DNA from: an uncultured delta proteobacterium
GTDB lineage: Bacteria; Desulfobacterota; Binatia; Binatales; Binataceae
Assembly (NCBI GenBank): GCA_963808235.1
Contig: CAWEEQ010000004.1
Coordinates: forward strand, 2,208,001-2,272,000
Length of the DNA stretch: 64,000 nt
Reading direction: 5' to 3'
The translations under genes were made by a program, and so were the position numbers. This document shows, in pieces, positions 1 to 64,000 of the stretch. The notes beneath the pieces are model-generated. The model searched no databases. It saw only the letters and a list, made by a program, of their open reading frames with translations, and was not told the DNA's origin. Each line of letters begins with the position of its first letter. The first letter of the stretch is position 1.

Positions 1-692
1 CACCCGACCACTGTCACAATTGGAAGCACGAGGACGAGTGCGACTGACGCCAGCTTCGCAGAGAGCTTCGAGTTAGTCGCCAGTATCAGAGGAATCGGGA
101 CCAAGATTGCAATGATCATCGCAATCGGCTTGAGCAAAATCGCGTAGGCAAGCAAGAGCGAACTGGCACCAAGGAGCCAGAGGCGCCGCACGCGTTTTGG
201 CTCCTCTTCGGCCGCGGTCGCAACTGCGATCACGGCGAATACGAGCGCAAACTGGAATAGTGCCTCGGACATTATCTGGCTGCTCCAGATGATCGAACTC
301 ACATCGAGGGCAGCTAGAAGCGCTGCGACTACTCCGGCACGCTTTCCCCATCTTTTCCCGGCAAACGATCCAACTGCCCAGCAGAGAAGAGCCGCTGCCA
401 GCGCTTGAGTCAGAATTGCCGCTCGTATTGGTGGAAAGACTACGAGAAATCCTGGATACCCGGGGGTGCGCAAAAGCTCCGGCGCCGAGCACGAACCGTC
501 AACTTCCCGGGCAAAGCCTCCGCATCGCTGAAGACCGTCAGCCAGCTCGATGTATCCTGCGGAATCCCATTGATTGATGCCTGCCCAGAGCGTTCCGGTA
601 CGAAGGACAGGCGCGGCTCGCAAAATGAAGGCGATACCGGCAATCAGGAGCAAAGACTTGTTATACTCAATTTTCCCGATTGAAGCGGCCAT
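1..692 (-). CDS. GT-C fold membrane glycosyltransferase (ArnT/PMT-like), 3' end outside the window
   Basis: Not in the ORF track because it runs off the edge. Manual minus-strand translation is open to position 1 and gives WDSAGYIELADGL, LRTPGYPGFL, QIMSEALF and LLKPIA with hydrophobic stretches. Start is ATG 692 or TTG 731. Confidence 0.75.
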   Translation of the reverse strand, partial: MAASIGKIEYNKSLLLIAGIAFILRAAPVLRTGTLWAGINQWDSAGYIELADGLQRCGGFAREVDGSCSAPELLRTPGYPGFLVVFPPIRAAILTQALAAALLCWAVGSFAGKRWGKRAGVVAALLAALDVSSIIWSSQIMSEALFQFALVFAVIAVATAAEEEPKRVRRLWLLGASSLLLAYAILLKPIAMIIAILVPIPLILATNSKLSAKLASVALVLVLPIVTVVG

Positions 693-881
693 CGAAGAGC
701 TATCATCTCGGATGGCTTCAGTAATTGTCAATGTTGTGGACGTTACACTCCATAATTTGTCGTTATCCTGCTTTTCGGATTCAGGAGCACTGTTGATCAG
801 AAAACGCAACAATCGGAAATCTCGGTTTATTGGTGCCCTCGTCTTTGATCGACGCCTCCGAGCGCCTATCCTTGAGAACCG

Positions 882-2414
882 ATGGAATCGCGAGCAGCAA
901 CAGCGGACCGGCCACGATCGATAACTCTCTCGGTGTTGGTTCCGGTCTATAACGAGCGCTATCTCGTCGCCGAATCGCTCGGCCGCCTTGAAACTCTGGC
1001 CGATGACGAGAACCTATCTGCGATCGAGATTATCGTCGTCGATGACGGGTCGACCGACGGGACGCACCGGGTGCTGGAAGAATTCGCTCGCTCTCGTGGA
1101 GTGCCGGTCGCGAAGCTCAGGTGGCGTTTCATCCGTCATCAGACTAACCGTGGCAAGGGAAACGCCGTTCAGACCGCACTGGCTGAGGCGACCGGGACTG
1201 CGTGCGTTGTCCACGACGCCGATCTGGAATACCTCCCATCTGACATCTCGCGGATGGTGAAGGTGTTTATCGAGCAGGATGCCGACGCGGTATTTGGCTC
1301 GCGCTTTGCCGGTAGCGAGGTGCGCCGCGTCCTGCTGCATCGCCATGAGCTTGCCAATAGGCTGCTCACCTTCCTGTGCGATATAGTTTCGAACCTGAAT
1401 CTCACCGACGTGTGGACCTGCTACAAGCTGGTGCGGACTGCGCTTCTCAAGTCGATTCCACTTGCGAGCGCGGATTTCCGTATCGAACCGGAAATCGCCA
1501 TCAAGCTGGCCAAGCGCGAGGCGCGGATCTTCGAGATACCGATTAGCTATTTCGGTCGCACCTATGCCGAGGGTAAGAAGATCACCTGGCGTGATGGAGT
1601 GCGTGCGCTTACGGCGATCGCGCGCTTTGGGCTGAGCGATGCTATCTACCGCGATGACGAATACGGCAGCCAAATTCTCGCGCGGCTGGCGCGCGCCCCA
1701 CGCTTCAACAGGTGGATGGCCGACGCGATCCGCCCTTACCTTGGCGAGCGAGTGCTCGAGATCGGCAGCGGAGTTGGAAATCTGTCCCGCTCGCTACTGC
1801 CGCGCACCCACTACATAGCCAGCGACGTCAATCCGCTCTATCTGCAAACGCTCGCCAATCTCAGCAGCGATCGGCCGTACCTGAAGTCGTCGTACTGCGA
1901 TGTCAGCGATATTAGATCATTTCCCGCAACCGATGGCGGCTACGACAGTGTCATTTGCCTCAACGTGCTCGAGCACGTCGCCGACGATCGCGGCTCGCTC
2001 GAAAACATCAAGACCGCGCTCGCCGACTCTGGACGCGCGATCATACTGGTGCCGCAGGGGGTGTGGAACTTCGGGACGCTCGATGAAATACTCGGCCATC
2101 AGCGGCGTTACACCTCCGAGACACTCACCAAACTCGCCGCGGACTGCGATATGGAGATTCGCGAGCTGCTCGAGTTCAACCGCATCGGCACTATCGCTTG
2201 GTACCTGAATGGGCGCATCCTGCGTCGGCGCAGCTTCGGACTCGCGCAGATCTGGCTGCTCAATCTGATCACTCCGCTGATGCGTGCGCTCGACAACGTC
2301 CTGCCGATTCCACCGCTGAGCCTCATCGCAGTCATGCAACGCCGCTCAGCCAATGCTGAATCGAACGGCCTGAGCGCTCAACCGAAGCAGGCACAGTCGG
2401 TTACAAGCGCGTAG
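882..2414 (+). CDS. Bifunctional GT2 (DPM-synthase-like) glycosyltransferase / class I SAM methyltransferase
   Basis: N-terminal VPVYNE, VDDGSTDGT, HDADLEY, VFGSRF. C-terminal VLEIGSGVG and CLNVLEH. Confidence 0.9.
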   Translation: MESRAATADRPRSITLSVLVPVYNERYLVAESLGRLETLADDENLSAIEIIVVDDGSTDGTHRVLEEFARSRGVPVAKLRWRFIRHQTNRGKGNAVQTALAEATGTACVVHDADLEYLPSDISRMVKVFIEQDADAVFGSRFAGSEVRRVLLHRHELANRLLTFLCDIVSNLNLTDVWTCYKLVRTALLKSIPLASADFRIEPEIAIKLAKREARIFEIPISYFGRTYAEGKKITWRDGVRALTAIARFGLSDAIYRDDEYGSQILARLARAPRFNRWMADAIRPYLGERVLEIGSGVGNLSRSLLPRTHYIASDVNPLYLQTLANLSSDRPYLKSSYCDVSDIRSFPATDGGYDSVICLNVLEHVADDRGSLENIKTALADSGRAIILVPQGVWNFGTLDEILGHQRRYTSETLTKLAADCDMEIRELLEFNRIGTIAWYLNGRILRRRSFGLAQIWLLNLITPLMRALDNVLPIPPLSLIAVMQRRSANAESNGLSAQPKQAQSVTSA

Positions 2415-2523
2415 AATTGTTCCGCAAGAGGCAAATTTCGGCTACCACGGTTCGGCCCCTATGGCCGAAGCGGAGAGCCCGGCTCAGTTGGATCTCTATC
2501 GCGACCGGATAACAGAGGGGCAA

Positions 2524-3219
2524 ATGTCCAAAGCGGATTCGGTAACCTTTCCCATACAGGAATTTCTGAAACGGCTCGCGTTTAGATCGGGGGTCATCAA
2601 GACCCGTTATGATTTTCTCCTGGAGCCCAACGAGCTGCTAGAATTGATGCTGGCTTTAAGGCGCGGCGAGAACTTGGAGGGCGACGTCATCGAAGTTGGT
2701 GTGGCCCGCGGCAGAACTACCGTGTTTCTGAACCGATTCCTGGACTCCTTGAACAGCGTGAAGACCTACTACGTGGTCGATACTTTCAGCGGCTTCGTTC
2801 CCGAGGATGTAGCCCATGAACAGCTCAATCGCGGTAAGCAGGGTTACTCCTACGCTGGCTTTTCTTACAACTCGCCGCGAGTTTGGGAACGCAATATAGT
2901 TCAGGACAACGGGTTGAAACGCGTTAAGATAATTCCGCGCGACATCAAGCAGGTTCACTTCGAACCCAAGCAGATGTTCTCGACCGCCTTGCTGGACGTC
3001 GACCTTTACCTGCCTACCAAGGCTGGGCTGGAAATCATCTACCCGAGATTAGTTCCAGGTGGGACGATCATAGTCGATGATGCATGTGATGGCGGCGCTT
3101 ATGAAGGTGCCTTCGCAGCATTCAAGGAGTTTGCAGAAATGCACCCGACGGAATGCCGCTTGTTGCCCCCTAAGTGCGGGATCGTCATCCGGAGCGGAAG
3201 CGCAAATGGAGCAAAGTAG
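2524..3219 (+). CDS. TylF/MycF-family O-methyltransferase
   Basis: GDVIEVGVARG, DTFSGF, LDVDLYLPT and GGTIIVDD. ATG 2524 follows GAGGGG; the ORF is open from 2461. Confidence 0.85.
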   Translation: MSKADSVTFPIQEFLKRLAFRSGVIKTRYDFLLEPNELLELMLALRRGENLEGDVIEVGVARGRTTVFLNRFLDSLNSVKTYYVVDTFSGFVPEDVAHEQLNRGKQGYSYAGFSYNSPRVWERNIVQDNGLKRVKIIPRDIKQVHFEPKQMFSTALLDVDLYLPTKAGLEIIYPRLVPGGTIIVDDACDGGAYEGAFAAFKEFAEMHPTECRLLPPKCGIVIRSGSANGAK

Positions 3220-3229
3220 TTAGCTATCG

Positions 3230-4150
3230 ATGAATTGCGCCGCTTCCATAGCGATACTGACCTACAAGCGACACCATCACCTGGTACGCGCCCTCAAATC
3301 CGCGTGCGCCTACGCCGCGCGCGTCGCCGAAATAATAGTGGTAGACAACGCCGCCGAAGCGGAACTTGAGCTCTTGCTGAAGTCGGATTTTCCCGAGGTA
3401 CGCTATATAGCTGCTCCATCGAATGGAGGATGCGAAGGACGCAACATCGCTCTTCGCGCTGCGGCGACGCCGATTGTGATTACGATCGATGACGACGTCG
3501 AGCTGCGTTCTCCTGGCTGTATCGACGAAGTCGAAGCCGCGTTTGCGCGAGATCCTCTGCTCGCGTGTCTTAACTTCACGGTTGCCGACGACGAGGGAAA
3601 CGTCGAACGGGACTGGTGTCATCCGCGCCCGGTTTCGCACGCGGCGCGCGAGTTTGAGACCTACTTCATCATGGAAGGCGCGTCCGCGCTCGACCGCGCG
3701 AAGGTCTTGGAAGTGGGCGGCTATTCGGCGTCTTACTTTCTTGGACACGAGGGGGTCGATCTGGCTTTTCGGTTGATACGAAAGGGTTACCGGGTCGTAC
3801 ATACGCCACGAGTCTCGGTGACTCATTACACCGCTTCTGAAGAACGCCCCGGCTGGCGGCTATACTATTACTACACGCGCAACGGCCTGTGGAATTGCTA
3901 CCGGTCATTCCCGCCAATGCTGGCGCTTGGCTACGCGATCGAGCACACCGCCAAAATGGCATTCATCAGCGTTCGCGCGGGACAGGGTTACGCATTCCTG
4001 CGCGGCTGCGTGGATGGGCTGCGCGGATTACCGTCACTCAAGCGCGAACGTCTCGACCCTCATTCGCTCGGGCGCGTACGTGCGATGAGAGCGCAGCAGG
4101 TTGCGTTCGTAGGCAGAATCGAGAGGCATCTTCGCGAAAGGATTTTGTAA
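3230..4150 (+). CDS. GT2 family glycosyltransferase
   Basis: AILTYKR, IIVVDN, GRN, IDDD, GGY..YFLGHEGVDL and YYYTRN. Confidence 0.9.
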   Translation: MNCAASIAILTYKRHHHLVRALKSACAYAARVAEIIVVDNAAEAELELLLKSDFPEVRYIAAPSNGGCEGRNIALRAAATPIVITIDDDVELRSPGCIDEVEAAFARDPLLACLNFTVADDEGNVERDWCHPRPVSHAAREFETYFIMEGASALDRAKVLEVGGYSASYFLGHEGVDLAFRLIRKGYRVVHTPRVSVTHYTASEERPGWRLYYYYTRNGLWNCYRSFPPMLALGYAIEHTAKMAFISVRAGQGYAFLRGCVDGLRGLPSLKRERLDPHSLGRVRAMRAQQVAFVGRIERHLRERIL

Positions 4151-4169
4151 TCGCGCGCACGCAAACGTC

Positions 4170-4916
4170 TTATCTCATGCCAAGGAACGTGCCGCGAACG
4201 GCTACGGCCGGAGCGGGGTCGTCGCCCGCATCGGCCTCCTGTAGCTGGCCGCGTTGCACCAATGTTTGCCAGACCTTGGCCGGATCCGAGCTGAAGATGG
4301 TGTCCACTTCGGCCGGCGCCTTATACCAGGAACCGCCGGCTATCTCTGCTTGCAGCTGATCGGGCATCCACTGCGCGCGTCCGACGATCACTCGCACCCC
4401 GTTCACCTCGGGCGGAGCCTTTACATAGCTACTGATCAGCGCCGGATCGGTGACCAGGTAAACGTCCTCGAAGACGTGAATCGAGTCGGCGGGCGAGCGA
4501 GTCGCGCGCATCAGGATCGAGGGAGTGTTCACTTCGACCGGGCCGCCCAGGAACGCGCTGTCAGCCGGCTTGGCGAGAACCGGGGCGCCGGTGATCAAAT
4601 CCTGCACGCGAACCCGGGTCGGCTTGTTGATGATCACGCCCATGAGCAAGCCGCCTTCGGTGACCGGCAGAATCAGGATGACGCTTTCTCCGAAAATCGG
4701 GTCCATCAAGTCGTGAGTCGCGACCAGAAAGTAGGGCTCGGCGGAGGCGGCGAGCACTCGCGCCGGTGCGATCGGAGTGGCGGCGAGGGCAATCAGCGTA
4801 GCGACGAGGGAGAACATCGCGATCGCGAAACGATGCGCGCGCGAATCTGGATGAGCGATTAAGTTGTGCTCAAAAGTGCGTTTTGCGCGCACGATTCGCT
4901 CGCGTCCGCTGCGCAT
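4170..4916 (-). CDS. YqgE/AlgH (DUF179) family protein with an N-terminal signal-peptide-like extension
   Basis: FLVA..DPIFGESVIL, GVIINKP, GGPV, GRAQW..DQLQAEI..GSW. Start uncertain (ATG 4916 or 4817). Confidence 0.8.
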   Translation of the reverse strand: MRSGRERIVRAKRTFEHNLIAHPDSRAHRFAIAMFSLVATLIALAATPIAPARVLAASAEPYFLVATHDLMDPIFGESVILILPVTEGGLLMGVIINKPTRVRVQDLITGAPVLAKPADSAFLGGPVEVNTPSILMRATRSPADSIHVFEDVYLVTDPALISSYVKAPPEVNGVRVIVGRAQWMPDQLQAEIAGGSWYKAPAEVDTIFSSDPAKVWQTLVQRGQLQEADAGDDPAPAVAVRGTFLGMR

Positions 4917-5079
4917 GAAAAAGAGATTCCGTCTTGGTCTTGCCTGACCATTATTTCACACAAGGACCGTTGACGCACGGACGGCAGAATCCAGGTACGC
5001 TTCCGATGTAGACATAGCTGGCCAAGCTGCGAAGCCATAATTCAATCCAGCGATACGGCGGGCCAGCGATGCGGCGGGA

Positions 5080-5271
5080 TTAGTTCACGCGGGCGATTGC
5101 GACTGAGCCGTGCAATCCGCGGGCAGCTTTTACTTTGTCGAGCAAATATTCCACCGCCCCCTGTAGTTCCTCCAGCGATACAGCGTCGCCGCTTGCGATG
5201 GCGTGGACCTTATCGCAGGCCTCCTCGACGGATTCGGGAATGGGCGGTTCAGCGATACGTCTGGCAATCAT
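5080..5271 (-). CDS. Small hypothetical protein (63 aa)
   Basis: ATG 5271 preceded by AGGAGAG; helical-looking sequence; no family recognised. Confidence 0.45.
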   Translation of the reverse strand: MIARRIAEPPIPESVEEACDKVHAIASGDAVSLEELQGAVEYLLDKVKAARGLHGSVAIARVN

Positions 5272-5571
5272 TTGGATATTCTCTCCTGACCTGTTCTGAT
5301 CCGCTTGGGCCTCAAGGGTTGATTGTTGGACGAATCTTGCCGCGGAAATATTTACAAGCAATCTCCACGCCAACGTGAACGCGCCCACGAATCTGCACTG
5401 CTTGTTGGGAAAGCGAATGTAATCACGCTATGGATACGGCAGAATGCTGCCGCATTTTTGACAACATGCCGCTGAACTGGCGGCAGTGAATCCGGTATTT
5501 CTGTCGCAACGAGTCCTCCCGTGGCTATATATTTCACTGACTAAGTTTCGATCGCATCGAGACGGCCGAAA

Positions 5572-6024
5572 ATGAAAAGACGCGACCTAATCAAACTCGC
5601 TCCCGAGCAACAGACGGAATTTCTCGCCGCGGCCAGGAAGGTTGCGCTGGCGACCGTCGATAAGGATGGATTTCCGCATCTCGTCGCGATGAACTTCGTC
5701 GCGCGAGACGGCGCGATCCTGATGACCTCGTACGGCAAGGCGCAGAAGGTGATCAATATTCGGCGCAATCCCAAAGTTGCCGTGATGGTGGAGGCGGGGC
5801 GCAGTTACTCCGACTTGCGCGGAGTGATGATCCGCGGCGAGTGCGAGATTATCGAAGACCTCGCGACGGTCGAGGCTACGATGCGTGCGATCGTGCAGAA
5901 GGATTCGGGCGGCGCAGAGATCGGACGCGGACCATTGCGGAGCGCGTCGAAGCGGGTCGTGCTCAAGGTGATCCCAAAAAAAATCGCGAGCTGGGATCAC
6001 AGCAAATTAGGCGGTCACTACTGA
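5572..6024 (+). CDS. Pyridoxamine 5'-phosphate oxidase-like split beta-barrel protein (PPOX class, possibly F420-dependent)
   Basis: LATVDKDGFPH, QKVINIRRNPKV, LRGVMIRG and SWDHSK. Confidence 0.85.
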   Translation: MKRRDLIKLAPEQQTEFLAAARKVALATVDKDGFPHLVAMNFVARDGAILMTSYGKAQKVINIRRNPKVAVMVEAGRSYSDLRGVMIRGECEIIEDLATVEATMRAIVQKDSGGAEIGRGPLRSASKRVVLKVIPKKIASWDHSKLGGHY

Positions 6025-6031
6025 CGCGTCT

Positions 6032-6658
6032 TCAGTTCGCGAGGTTGTAGGCGCCGCCGCGTTCCAATGCTTTCTTGAAGGCGGGGCGCTCGTGCAGGCG
6101 CTTGGTCCATGCGTCGAGGTTCGGATACTGCGCGCGCTTGCCGAATGCGCCGGCTACTTCTCCGACGAAGCTCATCTGGATATCGGCGCCGGTGAGACCA
6201 TCGCCCACCAGAAACTGGCGGCCCTTCAAACTGCTGTCGATGTACGCGAGGTGATTGGCTATCTCGCTCTCGACGCGCGGCTTCAGTGGCGCGGCCGCAT
6301 CGCCGAGCCGAGCAGTGTACAGGTTGAGCATCAGCGGGAGCATCGCGGAGCCTTCCGCATAGTGCATCCATTGCACGTAATCATCATAAGCCGGACTGTC
6401 GGGCGCGGGCTGCAGACGGCCGCCGCCGTGGCGGCGTATCACGTAGTCGATTATCGCACCTGATTCGATGATGGTCCGATTGCCATCCGTGATGACCGGC
6501 GATTTGCCGAGCGGATGAACCTTCTTCAATTCCGGCGGCGCGAGCCGGGTTTGCGCATCGCGCTGGTACGGCTTGATCTCGTATGGCAGGCTCAGCTCTT
6601 CGAGCAGCCAGAGGATTCGTTGTGAGCGGGAATCGTTGAGGTGATGGACGACTAGCAT
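6032..6658 (-). CDS. Glutathione S-transferase
   Basis: HHLNDSRSQRILWLLEEL, HPLGKSPV, ESGAI and TGADIQMSF. Confidence 0.93.
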   Translation of the reverse strand: MLVVHHLNDSRSQRILWLLEELSLPYEIKPYQRDAQTRLAPPELKKVHPLGKSPVITDGNRTIIESGAIIDYVIRRHGGGRLQPAPDSPAYDDYVQWMHYAEGSAMLPLMLNLYTARLGDAAAPLKPRVESEIANHLAYIDSSLKGRQFLVGDGLTGADIQMSFVGEVAGAFGKRAQYPNLDAWTKRLHERPAFKKALERGGAYNLAN

Positions 6659-6729
6659 GCGGCAATTCCTCCGTGCGGAGCATTATGTGCAGAATCGCGA
6701 GCGAACTCCACTGCGAAATCGAGACGAGG

Positions 6730-7359
6730 CTATCGCGGGGCGCATCCGCCGAGAAATAGAGTGGTGAGGATGTCCGCTGCGCGCTCGGGGGTGGTGTGCT
6801 CGCGGCTGTAGCGGGTGATTCCGCGCATCATGCCGAGCAGCGACTCGGCCGCGATTCGGGTGTCGATACCCGCGCGTATCGCGCCGTCCTTCACGCCCGC
6901 GTCGAGGACGCTGCTGATCAAGCTCGACAAGTCGTTGCGTTGCGCCCTGTACTGGCGCTCCTGCGAGCGCGGCAACGCTTTGGGATCGCGCAGCAACGCG
7001 AAGAACTGGCCCCGAGTCCAGAAGAAGCTCAGCGCATGATGCACGATCGCGGCGATTTGCGCGCGCATCGTGCTCGACCCGATCAGCGCCGCGCGAATCT
7101 CGCGTTGCAGTTCCGCGAACCCGTCGATCACGGCGGCCGCGTAGAGTTCCTCTTTCGATTTGAATTGACGATAGACGCTGCCCTTGCCGACCTTGGCGTG
7201 CGCGGCGACCTCGTCGATCAGGACCAGGTCGAATTCCTTTTCGGCAAAGAGTTCGGCGGCGCTTCGGAGAATTCTCTCGCGCAGAAACGGCGTCGAGGGC
7301 CTGCCGCGGCCGTCTTTGCGGCGAATCGTGGCGGAAGCCGATTGACGCCGTGCGCTCAC
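6730..7359 (-). CDS. TetR/AcrR family regulator, divergent from the RND operon
   Basis: ILRSAAELFAEK..IDEVAAHAKVGKGSVYRQFKSKEEL. GTG 7359 chosen as the likely start. Confidence 0.88.
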   Translation of the reverse strand: MSARRQSASATIRRKDGRGRPSTPFLRERILRSAAELFAEKEFDLVLIDEVAAHAKVGKGSVYRQFKSKEELYAAAVIDGFAELQREIRAALIGSSTMRAQIAAIVHHALSFFWTRGQFFALLRDPKALPRSQERQYRAQRNDLSSLISSVLDAGVKDGAIRAGIDTRIAAESLLGMMRGITRYSREHTTPERAADILTTLFLGGCAPR

Positions 7360-7442
7360 GATCGGAAACCGGTGCAAATTGTGTTCGTATTCGTAGATGT
7401 CACCCGGGGACCCGATAGACACGCCGACAGACCAGTGCCTGT

Positions 7443-7470
7443 TTGAAATATGGACTGGCGGGTCCATAAT
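7443..7470 (+). promoter_or_regulatory. Putative sigma70 promoter with a TetR operator palindrome in its spacer
   Basis: TTGAAA-N16-CATAAT. The perfect inverted repeat TATGGAC-N6-GTCCATA (7449-7468) covers the spacer and overlaps the -10, between the divergent tetR and mdtA-like genes. Confidence 0.65.
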
Positions 7471-7526
7471 TGCAAGAATAGGGTCGGGTCATTATTTGCT
7501 TGCTTAAGAAGCGTGCTACGGAGAAC

Positions 7527-8774
7527 ATGATGGATTCAAACGCGCCAACGACCGGAAAGCCGAACGCCGCGCGCTTTATGCAGGATACCGAGGTCAGCAG
7601 CTGGACCGACAAAGTCGGTCAACGATGGCGCACGTGGCTGGTCGTTCTGCTCGTCGCAGGAGTGGTTCTCTATTTCCTGATCGGCAGGAGCCGCGGCGCG
7701 GCGGACACTTCGGCACAGGCGTCCGCGATGGCTCATCCGACGGTTCCGGTCGCCGCGGCGCCCGCAAAGACCGGCGACCTGAACCAATATATTTCCGCGA
7801 TCGGATCGGTGACGTCCTACAACACGGTGACCGTCAAGAGCCGAGTCGACGGCCAGCTCGACAAAGTAAATTTTACCGAAGGACAGTTAGTAAAGGCCGG
7901 AGATTTGTTGGCTGAGATCGATCCCCGTCCCTATCAAGTCGAGCTGGTACAGGCCGAGGGCACGCTGGCCAAAGATCAGGCGTCGCTCAACAACGCGCGG
8001 ACCTTGCTTGCGCGCGACAAGGCTTTGTACGACCAGCAAATTATCGCGCGCCAGGATCTCGATAACCAGGAAGCGGCGGTAGGACAGTTTGCCGGCTCGA
8101 TCGAGAGCGACAAGGGAGCGGTCGCGAACGCAAAGCTTCAACTGACTTACAGCAGAATCACTTCGCCGATCACCGGCCGGGTCGGGCTCAGGCTGGTGGA
8201 CGTCGGCAATATCATCCATGCGACCGACGCGACGGGACTGGTGGTGATCACACAGCTGCAGCCGATCGCGGTTGACTTCAGCATCCCCGAGGACGCCCTG
8301 CCCAGCCTGCAAAAAGCGATGCAAGCCAACAGCGAGTTGCCGGTCGAGGCTTACGACCGTGACTTCAAGAAGAAACTCGCGACCGGAACGCTGCTCACGA
8401 CCGACAACCAGATCGATCAGGCCACCGGCACGATCAAGCTCAAGGCTGCTTTTCCCAACACGGACAACGCGCTGTTCCCAAATCAGTTCGTCAACGCGAA
8501 GCTGCAGGTCGATACCATCCACGATACGATTCTCATCCCCGCGGCCGGGCTACAGCGCAGCCAGCAAGGTCAGTTTGTATATGTCGTCAAGCCGGACCAC
8601 ACCGTCGAGATGCGCATCGTGACCGTGGCCGCAACCCAGGGCGACGTGATCGCCATCGCGAAGGGTCTCAAGGCCGGCGAATTGGTCGTCACCGACGGAG
8701 TGGACAAGCTTCAGCAGGGGTCGCACGTGAATATGCAGATGGCGGCCGTGCCGCCGCCTGGAAACACTCCGTGA
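7527..8774 (+). CDS. mdtA: MdtA/MuxA-like RND periplasmic adaptor
   Basis: [41 protein letters not shown] and [16 protein letters not shown]. Confidence 0.9.
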
Positions 8775-11700
8775 ATCTTTCCCGTCCGTTCATACTGCGG
8801 CCGGTTGCAACTTCTCTGCTGATGGTCGGACTGATGCTGGCCGGGCTGGTTGCTTACGGACAACTTCCGGTGTCGGCGCTGCCGCAGGTGGACTATCCAA
8901 CCATCCAGGTAATGACTTTTTACCCTGGCGGAAGTCCCGACGTGATGGCCTCTTCGGTGACGGCGCCGCTCGAGCGCCAATTCGGAGAAGTGCCCGGGCT
9001 CACCCAGATGACCTCGAACAGCTCGTTCGGCAGTTCGGTCATCACACTGCAATTCGACCTCAACTTGAACATCGATATTGCCGAGCAGGAGGTACAGGCG
9101 GCGATCAACGCGGCTGCGACTTACCTGCCGACGGATCTGCCGAACCCGCCCGTTTACAGCAAGACGAATCCGGCCGACGCGCCGATCCTCACACTGGCGC
9201 TGACGTTGAAGGAACTGCCACTGGACCAGGTCGAAGACCTGGCCGACACGCGGCTGGCCGAGAAGATCTCGCAACTGCCTGGCGTGGGCTTGGTGAGCAT
9301 CGGCGGCGGCCAGAAACCGTCGGTCCGGATCCAGGCTAATCCTACCTCGCTCGCGTCGTATGGAATGACGCTCGAGGATCTGCGGACGGCAATTGCCGCC
9401 GCCAACGTCGACGAGGCCAAGGGCAACTTCGACGGCAAGCAACAGGCGTACACGATCGGCGCCAACGACCAGCTCCTGACGGCCAAGGACTACATGCCGC
9501 TGATCGTCGCATATCACAACGGTGCGCCGATTAAGCTTTCCGACGTCGCAACCGCGGTCGACGACGCCGAGAACGTCAAGGCGGCGGCGTGGATGAACTT
9601 GACGCCGGCCGTGATCGTCAACGTTCAGCGCCAGCCCGGCGCCAACATCATCGCCGTCGTGGACCGTATCAAGGCTCTGATGCCGCGCTTGCAGGCTTCG
9701 CTGCCCGCATCAGTGAAGGTGGCGATCCTTACCGATCGAACGACCACGATTCGCTCGTCGGTGCAGGACGTGCAGTTCGAGCTGATGCTTACGGTGGCGC
9801 TGGTCGTGATGGTCATCTTTCTGTTCCTGCGCAGTCTGTCGGCGACGATCATTCCCAGCATCGCGGTTCCGCTCTCGCTGATCGGAACATTCGGGGTGAT
9901 GTATCTGCTCGGCTACAGTCTCGACAACCTGTCGCTGATGGCGCTTACGATTTCCACCGGCTTCGTGGTTGACGACGCGATCGTGATGATCGAAAACATC
10001 TCGCGCTTCATCGAGGAAGGCGACAAGCCGCTGGACGCCGCGCTCAAGGGGGCCGAGCAGATCGGTTTCACGATTCTATCGCTGACCGTGTCGCTGATCG
10101 CGGTGCTGATTCCGCTGCTGTTCATGGGCGACATCGTGGGCCGGTTATTCCGGGAATTCGCGGTCACGCTGGCGGTGACGATCCTGATGTCAGCGGTCGT
10201 GTCGCTGACGCTGACGCCGATGATGTGCGCGAAGCTGCTGAAGCATACGCCAGAGAATCAGCAGACCTGGTTCTATCGCAGGTCGGAAAAAGTATTCCAG
10301 GACACGATTGCGTTTTACGGCCGGACACTCGAATGGGTTCTGGAACACGAATTCGAAACGCTGATGGTCGCGATCGCCACGCTGGTCCTGACCATCGTGC
10401 TCTATATCGTGGTGCCTAAGGGCTTTTTTCCGGTGCAGGACACCGGCGTTATCCAGGGGGTTTCCGAAGCGCCGCAGAATGTGTCGTTCGCAGCGATGGT
10501 GCGCGGCCAGCAGGCCCTGGCGCATATCATTCTGCAGGACCCGGCGGTCGAGAGCCTGTCGTCGTTCGTCGGGATCGATGGCACCAACATCACGGTCAAC
10601 AGCGGGCGAATACTGATCAATCTGAAACCGCTCGATCAGCGCAAGGTTGACATCACCACGGTTATCAACCGGCTGGCGCCGAAGTTGGCGACCGTCAACG
10701 GGATAACGCTGTACCTGCAGCCGGTGCAGGACCTTACGGTCGAAGACCGCGTGAGCCGCACTCAGTATCAGTACAGCCTGGAAGATCCAAGCGGCGATGA
10801 ATTAAACGTATGGACCAAGAAACTGGTCGACAAGCTCAAGACGCTGCCCGCGCTGCGAAGCCTCGCGACCGACCAGCAGAACGCCGGCTGGGAAGAGCAT
10901 ATCGTCATCGATCGGCTGACCGCCTCGCGCCTGGGCATCACGCCGAATCTGATCGACCAGACCTTGTACGACGCCTTCGGTCAGCGGCAGGTGTCGACGA
11001 TCTTCACGCAGCTGAACCAATATCACGTGGTACTCGAAGTGGCGCCTGAGTTTCAGCGAAATCCGCACGCGCTCGACGACATCTATATTCGCTCGAACAC
11101 CGGCGGTGAGGTGCCGCTTAGCGCGTTCACCCGCTTCGAACCGGGTTCGGCCCCGCTTGCCGTCAACCATGAGGGCCAGTTTCCCGCGGTTACAATCTCG
11201 TTCGATCTCGCTCCGGGCTACGCGCTGGGCGATGCGGTGACCGCGATCGACCAGGCGCGCGCGGAAATCGGGATGCCGGACAGTATCTCGGCTTCGTTCC
11301 AGGGAACCGCGGCGGCGTTCCGCGCGTCGCTCAAGAACGAGCCGCTGCTGATCCTCGCGGCGCTGGTAACCGTGTATATCGTGCTCGGAGTTCTCTACGA
11401 GAGTTACATTCACCCGGTCACGATTCTCTCGACCCTGCCTTCCGCCGGCGTCGGCGCGATCCTGGCGCTGATGATCTGCGGCTCCGATCTGAACGTGATC
11501 GCGCTCATCGGTATCATCCTGCTGATCGGTATCGTGAAGAAGAACGCGATCATGATGATCGACTTCGCCCTTGAAGCTCAGCGTGAGGAGGGCAAGCCGC
11601 CGCACGAAGCGATCTTCCAGGCCTGCCTGCTGCGCTTCCGGCCAATCATGATGACCACGATGGCGGCGTTGCTGGGCGCATTGCCGCTCGCGCTGGGAAC

Positions 11701-11887
11701 GGGAGTCGGCTCTGAGTTGCGCCGCCCGCTCGGAATCGCAATCGTCGGCGGCCTGCTGATAAGCCAGGTGCTCACGCTATACACCACGCCGGTGATTTTC
11801 CTGACCTTCGACCGGATGGCGGCGCGATTTGCCAAATGGCGCGCAAAGGACGTTGTTCCGGAGACCGCTCCGGCTCGTGCGTTATGA
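8771..11887 (+). CDS. mdtB: MdtB/MuxB-like RND permease
   Basis: [34 protein letters not shown] and RFRPIMMTT. First of a tandem heteromeric pair; overlaps mdtA by GTGA. Confidence 0.92.
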
Positions 11888-14800
11888 GTATCTCCGAAGT
11901 TTTCATAAGGAAGCCCGTCGCCACCACGCTGCTGACTATCGCGCTGGCACTGGCGGGCGCGATCGCGTTCCGGTTGCTCCCGGTTTCGCCGTTGCCGCAG
12001 GTCGAGTTTCCGACTATCCAGGTCCAGGCGTCGTTGCCCGGGGCGAGTCCGGAGACGATGGCCTCGTCGGTGGCGACTCCGCTCGAGCGCCAGTTCGGCC
12101 GTATCGCCGGTCTGACGGAACTGACTTCGACCAGCTACCTGGGCGCCACCTCGATCGTTTTGCAGTTCGATCTGGACCGCGATATCAACGCCGCCGCACG
12201 CGACGTTCAGGCCGCGATCAATGCCGCGGCGGGGCAACTGCCGAGCACCCTGCCGAGCAAGCCACTTTACCGAAAAGTCAATCCCGCCGATGCGCCGATC
12301 CTGATTCTCGCGCTCACCTCGGACACCATCCGCCCGGGACAGATGTACGACGCGGCGGATTCAATCCTCGAGCAGAAGCTCTCGCAAATAGACGGCGTCG
12401 GCCAGGTAACCGTGGGCGGGAGCGCGCTGCCCGGCGTCCGGGTCGAATTGAATCCAACCCAAATGAGCAACCTCGGCATCGGTCTCGACACGGTGCGAAC
12501 TGCCCTGAACACGGCCAATGCGAACCGGCCCAAGGGCGAACTTGCCGACGACACTCAGACATGGGGGTTGAGCACGACCGATCAGCTGCTCAAGGCCGAG
12601 GACTACCAGCCCCTGATCGTTCGCTACAATCAAGGCGCCGCGGTTCGGCTTTCAGATATCGCCACGGTGCGAGACTCGGTCGAGAACGTTCGCGCGGCGG
12701 GGATGGTCGATGGCAAGGTCGCCGTTTTGATCATCGTTTTCCGCCAGCCGGGCGCAAACATCATAGACACGGTCGATCGGGTCAGCGCCGCGCTGCCGCA
12801 ACTGCGCGCCTCGATCTCGCCCGCGATCAAACTCAGTGTGGTAATGGATCGCACCACGACCATCCGGGCCTCGGTGCACGACGTCGAGTTCACGATGTGC
12901 ATCTCGATCGCACTGGTGATCATGGTGGTGTTCGTGTTCCTGCGTAACCTGCGTTCCACCTTGATTCCCGGAGTCGTGGTTCCGCTCTCTCTGATCGGAA
13001 CCTTCGGCATCATGTACCTGCTCGGTTACAGCCTCGACAACCTGTCGCTGATGGCGCTGACGATTTGCACGGGCTTTGTGGTTGACGATGCCATCGTCGT
13101 CATCGAGAACATTTCGCGCTACCGGGAACAGGGGATGCCGCCGTTCGAAGCGGCGATCAAGGGCGCCGCCGGGATCGGCTTCACGGTCATATCGATCAGC
13201 ATCTCGCTGGTGGCGGTCTTTATCCCGATTTTGCTGATGGGCGGAATCGTCGGGCGGCTGTTCCGCGAGTTCGCGGTAACCCTGTCGGCCGCAGTCCTCG
13301 TCTCGTTGGTCATTTCGCTTACTACGACGCCGATGATGAGCGCGCACCTGCTCAAGCCACACGACCAGGAGAACCAGGGCCGCTGGTACCTTAAGAGCGA
13401 GCGCTTTTTCAAGGGGATGCTTGACCGCTACGAAAGCAGCCTGTTGTGGGTTCTGGACCATCAGCCGCTTACTCTGATGGTATTTTTCGCGACGCTCGGG
13501 CTCAGCATTTTTCTGTTCGAGTTCGTGCCCAAGGGATTCTTTCCACAGCAGGACACCGGGCGCCTGATGGGCGCCGTGCAGGCCGACCAGGACACTTCGT
13601 TCCAGGCAATGAAGGATCGGCTTACACAGCTGGTCGCGGTCATCCACAAAGACCCGGCCGTGGACAACGTGATCGCATTCACCGGCGGCAATGGCGCGAC
13701 CAATACCGCGAACATGTTCATCGGGCTGAAGCCGCTCGGCGAGCGAAAGATCAACGCCGATCTGGTTATCGGGCGGATCCGCAAAGAGGTCGCTCACGTT
13801 GCCGGCGTAAATCTCTATCTGCAAGCCACGCAGGATTTGCGCATAGGCGGCAGAAGCAGCAACGCGCAATACCAATTCACCCTGCAGTCCGACGACCTCA
13901 ATGAACTCAACGGATGGGCGCCGAAGGTGCTCAAGAAATTGCGCACCCTCCACATGCTTACCGACGTGAGCAGCGATCAGCAGAACAGCGGACTTGAAGC
14001 CAACGTGGTCGTCGATCGCGCCACTGCCGCGCGGCTCGGACTCTCGCAACAGGCAATCGACGATACCCTCTACGACGCGTTTGGACAGCGGCAAGTGTCG
14101 ACGATGTACACGCCGCTGAACCAGTACCATGTGGTGATGGAAGTCTCGCCCGATTTCTGGCAGAACCCAGACTCGCTCGAGCATATCCGGGTGCTCTCCA
14201 CCAACGGCCAGCTGGTGAAGCTCAGCACGTTCACGCACTTTGGGAACGATACGACCGCGCTCGCGGTCAATCACCAGGGGCAATTTCCGTCGGTGACGAT
14301 CTCATTCAACCTCGCGCCGGGCGAGGCTCTGGGCGACGCGGTCAACGCGATTGCGCAGGCTGAGCAACAGATCCACATGCCTGCCGACATCCGTGGGACA
14401 TTCCAGGGAACCGCGCAGGCGTTCCAGGACTCGCTCAAGAACGAAGGGTTCCTAATCGCGTTCGCACTTTTCGCCGTTTACATCGTGCTCGGCATTCTCT
14501 ATGAAAGTTACATCCATCCGATCACGATTCTCTCGACACTGCCCTCGGCCGGGGTCGGTGCGATCCTCGCGCTCTTACTGTTCCACATCGAGCTGAGCGT
14601 GATCGCGCTGATCGGAATCATCCTGCTGATAGGCATCGTGAAGAAAAACGCGATCATGATGATCGACTTTGCGCTCGAGGCTCAACGCGGCGAGGGCAAG
14701 TCGCCGCACGACGCCATCTATTCAGCGTGCGTGCTGCGTTTCCGACCGATCATGATGACGACGATGGCAGCGATGTTGGGCGGATTGCCGCTAGCGCTGG

Positions 14801-14997
14801 GAAACGGCACGGGCTCCGAGATGCGCCGCCCGCTTGGAATCGCGATCGTGGGCGGACTGCTGGTGAGCCAAGTGCTGACGCTGTATACGACGCCGGTGAT
14901 CTACTTGTACATGGACCGGCTGAGCGCGGGATGGTCGAAATTGTGGCGTCGCGCGCTTGGCCGATCGACGCCTGCGCGGGCTGACTCGCGCGCGTGA
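11884..14997 (+). CDS. mdtC: MdtC/MuxC-like RND permease
   Basis: Same RND motifs; ATGA overlap with mdtB. Confidence 0.92.
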
Positions 14998-15004
14998 TCG
15001 GCGA

Positions 15005-15538
15005 TCAGTAATTGGCAGGTACGTGCATCGCTTCCTGGATTTCATACCAGGAGACTGGCTGATCGGTTTCGAGGTCTTTGATTGCCCGGTCAGCCTTCTT
15101 TTCCTGCACTGAGAAATTCTGCGCAATAACCGGGTCTCGCGTCCAATCCCACCAGCCGCGGTTGTCACGCCACTTAGCTTGCTCAAGTTTCTGTATTAAC
15201 TCGGCGCGTTGCGTTTCGGAGAGAGATTTCGGCGGGACAAACAGCGCGGCGCGCACATCCGCTTGAGGGACACGGACACCGTGTTCGAGGTCGCTAATGA
15301 CATCTTCGACATGGTCCGCTCGCAGCATGAAGTCTCCGGCCGCGACCGGTCCGACGCTCAAATCGGATGCATTGCAGAGATCGAGTGCTTTCGCCGCGCG
15401 CAATTGTTGAATCAGCTCAGTACTATCCGGCATCGGCGCGTAAGATTCAGTCGGCGCACACGCCGACGGTATAGGGACAAGAAGAAGCGTGCTCGAGATT
15501 ATAATCACGCGCCAGTAACTATTCAGTTTTTCAAGCAT
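15005..15538 (-). CDS. Hypothetical exported protein made of two tandem ~68-aa repeats
   Basis: Hydrophobic N-terminus (possible PSAC lipobox). The ELIQ.L..AK..D...PV.A..F......I.DLE....V......A..VP pattern occurs twice. Confidence 0.6.
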   Translation of the reverse strand: MLEKLNSYWRVIIISSTLLLVPIPSACAPTESYAPMPDSTELIQQLRAAKALDLCNASDLSVGPVAAGDFMLRADHVEDVISDLEHGVRVPQADVRAALFVPPKSLSETQRAELIQKLEQAKWRDNRGWWDWTRDPVIAQNFSVQEKKADRAIKDLETDQPVSWYEIQEAMHVPANY

Positions 15539-15714
15539 GACGTGCACCGCGGCGAGACTTAGCCTCTGAGGATGGATCCGTGACGGACCCGATAGCTCTA
15601 AGAATAATCGGCGAGGATCGATGTTACAAGAAACATTCGGGCGGGCGAGCGCCGACGCTGCTGCGGAGTGATCAGGCGGTGCATGCGCTTGCGCATGCAC
15701 CGCCGTCTTGAGGG

Positions 15715-17337
15715 TTAGTACCTGAACTCCAGGTGCAGGAAGAATGCGTGCGTATCGCGCGGTACGGCAAAATCGGTGACCGTATGCTTCGGTCCCATTC
15801 CGACATGCGCGAACTGGTCGTGGTAGTACATGATCGCCTGTGAGTCGGCAGCCACGCGCAGATACTTGTTGATAAGCCACTGCACGCCCAGGTCATAGCG
15901 TTGGAAGTCGAGCGGGTTCTCCTCCTGGCGCGTGTTGGGCAAGAACTGCTGGAACAGGCCGAAGAACGTGAACGGCGTGTGCGGGATATCTAGGTGACCG
16001 AGTACGTCCCAGCCCATCTGCACGGACTGAGTATTCTGGATGTTCTTGACCATCTTATCCCAAGCCGCGAACCCGGTCGGAGTGGTAGGCGTCATGAAGT
16101 CGTCAAGAGGTCCGCTACCCGAGAACAGGTTGCCACTGGTGAACGCATTGTGGCCGTAATCCCACTCGCCGATAATGCCCCAGGTCTCGGCAGTATAGTG
16201 CAGCAGCGCCGCGGCTCGCGCGAGATGCGCGCACGAGGTGTTCTTGAAATTCAGGTCCGGCGTGCACTTGTTGGAGTAGCCGTAATCATAGAAGCCGGTG
16301 AGGCCAAGGCCATCGTACCGCGAATGGGCGCCAAGCGGATTGACCGTGACCCGACCCATCACCTGCTTGTAGGCACTCTGCTCTTGAGCGTGGAAGCTCG
16401 CGTCGTTATAGACGCCGAAGTCGTAGTCGGCGTACTGGGTCTCATGATATTTGATCGGACCCTTCATCGAGACGCCGACCTGCGATGAGCTGAGGCTCAA
16501 ATAGTTCCACGGCGTCAATGCGGTGTACCGGAAGCCCCACAGATTCTCTTCCCAATCGACGAGCGGATTCTGCTGCTGGCCGAAAGTGAATTTGTCGTCG
16601 CTGAGAGCGGGGATCTTCAACACCTTTTTGAAGAAGGTATTGTAGTCGAGATAGGCGTACTTCAAGCGAAAGCCCAGGTCGCCGTCGAGCGAGCTGGCAA
16701 AACCGCTGGTCTTTCCTACGGCGTCAGGGCTCGCGGTTCCGACTTGCGCGTATATGTTGGGCGTCACGCGCATCGAAACGTCATCAACCGGCGTGAATTT
16801 GAAATCCAGGTAGGTGCGTGTGATATTGAACGCGTTGAAGCTGTTGTTGCCGGGACCGGGCCAGTTCTGCTGAGTCAGGAACTGCGGGCCAAATCCGGTG
16901 TGCGAGAAGTACCCATAATCCGCGTAGACCAGCGCGCCGATCGAGATCTTCTTGAACCAGCGGTCGCCGAACTCCTGGACGAAGGGCTGCATCTGTGAAA
17001 CCTGCTTCGCCATCTCGGCGTTCCACTGCTGCTGCTGCGCCGCCCGGCTGGCGAAGTCTGCCTGCATCGCAGCGCGATCGGCGTCGAGTTGCTGCTGGGT
17101 TCGGATTTCGACTTTGCGCTCGATCTCCTCGGTAGATCCGGCGGGTACGTATTCGCCGAGCTTTATGCACCTTTTGCACGGTTTGTAGAACACCTGTCCG
17201 GTGCTCTGATCGGCATATAGGGTGACCGATCTGACCTCGGCGGCGTTCGCGTTGATGGGTGTGATTGCGATGCTGCTGAGCATCAGGATGGTGCCTAGCA
17301 CCGACAGCGCAATCATTCCTGTCCGTCGTCTCATCAT
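15715..17337 (-). CDS. Outer-membrane porin, possibly phosphate-selective (OprO/OprP-like)
   Basis: Signal peptide, Gln-rich coiled coil, NAFNITRTYLDF, FRLKYAYLD, alternating beta strands and terminal LEFRY. RBS AGGGAGG. Confidence 0.75.
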   Translation of the reverse strand: MMRRRTGMIALSVLGTILMLSSIAITPINANAAEVRSVTLYADQSTGQVFYKPCKRCIKLGEYVPAGSTEEIERKVEIRTQQQLDADRAAMQADFASRAAQQQQWNAEMAKQVSQMQPFVQEFGDRWFKKISIGALVYADYGYFSHTGFGPQFLTQQNWPGPGNNSFNAFNITRTYLDFKFTPVDDVSMRVTPNIYAQVGTASPDAVGKTSGFASSLDGDLGFRLKYAYLDYNTFFKKVLKIPALSDDKFTFGQQQNPLVDWEENLWGFRYTALTPWNYLSLSSSQVGVSMKGPIKYHETQYADYDFGVYNDASFHAQEQSAYKQVMGRVTVNPLGAHSRYDGLGLTGFYDYGYSNKCTPDLNFKNTSCAHLARAAALLHYTAETWGIIGEWDYGHNAFTSGNLFSGSGPLDDFMTPTTPTGFAAWDKMVKNIQNTQSVQMGWDVLGHLDIPHTPFTFFGLFQQFLPNTRQEENPLDFQRYDLGVQWLINKYLRVAADSQAIMYYHDQFAHVGMGPKHTVTDFAVPRDTHAFFLHLEFRY

Positions 17338-17441
17338 TTCCCTCCCTGGATCCTCCCCGGAATCCATTGTTCCCCGACCGCTGCTCGCGACGCGGTCCGG
17401 CCCACGTACAAAAAAGCCAGTCCGTATTCTGCGGCTGCGGC

Positions 17442-17484
17442 AAACTAACCAGCGAGCGTTACGACATGATGAGTCGATTGTTAC
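17442..17484 (-). promoter_or_regulatory. Pho-box/OmpR-family-like direct repeats upstream of the porin
   Basis: Minus strand GTAAC-N6-CTCAT-N6-GTAAC (11-bp period), followed 10 bp later by the -10-like TAGTTT. Confidence 0.5.
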
Positions 17485-17628
17485 GAACGCGCGAATTCGG
17501 AGCCGGAATGTGGAAGAAATTCAAATTTGAGATCGGGAGCATTGAGGGTTCGGTAGCGAGCCGCACCTTTCCCGGATATTGCTATCATACTTGTCATATC
17601 GCTCGTAACATGGCATTCAATTGCGGTC

Positions 17629-18511
17629 ATGAGAAACACAAATCTCGCACAGTTCCGTGTCCTCATCGTGACTCTCGTCTGGTCGGCGCTGATGCTCGCC
17701 ACGACGACGCCTTGCCACGCGCAGAGCGTCTCGGAGTTTGGGTGCGCGATCGAGAACTACTTCATAAACTGGTTTCCGCGCGTCACTCAAATCCAGAGCG
17801 AGCAGCCGCACTGGGTAACTCCGTTAGTGACGGTGACGCCGCGGCTCGAGGAGGAGGTTCGCTACGACCAGTTCTTCCAGTCGTCGCGCAACGGGCTTGC
17901 GATCGACAACTTCGGCGGCGGCAAGGGAATCGAGCTCATCCCGTTTCAAAGTACGGAGGTCATAGTAGGGGTTCCGGCGTTTCTGAAGCGCAACATGCCG
18001 CGCAATACCGACGGCTTCGCCGACTGGCCGTTCCTGGTGAAGGTGCGGCTGCTCTCATCCAACGAGGAGCACGGCAACTACATCGTCACCGCATTCATGG
18101 GATTCACGCGTGCCGACCGGCTCGAACGTCAACGGCAACGGACACGCGCTCTTCACCCCGACGCTCGCGGCCGGCAAGGGGTTCGGCAACTTCGATGTAC
18201 AGTCGACGGTCGGCGTCGCGTTCCCGAGCGGCGGTCTCGATCGACTGGGGATGCCGCTGGCGTGGAATACCGCCTTCCAGTATCGCATCTGCAAATATTT
18301 CTGGCCGGAGTTTGAAACCAACTACACCTGGCAGTCGTACGGCGCCGACACCGGTCACAACATGCTCTTTCTCACGCCCGGGATCCTGATCGGGCGGATT
18401 CCGATTCATGACCGGGTTGGCCTGACCTTCGGCGTCGGCGAACAGGTCGCGGTCACAAATCACCGCAACTACAATCACAACCTGATTCTGACTGCGCGAA
18501 TACCGTTCTGA
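17629..18511 (+). pseudogene. Outer-membrane beta-barrel (MetA-pathway/phenol-degradation-like) gene with a +1 frameshift near 18105-18110
   Basis: ORF 17629 (signal peptide, QPHWVTPLVTVTPRLE) turns into junk after AFMGF. The ORF from 18110 continues PTGSN..FTPTLAAGKG.. to a terminal Phe. Removing one base from ttcacgcgtgccg gives F-S-V-P. Confidence 0.75.
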
Positions 18512-18564
18512 TCGTACGGCTTGCGGTGATCGATCGGCGGCGACAGAGTCGCCTCCGTCGCTGG

Positions 18565-19026
18565 CTATCTATAGATCATTTTCACCGGAATCTGCTTCCA
18601 GCCGGAGCCGTCGTAGTGGAACTTGCATTCGTCGAAGGACGGCGCTTTGAACGTCGGCACCACGTTGTTGGAGAATCCGTAACCTTCGAGCGGATAGCCG
18701 ACAAAGTTCGAATCGAATTTGCCGTTTTTGTTCTCATCGTGAAAGATCGTGACGGCGTAGGCGCCAGCCGGAAAAGATCCGCCGAAGACGCACTCGCCGC
18801 TGGCGTTCTTAATCGGAGCCCAAATGTGCTTCAGAATATGAGAGTCGTCGCGCGGAAATCCCGCAGGCCCCTGCCACAGCGAGCATCCGAGCTGCCCTTT
18901 GTCGTTTCGAAAGCCGCTGACTTCGACCTTGATGCCCGCTGCCTTCGTCGTGTCATCGGCTCTGGAAGCGGCCGGCAGCGCGATCATTAACATTGCCAAT
19001 GCTATCAACTGGATTCTTATTCTCAT
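18565..19026 (-). CDS. DUF2141 family secreted protein
   Basis: Signal peptide, GAYAVTIFHDENKNGKFD, P.EGYGFSNN and PSFDE. Confidence 0.9.
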   Translation of the reverse strand: MRIRIQLIALAMLMIALPAASRADDTTKAAGIKVEVSGFRNDKGQLGCSLWQGPAGFPRDDSHILKHIWAPIKNASGECVFGGSFPAGAYAVTIFHDENKNGKFDSNFVGYPLEGYGFSNNVVPTFKAPSFDECKFHYDGSGWKQIPVKMIYR

Positions 19027-19059
19027 CAAGTTTGTCCCGCAGATTTCTCCCGACAAACG

Positions 19060-19083
19060 AAGAGGGTCCAGAGGGACCCTCTT
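19060..19083 (-). terminator. Hairpin downstream of the alcohol dehydrogenase gene
   Basis: Perfect 10-bp stem AAGAGGGTCC-N4-GGACCCTCTT; weak U-tract. Confidence 0.5.
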
Positions 19084-19119
19084 GCGCGTTCACGACGCAC
19101 GATCCACTAAGCGCCGCGT

Positions 19120-20178
19120 TCAGTTGTACTGGTTGATTACCGTGACACCGACGTTCTGGTAGGTGTTCATTTCGTCGAAAATTTTGTTGATTCCGTCGAG
19201 TCCGCAGGTGCCCGTGATCATCGCCTTGGGCGAAACTTTCTTCGCCTCGACCAATTGCAGCATCGCGGGATAGTGCGACGCCTGCATCCCGAGCGATCCG
19301 ATCACTTGAAGCTCCATCGTGACGATCCGATCGATCGGCACCGGGATCTCGCCCTTCTCGGCTGAAGTCGTGAGTCCGATCTGCAGATGCCGTCCCTGCT
19401 TGCGCAGACTCATAATCGAATTGCGGCAGGTGGTCGCGACGCCAAGCGCATCGACCGAAACGTGTGCGCCACTGCCGCCGGTAAGCTCCAATATCGTGGC
19501 AATCGGATCGGCCTTCTTCGCGTTGATAACATGACTCGCGCCCATACCCTTGGCGAGTTCGAGTTTCGCGGAGTCGAGGTCAACGCCGATCACGTTGGCT
19601 CCCATGGCGGCTGCGATGTTGATCGCCGACAGACCGATCCCGCCGCATCCGTGCACCACGACCCATTCACCCGGCTTCACTTGCGCGCGATCGACGATAC
19701 CGTGAAACAACGTCATGAACCGGCATCCCATCGAGGCCGCCTCGACGAATCCGATACTCGCGGGTAGCGTGACCAGGTTCATGTCGGCAAAAGGCACCGC
19801 GACCAGGTGGCCGAATCCGCCGTGATACGAGAAGCCGGGCAGCAGCGGCGTCAGGCACACGTTTGATTGTCCGTTGCGGCAGTACTCGCAGGTGCCGTCG
19901 CCCTGGCTGAACGGGACGACCACGCGATCTCCCTTCTTGAAATTGCGGATGTCCTTGCCGACTTCTTCGACGACGCCGCAAAACTCGTGACCGAGGATCG
20001 CGCCCGGCTGCGCGGAGAGACCCATCCACGTCCAGTCGCCCGACCAGGCGTGCCAGTCGGAACGGCAGATGCCGTTGGCCTCGACGCGGACGATCGCAGA
20101 GTTGGGGGCGCACTCGGGATCGGGCACGGTCTTGACGACCAGTGGTTTTTTTGTGGATTCAAATACTGCTGCTTTCAT
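19120..20178 (-). CDS. Zinc-dependent alcohol dehydrogenase (MDR family)
   Basis: GICRSDWH, GHEFCG, structural-zinc region CEYC..C and GCGGIG. Confidence 0.93.
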   Translation of the reverse strand: MKAAVFESTKKPLVVKTVPDPECAPNSAIVRVEANGICRSDWHAWSGDWTWMGLSAQPGAILGHEFCGVVEEVGKDIRNFKKGDRVVVPFSQGDGTCEYCRNGQSNVCLTPLLPGFSYHGGFGHLVAVPFADMNLVTLPASIGFVEAASMGCRFMTLFHGIVDRAQVKPGEWVVVHGCGGIGLSAINIAAAMGANVIGVDLDSAKLELAKGMGASHVINAKKADPIATILELTGGSGAHVSVDALGVATTCRNSIMSLRKQGRHLQIGLTTSAEKGEIPVPIDRIVTMELQVIGSLGMQASHYPAMLQLVEAKKVSPKAMITGTCGLDGINKIFDEMNTYQNVGVTVINQYN

Positions 20179-20259
20179 TGCGCGGCCTCCTCAAGGTTCA
20201 ATCATTCCGTAGCGCCTTTTCCTCATAGCGCTTTTTCAAACAGATCGGCAAATCAGAAC

Positions 20260-21258
20260 CTATCCGATCAATCTGGCGACAGTCTTCTCGAACTCAGCGG
20301 GACTGCTCGCATCGATATCGACCGGATGCAAATCGACTCCTGCCTCTTCCTGCAACTTCAGCCGCTCGACCGCGCCCTCGATTCCGCCAATATAACCCAA
20401 CTCGCCCAGCATCTTGGACGATAGCGCCGCAACACCCGCCTTGGAGCCGCCGGCGTCCCACGCTTGCTTGATTTTCTGCACATCGTCGCCAAAGCCGAAG
20501 CGCGTCAACTGCTCCGAATAGAAGGTGCCCATGCGCGCGGCGTAAAATGCGACGTTGGCGGCATGGCCCGCCGTCGCGCGATCGACGTTGGCAGTCACAG
20601 TTACATGGCCAGGCGACTTGACCGCGACCGCGCGCGGCTCGCGGCCCGCATCTTTTACGATCGCGCGGAAGTCGGCGATCGCCTTCTTGAGCGAGTTCAC
20701 CGGGATCATCACCGGCAGCCATCCGTCGGCCTTGCGCGCGGTAAACTCGACGCTCTTCTTGTTGAGCGAGGCGATCCAAATCGGGATGTGTTTGCGCGGC
20801 GTCTCGAAGCGCATCGTGAATCCGCGCTGCAGCTTGAACAGCTTGCCCTCATAGTTGAGCGGCGTGCCGGCCATGATCATGTTGATTATCTCCACGTACT
20901 CCTTCATTCGGGTCAGTGGCGGATTGAACGGGATACCGTGGAAATGCTCGATCACCTGCGGCCCGCTGGTGCCGAGCCCGATGATCATGCGGCCGTTGCT
21001 GAACTCGTCGAGCGTGCCGAAATGCTGCGCCAGCGCAGCGGGCGTGCGCGAGTAAATATTGACGATCGAGGTGGCGAGCTGAGTCTTGCGGGTATGCTCG
21101 GCGAGCAACGTCAGCAGCGTGAAGGCGTCGCGGCCCCATGCCTCGGCGACCCAGATCGAGTGGATTCCCGCCTCGTCGGCAATCTTTGCGCGTTCGATCG
21201 CCGCCTTGAAATCGAGTTTGCCTTGCCAGTTAACTCCAATCGATAAATTGCGCGCCAT
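20260..21258 (-). CDS. LLM-class flavin/F420-dependent oxidoreductase
   Basis: WVAEAWGRDA, NIYSRTPA, GRMIIGLGTSGPQVIE.FHG and ADGWLP. Confidence 0.9.
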   Translation of the reverse strand: MARNLSIGVNWQGKLDFKAAIERAKIADEAGIHSIWVAEAWGRDAFTLLTLLAEHTRKTQLATSIVNIYSRTPAALAQHFGTLDEFSNGRMIIGLGTSGPQVIEHFHGIPFNPPLTRMKEYVEIINMIMAGTPLNYEGKLFKLQRGFTMRFETPRKHIPIWIASLNKKSVEFTARKADGWLPVMIPVNSLKKAIADFRAIVKDAGREPRAVAVKSPGHVTVTANVDRATAGHAANVAFYAARMGTFYSEQLTRFGFGDDVQKIKQAWDAGGSKAGVAALSSKMLGELGYIGGIEGAVERLKLQEEAGVDLHPVDIDASSPAEFEKTVARLIG

Positions 21259-21282
21259 TTTATTTCCTCCGAATTACGTTGC

Positions 21283-21921
21283 TTACGCGAGGTCGCGAAT
21301 TCGTTCGTACCATCGGCCGACGTTGGCGAAGTCTTTGACAATCGAAAAGTTGGGCGGATTGAGTGAGAGAAAATACAGCGGATGGAAAAGCGACGCGTCC
21401 GCCATCGTGAAGCTCGCGCCCAGGAAAAAATCCTTGCCCTTAAGCTGCTCGTCGATCATGCGCAGATAACCACGCACCTGTTCACGCGCAGCCGCCGCAT
21501 GCTCGCGCATCCTGGCGGTCGTCATGCCGATAAGCTTTTCGCGATTCGCTCTCAGCTTCGGGTCGCCCACCGCGTCGAGCAAATCAGGAATCGTCAGCGA
21601 CAACATCGGCATAAAGAAAATGTTGTCGGCCCAGTTGTCGATCATCTCGATGAGTCCGCGCGCGTCGTCGGGAATCACGCGCCGCTCGGGCGCCTTGCGA
21701 TCGAGCCACCTGATAATGTCGGCGGAGTTGTAGACCACGTCGCCGTCCCACTCCAGCACCGGCACGCGGGTCCACGCTCCCTTGGTCACATCGAGCAGGT
21801 TGGTCTTGTCTTCATAGTGGCAGTCGATCGGATTCCACTTGAGATGTTTGTAGGTGAGCACTCGCCGCACCTTCTCGGAAAACGGCGAAATTGGATATTG
21901 ATAGAGATTGATTTCAGCCAT
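21283..21921 (-). CDS. Glutathione S-transferase family protein
   Basis: SPFSEKVR, RVPVL, NSADI and FTMADAS. Confidence 0.88.
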   Translation of the reverse strand: MAEINLYQYPISPFSEKVRRVLTYKHLKWNPIDCHYEDKTNLLDVTKGAWTRVPVLEWDGDVVYNSADIIRWLDRKAPERRVIPDDARGLIEMIDNWADNIFFMPMLSLTIPDLLDAVGDPKLRANREKLIGMTTARMREHAAAAREQVRGYLRMIDEQLKGKDFFLGASFTMADASLFHPLYFLSLNPPNFSIVKDFANVGRWYERIRDLA

Positions 21922-22057
21922 TTGGTTTTCTCGTGCTCTCGCGCTCAACCTAGCCGAGACGGCGGCTTTTCTACAAACCGTTCGTTCAGGGCTGAGAGGC
22001 CGCGCATTCGATTTCGCGGGGATCGGTAGTAGAATACCCGCCGGAGAGAAGCGGGAT

Positions 22058-22930
22058 ATGAACCAGAAATTTCGGGCATCGATGCTCATGATTGCGTTGC
22101 TGATCTTCGGGCTGGCTACCGCCGGGTTCGTAAAACCCGCGCTCGCCCACGACGACATGGAAGGGATGGATATGGGTTCGGGCGGCAGCGGTGGCGGCGG
22201 CAGCGATACCGGTGCGATGGGCCAGATGGGATCGCATATGAAGATGGGCGATCACATGACGATGACCGAGACGCGCGCCGCGGTGCCCGCGGATACTCAG
22301 CGCGGCGAAGAGATCATCAAGACGATGCGCGAGAAGCTCTCCAAGTACGAAGACTCCAATGTCGCGATCGCGGACGGCTACGTGCCGTACATGGAATCGG
22401 TGCCACAGGACGTTTACCACTTCGCGAATCGATCGGCGACGGCCGCTGAGTACATGGGCGATTTCGATCTGGCACGACCAGGCTCGCTGCTCTACGAAAA
22501 AAAGACTTTCGGCGGATACAAACTGGTCGGCGCGATGTACGACGCTCCTCCCAACGCCACCCCTGAGCAGCTCGACAAGCTGATCCCGCTCAGCCTCTCG
22601 CACTGGCATGCGCATACGAATATCTGTCTGCCGCGCGGAGTAACTGAAGACGACGTGATGAACGGCCGAATCGGCAACAACATGCGTCCTGATATTTCTT
22701 CCTCGGGTGAGAGAGAATTTGGCACAAGTCGTAGCGGAGGCGCGGCGGCACGCATGCGTCTCGGATATCTGGCTGATCCGCGCTTCGGCTTCACCGGAAC
22801 GATTTCAAACCAGGCGGATTGCGAGGCGGCGGGCGGGAACTTTCACAAGCAGATCTTCGGCTGGATGATCCACGTCTATCCGTTCGCGAGCGAGGACTTG
22901 AAAGTCGCGTTCAGCACCGAAGCGCCTTAG
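22058..22930 (+). CDS. Secreted hypothetical protein with a Met/His-rich N-terminus
   Basis: Signal peptide ending ALA, then HDDMEGMDM..MGSHMKMGDHMTM. Core motifs YHF, PGSLLY, LVGAMY, WHAHTNIC and GWMIHVYP. Confidence 0.7.
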   Translation: MNQKFRASMLMIALLIFGLATAGFVKPALAHDDMEGMDMGSGGSGGGGSDTGAMGQMGSHMKMGDHMTMTETRAAVPADTQRGEEIIKTMREKLSKYEDSNVAIADGYVPYMESVPQDVYHFANRSATAAEYMGDFDLARPGSLLYEKKTFGGYKLVGAMYDAPPNATPEQLDKLIPLSLSHWHAHTNICLPRGVTEDDVMNGRIGNNMRPDISSSGEREFGTSRSGGAAARMRLGYLADPRFGFTGTISNQADCEAAGGNFHKQIFGWMIHVYPFASEDLKVAFSTEAP

Positions 22931-22938
22931 CGGCGCGA

Positions 22939-23589
22939 TCAATTCTGCGCCGGTGAGGTGATCCGGTAAGCGCATCGCCGTGCGCCGGCGAGTATGTGAT
23001 CGGTGCGCTCGACCTGCGCTTTGTCGCCAAGCACCGCGCGGAAAAGCGACAGCTCTTCGCGGCACAAGCCCTGGCAGGTCGCGGCCGCCGCGCAGATCGG
23101 ACAATGATTTTCGACCAGCAGCATCGAGCCGTCCGGCATGCGGGTGCATTCGGCCATGTAGCCTTGCTCGCGGCGAATTTCAGCGAGTGCCTGCGCGCGT
23201 TTCGCAATCGAACTTCCAGCCGGCCGCAGCCGCGCCCGATATTCGTCCTTCTGCCGGCGCGTCCGCTCCGCGAGCAACTTGTCCATCCCGGCTTCGCCGA
23301 ACGCGGCACGCACCGCGGCTATCATCTCGACTGTCAGATCGCCGTGCGTATCGGGAAAGCGCCCCGCCGCGGCTTTGGTCAATCTCCAGACTCGAGCCGG
23401 GCGCCCGACTTTGCGGCGCTCGTCGCTGAAATCGACCAGGCCGGCGCCTTTCAGTCTATAAAGATGCTGTCGCACCGCCATCGGGGTGACGCTCAGCCTG
23501 CGCGCGATTTGCGCGGCAGGCAGCGGCCCGCGAGTTTTGAGCTGATAGAGTACCCCTTCCTCCGCCCGTGAATCCTGCTTCATCATCAC
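22939..23589 (-). CDS. SufR-like HTH transcriptional regulator with Cys-containing sensor domain
   Basis: HTH AVRQHLYRL, GRPARVW.LT, FPDTH, GYMA, ENHCPICAAA..C..LC and RC.Y.I. Exact start uncertain. Confidence 0.85.
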   Translation of the reverse strand: MMMKQDSRAEEGVLYQLKTRGPLPAAQIARRLSVTPMAVRQHLYRLKGAGLVDFSDERRKVGRPARVWRLTKAAAGRFPDTHGDLTVEMIAAVRAAFGEAGMDKLLAERTRRQKDEYRARLRPAGSSIAKRAQALAEIRREQGYMAECTRMPDGSMLLVENHCPICAAAATCQGLCREELSLFRAVLGDKAQVERTDHILAGARRCAYRITSPAQN

Positions 23590-23612
23590 GAGCGTAACGA
23601 ACCCTGAACATT

Positions 23613-23656
23613 AGTCAAGTGGGAGCTTGACTTAGTATGTAAAGCGAGTACTTTAC
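23613..23656. promoter_or_regulatory. Twin palindromic operators GT(C/A)AAG-N6-CTT(G/T)AC overlapping a putative promoter
   Basis: AGTCAAG-N6-CTTGACT (23613-23632) and GTAAAG-N6-CTTTAC (23639-23656). TTGACT-N16-TACTTT points toward the Rieske gene. Confidence 0.7.
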
Positions 23657-23681
23657 CAATTGTCGGACCACGGAGGACATC

Positions 23682-25448
23682 ATGATGTCAGAATTGGATT
23701 CCGCCACAGAGACTCAGTCCCGTTTTGTCCGCGCCGGATCGCTCGCTCAACTCCCCGAAGGAAAGAGCATGACGGTCACTCTCGAAGGCCACGTGATCGC
23801 TCTCTTCCACACTCCGGAGGGAATCTTCGCGGTGGACAATCGATGTCCTCACATGGGCTTTCCGCTTGATCGCGGCACCGTGAAAGATTGCATCCTGACC
23901 TGCCACTGGCATCACGCGCGCTTCGACCTGCACAGCGGCGGCGCATTCGATCCGTGGGCAGACGACGTGCGGGCGTTCCCGGTGAAGATCGAAGGTGGCA
24001 ACATCTGGATCGATCTTGCGGCGCACGGCGATCTGCGCCGCCATCGAATCGAACGGCTGCGCGACGGCATCGAACGCAACCTCCCGCTCGTGATCGGCAA
24101 GTCAGTGATCGCTCTTCTGGACGACGGCGGCGACGCGCGTGAGTCGTTTCGAATCGGACTCGAATTCGGCACCCGCTATCGGCGTGACGGTTGGGGCGTC
24201 GGTCTCACAATTCTCACCTGCATGATGAATATCCTCGGAAGCTTGAGTCCCGATGATCGTGCGCGGGCGATGTTCCACGGGCTGAGCGCGGTTGCCAACG
24301 ACTCCGACGGCCATCCGCCGCGCTTCGCGATGCGTCCACTGCCGGGCGGCGGCGCGAGCGTCGCGGAAATCAAGCGATGGTTGCGCAGGTTCGTCGAGGT
24401 TCGCGACACCGAGGGCGCCGAGCGATGCATCGTCTCCGCGGTGCGCACCGGTGCGGCATCGAGCGAAGTTGCGGACATGATGTTTGCGGCAGCGACCGAC
24501 CATCGCTATCTCGACGGCGGCCACACGCTCGACTTCACCAACAAAGCGTTCGAAGCGCTCGATCGCGCGGGATGGGAGCTCGCGGAACCGGTCCTCGCAA
24601 GCCTCGCGCGCGGCTACGCGACTGGCGATCGCATGGAAGAAGCCAACTCATGGCGCAATCCGATCGATCTGGTTGCGATCCTCGAGCCCGCCTTCGAAAG
24701 GATTCCAGCCGCTCTTGAAGCGGGTCACCGCGCGAAGCTTGCATGGTCCGATCGCGAGGTACTGGTTCAAACGATTCTCGGCGATGATCCGAACGCGATC
24801 ATTGATGCGATGCTTACCGCTCTCCGCGAAGGCTCTCCGCCATCGGAGCTCGCGGGCGCGGTTGCGTATGCGGCGGCGCTCCGACTCGCGCGCTTTCCAA
24901 TCAGCAACGAGTTTGGCGATTGGGATACGGCCCATCACAGCTTCACGTTTGCCAACGCCGTCCATCAGGCGGTGCGCCGGGTCGCGTCGGTGGAACTGAT
25001 CCGAGGAGTCTTCGACGCCGCGATGACGGTCTATCTCGATCGATTTCTCAACGTGCCCGCCACGAAACTTCCCGAGCCGAACGGTGCGGGCAGGACTGCC
25101 GTACAACAACTGGCCCGGTTGCCGGACTTGCTCGACCGCCAGCAGCAGGTGAACGAGGCGGGCGCGCTGGTCGCGGACTATCTTGGCGGGGGCAACGATC
25201 CGAACGCGCTGCTCGCCACGCTCGGCAACACTTTGCTGCGCGAGGATCGCGACTTCCATACCATCCAGGATATCGAAGCCGCGTTCCGGCAGTACTCGAT
25301 TCTCAAGGGAACCGACGCGGGGCGCCACGTGCTGATCGCGACCACTCGTTACCTTGCCGCGCACGCTCCGACGGTGCGCGCACAAGCGCAGACATATCAG
25401 ATTGCGCTCCGGCTGAATCGTGGCGAGCATGTTTTTGACGAACAGTGA
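23682..25448 (+). CDS. Rieske [2Fe-2S] domain fused to a large helical His-containing domain
   Basis: NRCPHMG and LTCHWHHARFD, followed by about 470 aa containing GHTLDFTNKA, HHSFTFANA and DFHTIQDIEA. RBS GGAGG. Confidence 0.85.
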   Translation: MMSELDSATETQSRFVRAGSLAQLPEGKSMTVTLEGHVIALFHTPEGIFAVDNRCPHMGFPLDRGTVKDCILTCHWHHARFDLHSGGAFDPWADDVRAFPVKIEGGNIWIDLAAHGDLRRHRIERLRDGIERNLPLVIGKSVIALLDDGGDARESFRIGLEFGTRYRRDGWGVGLTILTCMMNILGSLSPDDRARAMFHGLSAVANDSDGHPPRFAMRPLPGGGASVAEIKRWLRRFVEVRDTEGAERCIVSAVRTGAASSEVADMMFAAATDHRYLDGGHTLDFTNKAFEALDRAGWELAEPVLASLARGYATGDRMEEANSWRNPIDLVAILEPAFERIPAALEAGHRAKLAWSDREVLVQTILGDDPNAIIDAMLTALREGSPPSELAGAVAYAAALRLARFPISNEFGDWDTAHHSFTFANAVHQAVRRVASVELIRGVFDAAMTVYLDRFLNVPATKLPEPNGAGRTAVQQLARLPDLLDRQQQVNEAGALVADYLGGGNDPNALLATLGNTLLREDRDFHTIQDIEAAFRQYSILKGTDAGRHVLIATTRYLAAHAPTVRAQAQTYQIALRLNRGEHVFDEQ

Positions 25449-25472
25449 TGCCCAAATCCTCGAGGTGCGGAA

Positions 25473-26534
25473 ATGAAGCCGGCAGATTACTCAGCGCTCG
25501 ATGAAGCGCTAGAAATTATGGCGCCGATGGGACCCGAGCTGAGCAACGGCTTCTCTAATCACGCTCCGATGGCAATCGAAGCTATGTGCGCGATGGGACG
25601 ACGGGACGCCGTGATGCCGTGGTTCGAGCGCTACCGCCGCGGGCTCGTGCCGCGGCCCGCCCGAGTGGCACGCCTCACCGAGGACAATTGGCGCGAAGCC
25701 CTCGGCAACGTCCGCCGCGCAGAGGATTGGTTCGAGTTCTTTCGCAACGAGCTCGAAGACCGCCCATGGCATGAAGTCCTCGACAATTGGGCCGCACGGC
25801 TCGCGCCGGGAATCATGTCGGCCGCGACGCACGGCGTGATTCGCAGCGGGCATGCGACTCGTGCGATGGTGATCGAAGATACTCCCGCGCGTCGTCGCGA
25901 ACTTGCCGACGGACTCGCGTATTGGGCTGCGGATTATCTTCCGCTTCCCGCCGACCGTCATGCGCCAGCTCGCGCGATGCCCTCGCAAGCAATCGCGCGG
26001 GTGCGGATGATTCCGCCCGAAACTCGCGGCGGCAACTTCGGCGCGTTTACCGACGCTCTCGCACAACTCGATGCCTTCGAGCCGTTCAAGCAGACGCTGG
26101 ACGCGGTCGATACTTCCGGCGACGCGTCGGCATTCGTTTCCGATCTGACGGCCACTTTCGCGCGCGTCTTCTTCGCCAACGCTCGCAACGTCTATACGAC
26201 GATCGCTTTCGTTCATGCTGTGACGGGACCGTCCTCGATTCGCCCGATGCTCCCCTACCTAAGGAAAGAGACCGCGCACGCTGCGCTCGCGTACGCATGG
26301 CAAGCCGCCGCCGCGATGTACGCGACCTTTGGCACCAGCGCGGATCTGTCGCGCCTGGCGGAGGCAAAAGTTAGCGATGCCGACGAACTCATGGAGCGTG
26401 CGATCGCTTGCGGCGACGAGCACGCGATTAAGTTCACCGAGGTTTGTATCCGCGAGTATGCGCTGAATCCGGATCCGACGTTTTTCTCGGCCGCAGAGCA
26501 TGCCATCGACATGCTGAGGCGTGGCGGAGGCTGA
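25473..26534 (+). CDS. Questin oxidase-like (DUF4243) protein
   Basis: SNHAPMA, ATHGVIR.GHA, ELADGLAYWA, VHAVT and DEHAIKF. Confidence 0.8.
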   Translation: MKPADYSALDEALEIMAPMGPELSNGFSNHAPMAIEAMCAMGRRDAVMPWFERYRRGLVPRPARVARLTEDNWREALGNVRRAEDWFEFFRNELEDRPWHEVLDNWAARLAPGIMSAATHGVIRSGHATRAMVIEDTPARRRELADGLAYWAADYLPLPADRHAPARAMPSQAIARVRMIPPETRGGNFGAFTDALAQLDAFEPFKQTLDAVDTSGDASAFVSDLTATFARVFFANARNVYTTIAFVHAVTGPSSIRPMLPYLRKETAHAALAYAWQAAAAMYATFGTSADLSRLAEAKVSDADELMERAIACGDEHAIKFTEVCIREYALNPDPTFFSAAEHAIDMLRRGGG

Positions 26535-26537
26535 CGT

Positions 26538-27218
26538 TTACTTGGTGCCCGAGTACACGGCGAACATCAGGTTCTTGTACGCGCAGACGATTTCGCGGAA
26601 GCCCGCCGCGGCGAGCCACTCGAGCTGATCTTCGAGCGTCGCCGCACGATCGAACTTCATCCGCTCGATCGCAGACGCAAGATCGCGCTCGCTCACGCCC
26701 AATTCACGCACCCGCGTCAGCCATCGCTCGTGATTGAACCGATCGAGTTCCGCAGTCGCGCCGCGAAACTGCTCCGCGTTGACGAACACGCCACCGTCTT
26801 TCAGCGCGCCATGAATTTGACCGAACAGGTCCCGCTTTTGGTCGTCGCTCAAGTGATGAATCGACAACGCCGACACGACCGCGTCATACTTGTTGTTGAT
26901 TCGGGCCGTGCCGTAGTCGCTGACCTCAAACTGAAACCGCTCACCGCCGAGCTCGAAGCGCTCGCGCGCCCGATCGAGCATCTCGTTCGATATATCGACC
27001 ATCGTGATGCGCGCCCGCGGAAAGCTGTAAGCGACAAACGCCGCGAGCAGGCCGGTGCCCGCGCCGAGATCGAGAACTTCTATCTCGCTGTCGCGCGGAA
27101 ACCGGAGCAGATCGATCGCCGCGCGGTAAAAATCGTCGAACCCGGGCACCAGGCGGCGTCGCGTGCGGTCGTAATCCTCCGCCGCCAAATCGAACGCGCG
27201 CTGTACCGTATTTCCCAT
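26538..27218 (-). CDS. Class I SAM-dependent methyltransferase
   Basis: YD..RRRLVPGFDDFY, VLDLGAGTG, VVSALSIHH and GGVFVNAE. Confidence 0.9.
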   Translation of the reverse strand: MGNTVQRAFDLAAEDYDRTRRRLVPGFDDFYRAAIDLLRFPRDSEIEVLDLGAGTGLLAAFVAYSFPRARITMVDISNEMLDRARERFELGGERFQFEVSDYGTARINNKYDAVVSALSIHHLSDDQKRDLFGQIHGALKDGGVFVNAEQFRGATAELDRFNHERWLTRVRELGVSERDLASAIERMKFDRAATLEDQLEWLAAAGFREIVCAYKNLMFAVYSGTK

Positions 27219-27409
27219 CCGAAGATTGTGCTGATGCGCGCATCGTGAATCAACCTTTTTCACGCGCGGCGAGAGCGTTTTGCGATGCAATTAACGATCG
27301 GTAACGTTGTAAACTCAAGCTTCGTCTAGTAAATAGAAACTCGAACAGAATCGTAATTCCCGGTCAGGATTTCGCGACGCCAAGCGAAGCCAATCGAGGT
27401 TCAAAAGCG

Positions 27410-28507
27410 ATGCAAAAGCCAATTATCTCCGCCGACTCTCATATCACCGAACCGCCCGGCACCTACGTGGACCGGATCGACGCCAAGTACAAAGACACTG
27501 CGCCGCACATGATTCACGACGAGAAGCTCGGCGATGTTTTTCTGGTTAAGGATTTCCCGCGCCCGATTAACGTCGCGTTGGCGGCCGCGGCCGGCAAGGA
27601 CGCCAGCGAGCTCAGGACTATCGGTGCAAAGTTCGACGACATGCATCGCGGCGGATGGGATCCGAACGCGCGCATGGCGGACCAGGATCGCGACGGCGTC
27701 GCCGCCGAGATCATCTACCCAACGGTCGGGATGATCCTCTGCAACCATCGTGACTTCGATTACAAGAAGGCCTGTTTCGACGCCTACAACCTGTGGATTG
27801 GCGAGTACTGCGCCGCGCATCCCGAACGACTTATCGGCTGCGGACAGACGGCGATGCGCTCGGTCGAAGAAGGTATCGAGGATTTGCGCAAGATGAAGGC
27901 GCTCGGGCTGAAGGGCGTCATGATGCCGGGAAATCCGAAGCTCGAGGACTACGACAACACTATCTACGATCCTTTTTACGAGGCGGCGGTAGATTTGGAA
28001 ATGCCGCTCAGCTTTCACATCCTGACCAGCAGCACCGATAACTTTCAGACTCGCGGCCCCAAGCTGAACAGCTTTCTGTCGATCATCCGCGGATGCCAGG
28101 ACATCATCGGCACCTTCGTGCTCGGCGGAGTTTTCGAGCGGCATCCCAAGCTGAAACTGGTATGCGTCGAAGCCGACGCCGGCTGGGTACCGCACTATAT
28201 GTACCGGATGGATCATGCTTACGATCGGCATCGGTACTGGCTAACGGCTGGTACGCTTTCAAAGATGCCAAGTGAGTATTTCCGCGAGAACGTATACACT
28301 ACCTTCCAGGACGACTACGTAGCATTCAAGGTTAAAGATCTTTGCAATATCCATCGCTTGATGTGGGCGAACGACTTTCCGCATAGCGACTCGACCTGGC
28401 CGTGGTCGCAGGAAATTCTGAGCAAGCAGACCGCGGGGATGACGCAAGACGAGAAGAATTTCGTCCTGCACGACAACGTCGCGGAGCTCTATCATCTGAG
28501 CATCTAG
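27410..28507 (+). CDS. Amidohydrolase family protein (Amidohydro_2)
   Basis: ISADSHITEP, SFHI, GVFERHPKL..VE..AGW and WANDFPH. Confidence 0.92.
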   Translation: MQKPIISADSHITEPPGTYVDRIDAKYKDTAPHMIHDEKLGDVFLVKDFPRPINVALAAAAGKDASELRTIGAKFDDMHRGGWDPNARMADQDRDGVAAEIIYPTVGMILCNHRDFDYKKACFDAYNLWIGEYCAAHPERLIGCGQTAMRSVEEGIEDLRKMKALGLKGVMMPGNPKLEDYDNTIYDPFYEAAVDLEMPLSFHILTSSTDNFQTRGPKLNSFLSIIRGCQDIIGTFVLGGVFERHPKLKLVCVEADAGWVPHYMYRMDHAYDRHRYWLTAGTLSKMPSEYFRENVYTTFQDDYVAFKVKDLCNIHRLMWANDFPHSDSTWPWSQEILSKQTAGMTQDEKNFVLHDNVAELYHLSI

Positions 28508-28520
28508 CACTTTGTTCCCG

Positions 28521-28570
28521 GCGCCGGCGCAGTTACACTTGGCTTAGTGTTTCGCGCCGGCGCTTTTTTT
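28521..28570 (+). terminator. Rho-independent terminator
   Basis: Outer stem GCGCCGGCGC..GCGCCGGCGC, inner stem ACACT/AGTGT, then T7. Confidence 0.7.
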
Positions 28571-28592
28571 ATTCCATCAAGCGAGGGAAAGC

Positions 28593-29030
28593 ATGAAAGC
28601 CAACGCGCCCAAGTGGATCGTCGCCCTACTCTGGATAATTGCGGCGATGGATATCGTCAACGGCATCGAGATGTTTTTCTTTCCATCCGCGTGGTTCTTC
28701 CGGCTGGTCCCGGGAGTCACCGAGACCGGACCGTTCAACGAGCACCTGGTCATGGATGGCGGCACATTTTTTCTGGCGGTCGGAGTCGGATTGGTGATAG
28801 CCGCGTTGAATCCGCGTGGGAACGCGATCGCAGTCGTGGTCGCCGCCGTCGCGGGCGTCATGCATTCGATCCTTCACTTGTACTCACACGCCGTCGGCAT
28901 ACTATCGCCGAAGCATATGGTGACCGAGATACTTGGTATCTACATTCCGGCGCTGGTTCTAATTGCTATTGCCATCAATCTCTATAGTCAGCCGTACCAG
29001 GCGCGCGCGATTCCGGCGCGAGCCGCGTAA
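28593..29030 (+). CDS. Small multi-pass membrane protein
   Basis: About four hydrophobic segments, GPFNEH..D.G and HSILHLYSH; 16 bp upstream of the AhpD-like gene. Confidence 0.7.
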   Translation: MKANAPKWIVALLWIIAAMDIVNGIEMFFFPSAWFFRLVPGVTETGPFNEHLVMDGGTFFLAVGVGLVIAALNPRGNAIAVVVAAVAGVMHSILHLYSHAVGILSPKHMVTEILGIYIPALVLIAIAINLYSQPYQARAIPARAA

Positions 29031-29046
29031 TTGGAGAAGTTGAACA

Positions 29047-29622
29047 ATGCGTATCGAAGGACTCGAAGAGAAGCAATTCAGTTGGATTCTGAAGCCGATG
29101 ACCTGGATGATGAAGCGACGAGTCGGCAAAGTGCTGAATCCGTACAAAGCGTGGGCCTATCGTCCGGGGATTACGTTCGCGATGTCGATCTTCATGCAGT
29201 CAGTCGAAGGCTCCAAGGTAACTAGCCCTACGTTGAAACGGCTGGTCTGTTTGCGCGCTGCGCAAATGGTCGGCTGCGTCTTCTGAATAGATATCAATGC
29301 TGCCGGAGGCAGCGCTTTGAAAATAAGCGACGATAAGCTGGCCGCAATCGCGGACTACGAAGAGAATCCGCTGTTCACGCCGGCCGAACGCGCCGCGCTC
29401 CGCTATACCGAGGAGATGACGCTCAGTTCGGTCGACGTGCCCGACCAGGTATTCGAAGAATTGCGGCGCCACTTCAACACCGAGGAAATCGTCGATCTCA
29501 CCGCGACTATTGCGCTCGAGAATATGCGCGCGCGATTCAATCGAGCGTTGCAGGTCGAAAGCGATGAGATATGCCGCCTGCCCGCGCATCATCCGGCGCT
29601 CGCCGCGACGCCTCGGAACTGA
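29047..29622 (+). CDS. AhpD/carboxymuconolactone decarboxylase-like protein, probable selenoprotein (C-V-F-U), 191 aa
   Basis: ORFs 29047-29286 and 29317-29622 are in the same frame and separated only by TGA 29284-29286, at the second Cys of the family CxxC. A hairpin follows. Confidence 0.8.
29294..29320 (+). promoter_or_regulatory. Putative bacterial SECIS element
   Basis: GCTGCC-GGA-GGCAGC stem-loop separated from the UGA by 12 nt, extended by TCAA/TTGA pairing, with G in the apical loop. Confidence 0.6.
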
Positions 29623-29692
29623 ACGCCGCGGCGCTGCGGTCGCGATTGCGCGCGCGACTCCCCGCTACTGACCAGAGATGCACTTTCGGTCC

Positions 29693-29730
29693 AGAGTCGT
29701 GATTTTATCGAGAGTCGCGATTTTATCGAG
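29693..29730 (+). repeat. 18-bp tandem duplication in the intergenic region
   Basis: AGAGTCGTGATTTTATCG followed by AGAGTCGCGATTTTATCG. Confidence 0.8.
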
Positions 29731-29865
29731 TCGCGTGGGCCTGATAATATCCTCACCGTCGATTTGCCGACAGAGGCGGCCATGCGGCTATGCCATTGAT
29801 TCTGCCGTGACTTGATCCTGATACCGTAACCTTGGCCTTGGCGGCCCGTTTTCGAGATCGCGGAG

Positions 29866-31026
29866 TTGAAAGAAATTTTTACGTTGAAGGAATTGTGCGT
29901 ATCGACGCGCGCGATAGCGATCGCCTCGACGCTCGTGCTGGTTGCGCTCGGCGGATGCTCGCACGGTCCCGCTGACTCCTTCAGCGAGCGCGAGGCTGTG
30001 CCGGTGCTGGCGGCGAAGGTCGTGCAAAAAACGGTGGCCGACACGATTCATGCGATCGGCCGAGTCGAGGCGTTCTCGACCGTCGACGTCAAGGCGCAGA
30101 TCAGCGGCCAGGTAATGCAGGTGAACTTCCGGCAGGGACAGGATGTCAAGCAAGGCGACTTGCTCTTCACGATCGATCCGCGTCCGTTCGAAGCGGCGCT
30201 GCGCCAGGCGCAAGCGAACCTCGCCAAGGATCGAGCGCAAGCCCGTCAGGCCGCCGTCGATGAACGCCGCCAAGCGTCCCTGCTCAAGCAGAACGTGGGC
30301 TCGCGGCAGCAATACGATCAAGCCCAGGCAAGCGCCGCATCGCTCGCAGCCACCGTGCAGGCCGACGAGGCTGCCGTGCAGACGGCAAGGCTGAACCTCG
30401 AGTACACCGAGATTCGCGCGCCGCTCGACGGACGCACTGGAGATCTGCTGGTCCACGCCGGCAACCTCGTCAAGCCCGATGCGGACACGGCGATGGTCGT
30501 GATCAACCAGGTGCATCCGGTCTACGTTGACTTCGCAGTCCCCGAGCACAAGCTGCCGGAGGTTCGCGCCTACATGGCGAAGCACAAGCTCGGTGTCGAA
30601 GTTTCGCTGCCCGAGCAACAGGGTCCCACGGAGACCGGCGAGCTGAGCTTCGTGGATAACAGCGTCGATGCGAAGACCGGAACGATCAATCTGAAGGGGC
30701 TCTTCGCCAATGCGGACGCGCGGCTGTGGCCGGGCGAGTTCGTAAACACGACGCTCATCTTGAACCAGCGCAACGACGCGATCCTGGTGCCGTCCGAGGC
30801 GATTCAGAGCGGTGCGGAAGGCTCGCACGTTTTCGTCGTGCAGCCGGGAATGAAAGCCGAGATGCGCGAAGTCGTAGTCGGCGAATCGCTCGACAACATG
30901 ACCGTCGTCACCCGCGGACTCAAAGCCGGCGAGACGGTTGTGACCGACGGACAGCTGCGGCTGATTCCCGGCGCGAAAGTGACTATCAAGAGCGGGCTCG
31001 CCGCGAACGGCGGAGTGGCGTCATGA
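29866..31026 (+). CDS. RND efflux periplasmic adaptor (lipoprotein)
   Basis: LGGC lipobox, IDPRPF, IRAPLDGRTG, DNSVDAKTGT and LWPGEFV. Start uncertain. Confidence 0.9.
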   Translation: MKEIFTLKELCVSTRAIAIASTLVLVALGGCSHGPADSFSEREAVPVLAAKVVQKTVADTIHAIGRVEAFSTVDVKAQISGQVMQVNFRQGQDVKQGDLLFTIDPRPFEAALRQAQANLAKDRAQARQAAVDERRQASLLKQNVGSRQQYDQAQASAASLAATVQADEAAVQTARLNLEYTEIRAPLDGRTGDLLVHAGNLVKPDADTAMVVINQVHPVYVDFAVPEHKLPEVRAYMAKHKLGVEVSLPEQQGPTETGELSFVDNSVDAKTGTINLKGLFANADARLWPGEFVNTTLILNQRNDAILVPSEAIQSGAEGSHVFVVQPGMKAEMREVVVGESLDNMTVVTRGLKAGETVVTDGQLRLIPGAKVTIKSGLAANGGVAS

Positions 31027-34000
31027 ATATCGCGCAACCATTCATTCGCCGCCCGGTTATGACGACGCTGAGTTCGCTCGCGATCGTCTTGTTCGGACTG
31101 ATGGCGTATCGATTTCTGCCGGTGAACGATCTGCCTAACGTCGATTTTCCGACGATCGTTGTCAGCGCAAGCCTGCCCGGCGCGAGTCCGGAAACAATGG
31201 CCTCGTCGGTCGCAACGCCGCTCGAAAAACAATTCTCGACGATAGCCGGGCTCGACTCGATGACCTCGAGCAATATCCAGGGCTCGACCAACATAACTTT
31301 GCAGTTCGATCTTACGCGCAATATCGACGCCGGCGCGCAGGACGTGCAGGCCGCAATCGCCGAGACGCAGGCGCAACTGCCGCAAGGGATGCCGAGTCCG
31401 CCGTCGTATCGCAAAGTGAATCCCGCCGACCAGCCGATTCTTTACTTGGGCCTCAGCTCGAAGACGATGCCGATCTCGCAGGTCGACGAGTACGCCGAGA
31501 CCTACCTCGCCGAGCGCATCTCGATGATCAGCGGCGTCGCGCAGGTCCAGGTTTACGGCTCGCAGAAATACGCAGTGCGCATTCAGCTCGATCCCAAGGC
31601 GCTCGCAACTCGCGGCATCGGCATCAACGAAGTCTCGCAGGCAATCCAGGACGCCAATGTCGATATGCCGACCGGCACGCTCTATGGGGCACATCAGGCG
31701 TTCACCGTCCAGGCGCACGGGCAGTTGACGAACGCGGCGGCGTACCGCCCGCTGATCGTCGCTTATCAAAACGGATCGCCGGTCCGCATCGAGGACATCG
31801 GCCGCGTGCTCGACAGCGTGCAGAACGACAAGACCGCCGGATGGTCGAACGGCGAGCGCTCGGTGGTGCTCGCGATTCAGCGTCAGCCCGGAACCAATAC
31901 GGTCCAGGTGGTCGACAACGTGCTGCGGCTGCTTCCCGCTTTCAGAGCGGAAGTGCCGGTCGCGCTACATATCAACACGCTCGGCGATCACGCGGAGACG
32001 ATCCGCGCGTCGGTCAACGACGTGCAGTTCACACTGCTGCTCACGATCTTCCTGGTCGTGATGGTGATCTTCGTATTCCTGCGCAACCTGTCGGCGACGA
32101 TCATTCCGAGCCTCGCACTGCCGATGTCGATCGTCGGGACCTTCGCCGTGATGTGGGCGCTCGACTACTCGCTGGACAATCTCTCCCTGATGGCGATTAC
32201 GCTCGCAGTCGGATTCGTGGTCGACGACGCGATCGTCATGCTCGAGAACATCGTGCGCCACATGGAGATGGGCAAGGACGTGCTGACCGCGTCGCTCGAC
32301 GGCGCGTCTGAAATCGGCTTCACGATTCTCTCCATGACCTTCTCGCTCGCCGCGGTTTTCATCCCGGTTTTGTTCATGGGCGGAATTCTCGGACGGCTGC
32401 TGCATGAGTTCGCGGTAACAATCGGCGCCGCGATCCTGGTCTCGGGCTTCGTCTCGTTGACGCTGACTCCGATGCTATGCTCGCGCTTTCTCCGTCCGCC
32501 CAAGAGCGAGCGCCACGGCCGTCTCTACGCCGTTACCGAGCGCTACTTCGACCGAGCGCTCGACGCTTACCAGAAGAGCCTGATGTGGGTGATGCGGCAT
32601 CGGCTCGGCACCATGTACTTCTCGGGCGTGTTGCTGGTCGCGACGATGTACATGTTCTACGCGATTCCCAAGGGCTTCCTGCCTTCAGAGGACGCCGACC
32701 AGTTGATCATCTTCACGCTCGCCGCGCAGGGAATTTCCTACGACTCGATGGTCGAGCATCAGCTCGCCGCCGCGAGCCTGATCAAGGATGACCCGAGCAT
32801 CCGCAGCTACTTCATCAGCGTCGGATCCGGCGGTCCGGGCGGCGCCACCAACTCGGGCATCATATTCCTGCATCTGGCGCCAAGATCGGAGCGCAAGCTC
32901 AGCGTCGATCAGTTGATCACGAAGTGGCGTCCGATCTTGAACAGCGTGCCGGGCTTGCGTGTCTTTCTGCAGAATCCGCCACCGATCCGAATCGGCGCGC
33001 AATTCACGCGCAGCATGTATCAGATGACTCTGCAGAGCCCCAATACCGCGACGCTCTACAAGTACGCGCCGATGCTCGAATCGAAATTGCGCATGCTGCC
33101 GGATCTGCGCGGTGTCAACAGCGACCTGCAAGTCGAAAATCCGCAGGTCACGGTCGATATCGATCGCGACAAGGCGCACTCGCTCGGCATCTCGGCGCAG
33201 GCCATCGAGGATGCGCTTTACGACGCCTACGGTTCGCGCCAGATCTCGACCATCTACGCGCCCAACGACGAGTTCTGGGTGATCATGGAGGTCCTGCCGC
33301 AGTATCAGGCGGAGCCATCTACGCTCTCGCTCCTCTACGTGCGCTCATCGGGCGGGGATCTCGTTCCGCTCGACACCGTGGTCAAGTTCACCCGCTCGCT
33401 GGGGCCGTTGCAGATCAATCACTCCGGGCAGCTTCCGTCGGCGACCATTTCGTTCGACGTTGCGCCGGGTGTTTCGCTTGGCAAGGCGCTCGCGGAAGTC
33501 AAAAAACTCTCCGCCGCGACCCTGCCCGATTCCATCACCACCGGCTTCCAGGGCACCGCGGAGGCGTTCGAATCTTCACTCGGCGGGCTCGGAATGCTGC
33601 TGGTGATGACCATCCTGGTCATCTATCTGGTCCTCGGCGTGCTCTATGAGAGCTTCGTCCATCCGATCACGATTCTGTCGGGACTTCCGTCGGCGGGATT
33701 CGGCGCGTTGCTCACGTTGTGGGTCTTTGGGATGGAACTCGATCTGTTCGCCTTCGTCGGCGTGATCATGCTGGTCGGCCTGGTCAAGAAAAACGCCATC
33801 ATGATGATCGACTTCGCACTCGATGCGCAGCGCACTGAGGGCAAGTCGCCAAGCGAGGCGATCTTCGAAGGATGTATCGTCCGGTTCCGGCCGATCATGA
33901 TGACCACGATGGCGGCGCTGATGGGCACTCTGCCAATCGCGATCGGCCTCGGCGCCGGCGCAGAGGCTCGCCGCCCGCTCGGAGTGGCGGTCGTCGGCGG

Positions 34001-34190
34001 ACTGTTCTTCTCGCAGTTCCTGACCCTCTACATCACGCCCGTCTTCTACACGTACATGGAAGCATTCCTCGAGCGCTTCAACGCCTGGCGCGAAGGCCGC
34101 GAGCTGGTACCCGCAACCGAACCCGTATCCAAGCGCGTCGCATCGGCTCCCACAACCGCCGAGCCCGCAAAGGGCCGCCTCGCATCGTAG
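31023..34190 (+). CDS. RND efflux permease (HAE1, MdtB/C-like)
   Basis: [32 protein letters not shown] and RFRPIMMTT; ATGA overlap with the adaptor. Confidence 0.93.
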   Translation: MNIAQPFIRRPVMTTLSSLAIVLFGLMAYRFLPVNDLPNVDFPTIVVSASLPGASPETMASSVATPLEKQFSTIAGLDSMTSSNIQGSTNITLQFDLTRNIDAGAQDVQAAIAETQAQLPQGMPSPPSYRKVNPADQPILYLGLSSKTMPISQVDEYAETYLAERISMISGVAQVQVYGSQKYAVRIQLDPKALATRGIGINEVSQAIQDANVDMPTGTLYGAHQAFTVQAHGQLTNAAAYRPLIVAYQNGSPVRIEDIGRVLDSVQNDKTAGWSNGERSVVLAIQRQPGTNTVQVVDNVLRLLPAFRAEVPVALHINTLGDHAETIRASVNDVQFTLLLTIFLVVMVIFVFLRNLSATIIPSLALPMSIVGTFAVMWALDYSLDNLSLMAITLAVGFVVDDAIVMLENIVRHMEMGKDVLTASLDGASEIGFTILSMTFSLAAVFIPVLFMGGILGRLLHEFAVTIGAAILVSGFVSLTLTPMLCSRFLRPPKSERHGRLYAVTERYFDRALDAYQKSLMWVMRHRLGTMYFSGVLLVATMYMFYAIPKGFLPSEDADQLIIFTLAAQGISYDSMVEHQLAAASLIKDDPSIRSYFISVGSGGPGGATNSGIIFLHLAPRSERKLSVDQLITKWRPILNSVPGLRVFLQNPPPIRIGAQFTRSMYQMTLQSPNTATLYKYAPMLESKLRMLPDLRGVNSDLQVENPQVTVDIDRDKAHSLGISAQAIEDALYDAYGSRQISTIYAPNDEFWVIMEVLPQYQAEPSTLSLLYVRSSGGDLVPLDTVVKFTRSLGPLQINHSGQLPSATISFDVAPGVSLGKALAEVKKLSAATLPDSITTGFQGTAEAFESSLGGLGMLLVMTILVIYLVLGVLYESFVHPITILSGLPSAGFGALLTLWVFGMELDLFAFVGVIMLVGLVKKNAIMMIDFALDAQRTEGKSPSEAIFEGCIVRFRPIMMTTMAALMGTLPIAIGLGAGAEARRPLGVAVVGGLFFSQFLTLYITPVFYTYMEAFLERFNAWREGRELVPATEPVSKRVASAPTTAEPAKGRLAS

Positions 34191-34213
34191 GTTCGCACCG
34201 GGAACCCCAATCG

Positions 34214-34738
34214 ATGTCCAAGCTTGGAACCAAGCTCATCGAAGCGGCCAAGGAAGCTCGAGCTATCGCGCGCGGTGAAATCACCAGTGGCTTCGTTGTG
34301 CACTTGACCTCGTTCAAGGGCAACGACGAAGTGGTGCTTCTGCTGGCTGATCAATCGACGATCGGCTGGCTAGTCGCCCGCCTTGCCGAGTTCGCAGCCG
34401 CTCGCGCTGAGTCGAGGAATTTGGCGTTCGTTATTGGCGATGGAAACCCTGTCGAATCAGATGGAAAGTGCGTCATCACTGTAGAGCTAATGCGTCGAGC
34501 GAACGGAGGTAACTGGGTTCAGGAGTCGTTGAATACCTTTCGTTGGAGCCTGTCCCCGAGCTTGGCAAATCGCTACCGCAAGCGTCTTTTGCCGATGCTG
34601 AAAAGCCAGTCTTCTTGCCATCAGTATCTAGAATTCGGTACCGCCCCAGAACCCGTTGTGATGGTTTCTCTAGGCGAGTATGAGACCGATGCTTTTCGTC
34701 GCCACAAGGCTAACAGGTTGCGGCGCGGCGCTAGCTGA
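34214..34738 (+). CDS. Hypothetical protein; N-terminus resembles the leader of Xre/HigA-type antitoxins
   Basis: MSKLGTKLIEAAKEARAIARGE followed by an unrelated body (HQYLE..VMVSLGEY); codon usage looks less GC-biased. Confidence 0.55.
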   Translation: MSKLGTKLIEAAKEARAIARGEITSGFVVHLTSFKGNDEVVLLLADQSTIGWLVARLAEFAAARAESRNLAFVIGDGNPVESDGKCVITVELMRRANGGNWVQESLNTFRWSLSPSLANRYRKRLLPMLKSQSSCHQYLEFGTAPEPVVMVSLGEYETDAFRRHKANRLRRGAS

Positions 34739-34754
34739 GAGGACACCTTCCACC

Positions 34755-35486
34755 ATGAACATGAACTCCTTCGAGGGCAAGCGGATTCTTGCTCTCATTC
34801 GCGATGGTGACTACGCGCATGCCGGCGAGGAGGAAGCGATCGAGCGCAGCTTTCGCGGGATTCCAAAAAGCGCGCGGAGCTGGATCCTCGACGTTGGATG
34901 CGGTCGCGGCGGGAGCGCTGAGTATGTGCGCCGCCACGGATGGGGCAATCTGGTCGGAATCGATCGCGACGCCGATTCGATCGAGTACGCAAAGGCAAAC
35001 TATCCTGCAATCGAGTTTCACACTTGCGACGTGCTCGACGTCCCCGCGAACGTTAAGCGGGAGTTCGACGTCATCTACATGCTGAACGCGTTCTACGCGT
35101 TCGCCGAACAGCGCGACGCACTCGAGGCGCTGAGAACAGTCGCCAAGCCGGGCGCGCGTCTCGTCATCTTCGACTATGCAGTCGGTGGCCAGCCCGACCT
35201 CTCCGTTCAGGGGCAGGTTTTCATTCCGCATCCAATTCGAATGTCCGAGATTGCCGTGATGCTGCGCGAATCAGGATGGAAGCCAGGCGTGGTCGAGGAT
35301 CTGAGCGCCGACTACACGCGCTGGTACACGACCTTCGTCGAACGGATTGAGCGCAAGCGCGATGAGATAGAAAAGATTGGCGGCGCCGAGTGGTACAGCT
35401 TCGTGCTCTCGATGTACTCGGGCCTTCGCGACGTGATTGCGAGCGGGACGCTCGGTAGCGCACTCGTTCATGCAATCGCGGACTAG
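34755..35486 (+). CDS. Class I SAM-dependent methyltransferase
   Basis: DYAHAGE, ILDVGCGRGG, GID and KPGARLVIFDY. Confidence 0.88.
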   Translation: MNMNSFEGKRILALIRDGDYAHAGEEEAIERSFRGIPKSARSWILDVGCGRGGSAEYVRRHGWGNLVGIDRDADSIEYAKANYPAIEFHTCDVLDVPANVKREFDVIYMLNAFYAFAEQRDALEALRTVAKPGARLVIFDYAVGGQPDLSVQGQVFIPHPIRMSEIAVMLRESGWKPGVVEDLSADYTRWYTTFVERIERKRDEIEKIGGAEWYSFVLSMYSGLRDVIASGTLGSALVHAIAD

Positions 35487-36602
35487 CTAGCTGAGCCGGT
35501 AAAAGCGCAGCGCGTTCTGATTCAGGATGTTGTCGCGCGCGCCCTCGGGCAACGCCCCCAGCGCCCGAGTCACTTCGCTAACGACTCCCGGATAGGTGCA
35601 GTCGAAGTGAGGATAGTCCGATCCCCACAACACGTTGCGCTCGACTCCGAGATCGATCATCGCCTTCAACGTGCTCTCGTCGGGGTCCATCGAGATGTAG
35701 CATCGCTCGGCGAAGTACTCACTCGGCTTGCGCTTCAACCATGGCACATAGGTACCCATCTTTTCGTAATGGCTATCCATCCGATCGAGCCAGTAACCGA
35801 GCCATCCGATTCCCGACTCCAGAAAACCGACCGTCAGTTTTGGAAATCGCGCGAGCACTCCGCCGCAGACGATATCCATACAGGCCGCTTGCTGCTCGAA
35901 CGGATGACAGACCATGTGGAAGAAGAACGGATCGCGGTAACGATCGCCACCCATCGTGGGCATCTTCGTTCCGAAGCTGCCGTGCACCGCGACCGGAATG
36001 TCCAGCTCCTCGGCCTCACGCCAGAACGGATCGTATGCCGCGTCGTTGAGACGCCGTCCGTTAAACGGATTGGGCCTGACGAACACCGCCTTGAAGCCAA
36101 GCTCCCGCACCACGCGCCGCATCTCGCGGATCGCCTCATCCACATTTTGAATCGGCATCGGCGCGACACCGAACAGGCGTTTCGGAGAAGCCTTGCAGAA
36201 GTCGGAGAGCCAGTTGTTGTAGGCGCGACATGCCGCCGCCGCGAGTTGCGGATCGGTCAGGTCGCCGTAGAGCAGCCACAACGACGGGTACAGAACCGCA
36301 ACGTCGATGCCCTCTTCATCCATCACCTTGATTCGCGCGTGCGGATCGTAACCGCCCGGCAGGATGTCATCCCACGTGATCTTGCGCGCGCGTTCGAGGT
36401 TTGAAAGCCCCCCCGGCATCATCGACGCCGCCACCGGAAGCGACGGACGGCTGCGATTCTCGCCGTTGATCCACAGCTCATCGGCACCATCGCGATTGCG
36501 CCGAATCTGGATCATCTGCTCGCGAAATTTCGGCTCGGCGTAATTTTCCCAGAGCGCGCGCGGCTCGACGACATGTCCGTCAGCGTCGATTATCCGGGTC
36601 AT
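35487..36602 (-). CDS. Amidohydrolase family protein (Amidohydro_2)
   Basis: IIDADGHVVEP, AVHG, FLESGIGW and WGSDYPH. RBS AGGAGG. Confidence 0.92.
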   Translation of the reverse strand: MTRIIDADGHVVEPRALWENYAEPKFREQMIQIRRNRDGADELWINGENRSRPSLPVAASMMPGGLSNLERARKITWDDILPGGYDPHARIKVMDEEGIDVAVLYPSLWLLYGDLTDPQLAAAACRAYNNWLSDFCKASPKRLFGVAPMPIQNVDEAIREMRRVVRELGFKAVFVRPNPFNGRRLNDAAYDPFWREAEELDIPVAVHGSFGTKMPTMGGDRYRDPFFFHMVCHPFEQQAACMDIVCGGVLARFPKLTVGFLESGIGWLGYWLDRMDSHYEKMGTYVPWLKRKPSEYFAERCYISMDPDESTLKAMIDLGVERNVLWGSDYPHFDCTYPGVVSEVTRALGALPEGARDNILNQNALRFYRLS

Positions 36603-36666
36603 GAGCAATCCTCCTTGAAGGAGATTACTCAGATCAACGACGCGGCACGTGCCGCTGTCAAGCAGA

Positions 36667-36933
36667 TCATGGAGAGTTCGAGCCGAATAGGTTGCCGAGC
36701 GCGCGGAACGGCCACGTGAGCGCATCGCCGATCGCACTCATGACTCCGCCGGAATTGCCGGCGTTTGCGCTGGCGGCCGGCGACGGAGCGCTGGCGGGAT
36801 CGCGCGCTTCGTCCGAGATCGAGGCGTACGGCGCAATCGTCTGGCTCGTCTCCTCGGTAGTGCACCCCGCGCCGAGCGCGATCGCGCACACGACTATCGC
36901 AGCCGGCAGAATCAGTTTGCGGCTCTGTGACAA
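36667..36933 (-). CDS. Small lipoprotein
   Basis: LGAGC lipobox, Ala/Pro linker and an amphipathic C-terminus WPFRALGNLF. Confidence 0.6.
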   Translation of the reverse strand: MSQSRKLILPAAIVVCAIALGAGCTTEETSQTIAPYASISDEARDPASAPSPAASANAGNSGGVMSAIGDALTWPFRALGNLFGSNSP

Positions 36934-36964
36934 TGCCGGCAGATGAGCGAACCAGATCCGGGAT

Positions 36965-37135
36965 CTAGAGAAGATTATCTACAGGAGCCACGCTCGCGGT
37001 GACTTGCGAGCCGATCGTCTGATAGCCGGCGTAGGCCACTACCGCGATCGCTCCCAGGATCAGCGCGTACTCGGTCAGCGTCTGTCCGCGATTAGACTCG
37101 TGGATTCTAATATAGAGGCGCCGCAAGAAATCCAT
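36965..37135 (-). CDS. Flp family type IVc pilin
   Basis: RG|QTLTEYALILGAIAVV prepilin and Flp motif, 56 aa. RBS GGGAGG. Confidence 0.9.
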   Translation of the reverse strand: MDFLRRLYIRIHESNRGQTLTEYALILGAIAVVAYAGYQTIGSQVTASVAPVDNLL

Positions 37136-37348
37136 CCGGCACACCCTCCCCGTAAATGTATGATTGCAACCCGCCAGAATCATGACGCTTCGGCGCACTA
37201 AATGCCAACCCTGGAATGGTTTTTTTCTGCGCCAGTATTGCAGAATTATGATCACAAATTGTAGGCGAAAGTTGCTGGTGCCAGCTCAGATCTGCAAGCG
37301 TTCCGACCGCGCGGATGCTATCGTGCGGATGCTCCGTGGAGGGCCAGC

Positions 37349-37792
37349 ATGGACGGCGAGCGTCGATTCAATTTCCGATTAGCGGCATTCGCGTTGGCGA
37401 CCTTGACGGTCGGACTGTCTGCTTCGCAAGCACCGGTAGACGCCGACGAGGTGGTCGGATTGGTGAGTGAGACAACCGGGGTCGCGCGCATTCAGCGCGC
37501 CGGCTCTACGCTCGCCGTGAACCGCGGAACCGCGGTGATGGTTCACGACAAGGTGACCACCGAACCCGACTCGACCGTGATATTGAAATTTCCCGACGGC
37601 AGTTCGCTCTCTCTGGCGGCGGCCTCCAGCGTCGCGATCGATGAAGCCGAGCTCGTCGACGGAAACCCGGTGCCGAGCCGAGTGACTCTGCTCAGTGGCA
37701 ACATCCACGCAAGCGTTCCCGACAAGACAACCGGAGCATCGCGCAAGATGGAAGTGGATACGCCTAACGCCAAGGCAAGCTCGGCGCACTGA
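37349..37792 (+). CDS. Stand-alone secreted FecR-domain protein
   Basis: Signal peptide, D.V.T.PDS...L.FPDGS.L.L...S and V.TPNA. Confidence 0.75.
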   Translation: MDGERRFNFRLAAFALATLTVGLSASQAPVDADEVVGLVSETTGVARIQRAGSTLAVNRGTAVMVHDKVTTEPDSTVILKFPDGSSLSLAAASSVAIDEAELVDGNPVPSRVTLLSGNIHASVPDKTTGASRKMEVDTPNAKASSAH

Positions 37793-37797
37793 TCCCG

Positions 37798-39243
37798 TCA
37801 GCGCGCGCGTAGTTGATCGCCGGGTATCCAGGTCGAGTGAAACCCGGTCGGCACGCGCTGTGGAATCTGCACCCGCGCCAATGGACCCGCCGCGAAGTTC
37901 TTCGCGTCGAGGACGATCACTTCGCCGGCATCGTGCGCGTTCAAGTCCGCGACGAACGTTACCACGTAGCCGTCGTCTTCATCCCTTGCCCCGACCCGAG
38001 GCGCAAACGGCGCTTCGTTCGAAGTGCGTCCGGGACCGAAGAGGTATTTCTCCGAGGTTCCGCGCTCCGTGTCGTACTTTACGAGTCCTTCGTAGTGCGG
38101 CACGCATGAGTTGTACGCGTAGCGCGACTTGCGGCCCATCTTATGACGGTTGATCGTCGGCCACTCGGTTTTCGCATCGTCGAGTTGCTCTTCCTTGACC
38201 GCGCCGGTGACGAGGTTGAAGCGCCATCGGCATAGCTGCGCCTCGAGACGAAGAAACGCGCGCATCCTGGCGAGCTCGCCCTCGCCTTTCTTCGCGCCCG
38301 GCTCCGCCTGAATAACCCGGCACGCGTTCATCACGAACTCGTCGCCATCCTCCCACGCATTGACCACGTGGTAGATGTAACAGGGCGACGCCTCGAACCA
38401 TTTCACGTCGGCGTTGGTTCCGTAGCGCGGCAGGATCCCGAACCGGCTCGGCATCTCGGGATAGTAAGTGACCTTGTGCACCTTTCGTTCGAGCAATTGC
38501 GGATCCCAGAACAGCGGCAAGTCCATCAGCAGCGAGTAGCGCTCGGTGAACGCCATGTCATGCGGCAGCCGCGAGCCGGGAAGTTCGATCGGTTCGTGAT
38601 GAATCAGTTCGCCTCGCGCCGACACTACGTTGTAGGTCATGAACGGCCGCTTGGTCGCATAGTCGAAGAACAATAGCTCTTCGGTAATCGGGTCGACCTT
38701 CGCATGCGCGGAAACTGCGCGCTCGAGCTTGCCGCCAAAGCGCTCGACGCCAACTGTCTCGAGCGTACGGGGATCGACTTTGTATGGCAGCCCGCATTGG
38801 TACCACAGCGCAAGCGCGTAGCCGTTATGAAATACCAGGTCGGTGTTGGCGGAATCCTTGAGCCATCCGTCGGAGCCGGCGCCGTGCGGGACCGCGGGGT
38901 CGGGACGATCCATCAGGCCGGGCCATATCGAGCGCTTACTTTCATTCTCGGCTGAGAATCCGTCGGTGCGAATCCATCGATTGCGGTAGGTCGCTTTGCC
39001 GTCGTGAAACTCGATCGCATGGACCATGCCGTCGCCGTCGAACCAGTGATAGCGGCCGCGGGGCTGAAAGATCGGATTGGGCCCGTTGCGCAGATAGGCG
39101 CCGTCGAGGTCGCGCGGAATCTCGCCGATCACATTCAGATCGTCGGCGGTGATCTCAGTTGAGATCGGCGCGTAGATTCCCTTGAGGAACGGATTCTCGC
39201 CGGGATCGATCTGAATTGGGATTTCGCGCTCGATTTTCACCAT
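37798..39243 (-). CDS. Carotenoid oxygenase / lignostilbene dioxygenase family
   Basis: YLRNGPNP, HWFDGDGMVH, iron-ligand His in SAHAK, PHDMA, YHVVNA and GFHSTW, plus EDDGY. Confidence 0.93.
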   Translation of the reverse strand: MVKIEREIPIQIDPGENPFLKGIYAPISTEITADDLNVIGEIPRDLDGAYLRNGPNPIFQPRGRYHWFDGDGMVHAIEFHDGKATYRNRWIRTDGFSAENESKRSIWPGLMDRPDPAVPHGAGSDGWLKDSANTDLVFHNGYALALWYQCGLPYKVDPRTLETVGVERFGGKLERAVSAHAKVDPITEELLFFDYATKRPFMTYNVVSARGELIHHEPIELPGSRLPHDMAFTERYSLLMDLPLFWDPQLLERKVHKVTYYPEMPSRFGILPRYGTNADVKWFEASPCYIYHVVNAWEDGDEFVMNACRVIQAEPGAKKGEGELARMRAFLRLEAQLCRWRFNLVTGAVKEEQLDDAKTEWPTINRHKMGRKSRYAYNSCVPHYEGLVKYDTERGTSEKYLFGPGRTSNEAPFAPRVGARDEDDGYVVTFVADLNAHDAGEVIVLDAKNFAAGPLARVQIPQRVPTGFHSTWIPGDQLRAR

Positions 39244-39352
39244 GATTCGCTCCGCCTTGGGCGAGTTCTGTGACCAAGCTATCACGCGCGCGGTCAGCGC
39301 AACAAAGGCCGGCGCAATTGTGGCTCGATTTATATCGTCACGACTTTGGGTT

Positions 39353-40042
39353 TTATCCTGAAGTCGCGATACTAAGAGCGGCGCGAGCCAGGATGCGCGT
39401 CGAGTCCAGGATCGGCAGCGGAGAGTCGGCCGGGTTGATGAGCAACGGAATCTCGGTGCAGGCCAACGCGACCGCGTCGCAGCCGTTGTCCTCAAGCTCA
39501 CCGATTACCTTTTGAAAGTACGCGCGAGACTCCGGGAGGAAACGCGCGTACACCAACTCATCGTAAATGATCCGATTGATACGAGTGCGTTGTTCTATGT
39601 TCGGAATCCGGTAGTCGATACCCACCGGCGCCAGCTTGGACGGATACACATCACCCTCCATCAGGAAGCGCGTTCCGAGAATGGCGAGCCGCTTGACGCC
39701 GCGCCGCCGAGCATCGTCAGCGACCTCTTCGGCTATGTGGATCCACGGCGCGGGTGAACGCTCCCGGACCAGATCGAGCCCCTGGTGAACCGTGTTGTCC
39801 GGACAAATCAGCAATTGCGCTCCGGACCTGACCAGCCGCGCCGCCGACTCGAGCATCATCTCGCCGACCGCGTCCCAGCGGTCATCGTCGATGAAACGCT
39901 GATAGCTGCTTAGCGAGAACCCGTGCAGGGTGATCTCCGGATGGTCATGCGGCCCGAGAATTGCTGCGCCTTCGAGACAAATCGTGCGGTAGCAAAGCGC
40001 GGCGCCTTCGGCGCTGACTGCGACGATGCCGATGTGCTTCAT
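39353..40042 (-). CDS. Aspartate/glutamate racemase family protein
   Basis: Catalytic pair in ICPDNTVH and LACTEIPL; LGTRFLM. Confidence 0.9.
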   Translation of the reverse strand: MKHIGIVAVSAEGAALCYRTICLEGAAILGPHDHPEITLHGFSLSSYQRFIDDDRWDAVGEMMLESAARLVRSGAQLLICPDNTVHQGLDLVRERSPAPWIHIAEEVADDARRRGVKRLAILGTRFLMEGDVYPSKLAPVGIDYRIPNIEQRTRINRIIYDELVYARFLPESRAYFQKVIGELEDNGCDAVALACTEIPLLINPADSPLPILDSTRILARAALSIATSG

Positions 40043-40128
40043 TGTTCGCTCCGCGTCGGGAGAGTGGTCATTGCACGTCTGCATGTTATTCGCACATGCT
40101 GTTGAATCCGTTTGGAGGAACGCATCGC

Positions 40129-40659
40129 ATGGACGTCAGCAAGATTCCGCCCGGCCGCAATCCGCCTGAGGAGATCAACGTGCTGGTCGAGATTCCGCAA
40201 GGTGGAGTTCCGGTCAAGTACGAACTCGACAAAGCGTCGGGCGCGCTTTTCGTCAATCGCTTTCTGCATACCGCGATGTACTATCCGGCCAACTACGGAT
40301 TCATCCCCAACACGCTCTCCGAAGACGGCGACCCGTGCGACGTAATGGCGCTGTCGCAGGTGCCGGTCGCGCCCGGAGCGGTGATCCGATGCCGTCCGGT
40401 CGGCGCTCTGCTGATGGAAGACGAGAACGGCATCGACGAAAAGATTCTCGCCGTCCCCGTCGATGAGCTAAACCCATACTTCGACGGAATCGCCAACTAC
40501 ACCGACCTGCCGCCGATCATGCTCGACCAGATCGATCACTTCTTTCGCCACTACAAGGATCTCGAGAAAGGCAAATGGGTGAAAGTCGGCGGATGGGTTG
40601 ATCGCGAGGCCGCCGAAAAACTGATCGTCGCCGCGATCGATCGCCTGCACAAAACCTGA
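40129..40659 (+). CDS. ppa: Inorganic pyrophosphatase (family I)
   Basis: VEIP..VKYE.DK, YPANYGFIP.TL.EDGDP.D, DEKILAVP and FF.HYKDLE.GKW. Confidence 0.97.
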   Translation: MDVSKIPPGRNPPEEINVLVEIPQGGVPVKYELDKASGALFVNRFLHTAMYYPANYGFIPNTLSEDGDPCDVMALSQVPVAPGAVIRCRPVGALLMEDENGIDEKILAVPVDELNPYFDGIANYTDLPPIMLDQIDHFFRHYKDLEKGKWVKVGGWVDREAAEKLIVAAIDRLHKT

Positions 40660-40729
40660 ACCGACCATTGGCCGCAAAATTCAGGGATGAATTGTTCCGC
40701 CTGCCCGCGCCGCGACCAGCCAGCTAATT

Positions 40730-41242
40730 TTACTGGCTCTGGCCCTCGCCTGCCGCGTGAGCGAGCGGCACCAGTTGCGCGATGTCGCACTGGATGAGCG
40801 CCTGGATCTTGTTGTCGATCTGGTAGAAGCGGGTTACTTTGACTTGCGGGATGACGGCGCGGAACTTGGGAACGAAATCGCGCTGCACGTCGAGGCGGGC
40901 CTGCGCGATCGACATCACTTCGTCGAGTTTTTTGCCGGCATCGGCGTCAGTGAGGCTATCGTACTTGGCCGCGTAGGCTTTGAGTTCCTTGACGTGGCGA
41001 TCTTCGATTTTGTCCATTTTGGCTTCGTAGGCGTCATAAACCGGCCAGAACTTCGTCGATTCGTCGGCGGTCAGATTCATGTTGGAGCCGACCGTGGCTT
41101 TGCGCTCCGCGCGGGCGGCGGCCATATCGAGCTGCTTTTGCGAAGGCGCCGGAATCTGTGCCAGGGCGGGCGCGCCGAGGCCGAGTAGGCACGATACGAG
41201 TGACGCTGCGGTGAAAATCGCGAGACGATTGGTGAAAGTCAT
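40730..41242 (-). CDS. Secreted helical hypothetical protein (Spy/CpxP-like motif)
   Basis: Signal peptide, MNLTADESTKFWPVYDAY and RFYQIDNK. Confidence 0.7.
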   Translation of the reverse strand: MTFTNRLAIFTAASLVSCLLGLGAPALAQIPAPSQKQLDMAAARAERKATVGSNMNLTADESTKFWPVYDAYEAKMDKIEDRHVKELKAYAAKYDSLTDADAGKKLDEVMSIAQARLDVQRDFVPKFRAVIPQVKVTRFYQIDNKIQALIQCDIAQLVPLAHAAGEGQSQ

Positions 41243-41330
41243 GTACGGTTCCCCTCCGGTTTCGCGTAAGCGAATCCGGCAGGATGCTGCTCGATTGGAG
41301 GGTGATAGTCAAGGAGCGCGGCGACGGCAA

Positions 41331-42713
41331 TCACAGCAGAGGTTGCACGAGTCGGGCGGCGGTCTCGTGGATTCGTTCGAGTAGGCCACGGCGGTTCCAA
41401 TCGTCTAGTTCGATTTGCTTTGAGCTCTCGAGGTCGTTTCGGAACATCAGGTTCATATCCTCGCCGAAGGAATGGCTCAGGATGATCGCGTTGATTTCGT
41501 TATCGCGCGCGATACTCCACCAATCGAGATTCGAAGTGCCGACCGTTGACCATACGCCGTCGACGGTGGTGGTCTTGGCATGGAGCATCTCGCCTTGCCA
41601 CTCGTAGATTTTCACCCCGGCCTCGAGCAAGTCGCTGTAATGAGAGTGCTGCGCCGCGACTAGCATCGGTTCGTCGCTTTGACTCGGCAGCAGCAGGCGG
41701 ACGTCGACGCCGCGCCGCGCGGCATGCTCGAGCGCATGCAAGACCTGGCGGTCGGGCGCGAAGTAAGCATCGGTGACATAGACGTTGGTCTCGGAGCTGA
41801 CGACCGCAGAGATCCAAGTCACATAGATCAAGCTGAACTGTTCCGGCACGCTGTAGATCACCTTCACGATCTCATGGCCCTTGGGTTCGAGCGCTGGAAA
41901 ATAATTGCGCGGACTCAGCGGCGGACCCTTTTGATACTTCCATTCGGCGATGAAAGGTTTTTGGAACTCCGCCACCGCCGGACCTTCGACCTCGATGTCG
42001 GTGTCGCGCCAATATTCCGTCGGACCTTTATTCTCGCTGCTGCTGCTGAGTCCGCTTCCGTAGACCTCGTCTATGTTGATGCCGCCGGTAAACGCGACGC
42101 GGCCATCAATGACCAGCTCTTTACGATGGTTGCGATGGGCGAAGGTCCAAGGAAACTTCGCGGCGAACGGGTTCACCGGCCTGTATTCGAGCACTGCGAC
42201 GCCGCTATCCCGCATTCGATCGAAAAAACTTTTCGACGTGCCGAGTGAACCGAGGCTGTCGTACTCGAGATTCACCTGGACTCCGTGACGCTGCCGCTCG
42301 ATCAGCGCGTCCGCAAACATCTGACCCACGGGGCCGTCGGTAAAGGTGAAGGTTTGCATATTGATGCTGTCGGTGGCGCCGCGAATCGCCGCCAGCATCG
42401 CTCGATAAGTCGCGGCGCCGTTTTCCAGCAGCGTGACTTTGTTGCCGACCACGAAGGGCACATCGCTCATCGCCTGCTCGAAGGCGAGATGGCGATCGAG
42501 AATGTCGCTCGGAGTCCGCTGATGCTCCTTCAGACGGGCGACGACTCGCTCCTCCTGTTCATCGGTCAATTCACCATCAGGCCCGACAATGTCCGGGGGG
42601 TAGGCATGGAATTCCTTCTCATGCAGGAGCGCGTGCATGTCCGGGATAGTGCCGCATCCGCTCGACGCGGAGAGTAAAACGAGGAGCAGGAGGATTGCGC
42701 GCGCGATGGTCAT
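41331..42713 (-). CDS. cls: Cardiolipin synthase / phospholipase D family lipoprotein
   Basis: Two HKD motifs (RNHRKELVID and LHAKTTTVD), WRDTD, AYFAP and an SSGC lipobox. Confidence 0.88.
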   Translation of the reverse strand: MTIARAILLLLVLLSASSGCGTIPDMHALLHEKEFHAYPPDIVGPDGELTDEQEERVVARLKEHQRTPSDILDRHLAFEQAMSDVPFVVGNKVTLLENGAATYRAMLAAIRGATDSINMQTFTFTDGPVGQMFADALIERQRHGVQVNLEYDSLGSLGTSKSFFDRMRDSGVAVLEYRPVNPFAAKFPWTFAHRNHRKELVIDGRVAFTGGINIDEVYGSGLSSSSENKGPTEYWRDTDIEVEGPAVAEFQKPFIAEWKYQKGPPLSPRNYFPALEPKGHEIVKVIYSVPEQFSLIYVTWISAVVSSETNVYVTDAYFAPDRQVLHALEHAARRGVDVRLLLPSQSDEPMLVAAQHSHYSDLLEAGVKIYEWQGEMLHAKTTTVDGVWSTVGTSNLDWWSIARDNEINAIILSHSFGEDMNLMFRNDLESSKQIELDDWNRRGLLERIHETAARLVQPLL

Positions 42714-42874
42714 CGGGCCTGGGATTCGGCGGTGATAGCGAGAGCGATTCTCACCATCATCACTATAACAGGGTCAGCCAGCCTGACACCCGGAGGGCAC
42801 CGGCGCACGAAACCTCTGATCAAATAGCCCCGCTTGTTTCGTGAATGTAAGGTATCGAAAAAGATCTCAAGCGA

Positions 42875-44422
42875 TCATAGTCGCGCCGGGAGGAGGTCGC
42901 GGGCGTCGAGATAGGATGCGAGCGCAGTGGCGTTGGCATCGGGATCTACCAGGCCGATATAGCCGTCGGGGCGGATCAAGTAGACCGCGTTGCGAGTGAG
43001 GCCGGCGCGGGTCATCTCGGAACGCCAGGGGAAGACGTGGATCGGCAATTTTCGCGCGTCGCAGGCGGCGCGGACCTCGGGTGCGGCGTCGCCGTAGACG
43101 TGTACCTGCCAGTCGAGCGAGCTCAGCGGCGCGAAGTTGCCGGCGCTCGTGTCGAGCATCACCCAAGGCAGGCGGTCGCCGCCGTGAACGGTGCCGGCGC
43201 GGCCTTCGCTCAAGCTGCTTCCACGGTAGTTCACCGAGGTCTGTGAGATCGTGCGAAACATCAGGCGGCGCATCGTGGTGAACTTCAACAAGGGCGGGAG
43301 CAGGAGCGGAATGAGACGCATACGGACTAGCTTTGCGATCGCAGTGGGACTGGTCGCGCCGGTGAAAAGGCGATCGGTAGTCGCGACCAGGCGGCGGGCG
43401 AACGCGATTCGTTCGGGCTCGTAGCTCGCGAGGATCGACGCGCTCGCGCGGCCGTGCAAAACCGCGGCGAGCTTCCAGGCAAGATTGATGGCGTCGCCGA
43501 TGCCGGTGTTCATCCCTTGTCCGCCGACTGGGCTGTGGATGTGCGCGGCGTCGCCGACTAAGAACGCGCGGCCGATTCGGAACTGATTGGCGACTCGATG
43601 GTGCACGCGATAGGTCGAGAACCAGTTCACGCGCGCGACGTTGATTTGCATCCAGGCGATCGCGCGCTGGCTTACATCGTTCCACGAGAGGTCGGCACTC
43701 TGGCGTTCGGCATCCTCGCGCACTGTGCCGACGAAGCGCGCGTGCCCGTCGCGTTTCAGCGGGAACAGAGCGAGGAAATCGGTCGGATCGAATCCGACGT
43801 GAATCTCGCCGTTCATGGTGGGGCCGCTGCCTTCGATGTCGGCGACGTAGAAGAGATGATGATAGGCGCCGCCTGGGAAGCCGATCTTGAGCGACTCACG
43901 CACGATCGAATGCGCGCCGTCGCATCCCGCAACGTAGGCAGCCGCGCACGTCTCAGTTGATCCGTCGGAGCGCTTCAAATGCAGGAGAATGTCATCCGAC
44001 GATTCCTGGAAGTCGAGAAGCTCGGTCTGGCGCTCGACCTCGACGCCGGTCGCGGTTAGGCGATCGATAAGCAGGCGCTCGTGCTCGTCCTGTGGAAAGA
44101 TCAGCGCGTAGGGAAACGGGCTCAAGTCAGTACCGAAAGCGCCAAAGGCTCCGTGCGCTTTCTTCTGGCCGGACACCCAGAGATTTACCGCTTCGACTTT
44201 TCGCCCGTTGTCGACAACTGCGTCGGCGAGGCCGGTCTGGAGATATAGCTCGAGGGTGCGCGCCTGCACCGCGAGCGCGCGCGACGTCGTGCCCGGCTCG
44301 GCGGTTTTGTCGACGATCCGCACCCGGACGCCCATCCGCACAAGCCATAGGGCAAGCACCAGGCCGGTCGGTCCCGCGCCGACGATTAGTACGTCAGTAC
44401 CGCGATTCGACGATGTACTCAT
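42875..44422 (-). CDS. FAD-dependent monooxygenase (PheA/TfdB-like)
   Basis: VGAGPTGL, GCDGAHS.VR, GDAAHIHSPVGGQGMNTG and LIRPDGY. Confidence 0.93.
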   Translation of the reverse strand: MSTSSNRGTDVLIVGAGPTGLVLALWLVRMGVRVRIVDKTAEPGTTSRALAVQARTLELYLQTGLADAVVDNGRKVEAVNLWVSGQKKAHGAFGAFGTDLSPFPYALIFPQDEHERLLIDRLTATGVEVERQTELLDFQESSDDILLHLKRSDGSTETCAAAYVAGCDGAHSIVRESLKIGFPGGAYHHLFYVADIEGSGPTMNGEIHVGFDPTDFLALFPLKRDGHARFVGTVREDAERQSADLSWNDVSQRAIAWMQINVARVNWFSTYRVHHRVANQFRIGRAFLVGDAAHIHSPVGGQGMNTGIGDAINLAWKLAAVLHGRASASILASYEPERIAFARRLVATTDRLFTGATSPTAIAKLVRMRLIPLLLPPLLKFTTMRRLMFRTISQTSVNYRGSSLSEGRAGTVHGGDRLPWVMLDTSAGNFAPLSSLDWQVHVYGDAAPEVRAACDARKLPIHVFPWRSEMTRAGLTRNAVYLIRPDGYIGLVDPDANATALASYLDARDLLPARL

Positions 44423-44685
44423 TGTCTAAAACAGTTTTCGAATCCGCGACCGATGCTGAAATAGACTAAAGCTACATAAGGTAAAACTACGCATCACCCG
44501 AAACTACACATCATTGTGAGTTAGTATATCAAAAGGCGCCGATGGCGAAGGTTTCGCTGTCCTGAATGTGTTGCAATTTGCCGAGCATATGTGCGAATTT
44601 GCAGGTTCAAACTGGGTAGGCAACTTGGGGTTCTTTCCCGGCGCAGAGTAAACGGTCGGAAAGCCTCAGCAGAACCGGAGGACTT

Positions 44686-45234
44686 ATGAATTCAAGAATA
44701 CGTGGAATGGTAATCACACTAGCGTTGGCGGTGGCTCTGGCGGCGGTTGCGCCGTCGGCACGCGCCCAGAATGGAGCGCCTGCGCCTGCGCCGGCAGCGA
44801 GCGCCGGCGGCGCTGCGGTTCGCGCCGGATACCTTACCTGTCACGTTTCGGCCGGATGGGGTTTCATTTTCGGATCGTCACGCAAGCTGAATTGCGCATA
44901 CGCTCTGCAGCCGGGTTACACTGAGTATTACACGGGGTCGATCACCAAGTTCGGCGCCGACATTGGCTATCTGTCGTCGGGCGTAATCCTGTGGGCGGTG
45001 CTCGCTCCGACCACGAACCTCGGCCAGGGTGCTCTTTCGGGCCACTACGGCGGGGCAACCGCAAGCGCCGCAGTGGGAGTTGGCGCTGGTGCGAACGTTC
45101 TGGTTGGTGGATTCAACAGTTCGATCGCGCTGCAGCCGGTTTCGATCGAAGGGCAGAACGGACTGAACGTAGCGGCAGGCGTTGCCGAGATGACTTTGAA
45201 ATTCAACTCGAACAAGCCGGCCAAGAGCAGCTAG
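44686..45234 (+). CDS. DUF992 family secreted protein
   Basis: G.LTC..S.GWGFIFGSS, Y.G.I.KFG.DIG, GANVLVGG and LQPVSIEGQ.GLNVAAG. Confidence 0.9.
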   Translation: MNSRIRGMVITLALAVALAAVAPSARAQNGAPAPAPAASAGGAAVRAGYLTCHVSAGWGFIFGSSRKLNCAYALQPGYTEYYTGSITKFGADIGYLSSGVILWAVLAPTTNLGQGALSGHYGGATASAAVGVGAGANVLVGGFNSSIALQPVSIEGQNGLNVAAGVAEMTLKFNSNKPAKSS

Positions 45235-45287
45235 GAGCAAACACTAGGGTTCCCCTTCGGGAACCGACTTATCCTGTGTGTAGTCAG

Positions 45288-45323
45288 ACGGGAGCGGCAT
45301 GACAGCCGCTCCCGTTTCTTTTT
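45288..45323 (+). terminator. Rho-independent terminator between convergent genes
   Basis: ACGGGAGCGGC-N6-GCCGCTCCCGT followed by TTCTTTTT. Confidence 0.8.
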
Positions 45324-45344
45324 GTGCGAGCGGCGCCGCCGGGG

Positions 45345-46679
45345 TCAGTCGGCCGCGACCGGGGAGAGTTCTTCGAGCCGCATGCCGCGCGTCTCCGGCG
45401 CGTATCGCCAGACCAGCAGCGCGCCGAGGACCGGACCTATCGATACAACGGCAACTGCGTTGCCGAGACCGCCGAGCGACTTCGACATCGCACCGATGAT
45501 GAATGGCGTCAGCAGCGAGGCAATCTGCCCGAACAGCTGCACGGTCAGGCTGTATGAAGTTGCGCGGATTTCGGTCGGGAACAGCTCGGCGGAATAGGTC
45601 GCAGTCGCGCTTCGCGCGGCCTGAAACGCCGAGACTGTTACCACCATCGCGGCCAGCATCGCGCCATGACTCGAGCTCTGGAACAGAACAAGGATCGCGA
45701 CCGCGCCGACGACATAGCAAAGTGCGGTCGTCAGTTTTCGTCCGACCCGATCGAGCATCCATCCTGCAAAAACAATTCCGAAACTTCCGAGCACGTAGGC
45801 GAGCACGACCGCATGACCGATTTGCGCCGAGGTCCAATGATGGTCGCGCTTGGCGTAGAGGCTGAAAAAGGTCACCGCCGGCGAACCGACCAGTCCCACG
45901 CAATTCCATAGCAGCGCCACCAGCAGCAGCCGTCCGCGATATGGGCCGCGAAACGGCTCGAAGGCGTTGCGCAAGGCCGCGACCGCGCCCATAGTGCTCT
46001 CGCGCCCGCTCGTACCCAGGCGCCGGAACGCTTCGAACCGCAGTGTCTCGCGAATACCGCGGCGCAAGAAGGCGACCAGTAGCAGGGGCAGAATCCCGAT
46101 GAAGTACATCCCGCGCCAGCCGAATCGCGAATCCGCGACGTATCCGTAAAGAAATCCTCCGGCGACCACGCCAAGCAGACCGACCGCATGCAGCATCGCG
46201 ACGCCGCGTCCGCGTGAATTGTCGGGGAACTCTTCGCTGATCATGATTATCGCGACCGCAAATTCCGCCGACAGGAAAATCTGCGCGCAGCTTTGAAAAA
46301 TAGTGAAGCTCCAGAGGCCGCGGGAGAGCGCGGTGAATAATGTGAACAGCGTGTAGAAAAGAACCGTCGCGGAAATCACCGGCTTGCGTCCGACTCGATC
46401 GGAAAGCATCACGACAAAAAACGCGAGCATCCCGCCAAAGCGCACCACCGAGGCCATCAGGCCAACGGAGCGATCGTCAAGATGGAAGCTGCGCGCGATG
46501 TCGGGGGTGCAGAGATGGAAGATCGTGACGTCGTAACCCTCGAAGACCGTCGCCGACATCAGCAGCGCGAAGAGCACCCACAGGTATCGCCCGTCGCGGA
46601 CCATTGCGAGTGGCGATGCGGCGCTGCCGATATTCGCGGCTATAGCAGAGGCGCCTTCTGGTTCGGTTGGCGTTGGCAT
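45345..46679 (-). CDS. MFS transporter (aromatic acid/sugar-like)
   Basis: FEGYD, SDRVGRK, SEEFP..RG, DRVGRK, AELFPTEIRAT and PETRG. Confidence 0.92.
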   Translation of the reverse strand: MPTPTEPEGASAIAANIGSAASPLAMVRDGRYLWVLFALLMSATVFEGYDVTIFHLCTPDIARSFHLDDRSVGLMASVVRFGGMLAFFVVMLSDRVGRKPVISATVLFYTLFTLFTALSRGLWSFTIFQSCAQIFLSAEFAVAIIMISEEFPDNSRGRGVAMLHAVGLLGVVAGGFLYGYVADSRFGWRGMYFIGILPLLLVAFLRRGIRETLRFEAFRRLGTSGRESTMGAVAALRNAFEPFRGPYRGRLLLVALLWNCVGLVGSPAVTFFSLYAKRDHHWTSAQIGHAVVLAYVLGSFGIVFAGWMLDRVGRKLTTALCYVVGAVAILVLFQSSSHGAMLAAMVVTVSAFQAARSATATYSAELFPTEIRATSYSLTVQLFGQIASLLTPFIIGAMSKSLGGLGNAVAVVSIGPVLGALLVWRYAPETRGMRLEELSPVAAD

Positions 46680-46716
46680 CCGCGGTGCTCCCCGTGATAT
46701 CGGCGCGATCTTCAAT

Positions 46717-46772
46717 TGCCGGGGGCGAGACTCGAACCCGCACGGAACTTTCGCTCCAGAGGATTTTAAGTC
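46717..46772 (-). repeat. 3' half of tRNA-Leu(TAA); att site, left boundary of island 1
   Basis: Minus strand GACTTAAAATCCTCTGGAGCGAAAGTTCCGTGCGGGTTCGAGTCTCGCCCCCGGCA contains the anticodon loop, long variable arm, T arm and 3' acceptor strand. The 5' half is absent. Confidence 0.88.
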
Positions 46773-47031
46773 GTTTAATTATAACGAAAAACTTTCTTTT
46801 GTTTATTGATTTTATTTCAAACAGATGTAAGAAAGTTTCAGTGTAAGTATTGAAGAAATCTGAACAATATCAGGCATCTTCAGCTCTGGCGTTCTAAAGG
46901 GCCAGGCACTCCACCGCACTTCGGCGTGAACTGACGCGCCGCTCGCAGAGTTCGAGAAGGTGGCTGGGCGGCGCTATCCCGTATTCCGCATCGTCCCGCA
47001 ATGACGCCGGCAACCGCGGTTAAAGTGTCGT

Positions 47032-47457
47032 CTATCGCATCACCGTTCGACGATCCTGGATCGTGTTGAGGTACGCGATTATTTTGCCGATCACTTCGCC
47101 GATCCCGTACTCTCCCCGTTCACCCTGACCTAGCTCGTAAAGCTTCTCTCCCCAAACCGGCATCTCGTGACTCCCATGCGCCCGCGCCGTATCGCGACCG
47201 TCGATCAGCTCGGCGATTCGATGCGCCGGCAGCGGCATCCCGTATTTGTCGCCGAGCTTGCGCAGATTTGCCGGCGGCGTGGCCAGGCTCTTCGCCACCG
47301 GACCGTCGCCGAGAGCGTCCGTGCCATGGCATGACGCGCAATAGCGGACGAAATAGCGATGCCCGTCGGCCACATCATCGCCGGCGGACAGCGCAGGCTG
47401 CGCGACGCTCAGCGCGGCGCCCAGAGCAAAGATCAATCCGAACACTTTCAGTTTCAT
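47032..47457 (-). CDS. Periplasmic monoheme cytochrome c (class I)
   Basis: Signal peptide, CASCHG, PANL and distal Met in HGSHEMPVWG. Confidence 0.92.
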   Translation of the reverse strand: MKLKVFGLIFALGAALSVAQPALSAGDDVADGHRYFVRYCASCHGTDALGDGPVAKSLATPPANLRKLGDKYGMPLPAHRIAELIDGRDTARAHGSHEMPVWGEKLYELGQGERGEYGIGEVIGKIIAYLNTIQDRRTVMR

Positions 47458-47481
47458 GGCTTCACCATGGCTTTGAAATTC

Positions 47482-48426
47482 TCAATGCGCAACCGGCGTT
47501 GCGCTCGCGGTCGGTGTAGTTATCGCAGTCGGCGACGGTTGCATCGCCGCAGCTGCCACTTCAGGATCCGGGATGTATTCGGGCGGATACGCAAGCCGCC
47601 GCCAGCTCATCAACAGAAGCGTCAGCGCTCGCGATTGCTCCGGCTCGAAGTTGTAATCGGGCATCTGCGTGGAGGGCGAAACCGCACTCGCCTTCGTCAG
47701 ATGCTGCACGTTCCAGTTGAACATCGTGTGCCCGCCGCTCACGTGCGCGAAATTCAGCAGTTCGGGATTCCGGTCGCCTTCGTAAGTCAGCTCGGGTCCG
47801 GTAGCGCCGCCGCGCCCTTCGACCACATGGCATAGCAGACACTTTTTCTTCTTGAACAACACCTTGGCGAGATTGATCTCGTCCATCCCCGGTGTGGCCG
47901 CATCATGGCGATGACAAAAATTGCATCGCATCTGGATCATCTCGCCCATCGTGAGCCCGTTTCGTCTTGCCAGCGCGCGCGAGAGCATCGGATCGTCCCA
48001 TCCCTGCCCACCTTGATGAGCGCCCCCGACTGTCGTCGCCGCTCCGTCGCCGCCGTGACACGGCGTGCATCCGAACTTCGCGAACTCATGCTTCGCGATC
48101 CAGTCGTTCATCGGATGTGGCTTCAGCGGCTCGACGATCGTGGCGGGAAGCACCGAAGACCATTCGTAGCCGAGATGGCACGTGATGCACCGATCGGTCA
48201 CCCCAATTTTAGGAATCCAGATTTGCTGAATCCCCGGCCGGAAGTCTCGCGCCGCCTCGCCCTTGCCGTAGTGCCCGAGCAGTTGCGGAAACTTCTGCTG
48301 ATAGATTCCGAATTCGGTGCTGTACTCGAGCCAGAAGCAGACCGCGACCAGCGCCAGGAACAGGATGGACATCGCGACCATCCAGCCGAAGTCCTTCGCT
48401 TCGAACGAGTCGCTATTCTCCGCCAT
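47482..48426 (-). CDS. Membrane-anchored tetraheme cytochrome c
   Basis: N-terminal TM helix, CITCH, CTPCH, CNFCH, CLLCH, GPEL and QMP. ATG 48426 lies just after the cytochrome b stop. Confidence 0.9.
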   Translation of the reverse strand: MAENSDSFEAKDFGWMVAMSILFLALVAVCFWLEYSTEFGIYQQKFPQLLGHYGKGEAARDFRPGIQQIWIPKIGVTDRCITCHLGYEWSSVLPATIVEPLKPHPMNDWIAKHEFAKFGCTPCHGGDGAATTVGGAHQGGQGWDDPMLSRALARRNGLTMGEMIQMRCNFCHRHDAATPGMDEINLAKVLFKKKKCLLCHVVEGRGGATGPELTYEGDRNPELLNFAHVSGGHTMFNWNVQHLTKASAVSPSTQMPDYNFEPEQSRALTLLLMSWRRLAYPPEYIPDPEVAAAAMQPSPTAITTPTASATPVAH

Positions 48427-48427
48427 T

Positions 48428-49729
48428 TCAGTAAAGCCGCGGAGTCTCGGGGCGCGGCTGGCCGGGCCAATAGATCCTCCAATAGGGACCGCGCAAGTAA
48501 ACGCCAAGTATGATCAGCATGATGATCGCGAGCGTCGCGACGGCGAAGGTTGCGTTCTGCCGCTTGCGCTCGGGCGCGAGCCATCGCCCTTCGGCCCTCG
48601 GCGGCGAGCGATCGAGCCACGGCCACAGCGTCAGCACGCCGAGCAGGAATCCGGGCAGCAGTATTCCGCCCAGCAACGCGCCGCTGATCGTATAGCCGCC
48701 GAAGCGAACCGTGGTTGAAGCGACCAGCTCCTGTAGCCAGACGAAATACCACGGCGCCTTCGCCGGATTCGGAGTGACGGAAGGATTGGCGAGACCCTCG
48801 AGCGGCGCGTTGAAGAGGATCGCGGCCAGCAGCGTGATGTTGAACACGACCAGGAATACCAGCACGATTCGCCGCAACATGTTCGGCGACGAGAAAACCT
48901 GGTCGGACTCTTCGAGTCCGGTCGAGCTCATCACCTGTACCGAGGTGCCCGGCGTAATTCCAAACAGTGAGTAACTCTTGGTCTTCGGAGTCGCCTTCGG
49001 GATCATTACCCGGTCATTGCGGACCCGCTCGATCGCTGCAAGGCCGCCGTCCTTGCGTACGCGCCACATATGATAGGCGAACAGCACCCACACGAAGACC
49101 GGCAGGAAAAAAACGTGCAGCACGTAAAATCGCAGCAAGGTCTGCTGTCCGATTTCATGGCCGCCAAGCAGAATGAACTGAATCGTCGGTCCCACGACCG
49201 GCGCCTGCTTCGCGATGCTGGTGCCGACCGTGATTGCCCAGAACGCGAGCTGATCCCACGGCAGCAGATAGCCGGTGAACGACAGGAACAACGTCGCGAG
49301 AAAGAGCACGACTCCGACGACCCAGTTGATCGCGCGAGTGCCGCGGTAAGCGCCGGTGAAGAACACTCGCGCCATGTGGATATAGACGACCGCGACCATA
49401 CCCTCCGCGGCCCATCGATGCTGGTTTCTGAGCAGGCGGCCGAAGCTGACGGCGTATTGCAGGTCCTTGATGCTCCCGTACGCACGCTCGGTCGACGGCA
49501 CGTAGAAGAACATCAGCATCACGCCCGTGACGGTCAGGATGAGCAGCAGCGATGCCGACGCGGTGCCGAGCCAGAACGAGTAGTTCCAATCCATGCTCGC
49601 GCGCGCGACTTTGGCCGGGAACCAGTGGAGCCAGAAGTTCTTGACGATAGCTTCGGACGATTCGCGCTCGCTCTCAGGCGACCATGCCCACGAAGTTTTG
49701 CGCCACAGCGCTTTGATCTTGTCGCCCAC
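48428..49729 (-). CDS. Cytochrome b of a Rieske/cytb complex (b6 and subunit IV fused)
   Basis: Heme ligands QHRW..IHMAR and LHVFF..YHMW, FTGYLLPWDQ, and a variant Qo motif PAKAPWYF. Confidence 0.93.
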   Translation of the reverse strand: MGDKIKALWRKTSWAWSPESERESSEAIVKNFWLHWFPAKVARASMDWNYSFWLGTASASLLLILTVTGVMLMFFYVPSTERAYGSIKDLQYAVSFGRLLRNQHRWAAEGMVAVVYIHMARVFFTGAYRGTRAINWVVGVVLFLATLFLSFTGYLLPWDQLAFWAITVGTSIAKQAPVVGPTIQFILLGGHEIGQQTLLRFYVLHVFFLPVFVWVLFAYHMWRVRKDGGLAAIERVRNDRVMIPKATPKTKSYSLFGITPGTSVQVMSSTGLEESDQVFSSPNMLRRIVLVFLVVFNITLLAAILFNAPLEGLANPSVTPNPAKAPWYFVWLQELVASTTVRFGGYTISGALLGGILLPGFLLGVLTLWPWLDRSPPRAEGRWLAPERKRQNATFAVATLAIIMLIILGVYLRGPYWRIYWPGQPRPETPRLY

Positions 49730-49732
49730 CGC

Positions 49733-50194
49733 TCAAGCCTTGCCTTTTGCGCCGACAATCAGACGGAAGTCGCGCGCGACGTCCTTTGCGCTATCGACTT
49801 CGAGGAAGCCGTCGGGCGAAACTGACGTGGCAAACCAATCGAGCGGACTGGGCGCAGGTCCCGAGATAACGGTGCCGTCGGGACTAAAGCGGCTGCCGTG
49901 GCATGGGCAGTCGAACTCGGTGTCGCGCCACTGCACGTTGCATCCGAGATGCGTGCAGATGGCGGAGATCACGTGGAACGCGTCCTTCTGACGAATCACG
50001 AACAGGCGATGCGCCTGGTCGAGCGTGTAGCCGTCGGGATAGTCGTCGGGGCGCTTGAGCTTGAAGCGGCTCGGCGGTTCGTAGAGCACGTTCGGGAAGA
50101 ATGCCCTGCCTGCTGCGCCGATCTGTGCGACGAAGGCGGCCAACACGGAGCCCTTGCCGATGAAGCGCAGAATCTTTCGCCGATCGCCGTCCAT
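49733..50194 (-). CDS. Rieske iron-sulfur subunit
   Basis: Tat-like DRRKILR plus TM helix, CTHLGC, CPCHGS and GPAP.PL. ATG overlaps the upstream TGA. Confidence 0.93.
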   Translation of the reverse strand: MDGDRRKILRFIGKGSVLAAFVAQIGAAGRAFFPNVLYEPPSRFKLKRPDDYPDGYTLDQAHRLFVIRQKDAFHVISAICTHLGCNVQWRDTEFDCPCHGSRFSPDGTVISGPAPSPLDWFATSVSPDGFLEVDSAKDVARDFRLIVGAKGKA

Positions 50195-52113
50195 CAGCCC
50201 GCAGTCTCTTCGAACTGAAAACGCTCCATCGTGATTGCCGAGGTCGGGCACCGCGTCGCACACAGGCCGCATCGGATGCACTTGGCCTCGTCGTAAAGAA
50301 AGGCGCTGCGGGTCTGCGCTTCCGCCATCACGCCGGCCACCCGCTCCTGATCGGCGATTTCTTCCGCGAGCGTGAAGTGCAGGCAATGCTCCGGACAAAT
50401 GTCGACGCATCGATTGCACAGGATGCATTTCGCGCCGTCGTAGATCGGATGGATATGGCAGTAGAGGCATCGCTCGGCCTGCTCGCGCGCGTCGCCCGGC
50501 GTAAACGTGGACTCGACTTCCGTGATACCGGTGCGACGCGAGAGCGGAACCAGCGGAATCTCGCGATGCTTCAGCTCGTAGTTATCGACCATCCGGTAGG
50601 TATCGGTCGGCAGCTCCTCGATCGTGACAAGCATCCGCGGCTGGCCAAGCGGCTTCCCGCGCAGGTACGCATCGATCCCGCGCGCGGCAACCTTGCCATG
50701 CTGCGCGCAAGTGATCAGCAGCGACGGCGGAAAGGCCGCATCGCCACCTGCGAATACACCCGCGATGCCGGTCTCGAGCGTGACCGGATCGATCTTGAGC
50801 GTTCCCGCCGGCGTGATTGTGACCCCATCTTCAGGCGTGACGAATGACAGGTCCGGCGCCTGCCCGATCGCGAGTATGACCGCGTCGGCGTCAACGATAC
50901 GTTTATCGTTCTCGTCGAATTGCGGCCGGAAGCGGCCGGCGTCGTCGAATACCTTGACGCACTTCACCAGTTCGATTCCGGCGGCATGGCCGTCGCGGAC
51001 AACGATTCGCTTCGGTCCCCAGCCCGGGAGAAAAGTGACGCCTTCGTCGCGGGCGATATCGAGTTCCTCGCGCCCCTGCGCCGATTTCATCGCCGGCATT
51101 TCGGCCCCCGACTCGAGACTCGCGACCGTAACCTCCAGCGCACCGCGCCGCGCCGCCTCGCGCGCCACGTCCAGCGCCACGCGCATCGTGCCGGCCGCGA
51201 CAGTTTGCTCTTCCTCCTGGGACATCACGAGGCCGGGCAGGAGCGCGCGAACCGCGGTCCGAGCCGCATCGATCGCGACCAGGCCGCCGCCTATTACGAC
51301 CACCTTGCCGCCCAGCGCAACGCGATAGCCGCGATTTATGTTGAGCAGATAGTCGATCGCCTTGATCACGCCGTCGGCATCGGTGCCTTCGATCGGAACT
51401 GCGCGGCCGCGCGACGCGCCAACGGCCAGGAAAATTGCTTCGTAACCCTGCTGCTTCAGCTCCCGAACTCCAAAGCCGGGTTTAAGCGGTGCCGAGTAGC
51501 GAAACTCGACGCCGAGCGCTTCGATCTCGCGGACCTGGCAGTCGATCACCTCGCGCGGCAAGCGGTAGGCCGGAATTCCGTATCGAAGCATCCCGCCCGC
51601 GTGCTCCATCGCTTCGAACACCGTCACGCTGTAGCCCATCAGCGCCAGATCGTTTGCGCACGCGAGCCCGGCCGGCCCTGCGCCGACGACCGCGACCTTG
51701 CGCTTCGACCCACCGACGTGAGGCTGCGCGCCGGGTATGTCGATATGACCGGGAGTAACGCTGCCGCCGCCCGTCGGACCCGCGATCATCTCGCGCACTC
51801 CCTTGGAGGAGAGCGCCTCGGGGCCGAATTGCTCGGTGAGAAAACGCTTGAGTGCGCGAATCGTCACAGGCGCGTCGATTTTGCCACGGCGGCATGCGTC
51901 TTCGCATGGAGCGCCGCAAGCGCGTCCGCATATCGAGGCGATCGGATTGGGTGAGCGCGCGACGCGGTATGCCTCCGCGAGGCGTCCTTCCGCGATCAGC
52001 TGAACGTAGCGGCCCGCATCCGTCTTGACCGGACATGCATCGAGGCACGGCACATTTTTGCGGAACCACCACAAGTCGCGCGGCGTCGCGTCGATCGAAT
52101 TTCCATCGCTCAT
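50194..52113 (-). CDS. NAD(P)-dependent Fe-S flavoprotein (GltD/NfnB/DsrL-like) with a C-terminal 2x[4Fe-4S] domain
   Basis: PCLDACP, ICGRACGAPCEDACRR, VGAGPAG, GGMLRYGIP.YRLP, IGGGLVAID, FAGGD, CILCNRCVDICP and CIRCGLCATRCP. Confidence 0.92.
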   Translation of the reverse strand: MSDGNSIDATPRDLWWFRKNVPCLDACPVKTDAGRYVQLIAEGRLAEAYRVARSPNPIASICGRACGAPCEDACRRGKIDAPVTIRALKRFLTEQFGPEALSSKGVREMIAGPTGGGSVTPGHIDIPGAQPHVGGSKRKVAVVGAGPAGLACANDLALMGYSVTVFEAMEHAGGMLRYGIPAYRLPREVIDCQVREIEALGVEFRYSAPLKPGFGVRELKQQGYEAIFLAVGASRGRAVPIEGTDADGVIKAIDYLLNINRGYRVALGGKVVVIGGGLVAIDAARTAVRALLPGLVMSQEEEQTVAAGTMRVALDVAREAARRGALEVTVASLESGAEMPAMKSAQGREELDIARDEGVTFLPGWGPKRIVVRDGHAAGIELVKCVKVFDDAGRFRPQFDENDKRIVDADAVILAIGQAPDLSFVTPEDGVTITPAGTLKIDPVTLETGIAGVFAGGDAAFPPSLLITCAQHGKVAARGIDAYLRGKPLGQPRMLVTIEELPTDTYRMVDNYELKHREIPLVPLSRRTGITEVESTFTPGDAREQAERCLYCHIHPIYDGAKCILCNRCVDICPEHCLHFTLAEEIADQERVAGVMAEAQTRSAFLYDEAKCIRCGLCATRCPTSAITMERFQFEETAG

Positions 52114-52117
52114 CGCG

Positions 52118-52474
52118 CTACTTCTTGCAGAAGGTCCTGATGTACGCGACGAGGTCGTGCATCTCGCCATCCTCGAAGCCTGAGCTCCACGCCTGCATGT
52201 CTTTACTGAGACCGGCGGCCGCGCCGCCGTTCTTGATCACATTGAACATCGTATCGTCGGAAATCTTGCCCATCGCGGCACAGTCAGTGAAATTGCGCGG
52301 GCTGGTGGACAGTGTGGCCGCGGCGGGACCATCGCCCTTGCCGCCGGGGCCGTGACATTTCACGCAAAATGTATCGTAGTTGGTCTTGGCGGTGGCCATG
52401 TCGCCGGCGCGCGCGGGCACAAACGCCAGTGCGATGATTGTGCACGCAGCAAGGATTGAGATGATTCGATTCAC
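52118..52474 (-). CDS. Periplasmic monoheme cytochrome c
   Basis: GTG start after GGAGG, signal peptide, CVKCHG.GGKGDGP, PRNF and DMQAW. Confidence 0.9.
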   Translation of the reverse strand: MNRIISILAACTIIALAFVPARAGDMATAKTNYDTFCVKCHGPGGKGDGPAAATLSTSPRNFTDCAAMGKISDDTMFNVIKNGGAAAGLSKDMQAWSSGFEDGEMHDLVAYIRTFCKK

Positions 52475-52512
52475 GTCGTCCTCCGTCTCATTGTTGCGCA
52501 ACTCAAGCCGAT

Positions 52513-52803
52513 TCAACGAGCCTTGAGGTATTCGAGTATCGCCTTGGCGTCTTCCGGCGGAAAATTTCCGAGCGTACGCATATGCATCATGATCTGGTCC
52601 CACTCGTAGGGCGCCTTCTCGGAGCCCGGGCGCGCGTTGTGACAGGTGTTGCAGTAGACCGGCCACAGTTTAGCACCCTCCCGGAAGAGTCGCTTGTGCT
52701 CAGCCGGAGACATATCTTCTTGCGCCTGGGCCCGGACGGAAGTCCGTGCCGTCCCGATCAGGAGCATTGCAAATGCAATTGCCACGAATATTTTCTTCAT
52801 CAT
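52513..52803 (-). CDS. Small monoheme cytochrome c
   Basis: Signal peptide, YCNTCHN and W..IMMHMR. Confidence 0.88.
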   Translation of the reverse strand: MMKKIFVAIAFAMLLIGTARTSVRAQAQEDMSPAEHKRLFREGAKLWPVYCNTCHNARPGSEKAPYEWDQIMMHMRTLGNFPPEDAKAILEYLKAR

Positions 52804-52814
52804 CGTGACTCCGC

Positions 52815-54377
52815 TCAGAACCCAACCGTGATCTGGCTCAGGAACGCGTGATCGTTCGGGATTGAGCGCGCCGATGTCTCGACGCCCTTGGAGTTAACGA
52901 ACAGCCCTCCGTCGCGCGGCAGTTCGATATCGAATTCGTTTTGCCAGACGATCGACGGTGCGATCCAATAGTCCAGACCCAACGCCACTTCGCGAGCATG
53001 CGGCGCGTACGTCGCAGGCGACCCGTTGATGCCGAAATCGGGGACCAATCCCACCTGCGTGCCGCCCAGCCCGACGCCGGTCGCGCCCTGGATGTCGGCG
53101 ATCGAAACGCCGCGCTGGTTTACGCCCGAATAACGCACCAGCGGCTCGAATCGACGGAGGTAATTGTCGATCACCTCGGGAACGCCGGGGACTTTAACCC
53201 CGCTCAGGAAGTAGCCGGCCTGCAGGTACCATCCCTGTCGATTGTCGGACGCCTGCCCCATCGGCATCTGGCGATACGATGACAGCCACTCGCCCCGGGT
53301 CTGCAGGTTGCCGACGAAGTAATTGAAATCCACGCCCCACGAGTTGAACCAATCTCCGTTGTTCCACTTGCCGTTGTAGGTGGAGGCGCCGAGCTCGAGC
53401 CTGCCCCACTTCGTATCCACCGGCAGGGGGTAGATTCGAAAGCGCCCGCCGATGGACTTGCCGTTGGTCTGGCTGAAGGCGACTGCGGTCGGACTCGACA
53501 TCGCCGCGCCGAGGACGTTCGAGCTGAAATTCGGTCCGTTGCCACCCCAGACCGTCCAATCGAAATCCTGTCCGAGCGCGCCAAATTGCATTCCGCCGCG
53601 AAGCTGGATTCCAAGCTCGCCCGGTGGAACCACGGGCTCGACTCCGAACGGCAGTGGCGCAGTGACGAACCGGTTTACCCACATCGGACTCTGCGCTTCA
53701 TACCAATCGCCGAACGGTTGATCGAAAAGCCCGGCGACGACCGTCATGTACTTGTTTAGAAAAATCTGAAAATCCGCAGTGGACAGATCGGTTCCTGTCC
53801 CGGTCGCTCCAAACCCCGCGCTGAATACGCCCTGAAAGAGTATCCAGTCCGTCGGGCGATACAGGATCATCGGTTCCCAATCGAAGAAGAACGAGTTCTG
53901 CGACGCGTGATGCAGGCCGTCGAGCGCTCCGCTCTGCTGGTCGTAGATGAATTGGCCGCCGGCCGCCCCGGTCACCGTGAACGAATGCGATCCGAGGTAT
54001 TGCTCGACCGCAGTGCCAAACTGCGACGACGCGATCGGCGCTTCGACCTTCGTCTGCAAGGTCTTCACCTGGGCGTTGGTCTGCTGAAGCTCGAGCGTGG
54101 TCTCCTTCAGCTTCTGATCGGTGCTCTGCAGTTGGCGCGTGGTGGTCTCGACGCTTGAATCTTTCGTCTCGAGCTGCTGAACCTTGACCTCGAGTGAGCG
54201 AATAACTTCGCGGTCGCGCTTGCGCTCCTCTCGCATCTGACGCATCTCGGCTCTGATTTCCTTGAGCGCGGCGGCGGCGGTAGCGTCACTGTCTGCCGCG
54301 CGTGCCGGCCCCGCCATTGATAACGCCGCGACTGCGATTGCGAACAGAAATGTCGAGAAAATTCGTCCGGCTCGCAT
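52815..54377 (-). CDS. Outer-membrane porin with an N-terminal coiled coil
   Basis: Signal peptide, about 80-aa heptad region, beta-strand pattern (GLFDQPFG, GIQLRG, GWYLQAGY, LGLDYW) and a terminal Phe. ATG 54377 follows GGGGGAG. Confidence 0.85.
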   Translation of the reverse strand: MRAGRIFSTFLFAIAVAALSMAGPARAADSDATAAAALKEIRAEMRQMREERKRDREVIRSLEVKVQQLETKDSSVETTTRQLQSTDQKLKETTLELQQTNAQVKTLQTKVEAPIASSQFGTAVEQYLGSHSFTVTGAAGGQFIYDQQSGALDGLHHASQNSFFFDWEPMILYRPTDWILFQGVFSAGFGATGTGTDLSTADFQIFLNKYMTVVAGLFDQPFGDWYEAQSPMWVNRFVTAPLPFGVEPVVPPGELGIQLRGGMQFGALGQDFDWTVWGGNGPNFSSNVLGAAMSSPTAVAFSQTNGKSIGGRFRIYPLPVDTKWGRLELGASTYNGKWNNGDWFNSWGVDFNYFVGNLQTRGEWLSSYRQMPMGQASDNRQGWYLQAGYFLSGVKVPGVPEVIDNYLRRFEPLVRYSGVNQRGVSIADIQGATGVGLGGTQVGLVPDFGINGSPATYAPHAREVALGLDYWIAPSIVWQNEFDIELPRDGGLFVNSKGVETSARSIPNDHAFLSQITVGF

Positions 54378-54855
54378 AGTCTCCCCCGATCTGCGCCGAC
54401 TCACTCGGCGCTTCCGTCTGAGAGCAACAGTTGTGCCCCAGATACCCATATTTGCGTTCACCTAGCGCCGAGACGCGTCGCAGCTACGTCTACATGATCA
54501 CCCGCCGCTGAGTCCCCGAGCATTGGACCGAGCTCGTCCGCAAACTTTCTCGCAAAACAATCAGACTTTCGAAAGAATCGACCTAATCGGCCGTCTCATG
54601 ATCGAACATAAATGTCCCCTGAAGCACCAAACTAGGGTGCGGACTCCTCTTAAGGATCGGGATCGCCGTCATTCGACCCTTGGCTATGACGCCTGTCGCC
54701 AACGGTGGCAGCGCCTGTATCCGAACGATACAAGATTCGGGTTGGCGCCCGAATTTCGTCGGATAGCCGACACTCAATTGCCGCAATCATTCGGCACGAA
54801 CAATGAAAAGGAATGCTGGAGTTGGCTATCAGCGATCCGGGATTAGGAGAGGAAA

Positions 54856-55083
54856 ATGCAATTTCAGATCAATTCATCTGAATCGGCGATGACTGAAGCG
54901 GTCGAGACGCAAATCCTCGCGCACGTCAAAGCGCTCGAAGACTACGTTCCCCCGACGTTCGAGTCACCACTATCTTTCCGCCTGACGGCTATGGCGTGCT
55001 GGAAACTCGTGACGGGCGGGAAATCTATTTTCGTAGCGACCCTGCCGAGGCTCGCGCCGGAGCTTGAACCGTCGCAACGGTGA
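54856..55083 (+). CDS. Small hypothetical protein
   Basis: Strong RBS AGGAGAGG; ends 4 bp before the next ATG. Confidence 0.45.
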   Translation: MQFQINSSESAMTEAVETQILAHVKALEDYVPPTFESPLSFRLTAMACWKLVTGGKSIFVATLPRLAPELEPSQR

Positions 55084-55087
55084 GTCT

Positions 55088-55606
55088 ATGAAAGCGAATA
55101 TGAGCGCTGCCAAGAAGCCGTCCGCAAAGCGAGCCAAGAAGCTCAACGACACCCGCAAGATACGAAACCTAACCGAAGAGCTGAGCCGCGAAGAATACCT
55201 GCTCGGGATGCCGCTGCTGGACGCGGCGGTCGCCGGGGTGATTCTCGGCTTCAAGCCGTCGGATCGCGAGATGCGCACGCAGGCGCAGCGATGCTGGGAA
55301 CTTCTGAAGCCGCGACTCAATCAGCATCTGCTCAGCGAAGATGAAACCCTGCTGCCATGGGCTGAAGGTGAAGGCGGCATCTCTGCCGGGGTCATGGATC
55401 GAATCAAAAAGAACCACCGCGAGATCCGCGCTCTGATCGGCAGGCTAATCGGAGTGTCATTCGAAGAGGATCCAGACAAGGTCGTCTCGGTGGCCGGCAA
55501 AGCGCTGTGCGCACTTGCGATCAAGCTCGATGACCTCATCGACAGTGAAGAGATGCGACTGCTGCCAACGCTCAGAAGGATGCTGTTCGCCCAGCTCAGC
55601 GATTAG
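55088..55606 (+). CDS. Hemerythrin-like domain protein with degenerate metal ligands
   Basis: HLLSEDETLLP, KNHREI and LIDSEEMRLLP. Confidence 0.65.
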   Translation: MKANMSAAKKPSAKRAKKLNDTRKIRNLTEELSREEYLLGMPLLDAAVAGVILGFKPSDREMRTQAQRCWELLKPRLNQHLLSEDETLLPWAEGEGGISAGVMDRIKKNHREIRALIGRLIGVSFEEDPDKVVSVAGKALCALAIKLDDLIDSEEMRLLPTLRRMLFAQLSD

Positions 55607-55633
55607 ACGGTCACATAGTGGGAAGGCCGCAAG

Positions 55634-55786
55634 ATGAGTGAGTATCAAGGATATCTAATCGAGAAAGATCCTGAGACTGGACGGTGGCATATTCCCTGGA
55701 AGGGGAAGAAACAGGCTGTCGAGTTTGACAAGGAGTCGCAGGCCGAAGAGTGGATCGACGAGCAATTTCCGTCGCATCGATTCTAA
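55634..55786 (+). CDS. 50-aa hypothetical protein (below the ORF-track cutoff)
   Basis: MSEYQGYLIEKDPETGRWHIPWKGKKQAVEFDKESQAEEWIDEQFPSHRF; purine-rich GGGAAGG upstream. Confidence 0.55.
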   Translation: MSEYQGYLIEKDPETGRWHIPWKGKKQAVEFDKESQAEEWIDEQFPSHRF

Positions 55787-55934
55787 GACCGTTACTCTAC
55801 AGACCGTCCTTTTTCGATCTTCGCGTAGAGCTTCTTGCGGGAGATTCGAAGCATAGCAGCTAGAGCGATGCTAATCGTCGATGGCTGTCAATCTGCGGCA
55901 TTCACGGAATGAACCTCGCTCCGTCAGAATACAG

Positions 55935-55990
55935 TGCCGGGGGCGGGACTCGAACCCGCACAGAGCTTTCGCTCCAGAGGATTTTAAGTC
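55935..55990 (-). repeat. 3' half of tRNA-Leu(TAA); att site between islands 1 and 2
   Basis: Minus strand GACTTAAAATCCTCTGGAGCGAAAGCTCTGTGCGGGTTCGAGTCCCGCCCCCGGCA; the 5' half is absent. Confidence 0.88.
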
Positions 55991-56319
55991 GTCTAGGTTT
56001 GACTATAACTACTTGAAAACATTGGTTTTCTTCCTTCGCTCATGTGAGACTGTGTAACTTTATGTGTAAGTTTTCAAGAATATCCGACTGGTTTTAAAGG
56101 CCTGTCGGGCCGATTTGCGGGCTCCTGGGAGCGGGGTGGCCATCCATGTCAGTGGCCCCCTCGGCATGGCCGCAGGCGGTCGCTTTGACGTACGTAAATT
56201 CCTTTCCAATGCTGTTCATGCCGCGGACAGTGGGAAGTCAGCCTGCGAGTTTTGCTGCACACGGGGCACGGTAAAGGCTTAAGTTTCAGCAAATCGCGAA
56301 AGGCCTGCGAGGCTTCGGA

Positions 56320-57330
56320 TCACTCGGCGACGGGGGCGCGAAGTTTGATCGAACTGAGCCGCGAATGAGCTTCGTCTATAGCCTGTTTGCGTAGACCAAA
56401 ATACAACGCGATCGCCCGATCCGCCTCGAACAGGCGATAGGACGAGATATCGTCGGGGTCATTGCGCTGCTGGCTCGCGAGCATCCGCATGTCCTGATGC
56501 GTGAACACCAACTCGAGGTCGAATTTCGCCGCGAGCCGTGCGACGGCTCGGCCGCCCAGCCATCCCGGAATGTAGGCCTGCTGGTATCGCGCCCACAGCC
56601 AGGTATGGTCGCGATCGATCGGCGTTGCGCTGGCGATGAACTGCACCCCTCTTGCGACCGCAATCGTCGCGAGGGTGGGTAGTCGAATGGCGTAAGTGAA
56701 GTTGTAATTGGGACGCATCCAGCCTGATCGTTCGTGATGCAGCGACACTTTCATTCGAATGACATCGCCGTCGAGCCGCGCCTCCTGCGCCTCGACCCGA
56801 GTGCCCGCGCCAGGAATCGTAGCTCGATGAACGAAGGGCACGTGATGGATGTCACCGAGGTTCTCCATCACGAGCAGATATGAAACAGGATAATCGCGCT
56901 GCACGAAGCTGGTTCGCGAACCGGGTTCCGGCGCTTCGGGAAACCACGGGATTTCCGTGGCGGGGTCGGAATCACCGTACCAATACCAGACGAGGCCGTG
57001 CGCCTCGCGGACCTGTCGCGTCGGTAAATCGAAGCCGCGCGGCACCGGCTGCCCCTCGCCATTGGCGGGAATCAGCACGCATCGGCCGGCGGAATCGAAC
57101 CGCAGTCCGTGAAATGGACACACAAGGCAGTCGTCGCGGACCCATCCCAGGCTGAGTTGCGCGGCGCGATGAGGGCAGCGGTCGGTCATGCACACGGCGG
57201 CGCCGCCGTTGTCGCGCCACAACACCAGCCGCTCGCCCAGGCGCGTGATGCCGACCGGCTTGCGCGGTTTCAATTTCGAGCTGTCGAAGATCGGGTACCA
57301 CTGATTCGGAATAAAATCGTCGAGAGCCAT
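56320..57330 (-). CDS. Rieske non-heme iron oxygenase alpha subunit (VanA/KshA-like)
   Basis: DRCPHRAA, CPFHG, MENLGDIHHVPFVH and QD. Confidence 0.92.
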   Translation of the reverse strand: MALDDFIPNQWYPIFDSSKLKPRKPVGITRLGERLVLWRDNGGAAVCMTDRCPHRAAQLSLGWVRDDCLVCPFHGLRFDSAGRCVLIPANGEGQPVPRGFDLPTRQVREAHGLVWYWYGDSDPATEIPWFPEAPEPGSRTSFVQRDYPVSYLLVMENLGDIHHVPFVHRATIPGAGTRVEAQEARLDGDVIRMKVSLHHERSGWMRPNYNFTYAIRLPTLATIAVARGVQFIASATPIDRDHTWLWARYQQAYIPGWLGGRAVARLAAKFDLELVFTHQDMRMLASQQRNDPDDISSYRLFEADRAIALYFGLRKQAIDEAHSRLSSIKLRAPVAE

Positions 57331-57364
57331 GGCTCCTCCTTTGAGATCGGATTGCGGCCTCAGG

Positions 57365-57730
57365 CTACGCGGTGACGATCCATTTCCGGGCCTCTGATAT
57401 CTGGGCGGTAGTGAAGACTCGCAGTTCTCCGGGCATCAGAAAGCGAAAAGCGCCGACCAGATGCCTGATCCAGGCGACGTCGGTCACGACGGCCGCCCGT
57501 TCCCAACGGGAAAGATGCTCAATTCCGAGTTTGAAATCTTCCCATTCGGCGCCGAAATCGATTCCGGTGAATTGGGAACCCAGATCGTAGTAAAGCCGCA
57601 GCTTGGCATTTCGCTTCAGCGCCTTGTCTATTGCCGGTATCACCACCTCCAGGTAGTCCTTTCTCGTCACTTCGCCCTTGGCCAGAATTCCCACTACGTT
57701 GTCGGGAAAGCCTTCGATAATCTCGATCAT
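57365..57730 (-). CDS. SpoIIAA-like (STAS/SEC14) protein
   Basis: G.VT..DY..V.IP, WED.K.G and ER.AVVTD..W. Confidence 0.88.
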   Translation of the reverse strand: MIEIIEGFPDNVVGILAKGEVTRKDYLEVVIPAIDKALKRNAKLRLYYDLGSQFTGIDFGAEWEDFKLGIEHLSRWERAAVVTDVAWIRHLVGAFRFLMPGELRVFTTAQISEARKWIVTA

Positions 57731-58401
57731 AGTCCGGCACCTCCGGTGATAGTTGAGATTGGTTGGGCCCGGGGGAACAATCCGCGCATGGCGATCGCAG
57801 TGCCGCGGCGAATTTCGTTGCGCACCATCTCGGCGCTGATCGCGTCGTTCATCAAGTAAGCGGTCATCCAGGTGAAGCAGACGCCGTAAAGGACGGTCGC
57901 CGCGGGCATGGGTTCTAGGTCGGATCCGAGAATCCCGTCTGTCCGGTATCGTTCAAGCAGCGCGGCGAGCTGCGTCACCAGTTGCGTGTCGCCGTCGAAC
58001 AGGCGCCGCCCGACTGTGGTCGGCTCGGCGATCGCAGCGCCGAAAAGTTCACGCCACAGCCGTCGGTCGTCACGCGTGAAGTCCTCGAGAAAAATTTCTG
58101 TGAACGCGCACGCGGCCGCCACCGGGTCGCGCGGCGGGTCGTCAAGGATCTTTCGCCCTCGCGCAAGCAGCGATTCCGTTTCACGCCTGACGATTGCCAG
58201 TAGCAGCGCCGATTTCGACGGGAAATAGTTGTAGATTGTTCCAACTGCGAGGCCTGCGCGGGCCGCTACATCTTCCATTGCGACTTCGGCGTAGCCCTTC
58301 CTGGCGAACAATTTCTCGGCCGCCTTAACGATACGACGCTCGCGCTCCAGTTTCTGCCGGTCGCGAAGTCCGACTGGCCGTATGTCCAAAGATGAATCCA
58401 T
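57727..58401 (-). CDS. TetR/AcrR family regulator
   Basis: GLRDRQK, AAEKLFARKGY and VAARAGLAVGTIYNYFPSK. Confidence 0.92.
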   Translation of the reverse strand: MDSSLDIRPVGLRDRQKLERERRIVKAAEKLFARKGYAEVAMEDVAARAGLAVGTIYNYFPSKSALLLAIVRRETESLLARGRKILDDPPRDPVAAACAFTEIFLEDFTRDDRRLWRELFGAAIAEPTTVGRRLFDGDTQLVTQLAALLERYRTDGILGSDLEPMPAATVLYGVCFTWMTAYLMNDAISAEMVRNEIRRGTAIAMRGLFPRAQPISTITGGAGL

Positions 58402-58464
58402 TCATCATTCATAAGGCCGATCAACGCTGTTGTCAAGGAAACCTGAATGGATTCATCTTTGGAC
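58384..58464. promoter_or_regulatory. Perfect 21-bp inverted repeats flanking a sigma70 promoter for tetR
   Basis: GTCCAAAGATGAATCCATTCA (58384-58404) and TGAATGGATTCATCTTTGGAC (58444-58464). Minus-strand TTGACA-N17-TATGAA lies between them. Confidence 0.8.
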
Positions 58465-58900
58465 GAGAAGATGCACGAGCGTAGGGTCAAATTCGATAGC
58501 TGATCGACGATCCCATGTTAGCTCTAGATGCGCACAAATGGCACCAGCATCGCGGTCTTTGCGTGCATAGGCGTCTTAACAATTTCGCGCGTGACATGAG
58601 GTGGGAGAAGTGACCTCACAAACGTGTCGGTCCTACAGGTCTGGCGCTTGAGGGCACGAGGGGTTTATCTTCAGTTGTCGCCCGAAAACCTGACCAAACT
58701 TCCTAACACTCTGAATTTACGTTCAAGCAGATGATCGATGGCGCGGTGTCGAAGGGGGTTCAGCGCAAAGACATTGGCCCAAAAACTGGTCGCACGAAAG
58801 AGATGCTTCACACCGCATGGAATGCCCCCTGGATTCGCTGTGTTGCCGCGACTCAATTCCAACAACGCGGCGGAGTTTTGGCAGTGAGGAGAAATCAAAA

Positions 58901-59344
58901 ATGATGAAGCTCGAAAGAATTTTGGTGCCGATCGATTTTTCCGAACCCTCTCTGAAAGCGCTCGACGAGGCCGTCGAATTCAGTCGGCCATACGGTGCTG
59001 AACTCATATTGATGTCTGCCGTCGAACGCAGCTACTACGAGTCGCCAATATTGGTCCCCGATTCCGGAGCGCTTCTCGAACAACAGGCGCGCGCAGCTGA
59101 AGAGAAGCTCGAGGAAATCTGCAGAGGCATGGGCAAGCGCGGCGTCAACTGCCGCACGCTCGTAGAGTTCGGTGTCCCATACCAGGCGATCGTTGACGCG
59201 GCAAAAAAGGTCAACGCAAGTTTGATCGTCATGTCGACGCACGGGCGGACGGGATTGGCGCATGTTCTCATTGGCAGCGTCGCCGAAAGAGTCGTGCAGC
59301 ACGCCGGTTGTCCCGTTTTGTTGCTTCGCGGCCTGCCATCGTAA
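58901..59344 (+). CDS. Universal stress protein
   Basis: ILVPIDFSE.S and LIVMSTHGRTGL..VLIGSVAERVVQHAGCPVL. Confidence 0.93.
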   Translation: MMKLERILVPIDFSEPSLKALDEAVEFSRPYGAELILMSAVERSYYESPILVPDSGALLEQQARAAEEKLEEICRGMGKRGVNCRTLVEFGVPYQAIVDAAKKVNASLIVMSTHGRTGLAHVLIGSVAERVVQHAGCPVLLLRGLPS

Positions 59345-59832
59345 AATCGGCGAGTTGCAGGGATGGCTCAGCGTTCCTGGAACTGCGCAATTCATTCTGA
59401 ACGGCACTCCACGGAGGTGGCATTTGGACCTCTCAAATTGCAACTACGGCTCAACAAACGATTTCCTCAAAGCTGAAGCGATACCGGACTCGGGTTCCAT
59501 CGAAGGCGTGGTCCTCAACAAAGCCCAATAAATTCATCTGTGAGTGAAAGAACCTGGGCTTCCGGCCGACAGGAAATCACGGTCAAGTAAAGCGGTTGGT
59601 TATCAAAAGAACAGATGATGCCAATCGCCGGCTCAGCCAAATCCTAAATCTGCTAAAGTAGCTGCGAACGGCGGTTTAGTATGAGCACCGAGAATTTCCG
59701 GTTCAGGTTAATCCACGCCGGGCAGGTACGCTGACACACGATTCGGATTCCAGGTCGGACGGTCGGAGTTCGACGATGTCATTTGAAATCTGCGAGTGAA
59801 GTTTTTGCAACCGGCAATCGCACAGGTGCCGA

Positions 59833-61167
59833 ATGGCTAACGCAGAAGATGCGGTTGCAAAAGTAAGTCGCATGACAGGCAAACCGGTCGCGGACGCTGA
59901 GCTGGAAAGACTTCAGCGCAAATCGTTCAGCTACTTTCTGCATGAGACGAATCCGGACAACGGGCTGGTGATCGATAAGACCGCGCCGGAATGGCCTGCG
60001 AGTATAGCAGCTACCGGCTTCGCGTTGGCGGCTTACCCGGTGGCCGTCGAGCGCGGATTTATGTCGCGTGCCGCTGCGGTAGAACGAACGCTAACGACGC
60101 TGCGTTTCTTCTGGAACAGCCCACAAGGCCCCGAGCCCGAGGCGACCGGGTACCAGGGACTGTACTATCACTTTCTCGACATGCGAACCGGCCGGCGCGC
60201 CTGGCAATGTGAACTATCAACAGTAGATAGCGCTTTTTTGCTCGCGGGTGCTTTGACCGCGGGAGTTTACTTCGACGCGGATACCGCCGACGAGCATGAA
60301 ATCCGCACCTTCGCTGACCGGCTCTATCGACGCGCGGATTGGCAATGGGCGCAAAACGGTGGCGCAACGCTTACCCACGGCTGGAAGCCCGAGAGCGGGT
60401 TCCTCAAGTACCGTTGGGAAGGTTACGACGAAGCGATGCTGCTGTACGTCCTGGGGATGGGCTCGCCTACTCGTCCGCTGCCCGAGAGCTCCTACACGGG
60501 GTGGATTTCGACTTATCGGTGGGAACACCGTTACGGATATGAATACCTTTACGCCGGGCCGTTGTTCACACATCAGCTCTCGCATATCTGGATTGACTTT
60601 CGCGGCATTCAGGATGCGTTCATGCGCGTCAAGGGCATCGACTATTTCGAGAACAGCCGTCGAGCGACCTATGTCCAACAACAGTACGCTATAGACAATC
60701 CGCTCAAGTTCGCCGGCTATGGCCGCCATTGCTGGGGAATCACCGCGAGCGACGGCCCTGGCGCCGAGACAATCAAGGTGGGCGGCATCGAGCGCCAATT
60801 CTTCGATTACCTGGGACGGGGCGTCCCGTATGGCCCCGACGACGGCAGCATCGCGCCGTGGGCGGCAGTGACATCGCTGCCGTTCGCGCCGGAGATCGTG
60901 CTGCCTACGATCGACTACTTCATTAATCAGGTTAAATTAACCGCGCACAACCCTTTCGGATTCAAAGCGACTTTCAACCCGACCTATCCGGTAGAATCGA
61001 GCACTTCCTGTGGATGGGTATCACCATGGCATTACGGAATTAATCAAGGTCCGATCATCTTAATGATCGAAAACTATCGTACCGGCTTGTCGTGGCGGTT
61101 GATGCGACACTGCCCTTACATCGAAAGCGGCTTGCATCGCGCGGGGTTTCGCGGGGGGTGGCTGTGA
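59833..61167 (+). CDS. Glucoamylase-like protein (DUF3131/GH144-related)
   Basis: NGLVIDK, SIAATGF.L, GLYYHFLD, ELSTVDSA, GYDEA, LFTHQ.SH, WGITASDGP and GINQGP. Confidence 0.85.
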   Translation: MANAEDAVAKVSRMTGKPVADAELERLQRKSFSYFLHETNPDNGLVIDKTAPEWPASIAATGFALAAYPVAVERGFMSRAAAVERTLTTLRFFWNSPQGPEPEATGYQGLYYHFLDMRTGRRAWQCELSTVDSAFLLAGALTAGVYFDADTADEHEIRTFADRLYRRADWQWAQNGGATLTHGWKPESGFLKYRWEGYDEAMLLYVLGMGSPTRPLPESSYTGWISTYRWEHRYGYEYLYAGPLFTHQLSHIWIDFRGIQDAFMRVKGIDYFENSRRATYVQQQYAIDNPLKFAGYGRHCWGITASDGPGAETIKVGGIERQFFDYLGRGVPYGPDDGSIAPWAAVTSLPFAPEIVLPTIDYFINQVKLTAHNPFGFKATFNPTYPVESSTSCGWVSPWHYGINQGPIILMIENYRTGLSWRLMRHCPYIESGLHRAGFRGGWL

Positions 61168-61251
61168 AAAGGCGATGAAGAAAGCGGCACTGCACTTCTG
61201 CGTGCGCGAAACCGGGTTCGTTCGGATTGCATACCGGCGAAGGACTTAATC

Positions 61252-62436
61252 ACGAAGCCGGCTAGCTCAAAGATTCTGACGATCAACGGCGGCTCGTCGA
61301 GCATTAAATTCGCGTTGTTTGAAGCTGGCGAGCCGCTACGCCGTTCGTTGGACGGAAGTACCGACCGGATCGGCCTGCCCGACGCCAGGTTCGCAATCAA
61401 AGGCTCGGAGAAATTTTCGCGAGCGTTGGCTGTGCCGAACCACACGGTCGCTGTGAAGGTCTTGATGGATTGGCTGGAGCAACGCATGGATCGCGACGCT
61501 TTGACAGCGGTCGGGCATCGCGTGGTGCATGGCGGGCCGAAGTATAGCAGCGCGCAGCGAATCACCCCGGCAATGATCGAGGAGTTGCACCGGCTGAGCG
61601 CATTCGATCCCGAGCATATGCCCGAGGAGATTCTGTTGACCGGTGCGTTTCATCACCGGTTTCCGGATGTGCCGCAAGTCGCGTGTTTCGACACAGCTTT
61701 TCACCAAGACCTGCCGCGAGTCGCCCGGTTGTTGCCCATCCCTCGTCGCTACGAGGCGCAAGGTGTGCGGCGGTACGGATTCCACGGGTTGTCGTATGCG
61801 TTTTTAGTGGGAGAACTCGCCCGCGTGGCGGGAATGGAAGCGGCACAAGGCCGGGTCATCCTCGCGCATCTCGGCAACGGCGCGAGCCTGGCGGCGGTGC
61901 GTCACGGCAAATCGATTGACACGAGCATGAGCTTCACTCCGACGGCCGGAGTGCCGATGAGCACCCGCTCGGGCGATCTCGATCCCGGACTGGTTTGGTA
62001 TCTGACGCGCTCGGAAAAAATGAGCGCGAAGGAATTCAACGAGATGGTCAATTTCCAGTCGGGGCTGCTCGGGATGTCCGAGACCAGTTCCGACATGCAC
62101 GACCTGCTCGAACTTGAAGCGCATGACGTGCGGGCGGCCGAAGCGGTCGCGGTGTTTTGTTACCAGGTCAAGAAGTGGATCGGCGCATTCGCGGCGTCGC
62201 TGGGCGGACTGGACACGCTGGTGTTCGCCGGCGGCATCGGCGAAAACGCCCCCGTGGTCCGGTCCCGCATTTGCGACGGCCTGGGATTCCTCGGCATTGA
62301 ACTCGAAGAGAAGCGAAACGCGGCGAATGAAGGCGTGATTTCCGCGGCGGCCGGCCGGGTCACGGTCCGCGTCATTCGTACGGATGAAGACCTCATGATC
62401 GCCAGGACGGTTTGCAGCGTTCTTGGCCTTGGCTGA
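61252..62436 (+). CDS. ackA: Acetate/propionate kinase with an apparent non-canonical ACG start
   Basis: [13 protein letters not shown] lies upstream of the ORF-track start. Also [30 protein letters not shown] and GGIGEN. Confidence 0.9.
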
Positions 62437-62453
62437 AAAAGGAGAATCGAACC

Positions 62454-64000
62454 ATGAACGCAGAGACTCTCTCCGCGGAACTGCTTCACAAGATGGACGC
62501 CTACTGGCGCGCCGCCAATTACATCTCGGTCGGCCAGATTTATCTCTACAACAATCCCCTGCTAAACGAGCCGCTCAAATTGTCGGACGTGAAACCGCTG
62601 GTAGTCGGACACTGGGGCACGACGCCGGGCCAGAACTTCATCTATGTGCATTTGAACCGGGTCATCAAGGAATACGACCTGGATATGTTCTACATTGCCG
62701 GTCCCGGTCATGGCGGTCCGGCGCTGGTGGGCAACACTTATCTCGAAGGCACCTATAGTGAGATTTATCCGAACATCAGCCAGGACGAAGCGGGACTGAA
62801 GAAGTTGTTCAAGCAATTTTCATTTCCCGGGGGGATATCCAGCCACGTTGCACCGACGACGCCGGGCTCGATCCACGAAGGTGGCGAGCTGGGCTACTCG
62901 TTAAGCCACGCCTTCGGAGCCGCGTTCGACAATCCCGATCTTATCGTGTCCTGCGTCATCGGCGACGGTGAGGCGGAAACCGGGCCGCTCGCGACCGCAT
63001 GGCAGTCCAACAAGCTGCTGAATCCAATTTCCGACGGAGCCGTGCTACCGATCCTGCACCTCAATGGCTACAAGATAAGCAACCCGACCTTGCTGGCTCG
63101 CATTGAGCATGACGAACTGGAGCAATTCCTGCGAGGCTGCGGATGGACACCTTACTTTGTCGAAGGTGACGAGCCGGAAAAGATGCATCAACTCATGGCG
63201 GGTACTTTGGAAAAGGTCATCGAGGACATCCGACAAATCCAAAGCAATGCACGGAAGAATAACGACACCACTCGGCCACGCTGGCCAATGATCGTACTGA
63301 GATCACCCAAGGGTTGGACGGGACCGAAAGTCGTTGACGGCTTGCAAATCGAGGGCACCTTCCGATCGCACCAAGTGCCGCTTCTCGTTGATCCCGAACA
63401 TCCCGACCACGTCAAGCTGCTTGAAAGCTGGATGAAGAGCTACAAGGCCGAGGAGTTGTTCGATGAGCACGGCCGTCTCATGCCGGAATTGGCCGAGCTG
63501 GCGCCCAAGGGTGAACGGCGGATGGGCGCCAACCCGCATAGCAACGGCGGAATTCTGCTGCGCGACCTGCGGATGCCAGACTTCCGCGAGCACGCTGTAG
63601 AGGTCCCATCACCCGGCGCCGTCGAGGCCCAGGATACTCTCGTGCTGGGCAAGTTCCTGCGTGATGTGGCCAAACTGAATCAGGAGCAGCGTAACTTTCG
63701 CGTCTTCGGCCCCGATGAGACGCTCTCGAATCTTCTGGGCGCGGTTTTTGAAGTCACTAACCGTCAGTGGGACGCGCGCGAGGCCAAGAATGATGAATTC
63801 CTCGCGCCCGCCGGACGGGTGCTGGACTCGATGCTCAGCGAGCACCAGTGCCAAGGTTGGCTCGAGGGTTATCTGCTCACCGGCCGGCACGGGCTGTTCA
63901 ACAGCTATGAGGCATTCATTCGCATCGTCGACTCGATGTTCAGCCAGCATGCCAAGTGGCTGAAGGTGACGCTGGAACTACCCTGGCGCCGGAAGATCGC
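62454..64000 (+). CDS. xfp: Phosphoketolase (xylulose-5-P/fructose-6-P), truncated by the window end
   Basis: [48 protein letters not shown] and SEHQCQG. RBS AAGGAG. Confidence 0.96.

Follow-up and report, generated by a model that had tools for sequence, protein, structure and literature searches.

Gene content and setting of the operon

We analysed a 64-kb stretch of DNA (the window) from a soil Candidatus Binatus of the family Binataceae, in which eight genes, here g1 to g8, are present as open reading frames on the minus strand (Table 1). Domains were called with Pfam and NCBIfam profiles together with a motif scan. A first-pass annotation had described eight co-oriented genes with gaps below 40 bp, and both this layout (intergenic gaps of 11, 38, 4, -1, i.e., an overlap, 3, 1, and 24 nt, from the likeliest start codons) and its gene-by-gene domain content are borne out. 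The operon comprises two modules, one of a porin and cytochromes (g1 to g3) and one of a Rieske protein, a cytochrome b, and a flavoprotein (g4 to g8). The order of genes 1 to 7 is kept in all 10 related loci of a first set, fetched by a cytochrome b match, and also in 16 of 64 further porin modules, fetched by a porin match, and is therefore not due to chance.

Table 1. Genes and sites at the locus, with positions in the window
Feature	Coordinates	Strand	Basis and remarks
g1, outer-membrane porin, 520 aa from ATG 54377	52815..54377	-	Pfam, motif scan, AlphaFold2, Foldseek
g2 (c96), monohaem cytochrome c (CNTCH), 96-aa precursor, ~70 residues mature	52513..52803	-	ORF, Pfam
g3, soluble monohaem cytochrome c (CVKCH)	52118..52474	-	likely start GTG 52474, giving signal peptide
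g4, cytoplasmic Fe-S flavoprotein, 639/658 aa	50194..52113	-	alternative start ATG 52170
g5, Tat-exported Rieske [2Fe-2S] protein	49733..50194	-	start ATG 50194, one-base overlap with g4 stop
g6, fused cytochrome b6-like + subunit IV-like protein, 433 aa	48428..49729	-	Cytochrome_B + Cytochrom_B_C
g7, membrane-anchored tetrahaem cytochrome c	47482..48426	-	CITCH, CTPCH, CNFCH, CLLCH; likely start ATG 48426
g8, monohaem cytochrome c (CASCH), signal peptide	47032..47457	-	ORF, Pfam, motif scan
sigma-54-type promoter-like site GGGCAC-N5-TTGCT	54423..54438	-	46-61 nt upstream of porin ATG
hemerythrin/HHE-domain gene	55064..55606	+	Pfam Hemerythrin 30.3 bits; divergent from operon

The sigma-54 consensus is TGGCAC-N5-TTGCW, and at one mismatch its sole match in the window is the site upstream of the porin. 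Among related modules, GGCAC-N5-TTGC occurs in the 250 nt before the porin start in 15 of the 27 that are linked to the Rieske complex (about 60 nt upstream of the gene, which we count towards operon status) and in 4 of 18 modules of the class "other" (see below), but in none of the remaining 30 modules and none of 75 internal control stretches. No RNA run was found that covers this DNA. The divergent hemerythrin gene lies upstream of the porin in 10 of the 27 Rieske-linked modules, and homologues are also found in three congeners that lack the operon; its product is possibly a sensor, and the gene may stand outside the machine. The notion that the operon is island-borne is without support, as there is no tRNA in the 64-kb window, no mobile-element family among the 20 flanking ORFs scanned, and similar G+C in the operon (0.59-0.65) and elsewhere in the window (0.55-0.64).

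The Rieske/cytochrome b/flavoprotein module

In the flavoprotein g4, a Fer4_20 domain at the N-terminus and a 2x[4Fe-4S] ferredoxin at the C-terminus flank a Pyr_redox_2 domain of the FAD/NAD(P) type, and neither a membrane helix nor a signal peptide was found in the protein by the motif scan. It scores 404.8 bits against the NCBIfam model NF009410 (cut-off 516), and its best solved relatives are 9bov/9bp5 (E 7.3e-77), followed by NfnA 9n5u; 9bp5 is the entry that the available part of an anammox study names for its own flavoprotein subunit (PMC12954380). The Rieske protein g5 has DRRKILRF as its twin-arginine motif and CTHLGC and CPCHGS as its boxes. Its best solved relatives are 9rk3 (Kustd1480, 3.8e-21) and 9rk4 (Kuste4569, 6.4e-21), with the best b6f Rieske protein reaching only 2.3e-15. 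The proposal that a porin/cytochrome unit is joined here to a Rieske/b/NAD(P)-flavoprotein complex of the anammox kind is thus upheld by the closest structures of both proteins.

In the fused cytochrome b (g6) we recognized His104/118/205/220, the conserved His35, and an APWY motif; the protein has no cysteine and therefore no covalent haem cN site. The NCBIfam models ExtP and ExtQ match it at 251.5 bits (cut-off 290) and 73.7 bits (cut-off 150), respectively. The tetrahaem cytochrome g7, with one N-terminal membrane helix, follows the cytochrome b in 10 of 10 related loci, and g8 is present after g7 in seven of them. Four further families of the class possess a core of flavoprotein, Rieske protein, cytochrome b, and multihaem cytochrome that is not accompanied by a porin.

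The porin and its cytochrome partner

The porin g1 consists of a signal peptide, a helical/coiled-coil stalk (residues ~33-130; coiled-coil-type matches cover residues ~57-160 of the 548-aa ORF), and a 16-strand beta-barrel (132-519), the 16 strands being modelled by AlphaFold2 with high pLDDT in the barrel. The motif scan found neither Cys nor CxxCH in it. The top Foldseek matches to the model are OprP (2o4v, E 5.7e-14) and OprO (4rjw), and a DcaP-type porin (6eus) is also among the matches. With these trimeric porins g1 shares the fold (E 5.7e-14 to 2.8e-10) and a long inward-folded loop after strand 5; it differs from them in that its sequence matches Porin_O_P only weakly (16.5 bits, under the Pfam cut-off of 20.9) and that its gene is always paired with a cytochrome gene. 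DcaP bears an N-terminal coiled-coil stalk that resembles that of g1, which we propose to lie in the periplasm. In its own genome the porin is single-copy and occurs only alongside c96.

The residues W47, C51, C54, H55, W68, H74, and M75 of c96 are invariant among 67 homologues. When the porin and c96 were modelled together, a complex was predicted in three runs with scores of 0.90, 0.91, and 0.91 (the best of three controls scored 0.00); the contacts numbered 94-96, and the partner had a pLDDT of 88. This score is the model's own confidence. In calibration, 58 of 80 solved complexes attained the mark used, as did 2 of 110 mismatched pairs; the calibration is only roughly valid here given the custom alignments and the riding haem. 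Projected onto the porin model that was built separately, the interface residues fall on the beginning of strand 1, the turns on the periplasmic side, and the long loop 220-252, and it is from this placement that c96 is predicted to cap the periplasmic mouth of the barrel. Conservation of at least 90% is seen at 20 of 44 interface residues of the porin vs 96 of 348 other barrel residues (one-sided Fisher p 0.013); on the c96 side the enrichment is not significant (12 of 31 vs 9 of 39, p 0.12). A variant on a named plasmid record has three CxxCH motifs fused to the porin N-terminus, and here too a c96-like cytochrome comes after the porin. We consider it very probable that the porin and c96 bind. 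The interface suspected by the first-pass annotation is thus strongly predicted; its other concern, that the porin might be an ordinary one lacking any cytochrome contact, holds only for the fold, which is that of ordinary trimeric porins with OprP first. The adjoining g3 matches the NCBIfam model of cytochrome 579 weakly (37.3 bits vs a cut-off of 280).

Genomic contexts of the porin/c96 pair

A c96 homologue lies at most 600 nt downstream on the same strand in all 75 Binataceae porin genes of our sample, across porin identities of 30-100%, and a match to the c96 profile adjoins the porin in all 80 loci from about a dozen other phyla (79 downstream, one upstream). The profile is specific, with two matches at E<=1e-3 in the whole 4.59-Mb genome of the host. 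The pair recurs, without a name, across many bacterial groups. No porin match was found in 49 of 165 Binataceae genomes.

The 75 modules, of which 11 were picked via the cytochrome b and the rest across identity tiers, are not a random sample, so that the following class shares are not frequencies: 27 modules contain the Rieske/b/flavoprotein genes, 12 a two-domain copper oxidase (three of these also fall into another class), 9 have coxBACD and a cupredoxin upstream, 12 a cupredoxin downstream, and 18 are "other". The gene immediately after c96 encodes a g3 homologue in 51 modules and a cupredoxin in 21 more; a second soluble carrier, either a c-type cytochrome or a cupredoxin, is present in 72 of the 75. 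These contexts cluster on the porin tree, with 15 changes vs a mean of 38.7 for shuffled labels (none of 200 shuffles was as low). The co-conservation of the porin and cytochromes with the Rieske/b/flavoprotein genes, which had been put forward as a check, is real but not exclusive: the porin, c96, and the CVKCH cytochrome are linked to that complex in 27 of the 75 modules, from seven Binataceae genera, and each part also occurs alone, the pair being without the Rieske complex in the other 48 modules and in the 80 loci of other phyla.

In the oxidase-class modules the pair lies between the cox genes and a UbiA-family gene, and in one complete genome such a module is interleaved with rpe, cbbL, cbbS, cbbX, and fba. 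RuBisCO was found in only 6 of the 165 Binataceae genomes and not in the genome of the window, so lithoautotrophy is not the general use of the system.

Possible function

As encoded, the operon would provide a continuous chain of redox centres from an outer-membrane pore to the quinone pool and the cytoplasmic NAD(P)(H). The porin and c96 may work like an unfused Cyc2, in that a small redox-active solute enters the pore and meets the single haem, the CxxCH of c96 being predicted to lie against the inward-folded constriction loop; that the pair acts on a redox solute entering the pore is on balance probable. We tentatively favour, with slightly less than even weight, a reading in which a metal ion is oxidized there and the operon serves as the NAD(P)-directed branch. 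The reductant would give up its electron at c96, a metal cation being the likeliest (Fe2+ before Cu+ or Mn2+), although Fe(II) in particular remains somewhat doubtful. Electrons would then join the periplasmic cytochrome c pool through g8 and g3, the latter a putative soluble monohaem shuttle. In the sister operons the pair would feed an aa3 oxidase via a cupredoxin, as a downhill branch; in the operon of the window it would be wired to the Rieske/b/flavoprotein complex, through which quinol and NAD(P)H would communicate with the cytochrome c pool. The products of g4 to g8 may form a Rieske/cytochrome b6-type quinol:cytochrome c oxidoreductase with an NfnB/GltD-like flavoprotein on its cytoplasmic face, and could pass the electrons of quinol partly to cytochrome c and partly to NAD(P)+, as proposed for Kuste4569-74 and Kustd1480-85. 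The analysis itself shows which genes are present, their folds, how strictly porin and c96 genes are paired, an interface by prediction, and the genomic contexts; complex formation in vivo, the substrate, the direction of flow, and bifurcation are what we infer, and for inward flow we would put the chance just short of even.

Electrons may also leave the cell. The Rieske/b complex would then oxidize quinol and pass one electron through the tetrahaem cytochrome, the soluble cytochromes, and c96 to an oxidant entering the pore (an Fe(III) or Mn(III) chelate, Cu(II), or a humic quinone), and this high-potential sink would pay for the reduction of NAD(P)+ by the second electron, coupling export to bifurcation. 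Quinol-oxidizing complexes, the Rieske/b complex here as well as that of Bacteroidota, where NrfD and 4Fe-4S genes precede the pair (9 and 8 of the 80 loci), normally reduce cytochrome c. In Alteromonadaceae and Methylococcaceae the pair adjoins FAD/NAD/2Fe-2S flavoproteins of the NAD(P)H type, an FMN_bind protein, and a heptahaem cytochrome, a set typical of outward electron flow. The anammox proposal also requires a high-potential acceptor, according to the available part of PMC12954380. We nevertheless regard export as unlikely, since it leaves unexplained the operons with aa3 oxidase and cupredoxin (9 of 75 modules) and the Calvin-cycle neighbours in one genome, an exit conduit would be in competition with a terminal oxidase for electrons, and a single haem behind a narrow constriction would be a poor outlet for bulk respiration.

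The pair might instead be a copper gate rather than a respiratory conduit, the pore passing copper and c96 setting its redox state, either by reducing Cu(II) to Cu(I) to supply cuproenzymes or by oxidizing Cu(I) to Cu(II) for detoxification, with respiratory neighbours merely supplying or taking up electrons. Copper proteins are indeed the commonest partners in Binataceae (cupredoxins in 21, two-domain multicopper oxidases in 12, and a CuA/CuB oxidase in 9 of 75 modules), the 80 distant loci include a CopA-type ATPase with an HMA domain in 15, a CusB-like protein in 10, and RND pumps in 8, and CopC/CopD lie near the pair on an Alteromonas macleodii plasmid. Outer-membrane copper importers tied to respiratory oxidases are also described in the available part of PMC12914433. 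But the operon of the window and 24 like it have no copper protein, 49 of 165 Binataceae genomes show no porin match, most of the 80 distant loci have no copper gene within ~6 kb, and a whole Rieske/b/flavoprotein complex seems heavy as an electron supply for metal trafficking, so that we think this quite improbable. Ordinary co-transcription, in which the porin is a solute channel and c96 a periplasmic carrier of the Rieske/b complex that form no specific complex, would agree with the fold of general or anion-selective trimeric porins and with the coiled-coil stalk of plain channels such as DcaP. It is very improbable given the strict adjacency in 155 of 155 loci while every other neighbour varies, the complex score against that of the controls, the single porin copy found only with c96, and the natural fusion of haem motifs and porin.

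Comparison with known systems

Rieske/cytochrome b complexes of anammox bacteria were reportedly treated by Kartal in 2013. The Rieske proteins of two of them, Kuste4569-4574 and Kustd1480-1485, are the closest solved relatives of g5, and Kustd1480 shares with it a Ser kept after box II and a change of Tyr to Phe (PMC12954380 for the anammox proteins, here and below, as far as its available part goes). Like the operon, these complexes combine a b6-like cytochrome b and a part corresponding to subunit IV with an Fe-S flavoprotein of NAD(P) type that is cytoplasmic and related to NfnABC (9bp5), and in both a multihaem cytochrome c stands in for cytochrome f (PMC12954380). In the operon, by contrast, cytochrome b and subunit IV are fused, the cysteine for the haem cN used by the anammox models is missing, the multihaem cytochrome is tetrahaem instead of hexa- or octahaem, and there is no HAO-like subunit (PMC12954380). 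The complex is also preceded by an outer-membrane module, and the host is an aerobic-type soil bacterium without an anammoxosome.

The extHIJKLMNOPQS cluster of Geobacter sulfurreducens resembles the operon in having a porin weakly like phosphate-selective porins (ExtI), a small protein of ~100 aa after it (ExtJ), c-type cytochromes, a Rieske protein (ExtO), a cytochrome b (ExtP), a membrane protein (ExtQ), and a four-haem cytochrome (ExtS); ExtI has been linked to selenite and tellurite reduction (PMC5877670). In the available part of that study, ExtJ is not described as a cytochrome, and the cluster includes a rhodanese and cytochromes with 10 and 12 haems but no flavoprotein (PMC5877670). 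The first-pass annotation knew of no description of the combination; porin, cytochromes, Rieske protein, and cytochrome b together are in print for ext, though not with a flavoprotein (PMC5877670, available part). The ExtP and ExtQ scores of g6 both lie under the NCBI cut-offs, and no Ext-named NCBIfam model is listed at E<=0.01 for g1, g5, or g7.

MtrCAB, MtoAB/PioAB, and the Geobacter Pcc systems likewise have beta-barrel and c-type cytochrome genes side by side and one predicted outer-membrane complex. Their barrels have 20-28 strands and sheathe a membrane-spanning multihaem wire (PMC8406198, PMC5877670, available parts). MtrAB and PioAB, named initially as analogues, are therefore poor ones: with 16 strands and a single-haem partner there is no electron wiring across the membrane and the substrate must diffuse in, which makes Cyc2 the apt comparison.

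In Acidithiobacillus ferrooxidans, the downhill rus operon links a haem-porin of the outer membrane with a cupredoxin and an aa3 oxidase, and the uphill petI operon links such a porin with a bc-type complex for NAD(P)H formation (PMC13741234, PMC10654088, available parts), similar to the two branches proposed here. Haem-synthesis genes (ctaAB-like) adjoin cox in both organisms. The Binataceae organism is not an acidophile, and its NAD(P) link is a flavoprotein on the Rieske/b complex, in contrast to reverse flow via complex I.

The porin part of Cyc2 has itself been likened to 2o4v and 4rjw, and its cytochrome domain was proposed to plug the periplasmic opening (PMC8406198, available part, as for Cyc2 below). 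The fused cytochrome-porin Fe(II) oxidases Cyc2/Cyt572 and the pair share a barrel of 16 strands, closest among solved folds to OprP and OprO, and a single c-type haem that is proposed, and for c96 predicted, to plug that opening; in both, the substrate has to pass into the pore (Keffer et al. 2021, PMC8406198). Both are also linked genetically to an aa3 oxidase, a bc-type complex, and a soluble carrier, which is either a cytochrome c or a cupredoxin (PMC8406198, PMC13741234). They differ in that the Cyc2 cytochrome is an N-terminal domain and c96 a separate gene downstream of the porin, and in that c96 has LWP[VI]YCxxCHNARPG in place of the Cyc2 motif AxPxFAR[Q/K][T/Y], five residues before CXXCH, and PxL, four after (PMC8406198); g1 further has its coiled-coil stalk. 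As FeGenie discards porin matches without a haem motif (PMC8406198), it would miss this form. Judged by the models, the porin/c96 pair has the architecture of an unfused Cyc2, without the defining features of Cyc2 itself.

The operon and its surroundings

Eight co-oriented ORFs, as read by the first-pass annotation, are present on the minus strand, and their labels are borne out by Pfam, NCBIfam and a motif scan (see table). The second gene encodes the small cytochrome here called c96. With the likeliest start codons, the successive intergenic gaps are 11, 38, 4, -1, 3, 1 and 24 nt. The core of the sigma-54-type site found before the porin (GGCAC-N5-TTGC) occurs at the same upstream place in 15 of 27 operons of the Rieske type and in none of 75 internal control stretches. 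Given this placement, the porin probably heads a single transcription unit, as judged from the sequence. The datasets that cover window positions 47000-55700 are soil-metagenome DNA contigs only (best share 0.48), with no RNA dataset among them.

The operon had been described as island-borne, which is not upheld: the window contains no tRNA gene, none of 20 flanking ORFs belongs to a mobile-element family, and the G+C content of the operon is ordinary. Proteins 83-84% identical to the g1 porin carry the source labels Candidatus Binatus or Binataceae, which is the basis for the name of the organism. Because the flanks match dispersed positions in five congeners, an empty site could not be sought for comparison.

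A stretch of about 60 bp between hemerythrin and Rieske-oxygenase genes recurs at many sites (86-95% identity) in all five congeners searched, and from its sequence looks like a small dispersed intergenic repeat. Elsewhere the window encodes two Rieske-type oxygenases, amidohydrolases, an RPE65-family dioxygenase and three RND pumps.

Features of the operon and of loci discussed in the text. L numbers are fetched loci (positions within the locus unless a genome is given), G numbers genomes (G000, own genome) and C numbers contigs.
Feature	Location	Strand	Description	Evidence
g1-g8	window 47032-54377	-	eight ORFs
g1		-	porin-like; sub-threshold Porin_O_P match; coiled-coil-type matches near N-terminus; no cysteine	Pfam/NCBIfam, motif scan
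g2 (c96)		-	96-aa cytochrome c, CNTCH	Pfam/NCBIfam, motif scan
g3		-	cytochrome c, CVKCH	Pfam/NCBIfam, motif scan
g4		-	Fer4_20 + Pyr_redox_2 + C-terminal double [4Fe-4S] domain	Pfam/NCBIfam
g5		-	Rieske protein; twin-arginine signal DRRKILRF; boxes CTHLGC and CPCHGS	Pfam/NCBIfam, motif scan
g6		-	433-aa cytochrome b, b6 part + subunit IV part	Pfam/NCBIfam
g7		-	membrane-anchored cytochrome, four CxxCH	motif scan
g8		-	cytochrome c, CASCH	motif scan
Sigma-54-type site	46-61 nt 5' of porin ATG		GGGCAC-N5-TTGCT	motif scan of window
Putative dispersed repeat	window 55933-55995		about 60 bp, intergenic
Acetate kinase, then phosphoketolase (XFP)	window 61315-63998	+	XFP gene runs off window end
Two further cytochrome b loci, own genome	G000:C4:2483145-2484726 and 1155406-1155954		outside window
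L027 copper protein	8646-9650	-	two-domain, after porin-c96-cytochrome c
L081	G017:C1:694000-712000		second porin/c96 module of a complete Binatus genome
L174 fused protein	2636-4912		758 aa, on plasmid record NZ_CP082853.1

Distribution of the two modules

The operon is common, not sporadic. An orthologue of its cytochrome b (at least 75% identity) is found in 19 of the 24 congeners searched (the copy in genome G020 is split in three pieces), and the porin in 39 of 46 congeners, 116 of 165 family genomes and 25 of 30 genera; four unpublished genomes are counted here but contributed no loci. All ten related loci fetched via their cytochrome b match keep the order g1-g7, and g8 comes next in seven of them.

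The operon unites two modules, the porin with c96 and a soluble cytochrome c (g1-g3) and the Rieske/cytochrome b/flavoprotein complex (g4-g8), which also occur apart. Four other families of the same class have the flavoprotein-Rieske-cytochrome b-multihaem core without the porin, which neither tblastn nor profiles found there; the c96 profile gives one weak match in these families, inside a seven-haem protein. Within Binataceae, all 75 porin genes examined (porin identities 30-100%) are followed on the same strand, at most 600 nt downstream, by a c96 homologue. These 75 modules are a non-random sample, 11 taken via cytochrome b and 64 across identity tiers of porin match lists. The pair is accompanied by the Rieske/b/flavoprotein genes in 27 modules from 7 genera, a two-domain multicopper oxidase in 12 (3 of them double-counted with another class), a full aa3-type oxidase operon with cupredoxin upstream in 9, a cupredoxin downstream in 12 and other genes in 18; 16 of the 64 porin-chosen modules are Rieske-linked. 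A second soluble carrier stands beside c96 in 72 of the 75, either a CVKCH-type cytochrome (51) or a cupredoxin (21).

These context labels cluster on a porin tree, built by a quick search only and containing one very long branch, which requires 15 changes of context, whereas shuffled labels need 38.7 on average and none of 200 shuffles gets as low. Two classes come out as clades, that of the oxidase with 100% support and that of the cupredoxin with 94%. One locus (L033, G014:C140) carries two porin/c96 modules in tandem, the copper-oxidase type immediately preceding the Rieske type, and two genomes have two full Rieske-type operons each on different contigs (G012, C5 and C14; G453, C11 and C13).

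Predicted complex of the porin and c96

The AlphaFold2 model of the porin comprises three low-confidence N-terminal helices and a confident 16-strand barrel. OprP (2o4v, E 5.7e-14) and OprO (4rjw) are both within its top three Foldseek neighbours, followed by general porins, DcaP and OmpM1. On the Pfam model for phosphate-selective porins O and P (PF07396) the sequence scores 16.5 bits, below the gathering cut-off of 20.9, and the fold is common to both. c96 is modelled as a three-helix, class-I-like cytochrome. Its sequence has only a sub-threshold Cytochrome_CBB3 match (21.5 bits, cut-off 27), and its fold search returned no solved structure at E<=0.001 (best 6cuk, E 0.93).

Modelling predicts a contact between the porin and the 96-aa cytochrome. 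Predictions with the mature porin, the mature c96 and a haem scored 0.90, 0.91 and 0.91, versus 0.00 for the best of three controls, with 94-96 contacts and a partner pLDDT of 88. In calibration, 58 of 80 solved complexes scored at or above the mark used, as did 2 of 110 mismatched pairs; these figures are only a rough guide for the present pair because it was predicted with its own alignments and a riding haem ligand.

Porin contacts fall on the start of strand 1, on turns 2-3, 4-5, 6-7, 8-9, 10-11 and 14-15, and on residues 227-234, part of the long loop after strand 5, as placed by mapping the listed contact residues onto the separate porin model. By the established rule for which turns of a barrel count as periplasmic (also in PMC8406198), these turns are periplasmic and the loop after strand 5 is the inward-folded constriction loop. 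c96 is predicted to sit at the periplasmic mouth against this loop, and its contact residues include 52-59 (the CxxCH motif) and H74. The porin interface is enriched in positions with at least 90% conservation (20 of 44 versus 96 of 348, p 0.013); on the c96 side, enrichment in conserved residues is not significant (p 0.12).

The pair beyond Binataceae

A profile of 67 porins matches 962 cluster representatives at E<=1e-3. Using six mid-distance porin representatives as query and one genome per species, we collected 80 distant loci labelled Gammaproteobacteria (28), Planctomycetota (13), Verrucomicrobiota (9), Bacteroidota (9), 'Deltaproteobacteria' (5), Myxococcota (4) and other Binatia (4), with single loci from Spirochaetales, Acidobacteriota, Betaproteobacteria, Alphaproteobacteria, Omnitrophota, Gemmatimonadota, KSB1 and one unlabelled bacterium. 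In all 80, the c96 profile matches an ORF touching the porin gene (79 downstream, 1 upstream; E 1e-11 to 1e-32), and in the whole own genome this profile has two matches only. Strict porin/c96 pairs are found, going by locus labels, in Binataceae and in each of these groups.

Neighbours of the 80 distant pairs include CopA-type ATPases (15 loci), sigma-54 response regulators (14), histidine kinases (12), CusB-like proteins (10), NrfD (9), 4Fe-4S proteins with NrfD (8) and RND pumps (8). In loci from Alteromonadaceae, an FAD/NAD/2Fe-2S flavoprotein and a heptahaem cytochrome come after the pair; in one from Methylococcaceae, it is followed by an FMN_bind protein and a flavoprotein similar to that of Alteromonadaceae. 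Where annotation was seen, the pair is named just 'porin' and 'cytochrome c', as on the Alteromonas macleodii plasmid NZ_CP147980.1 (L173). There the c96-like cytochrome is dihaem, and the pair has CopC/CopD/RND genes on one side and, on the other, hydrogenase genes together with those for an FAD/NAD/2Fe-2S protein and a heptahaem 'cytochrome c3 family protein'; five ORFs of this locus carry the annotation hypothetical, and four corresponding ORFs in the matching Aliiglaciecola locus (L166) have no Pfam match. A second plasmid locus (L174) encodes a protein annotated 'c-type cytochrome' in which three CxxCH motifs are fused before a porin domain belonging to this family, then a dihaem cytochrome whose first domain is c96-like, then a trihaem cytochrome.

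The Rieske/cytochrome b/flavoprotein module

The best solved relatives of the Rieske protein by sequence are 9rk3 (E 3.8e-21) and 9rk4 (E 6.4e-21), ahead of the best b6f Rieske (2.3e-15). They are Kustd1480 and Kuste4569, described as parts of two anammox complexes with a putative NAD(P) oxidoreductase (PMC12954380). The CxH and CxCH Rieske boxes of the anammox type have their equivalents in g5. The flavoprotein is closest to 9bov/9bp5 (E 7.3e-77), and 9bp5 is named as a structural homologue of the anammox subunit Kuste4570 (PMC12954380). Such an NfnB/GltD-type Fe-S flavoprotein adjoins the Rieske gene in the window as well as in the loci of the four other families.

The anammox b6-like cytochrome b and subunit IV part are here Cytochrome_B and Cytochrom_B_C domains of one chain, whose haem histidines (His104, 118, 205 and 220) are kept in 32 of 32 homologues. 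The anammox models also have a covalent haem cN on cytochrome b, whereas the site is absent here: the window protein, like 24 of the 32 homologues, has no cysteine and therefore no such haem. AlphaFold3 models of the anammox complexes have N-terminal His43/His62 binding an extra inter-monomer haem b (PMC12954380), and His35 of g6 (in N[LF]xLH, kept in 31 of 32 homologues) could be the counterpart. Two further cytochrome b loci in the own genome, a split b6/subunit IV pair (49% and 38% identity) that nearly all relatives have and a 39%-identical cytochrome b, make g4-g8 an additional complex of the Rieske/b type and not the sole one.

On the Ext models the cytochrome b scores 251.5 bits for ExtP (NF040969, N-terminal part; curated cut-off 290) and 73.7 bits for ExtQ (NF040970, C-terminal part; curated cut-off 150). 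The Geobacter extHIJKLMNOPQS cluster, as described in PMC5877670, encodes an OprP-like porin, a small protein, cytochromes, a Rieske protein, a cytochrome b, ExtQ and a four-haem cytochrome, and is a precedent for a porin with Rieske/b, but without the flavoprotein. The combination in the operon had been thought undescribed, which does not hold for the porin with Rieske/b. The Rieske/b/flavoprotein part is another case of an already known, still hypothetical kind.

Direction of electron flow

The initial view of the operon as a trans-envelope electron conduit is supported in part: gene content, folds, strict pairing, predicted interface and gene contexts come directly from the analysis, while substrate and direction stay matters of interpretation. 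With only one haem behind its constriction, the porin offers no electron wire through the membrane; the substrate would have to be small and enter the pore, where it would meet the c96 haem.

The oxidase operons are the best discriminating contexts for the direction. In this class coxBACD-cupredoxin borders the pair on one side and a UbiA-family gene on the other. The L081 cluster of a complete Binatus genome contains coxBACD, cupredoxin, a UbiA-family gene, rpe, a CoxII-cytochrome c fusion and a two-domain copper oxidase, and adjoins fba, cbbL, cbbS and cbbX. A terminal oxidase acts as an electron sink, so the likeliest role for an outer-membrane module encoded with it is that of a source, here of electrons for the aa3-type oxidase. 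In Acidithiobacillus, the gene order is cyc2-cox-rus. The Binataceae oxidase operons run parallel to the logic of that system (PMC13741234).

On this reading the window operon would represent the other branch, its entry module being coupled to a complex through which the cytochrome c pool, quinol and NAD(P)H are connected. The anammox proposal has quinol reduce cytochrome c and NAD(P)+ and needs an oxidised cytochrome c pool (PMC12954380); with menaquinone, such a scheme would need an acceptor above roughly +180 mV by arithmetic from the potentials quoted there. In our full reading, an OprP-like porin and a capping monohaem cytochrome of about 70 residues would form a pan-bacterial outer-membrane redox gate, an unfused counterpart of Cyc2 that escapes tools which require a haem motif in the porin; plugged in Binataceae into the flavoprotein-bearing Rieske/b complex, it would pass the electrons of a metal reductant that enters the pore, for example Fe(II), on to NAD(P)H with no need for complex I to run in reverse. 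We put this forward tentatively, as a chain that is unlikely to hold in its entirety.

The main rival is outward flow to an oxidant that enters the pore. It would suit the Rieske, NrfD-type and NAD(P)H-flavoprotein contexts, but the oxidase operons place the pair beside a sink, where it is better read as a source, and we regard outward flow as possible yet doubtful. The many copper neighbours would instead fit a gate for copper; 25 copper-free operons like that of the window do not, which leaves such a role rather improbable. RuBisCO was rejected as a marker of lithoautotrophy: it is found in 6 of 165 family genomes and is absent from the own genome, and all six genomes are porin-positive, no different from the 116/165 background. 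The two-domain copper protein of sister loci (the L027 protein, with homologues in 12 of the 75 modules and a Tat-like signal) resembles copper nitrite reductase; we do not call it NirK because it scores 161.6 bits on TIGR02376 (cut-off 296.3) and appears to have Met at the position that we take to be the type-2 copper histidine of NirK motifs.

Significance and comparison with known systems

Should the pair prove to be a redox gate, a widespread means of electron transfer at the outer membrane has been overlooked until now, and it would be undercounted by iron-oxidation surveys that demand a haem motif within the porin (PMC8406198). Discussion of NAD(P)-linked Rieske/b complexes has so far concerned anammox bacteria, which are difficult to handle, and a version conserved across a class offers more material to test quinol bifurcation to NAD(P)H. 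Should the full reading be true, it would provide a non-anammox test case for the long-proposed NAD(P)-reducing Rieske/b bifurcation and give abundant soil bacteria a route from metal reductant to NAD(P)H. A term search of the main text of the phylum's main genomic survey (PMC8262859) finds neither Rieske nor porin, so a metal-linked or lithotrophic side of these soil bacteria would be new relative to that text.

We found no description of an unfused porin and monohaem cytochrome pair in literature lying largely outside subscription journals, and term searches inside PMC13741234, PMC10654088 and PMC5566968 likewise returned none. The Mtr, Mto, Pio and Pcc systems have a barrel of 20-28 strands around a multihaem cytochrome, whereas the barrel here has 16 strands and a partner with one CxxCH. 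Cyc2, as described by Keffer et al. (PMC8406198), is a 16-strand porin structurally like OprO/OprP (4RJW, 2O4V), and the porin modelled here shares strand number and fold. In Cyc2, however, a CXXCH cytochrome domain is fused to the porin N-terminus, whereas here the porin is cysteine-free and the haem protein is a separate downstream ORF. The Cyc2 motifs AxPxFAR[Q/K][T/Y], five residues before CXXCH, and PxL, four residues after it (PMC8406198), are both absent from c96 and from the consensus of 67 c96 sequences (GAxLWPVYCNxCHNARPGSEF). The unfused cytochrome and the missing motifs rule out membership of the Cyc2 family. FeGenie discards porin matches without a haem motif (PMC8406198) and so would miss the unfused form. 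In the predicted complex, the pair would reproduce the Cyc2 architecture from two genes, and this strictly conserved, widespread and unnamed pair is a more notable result than the Rieske/b/flavoprotein module.
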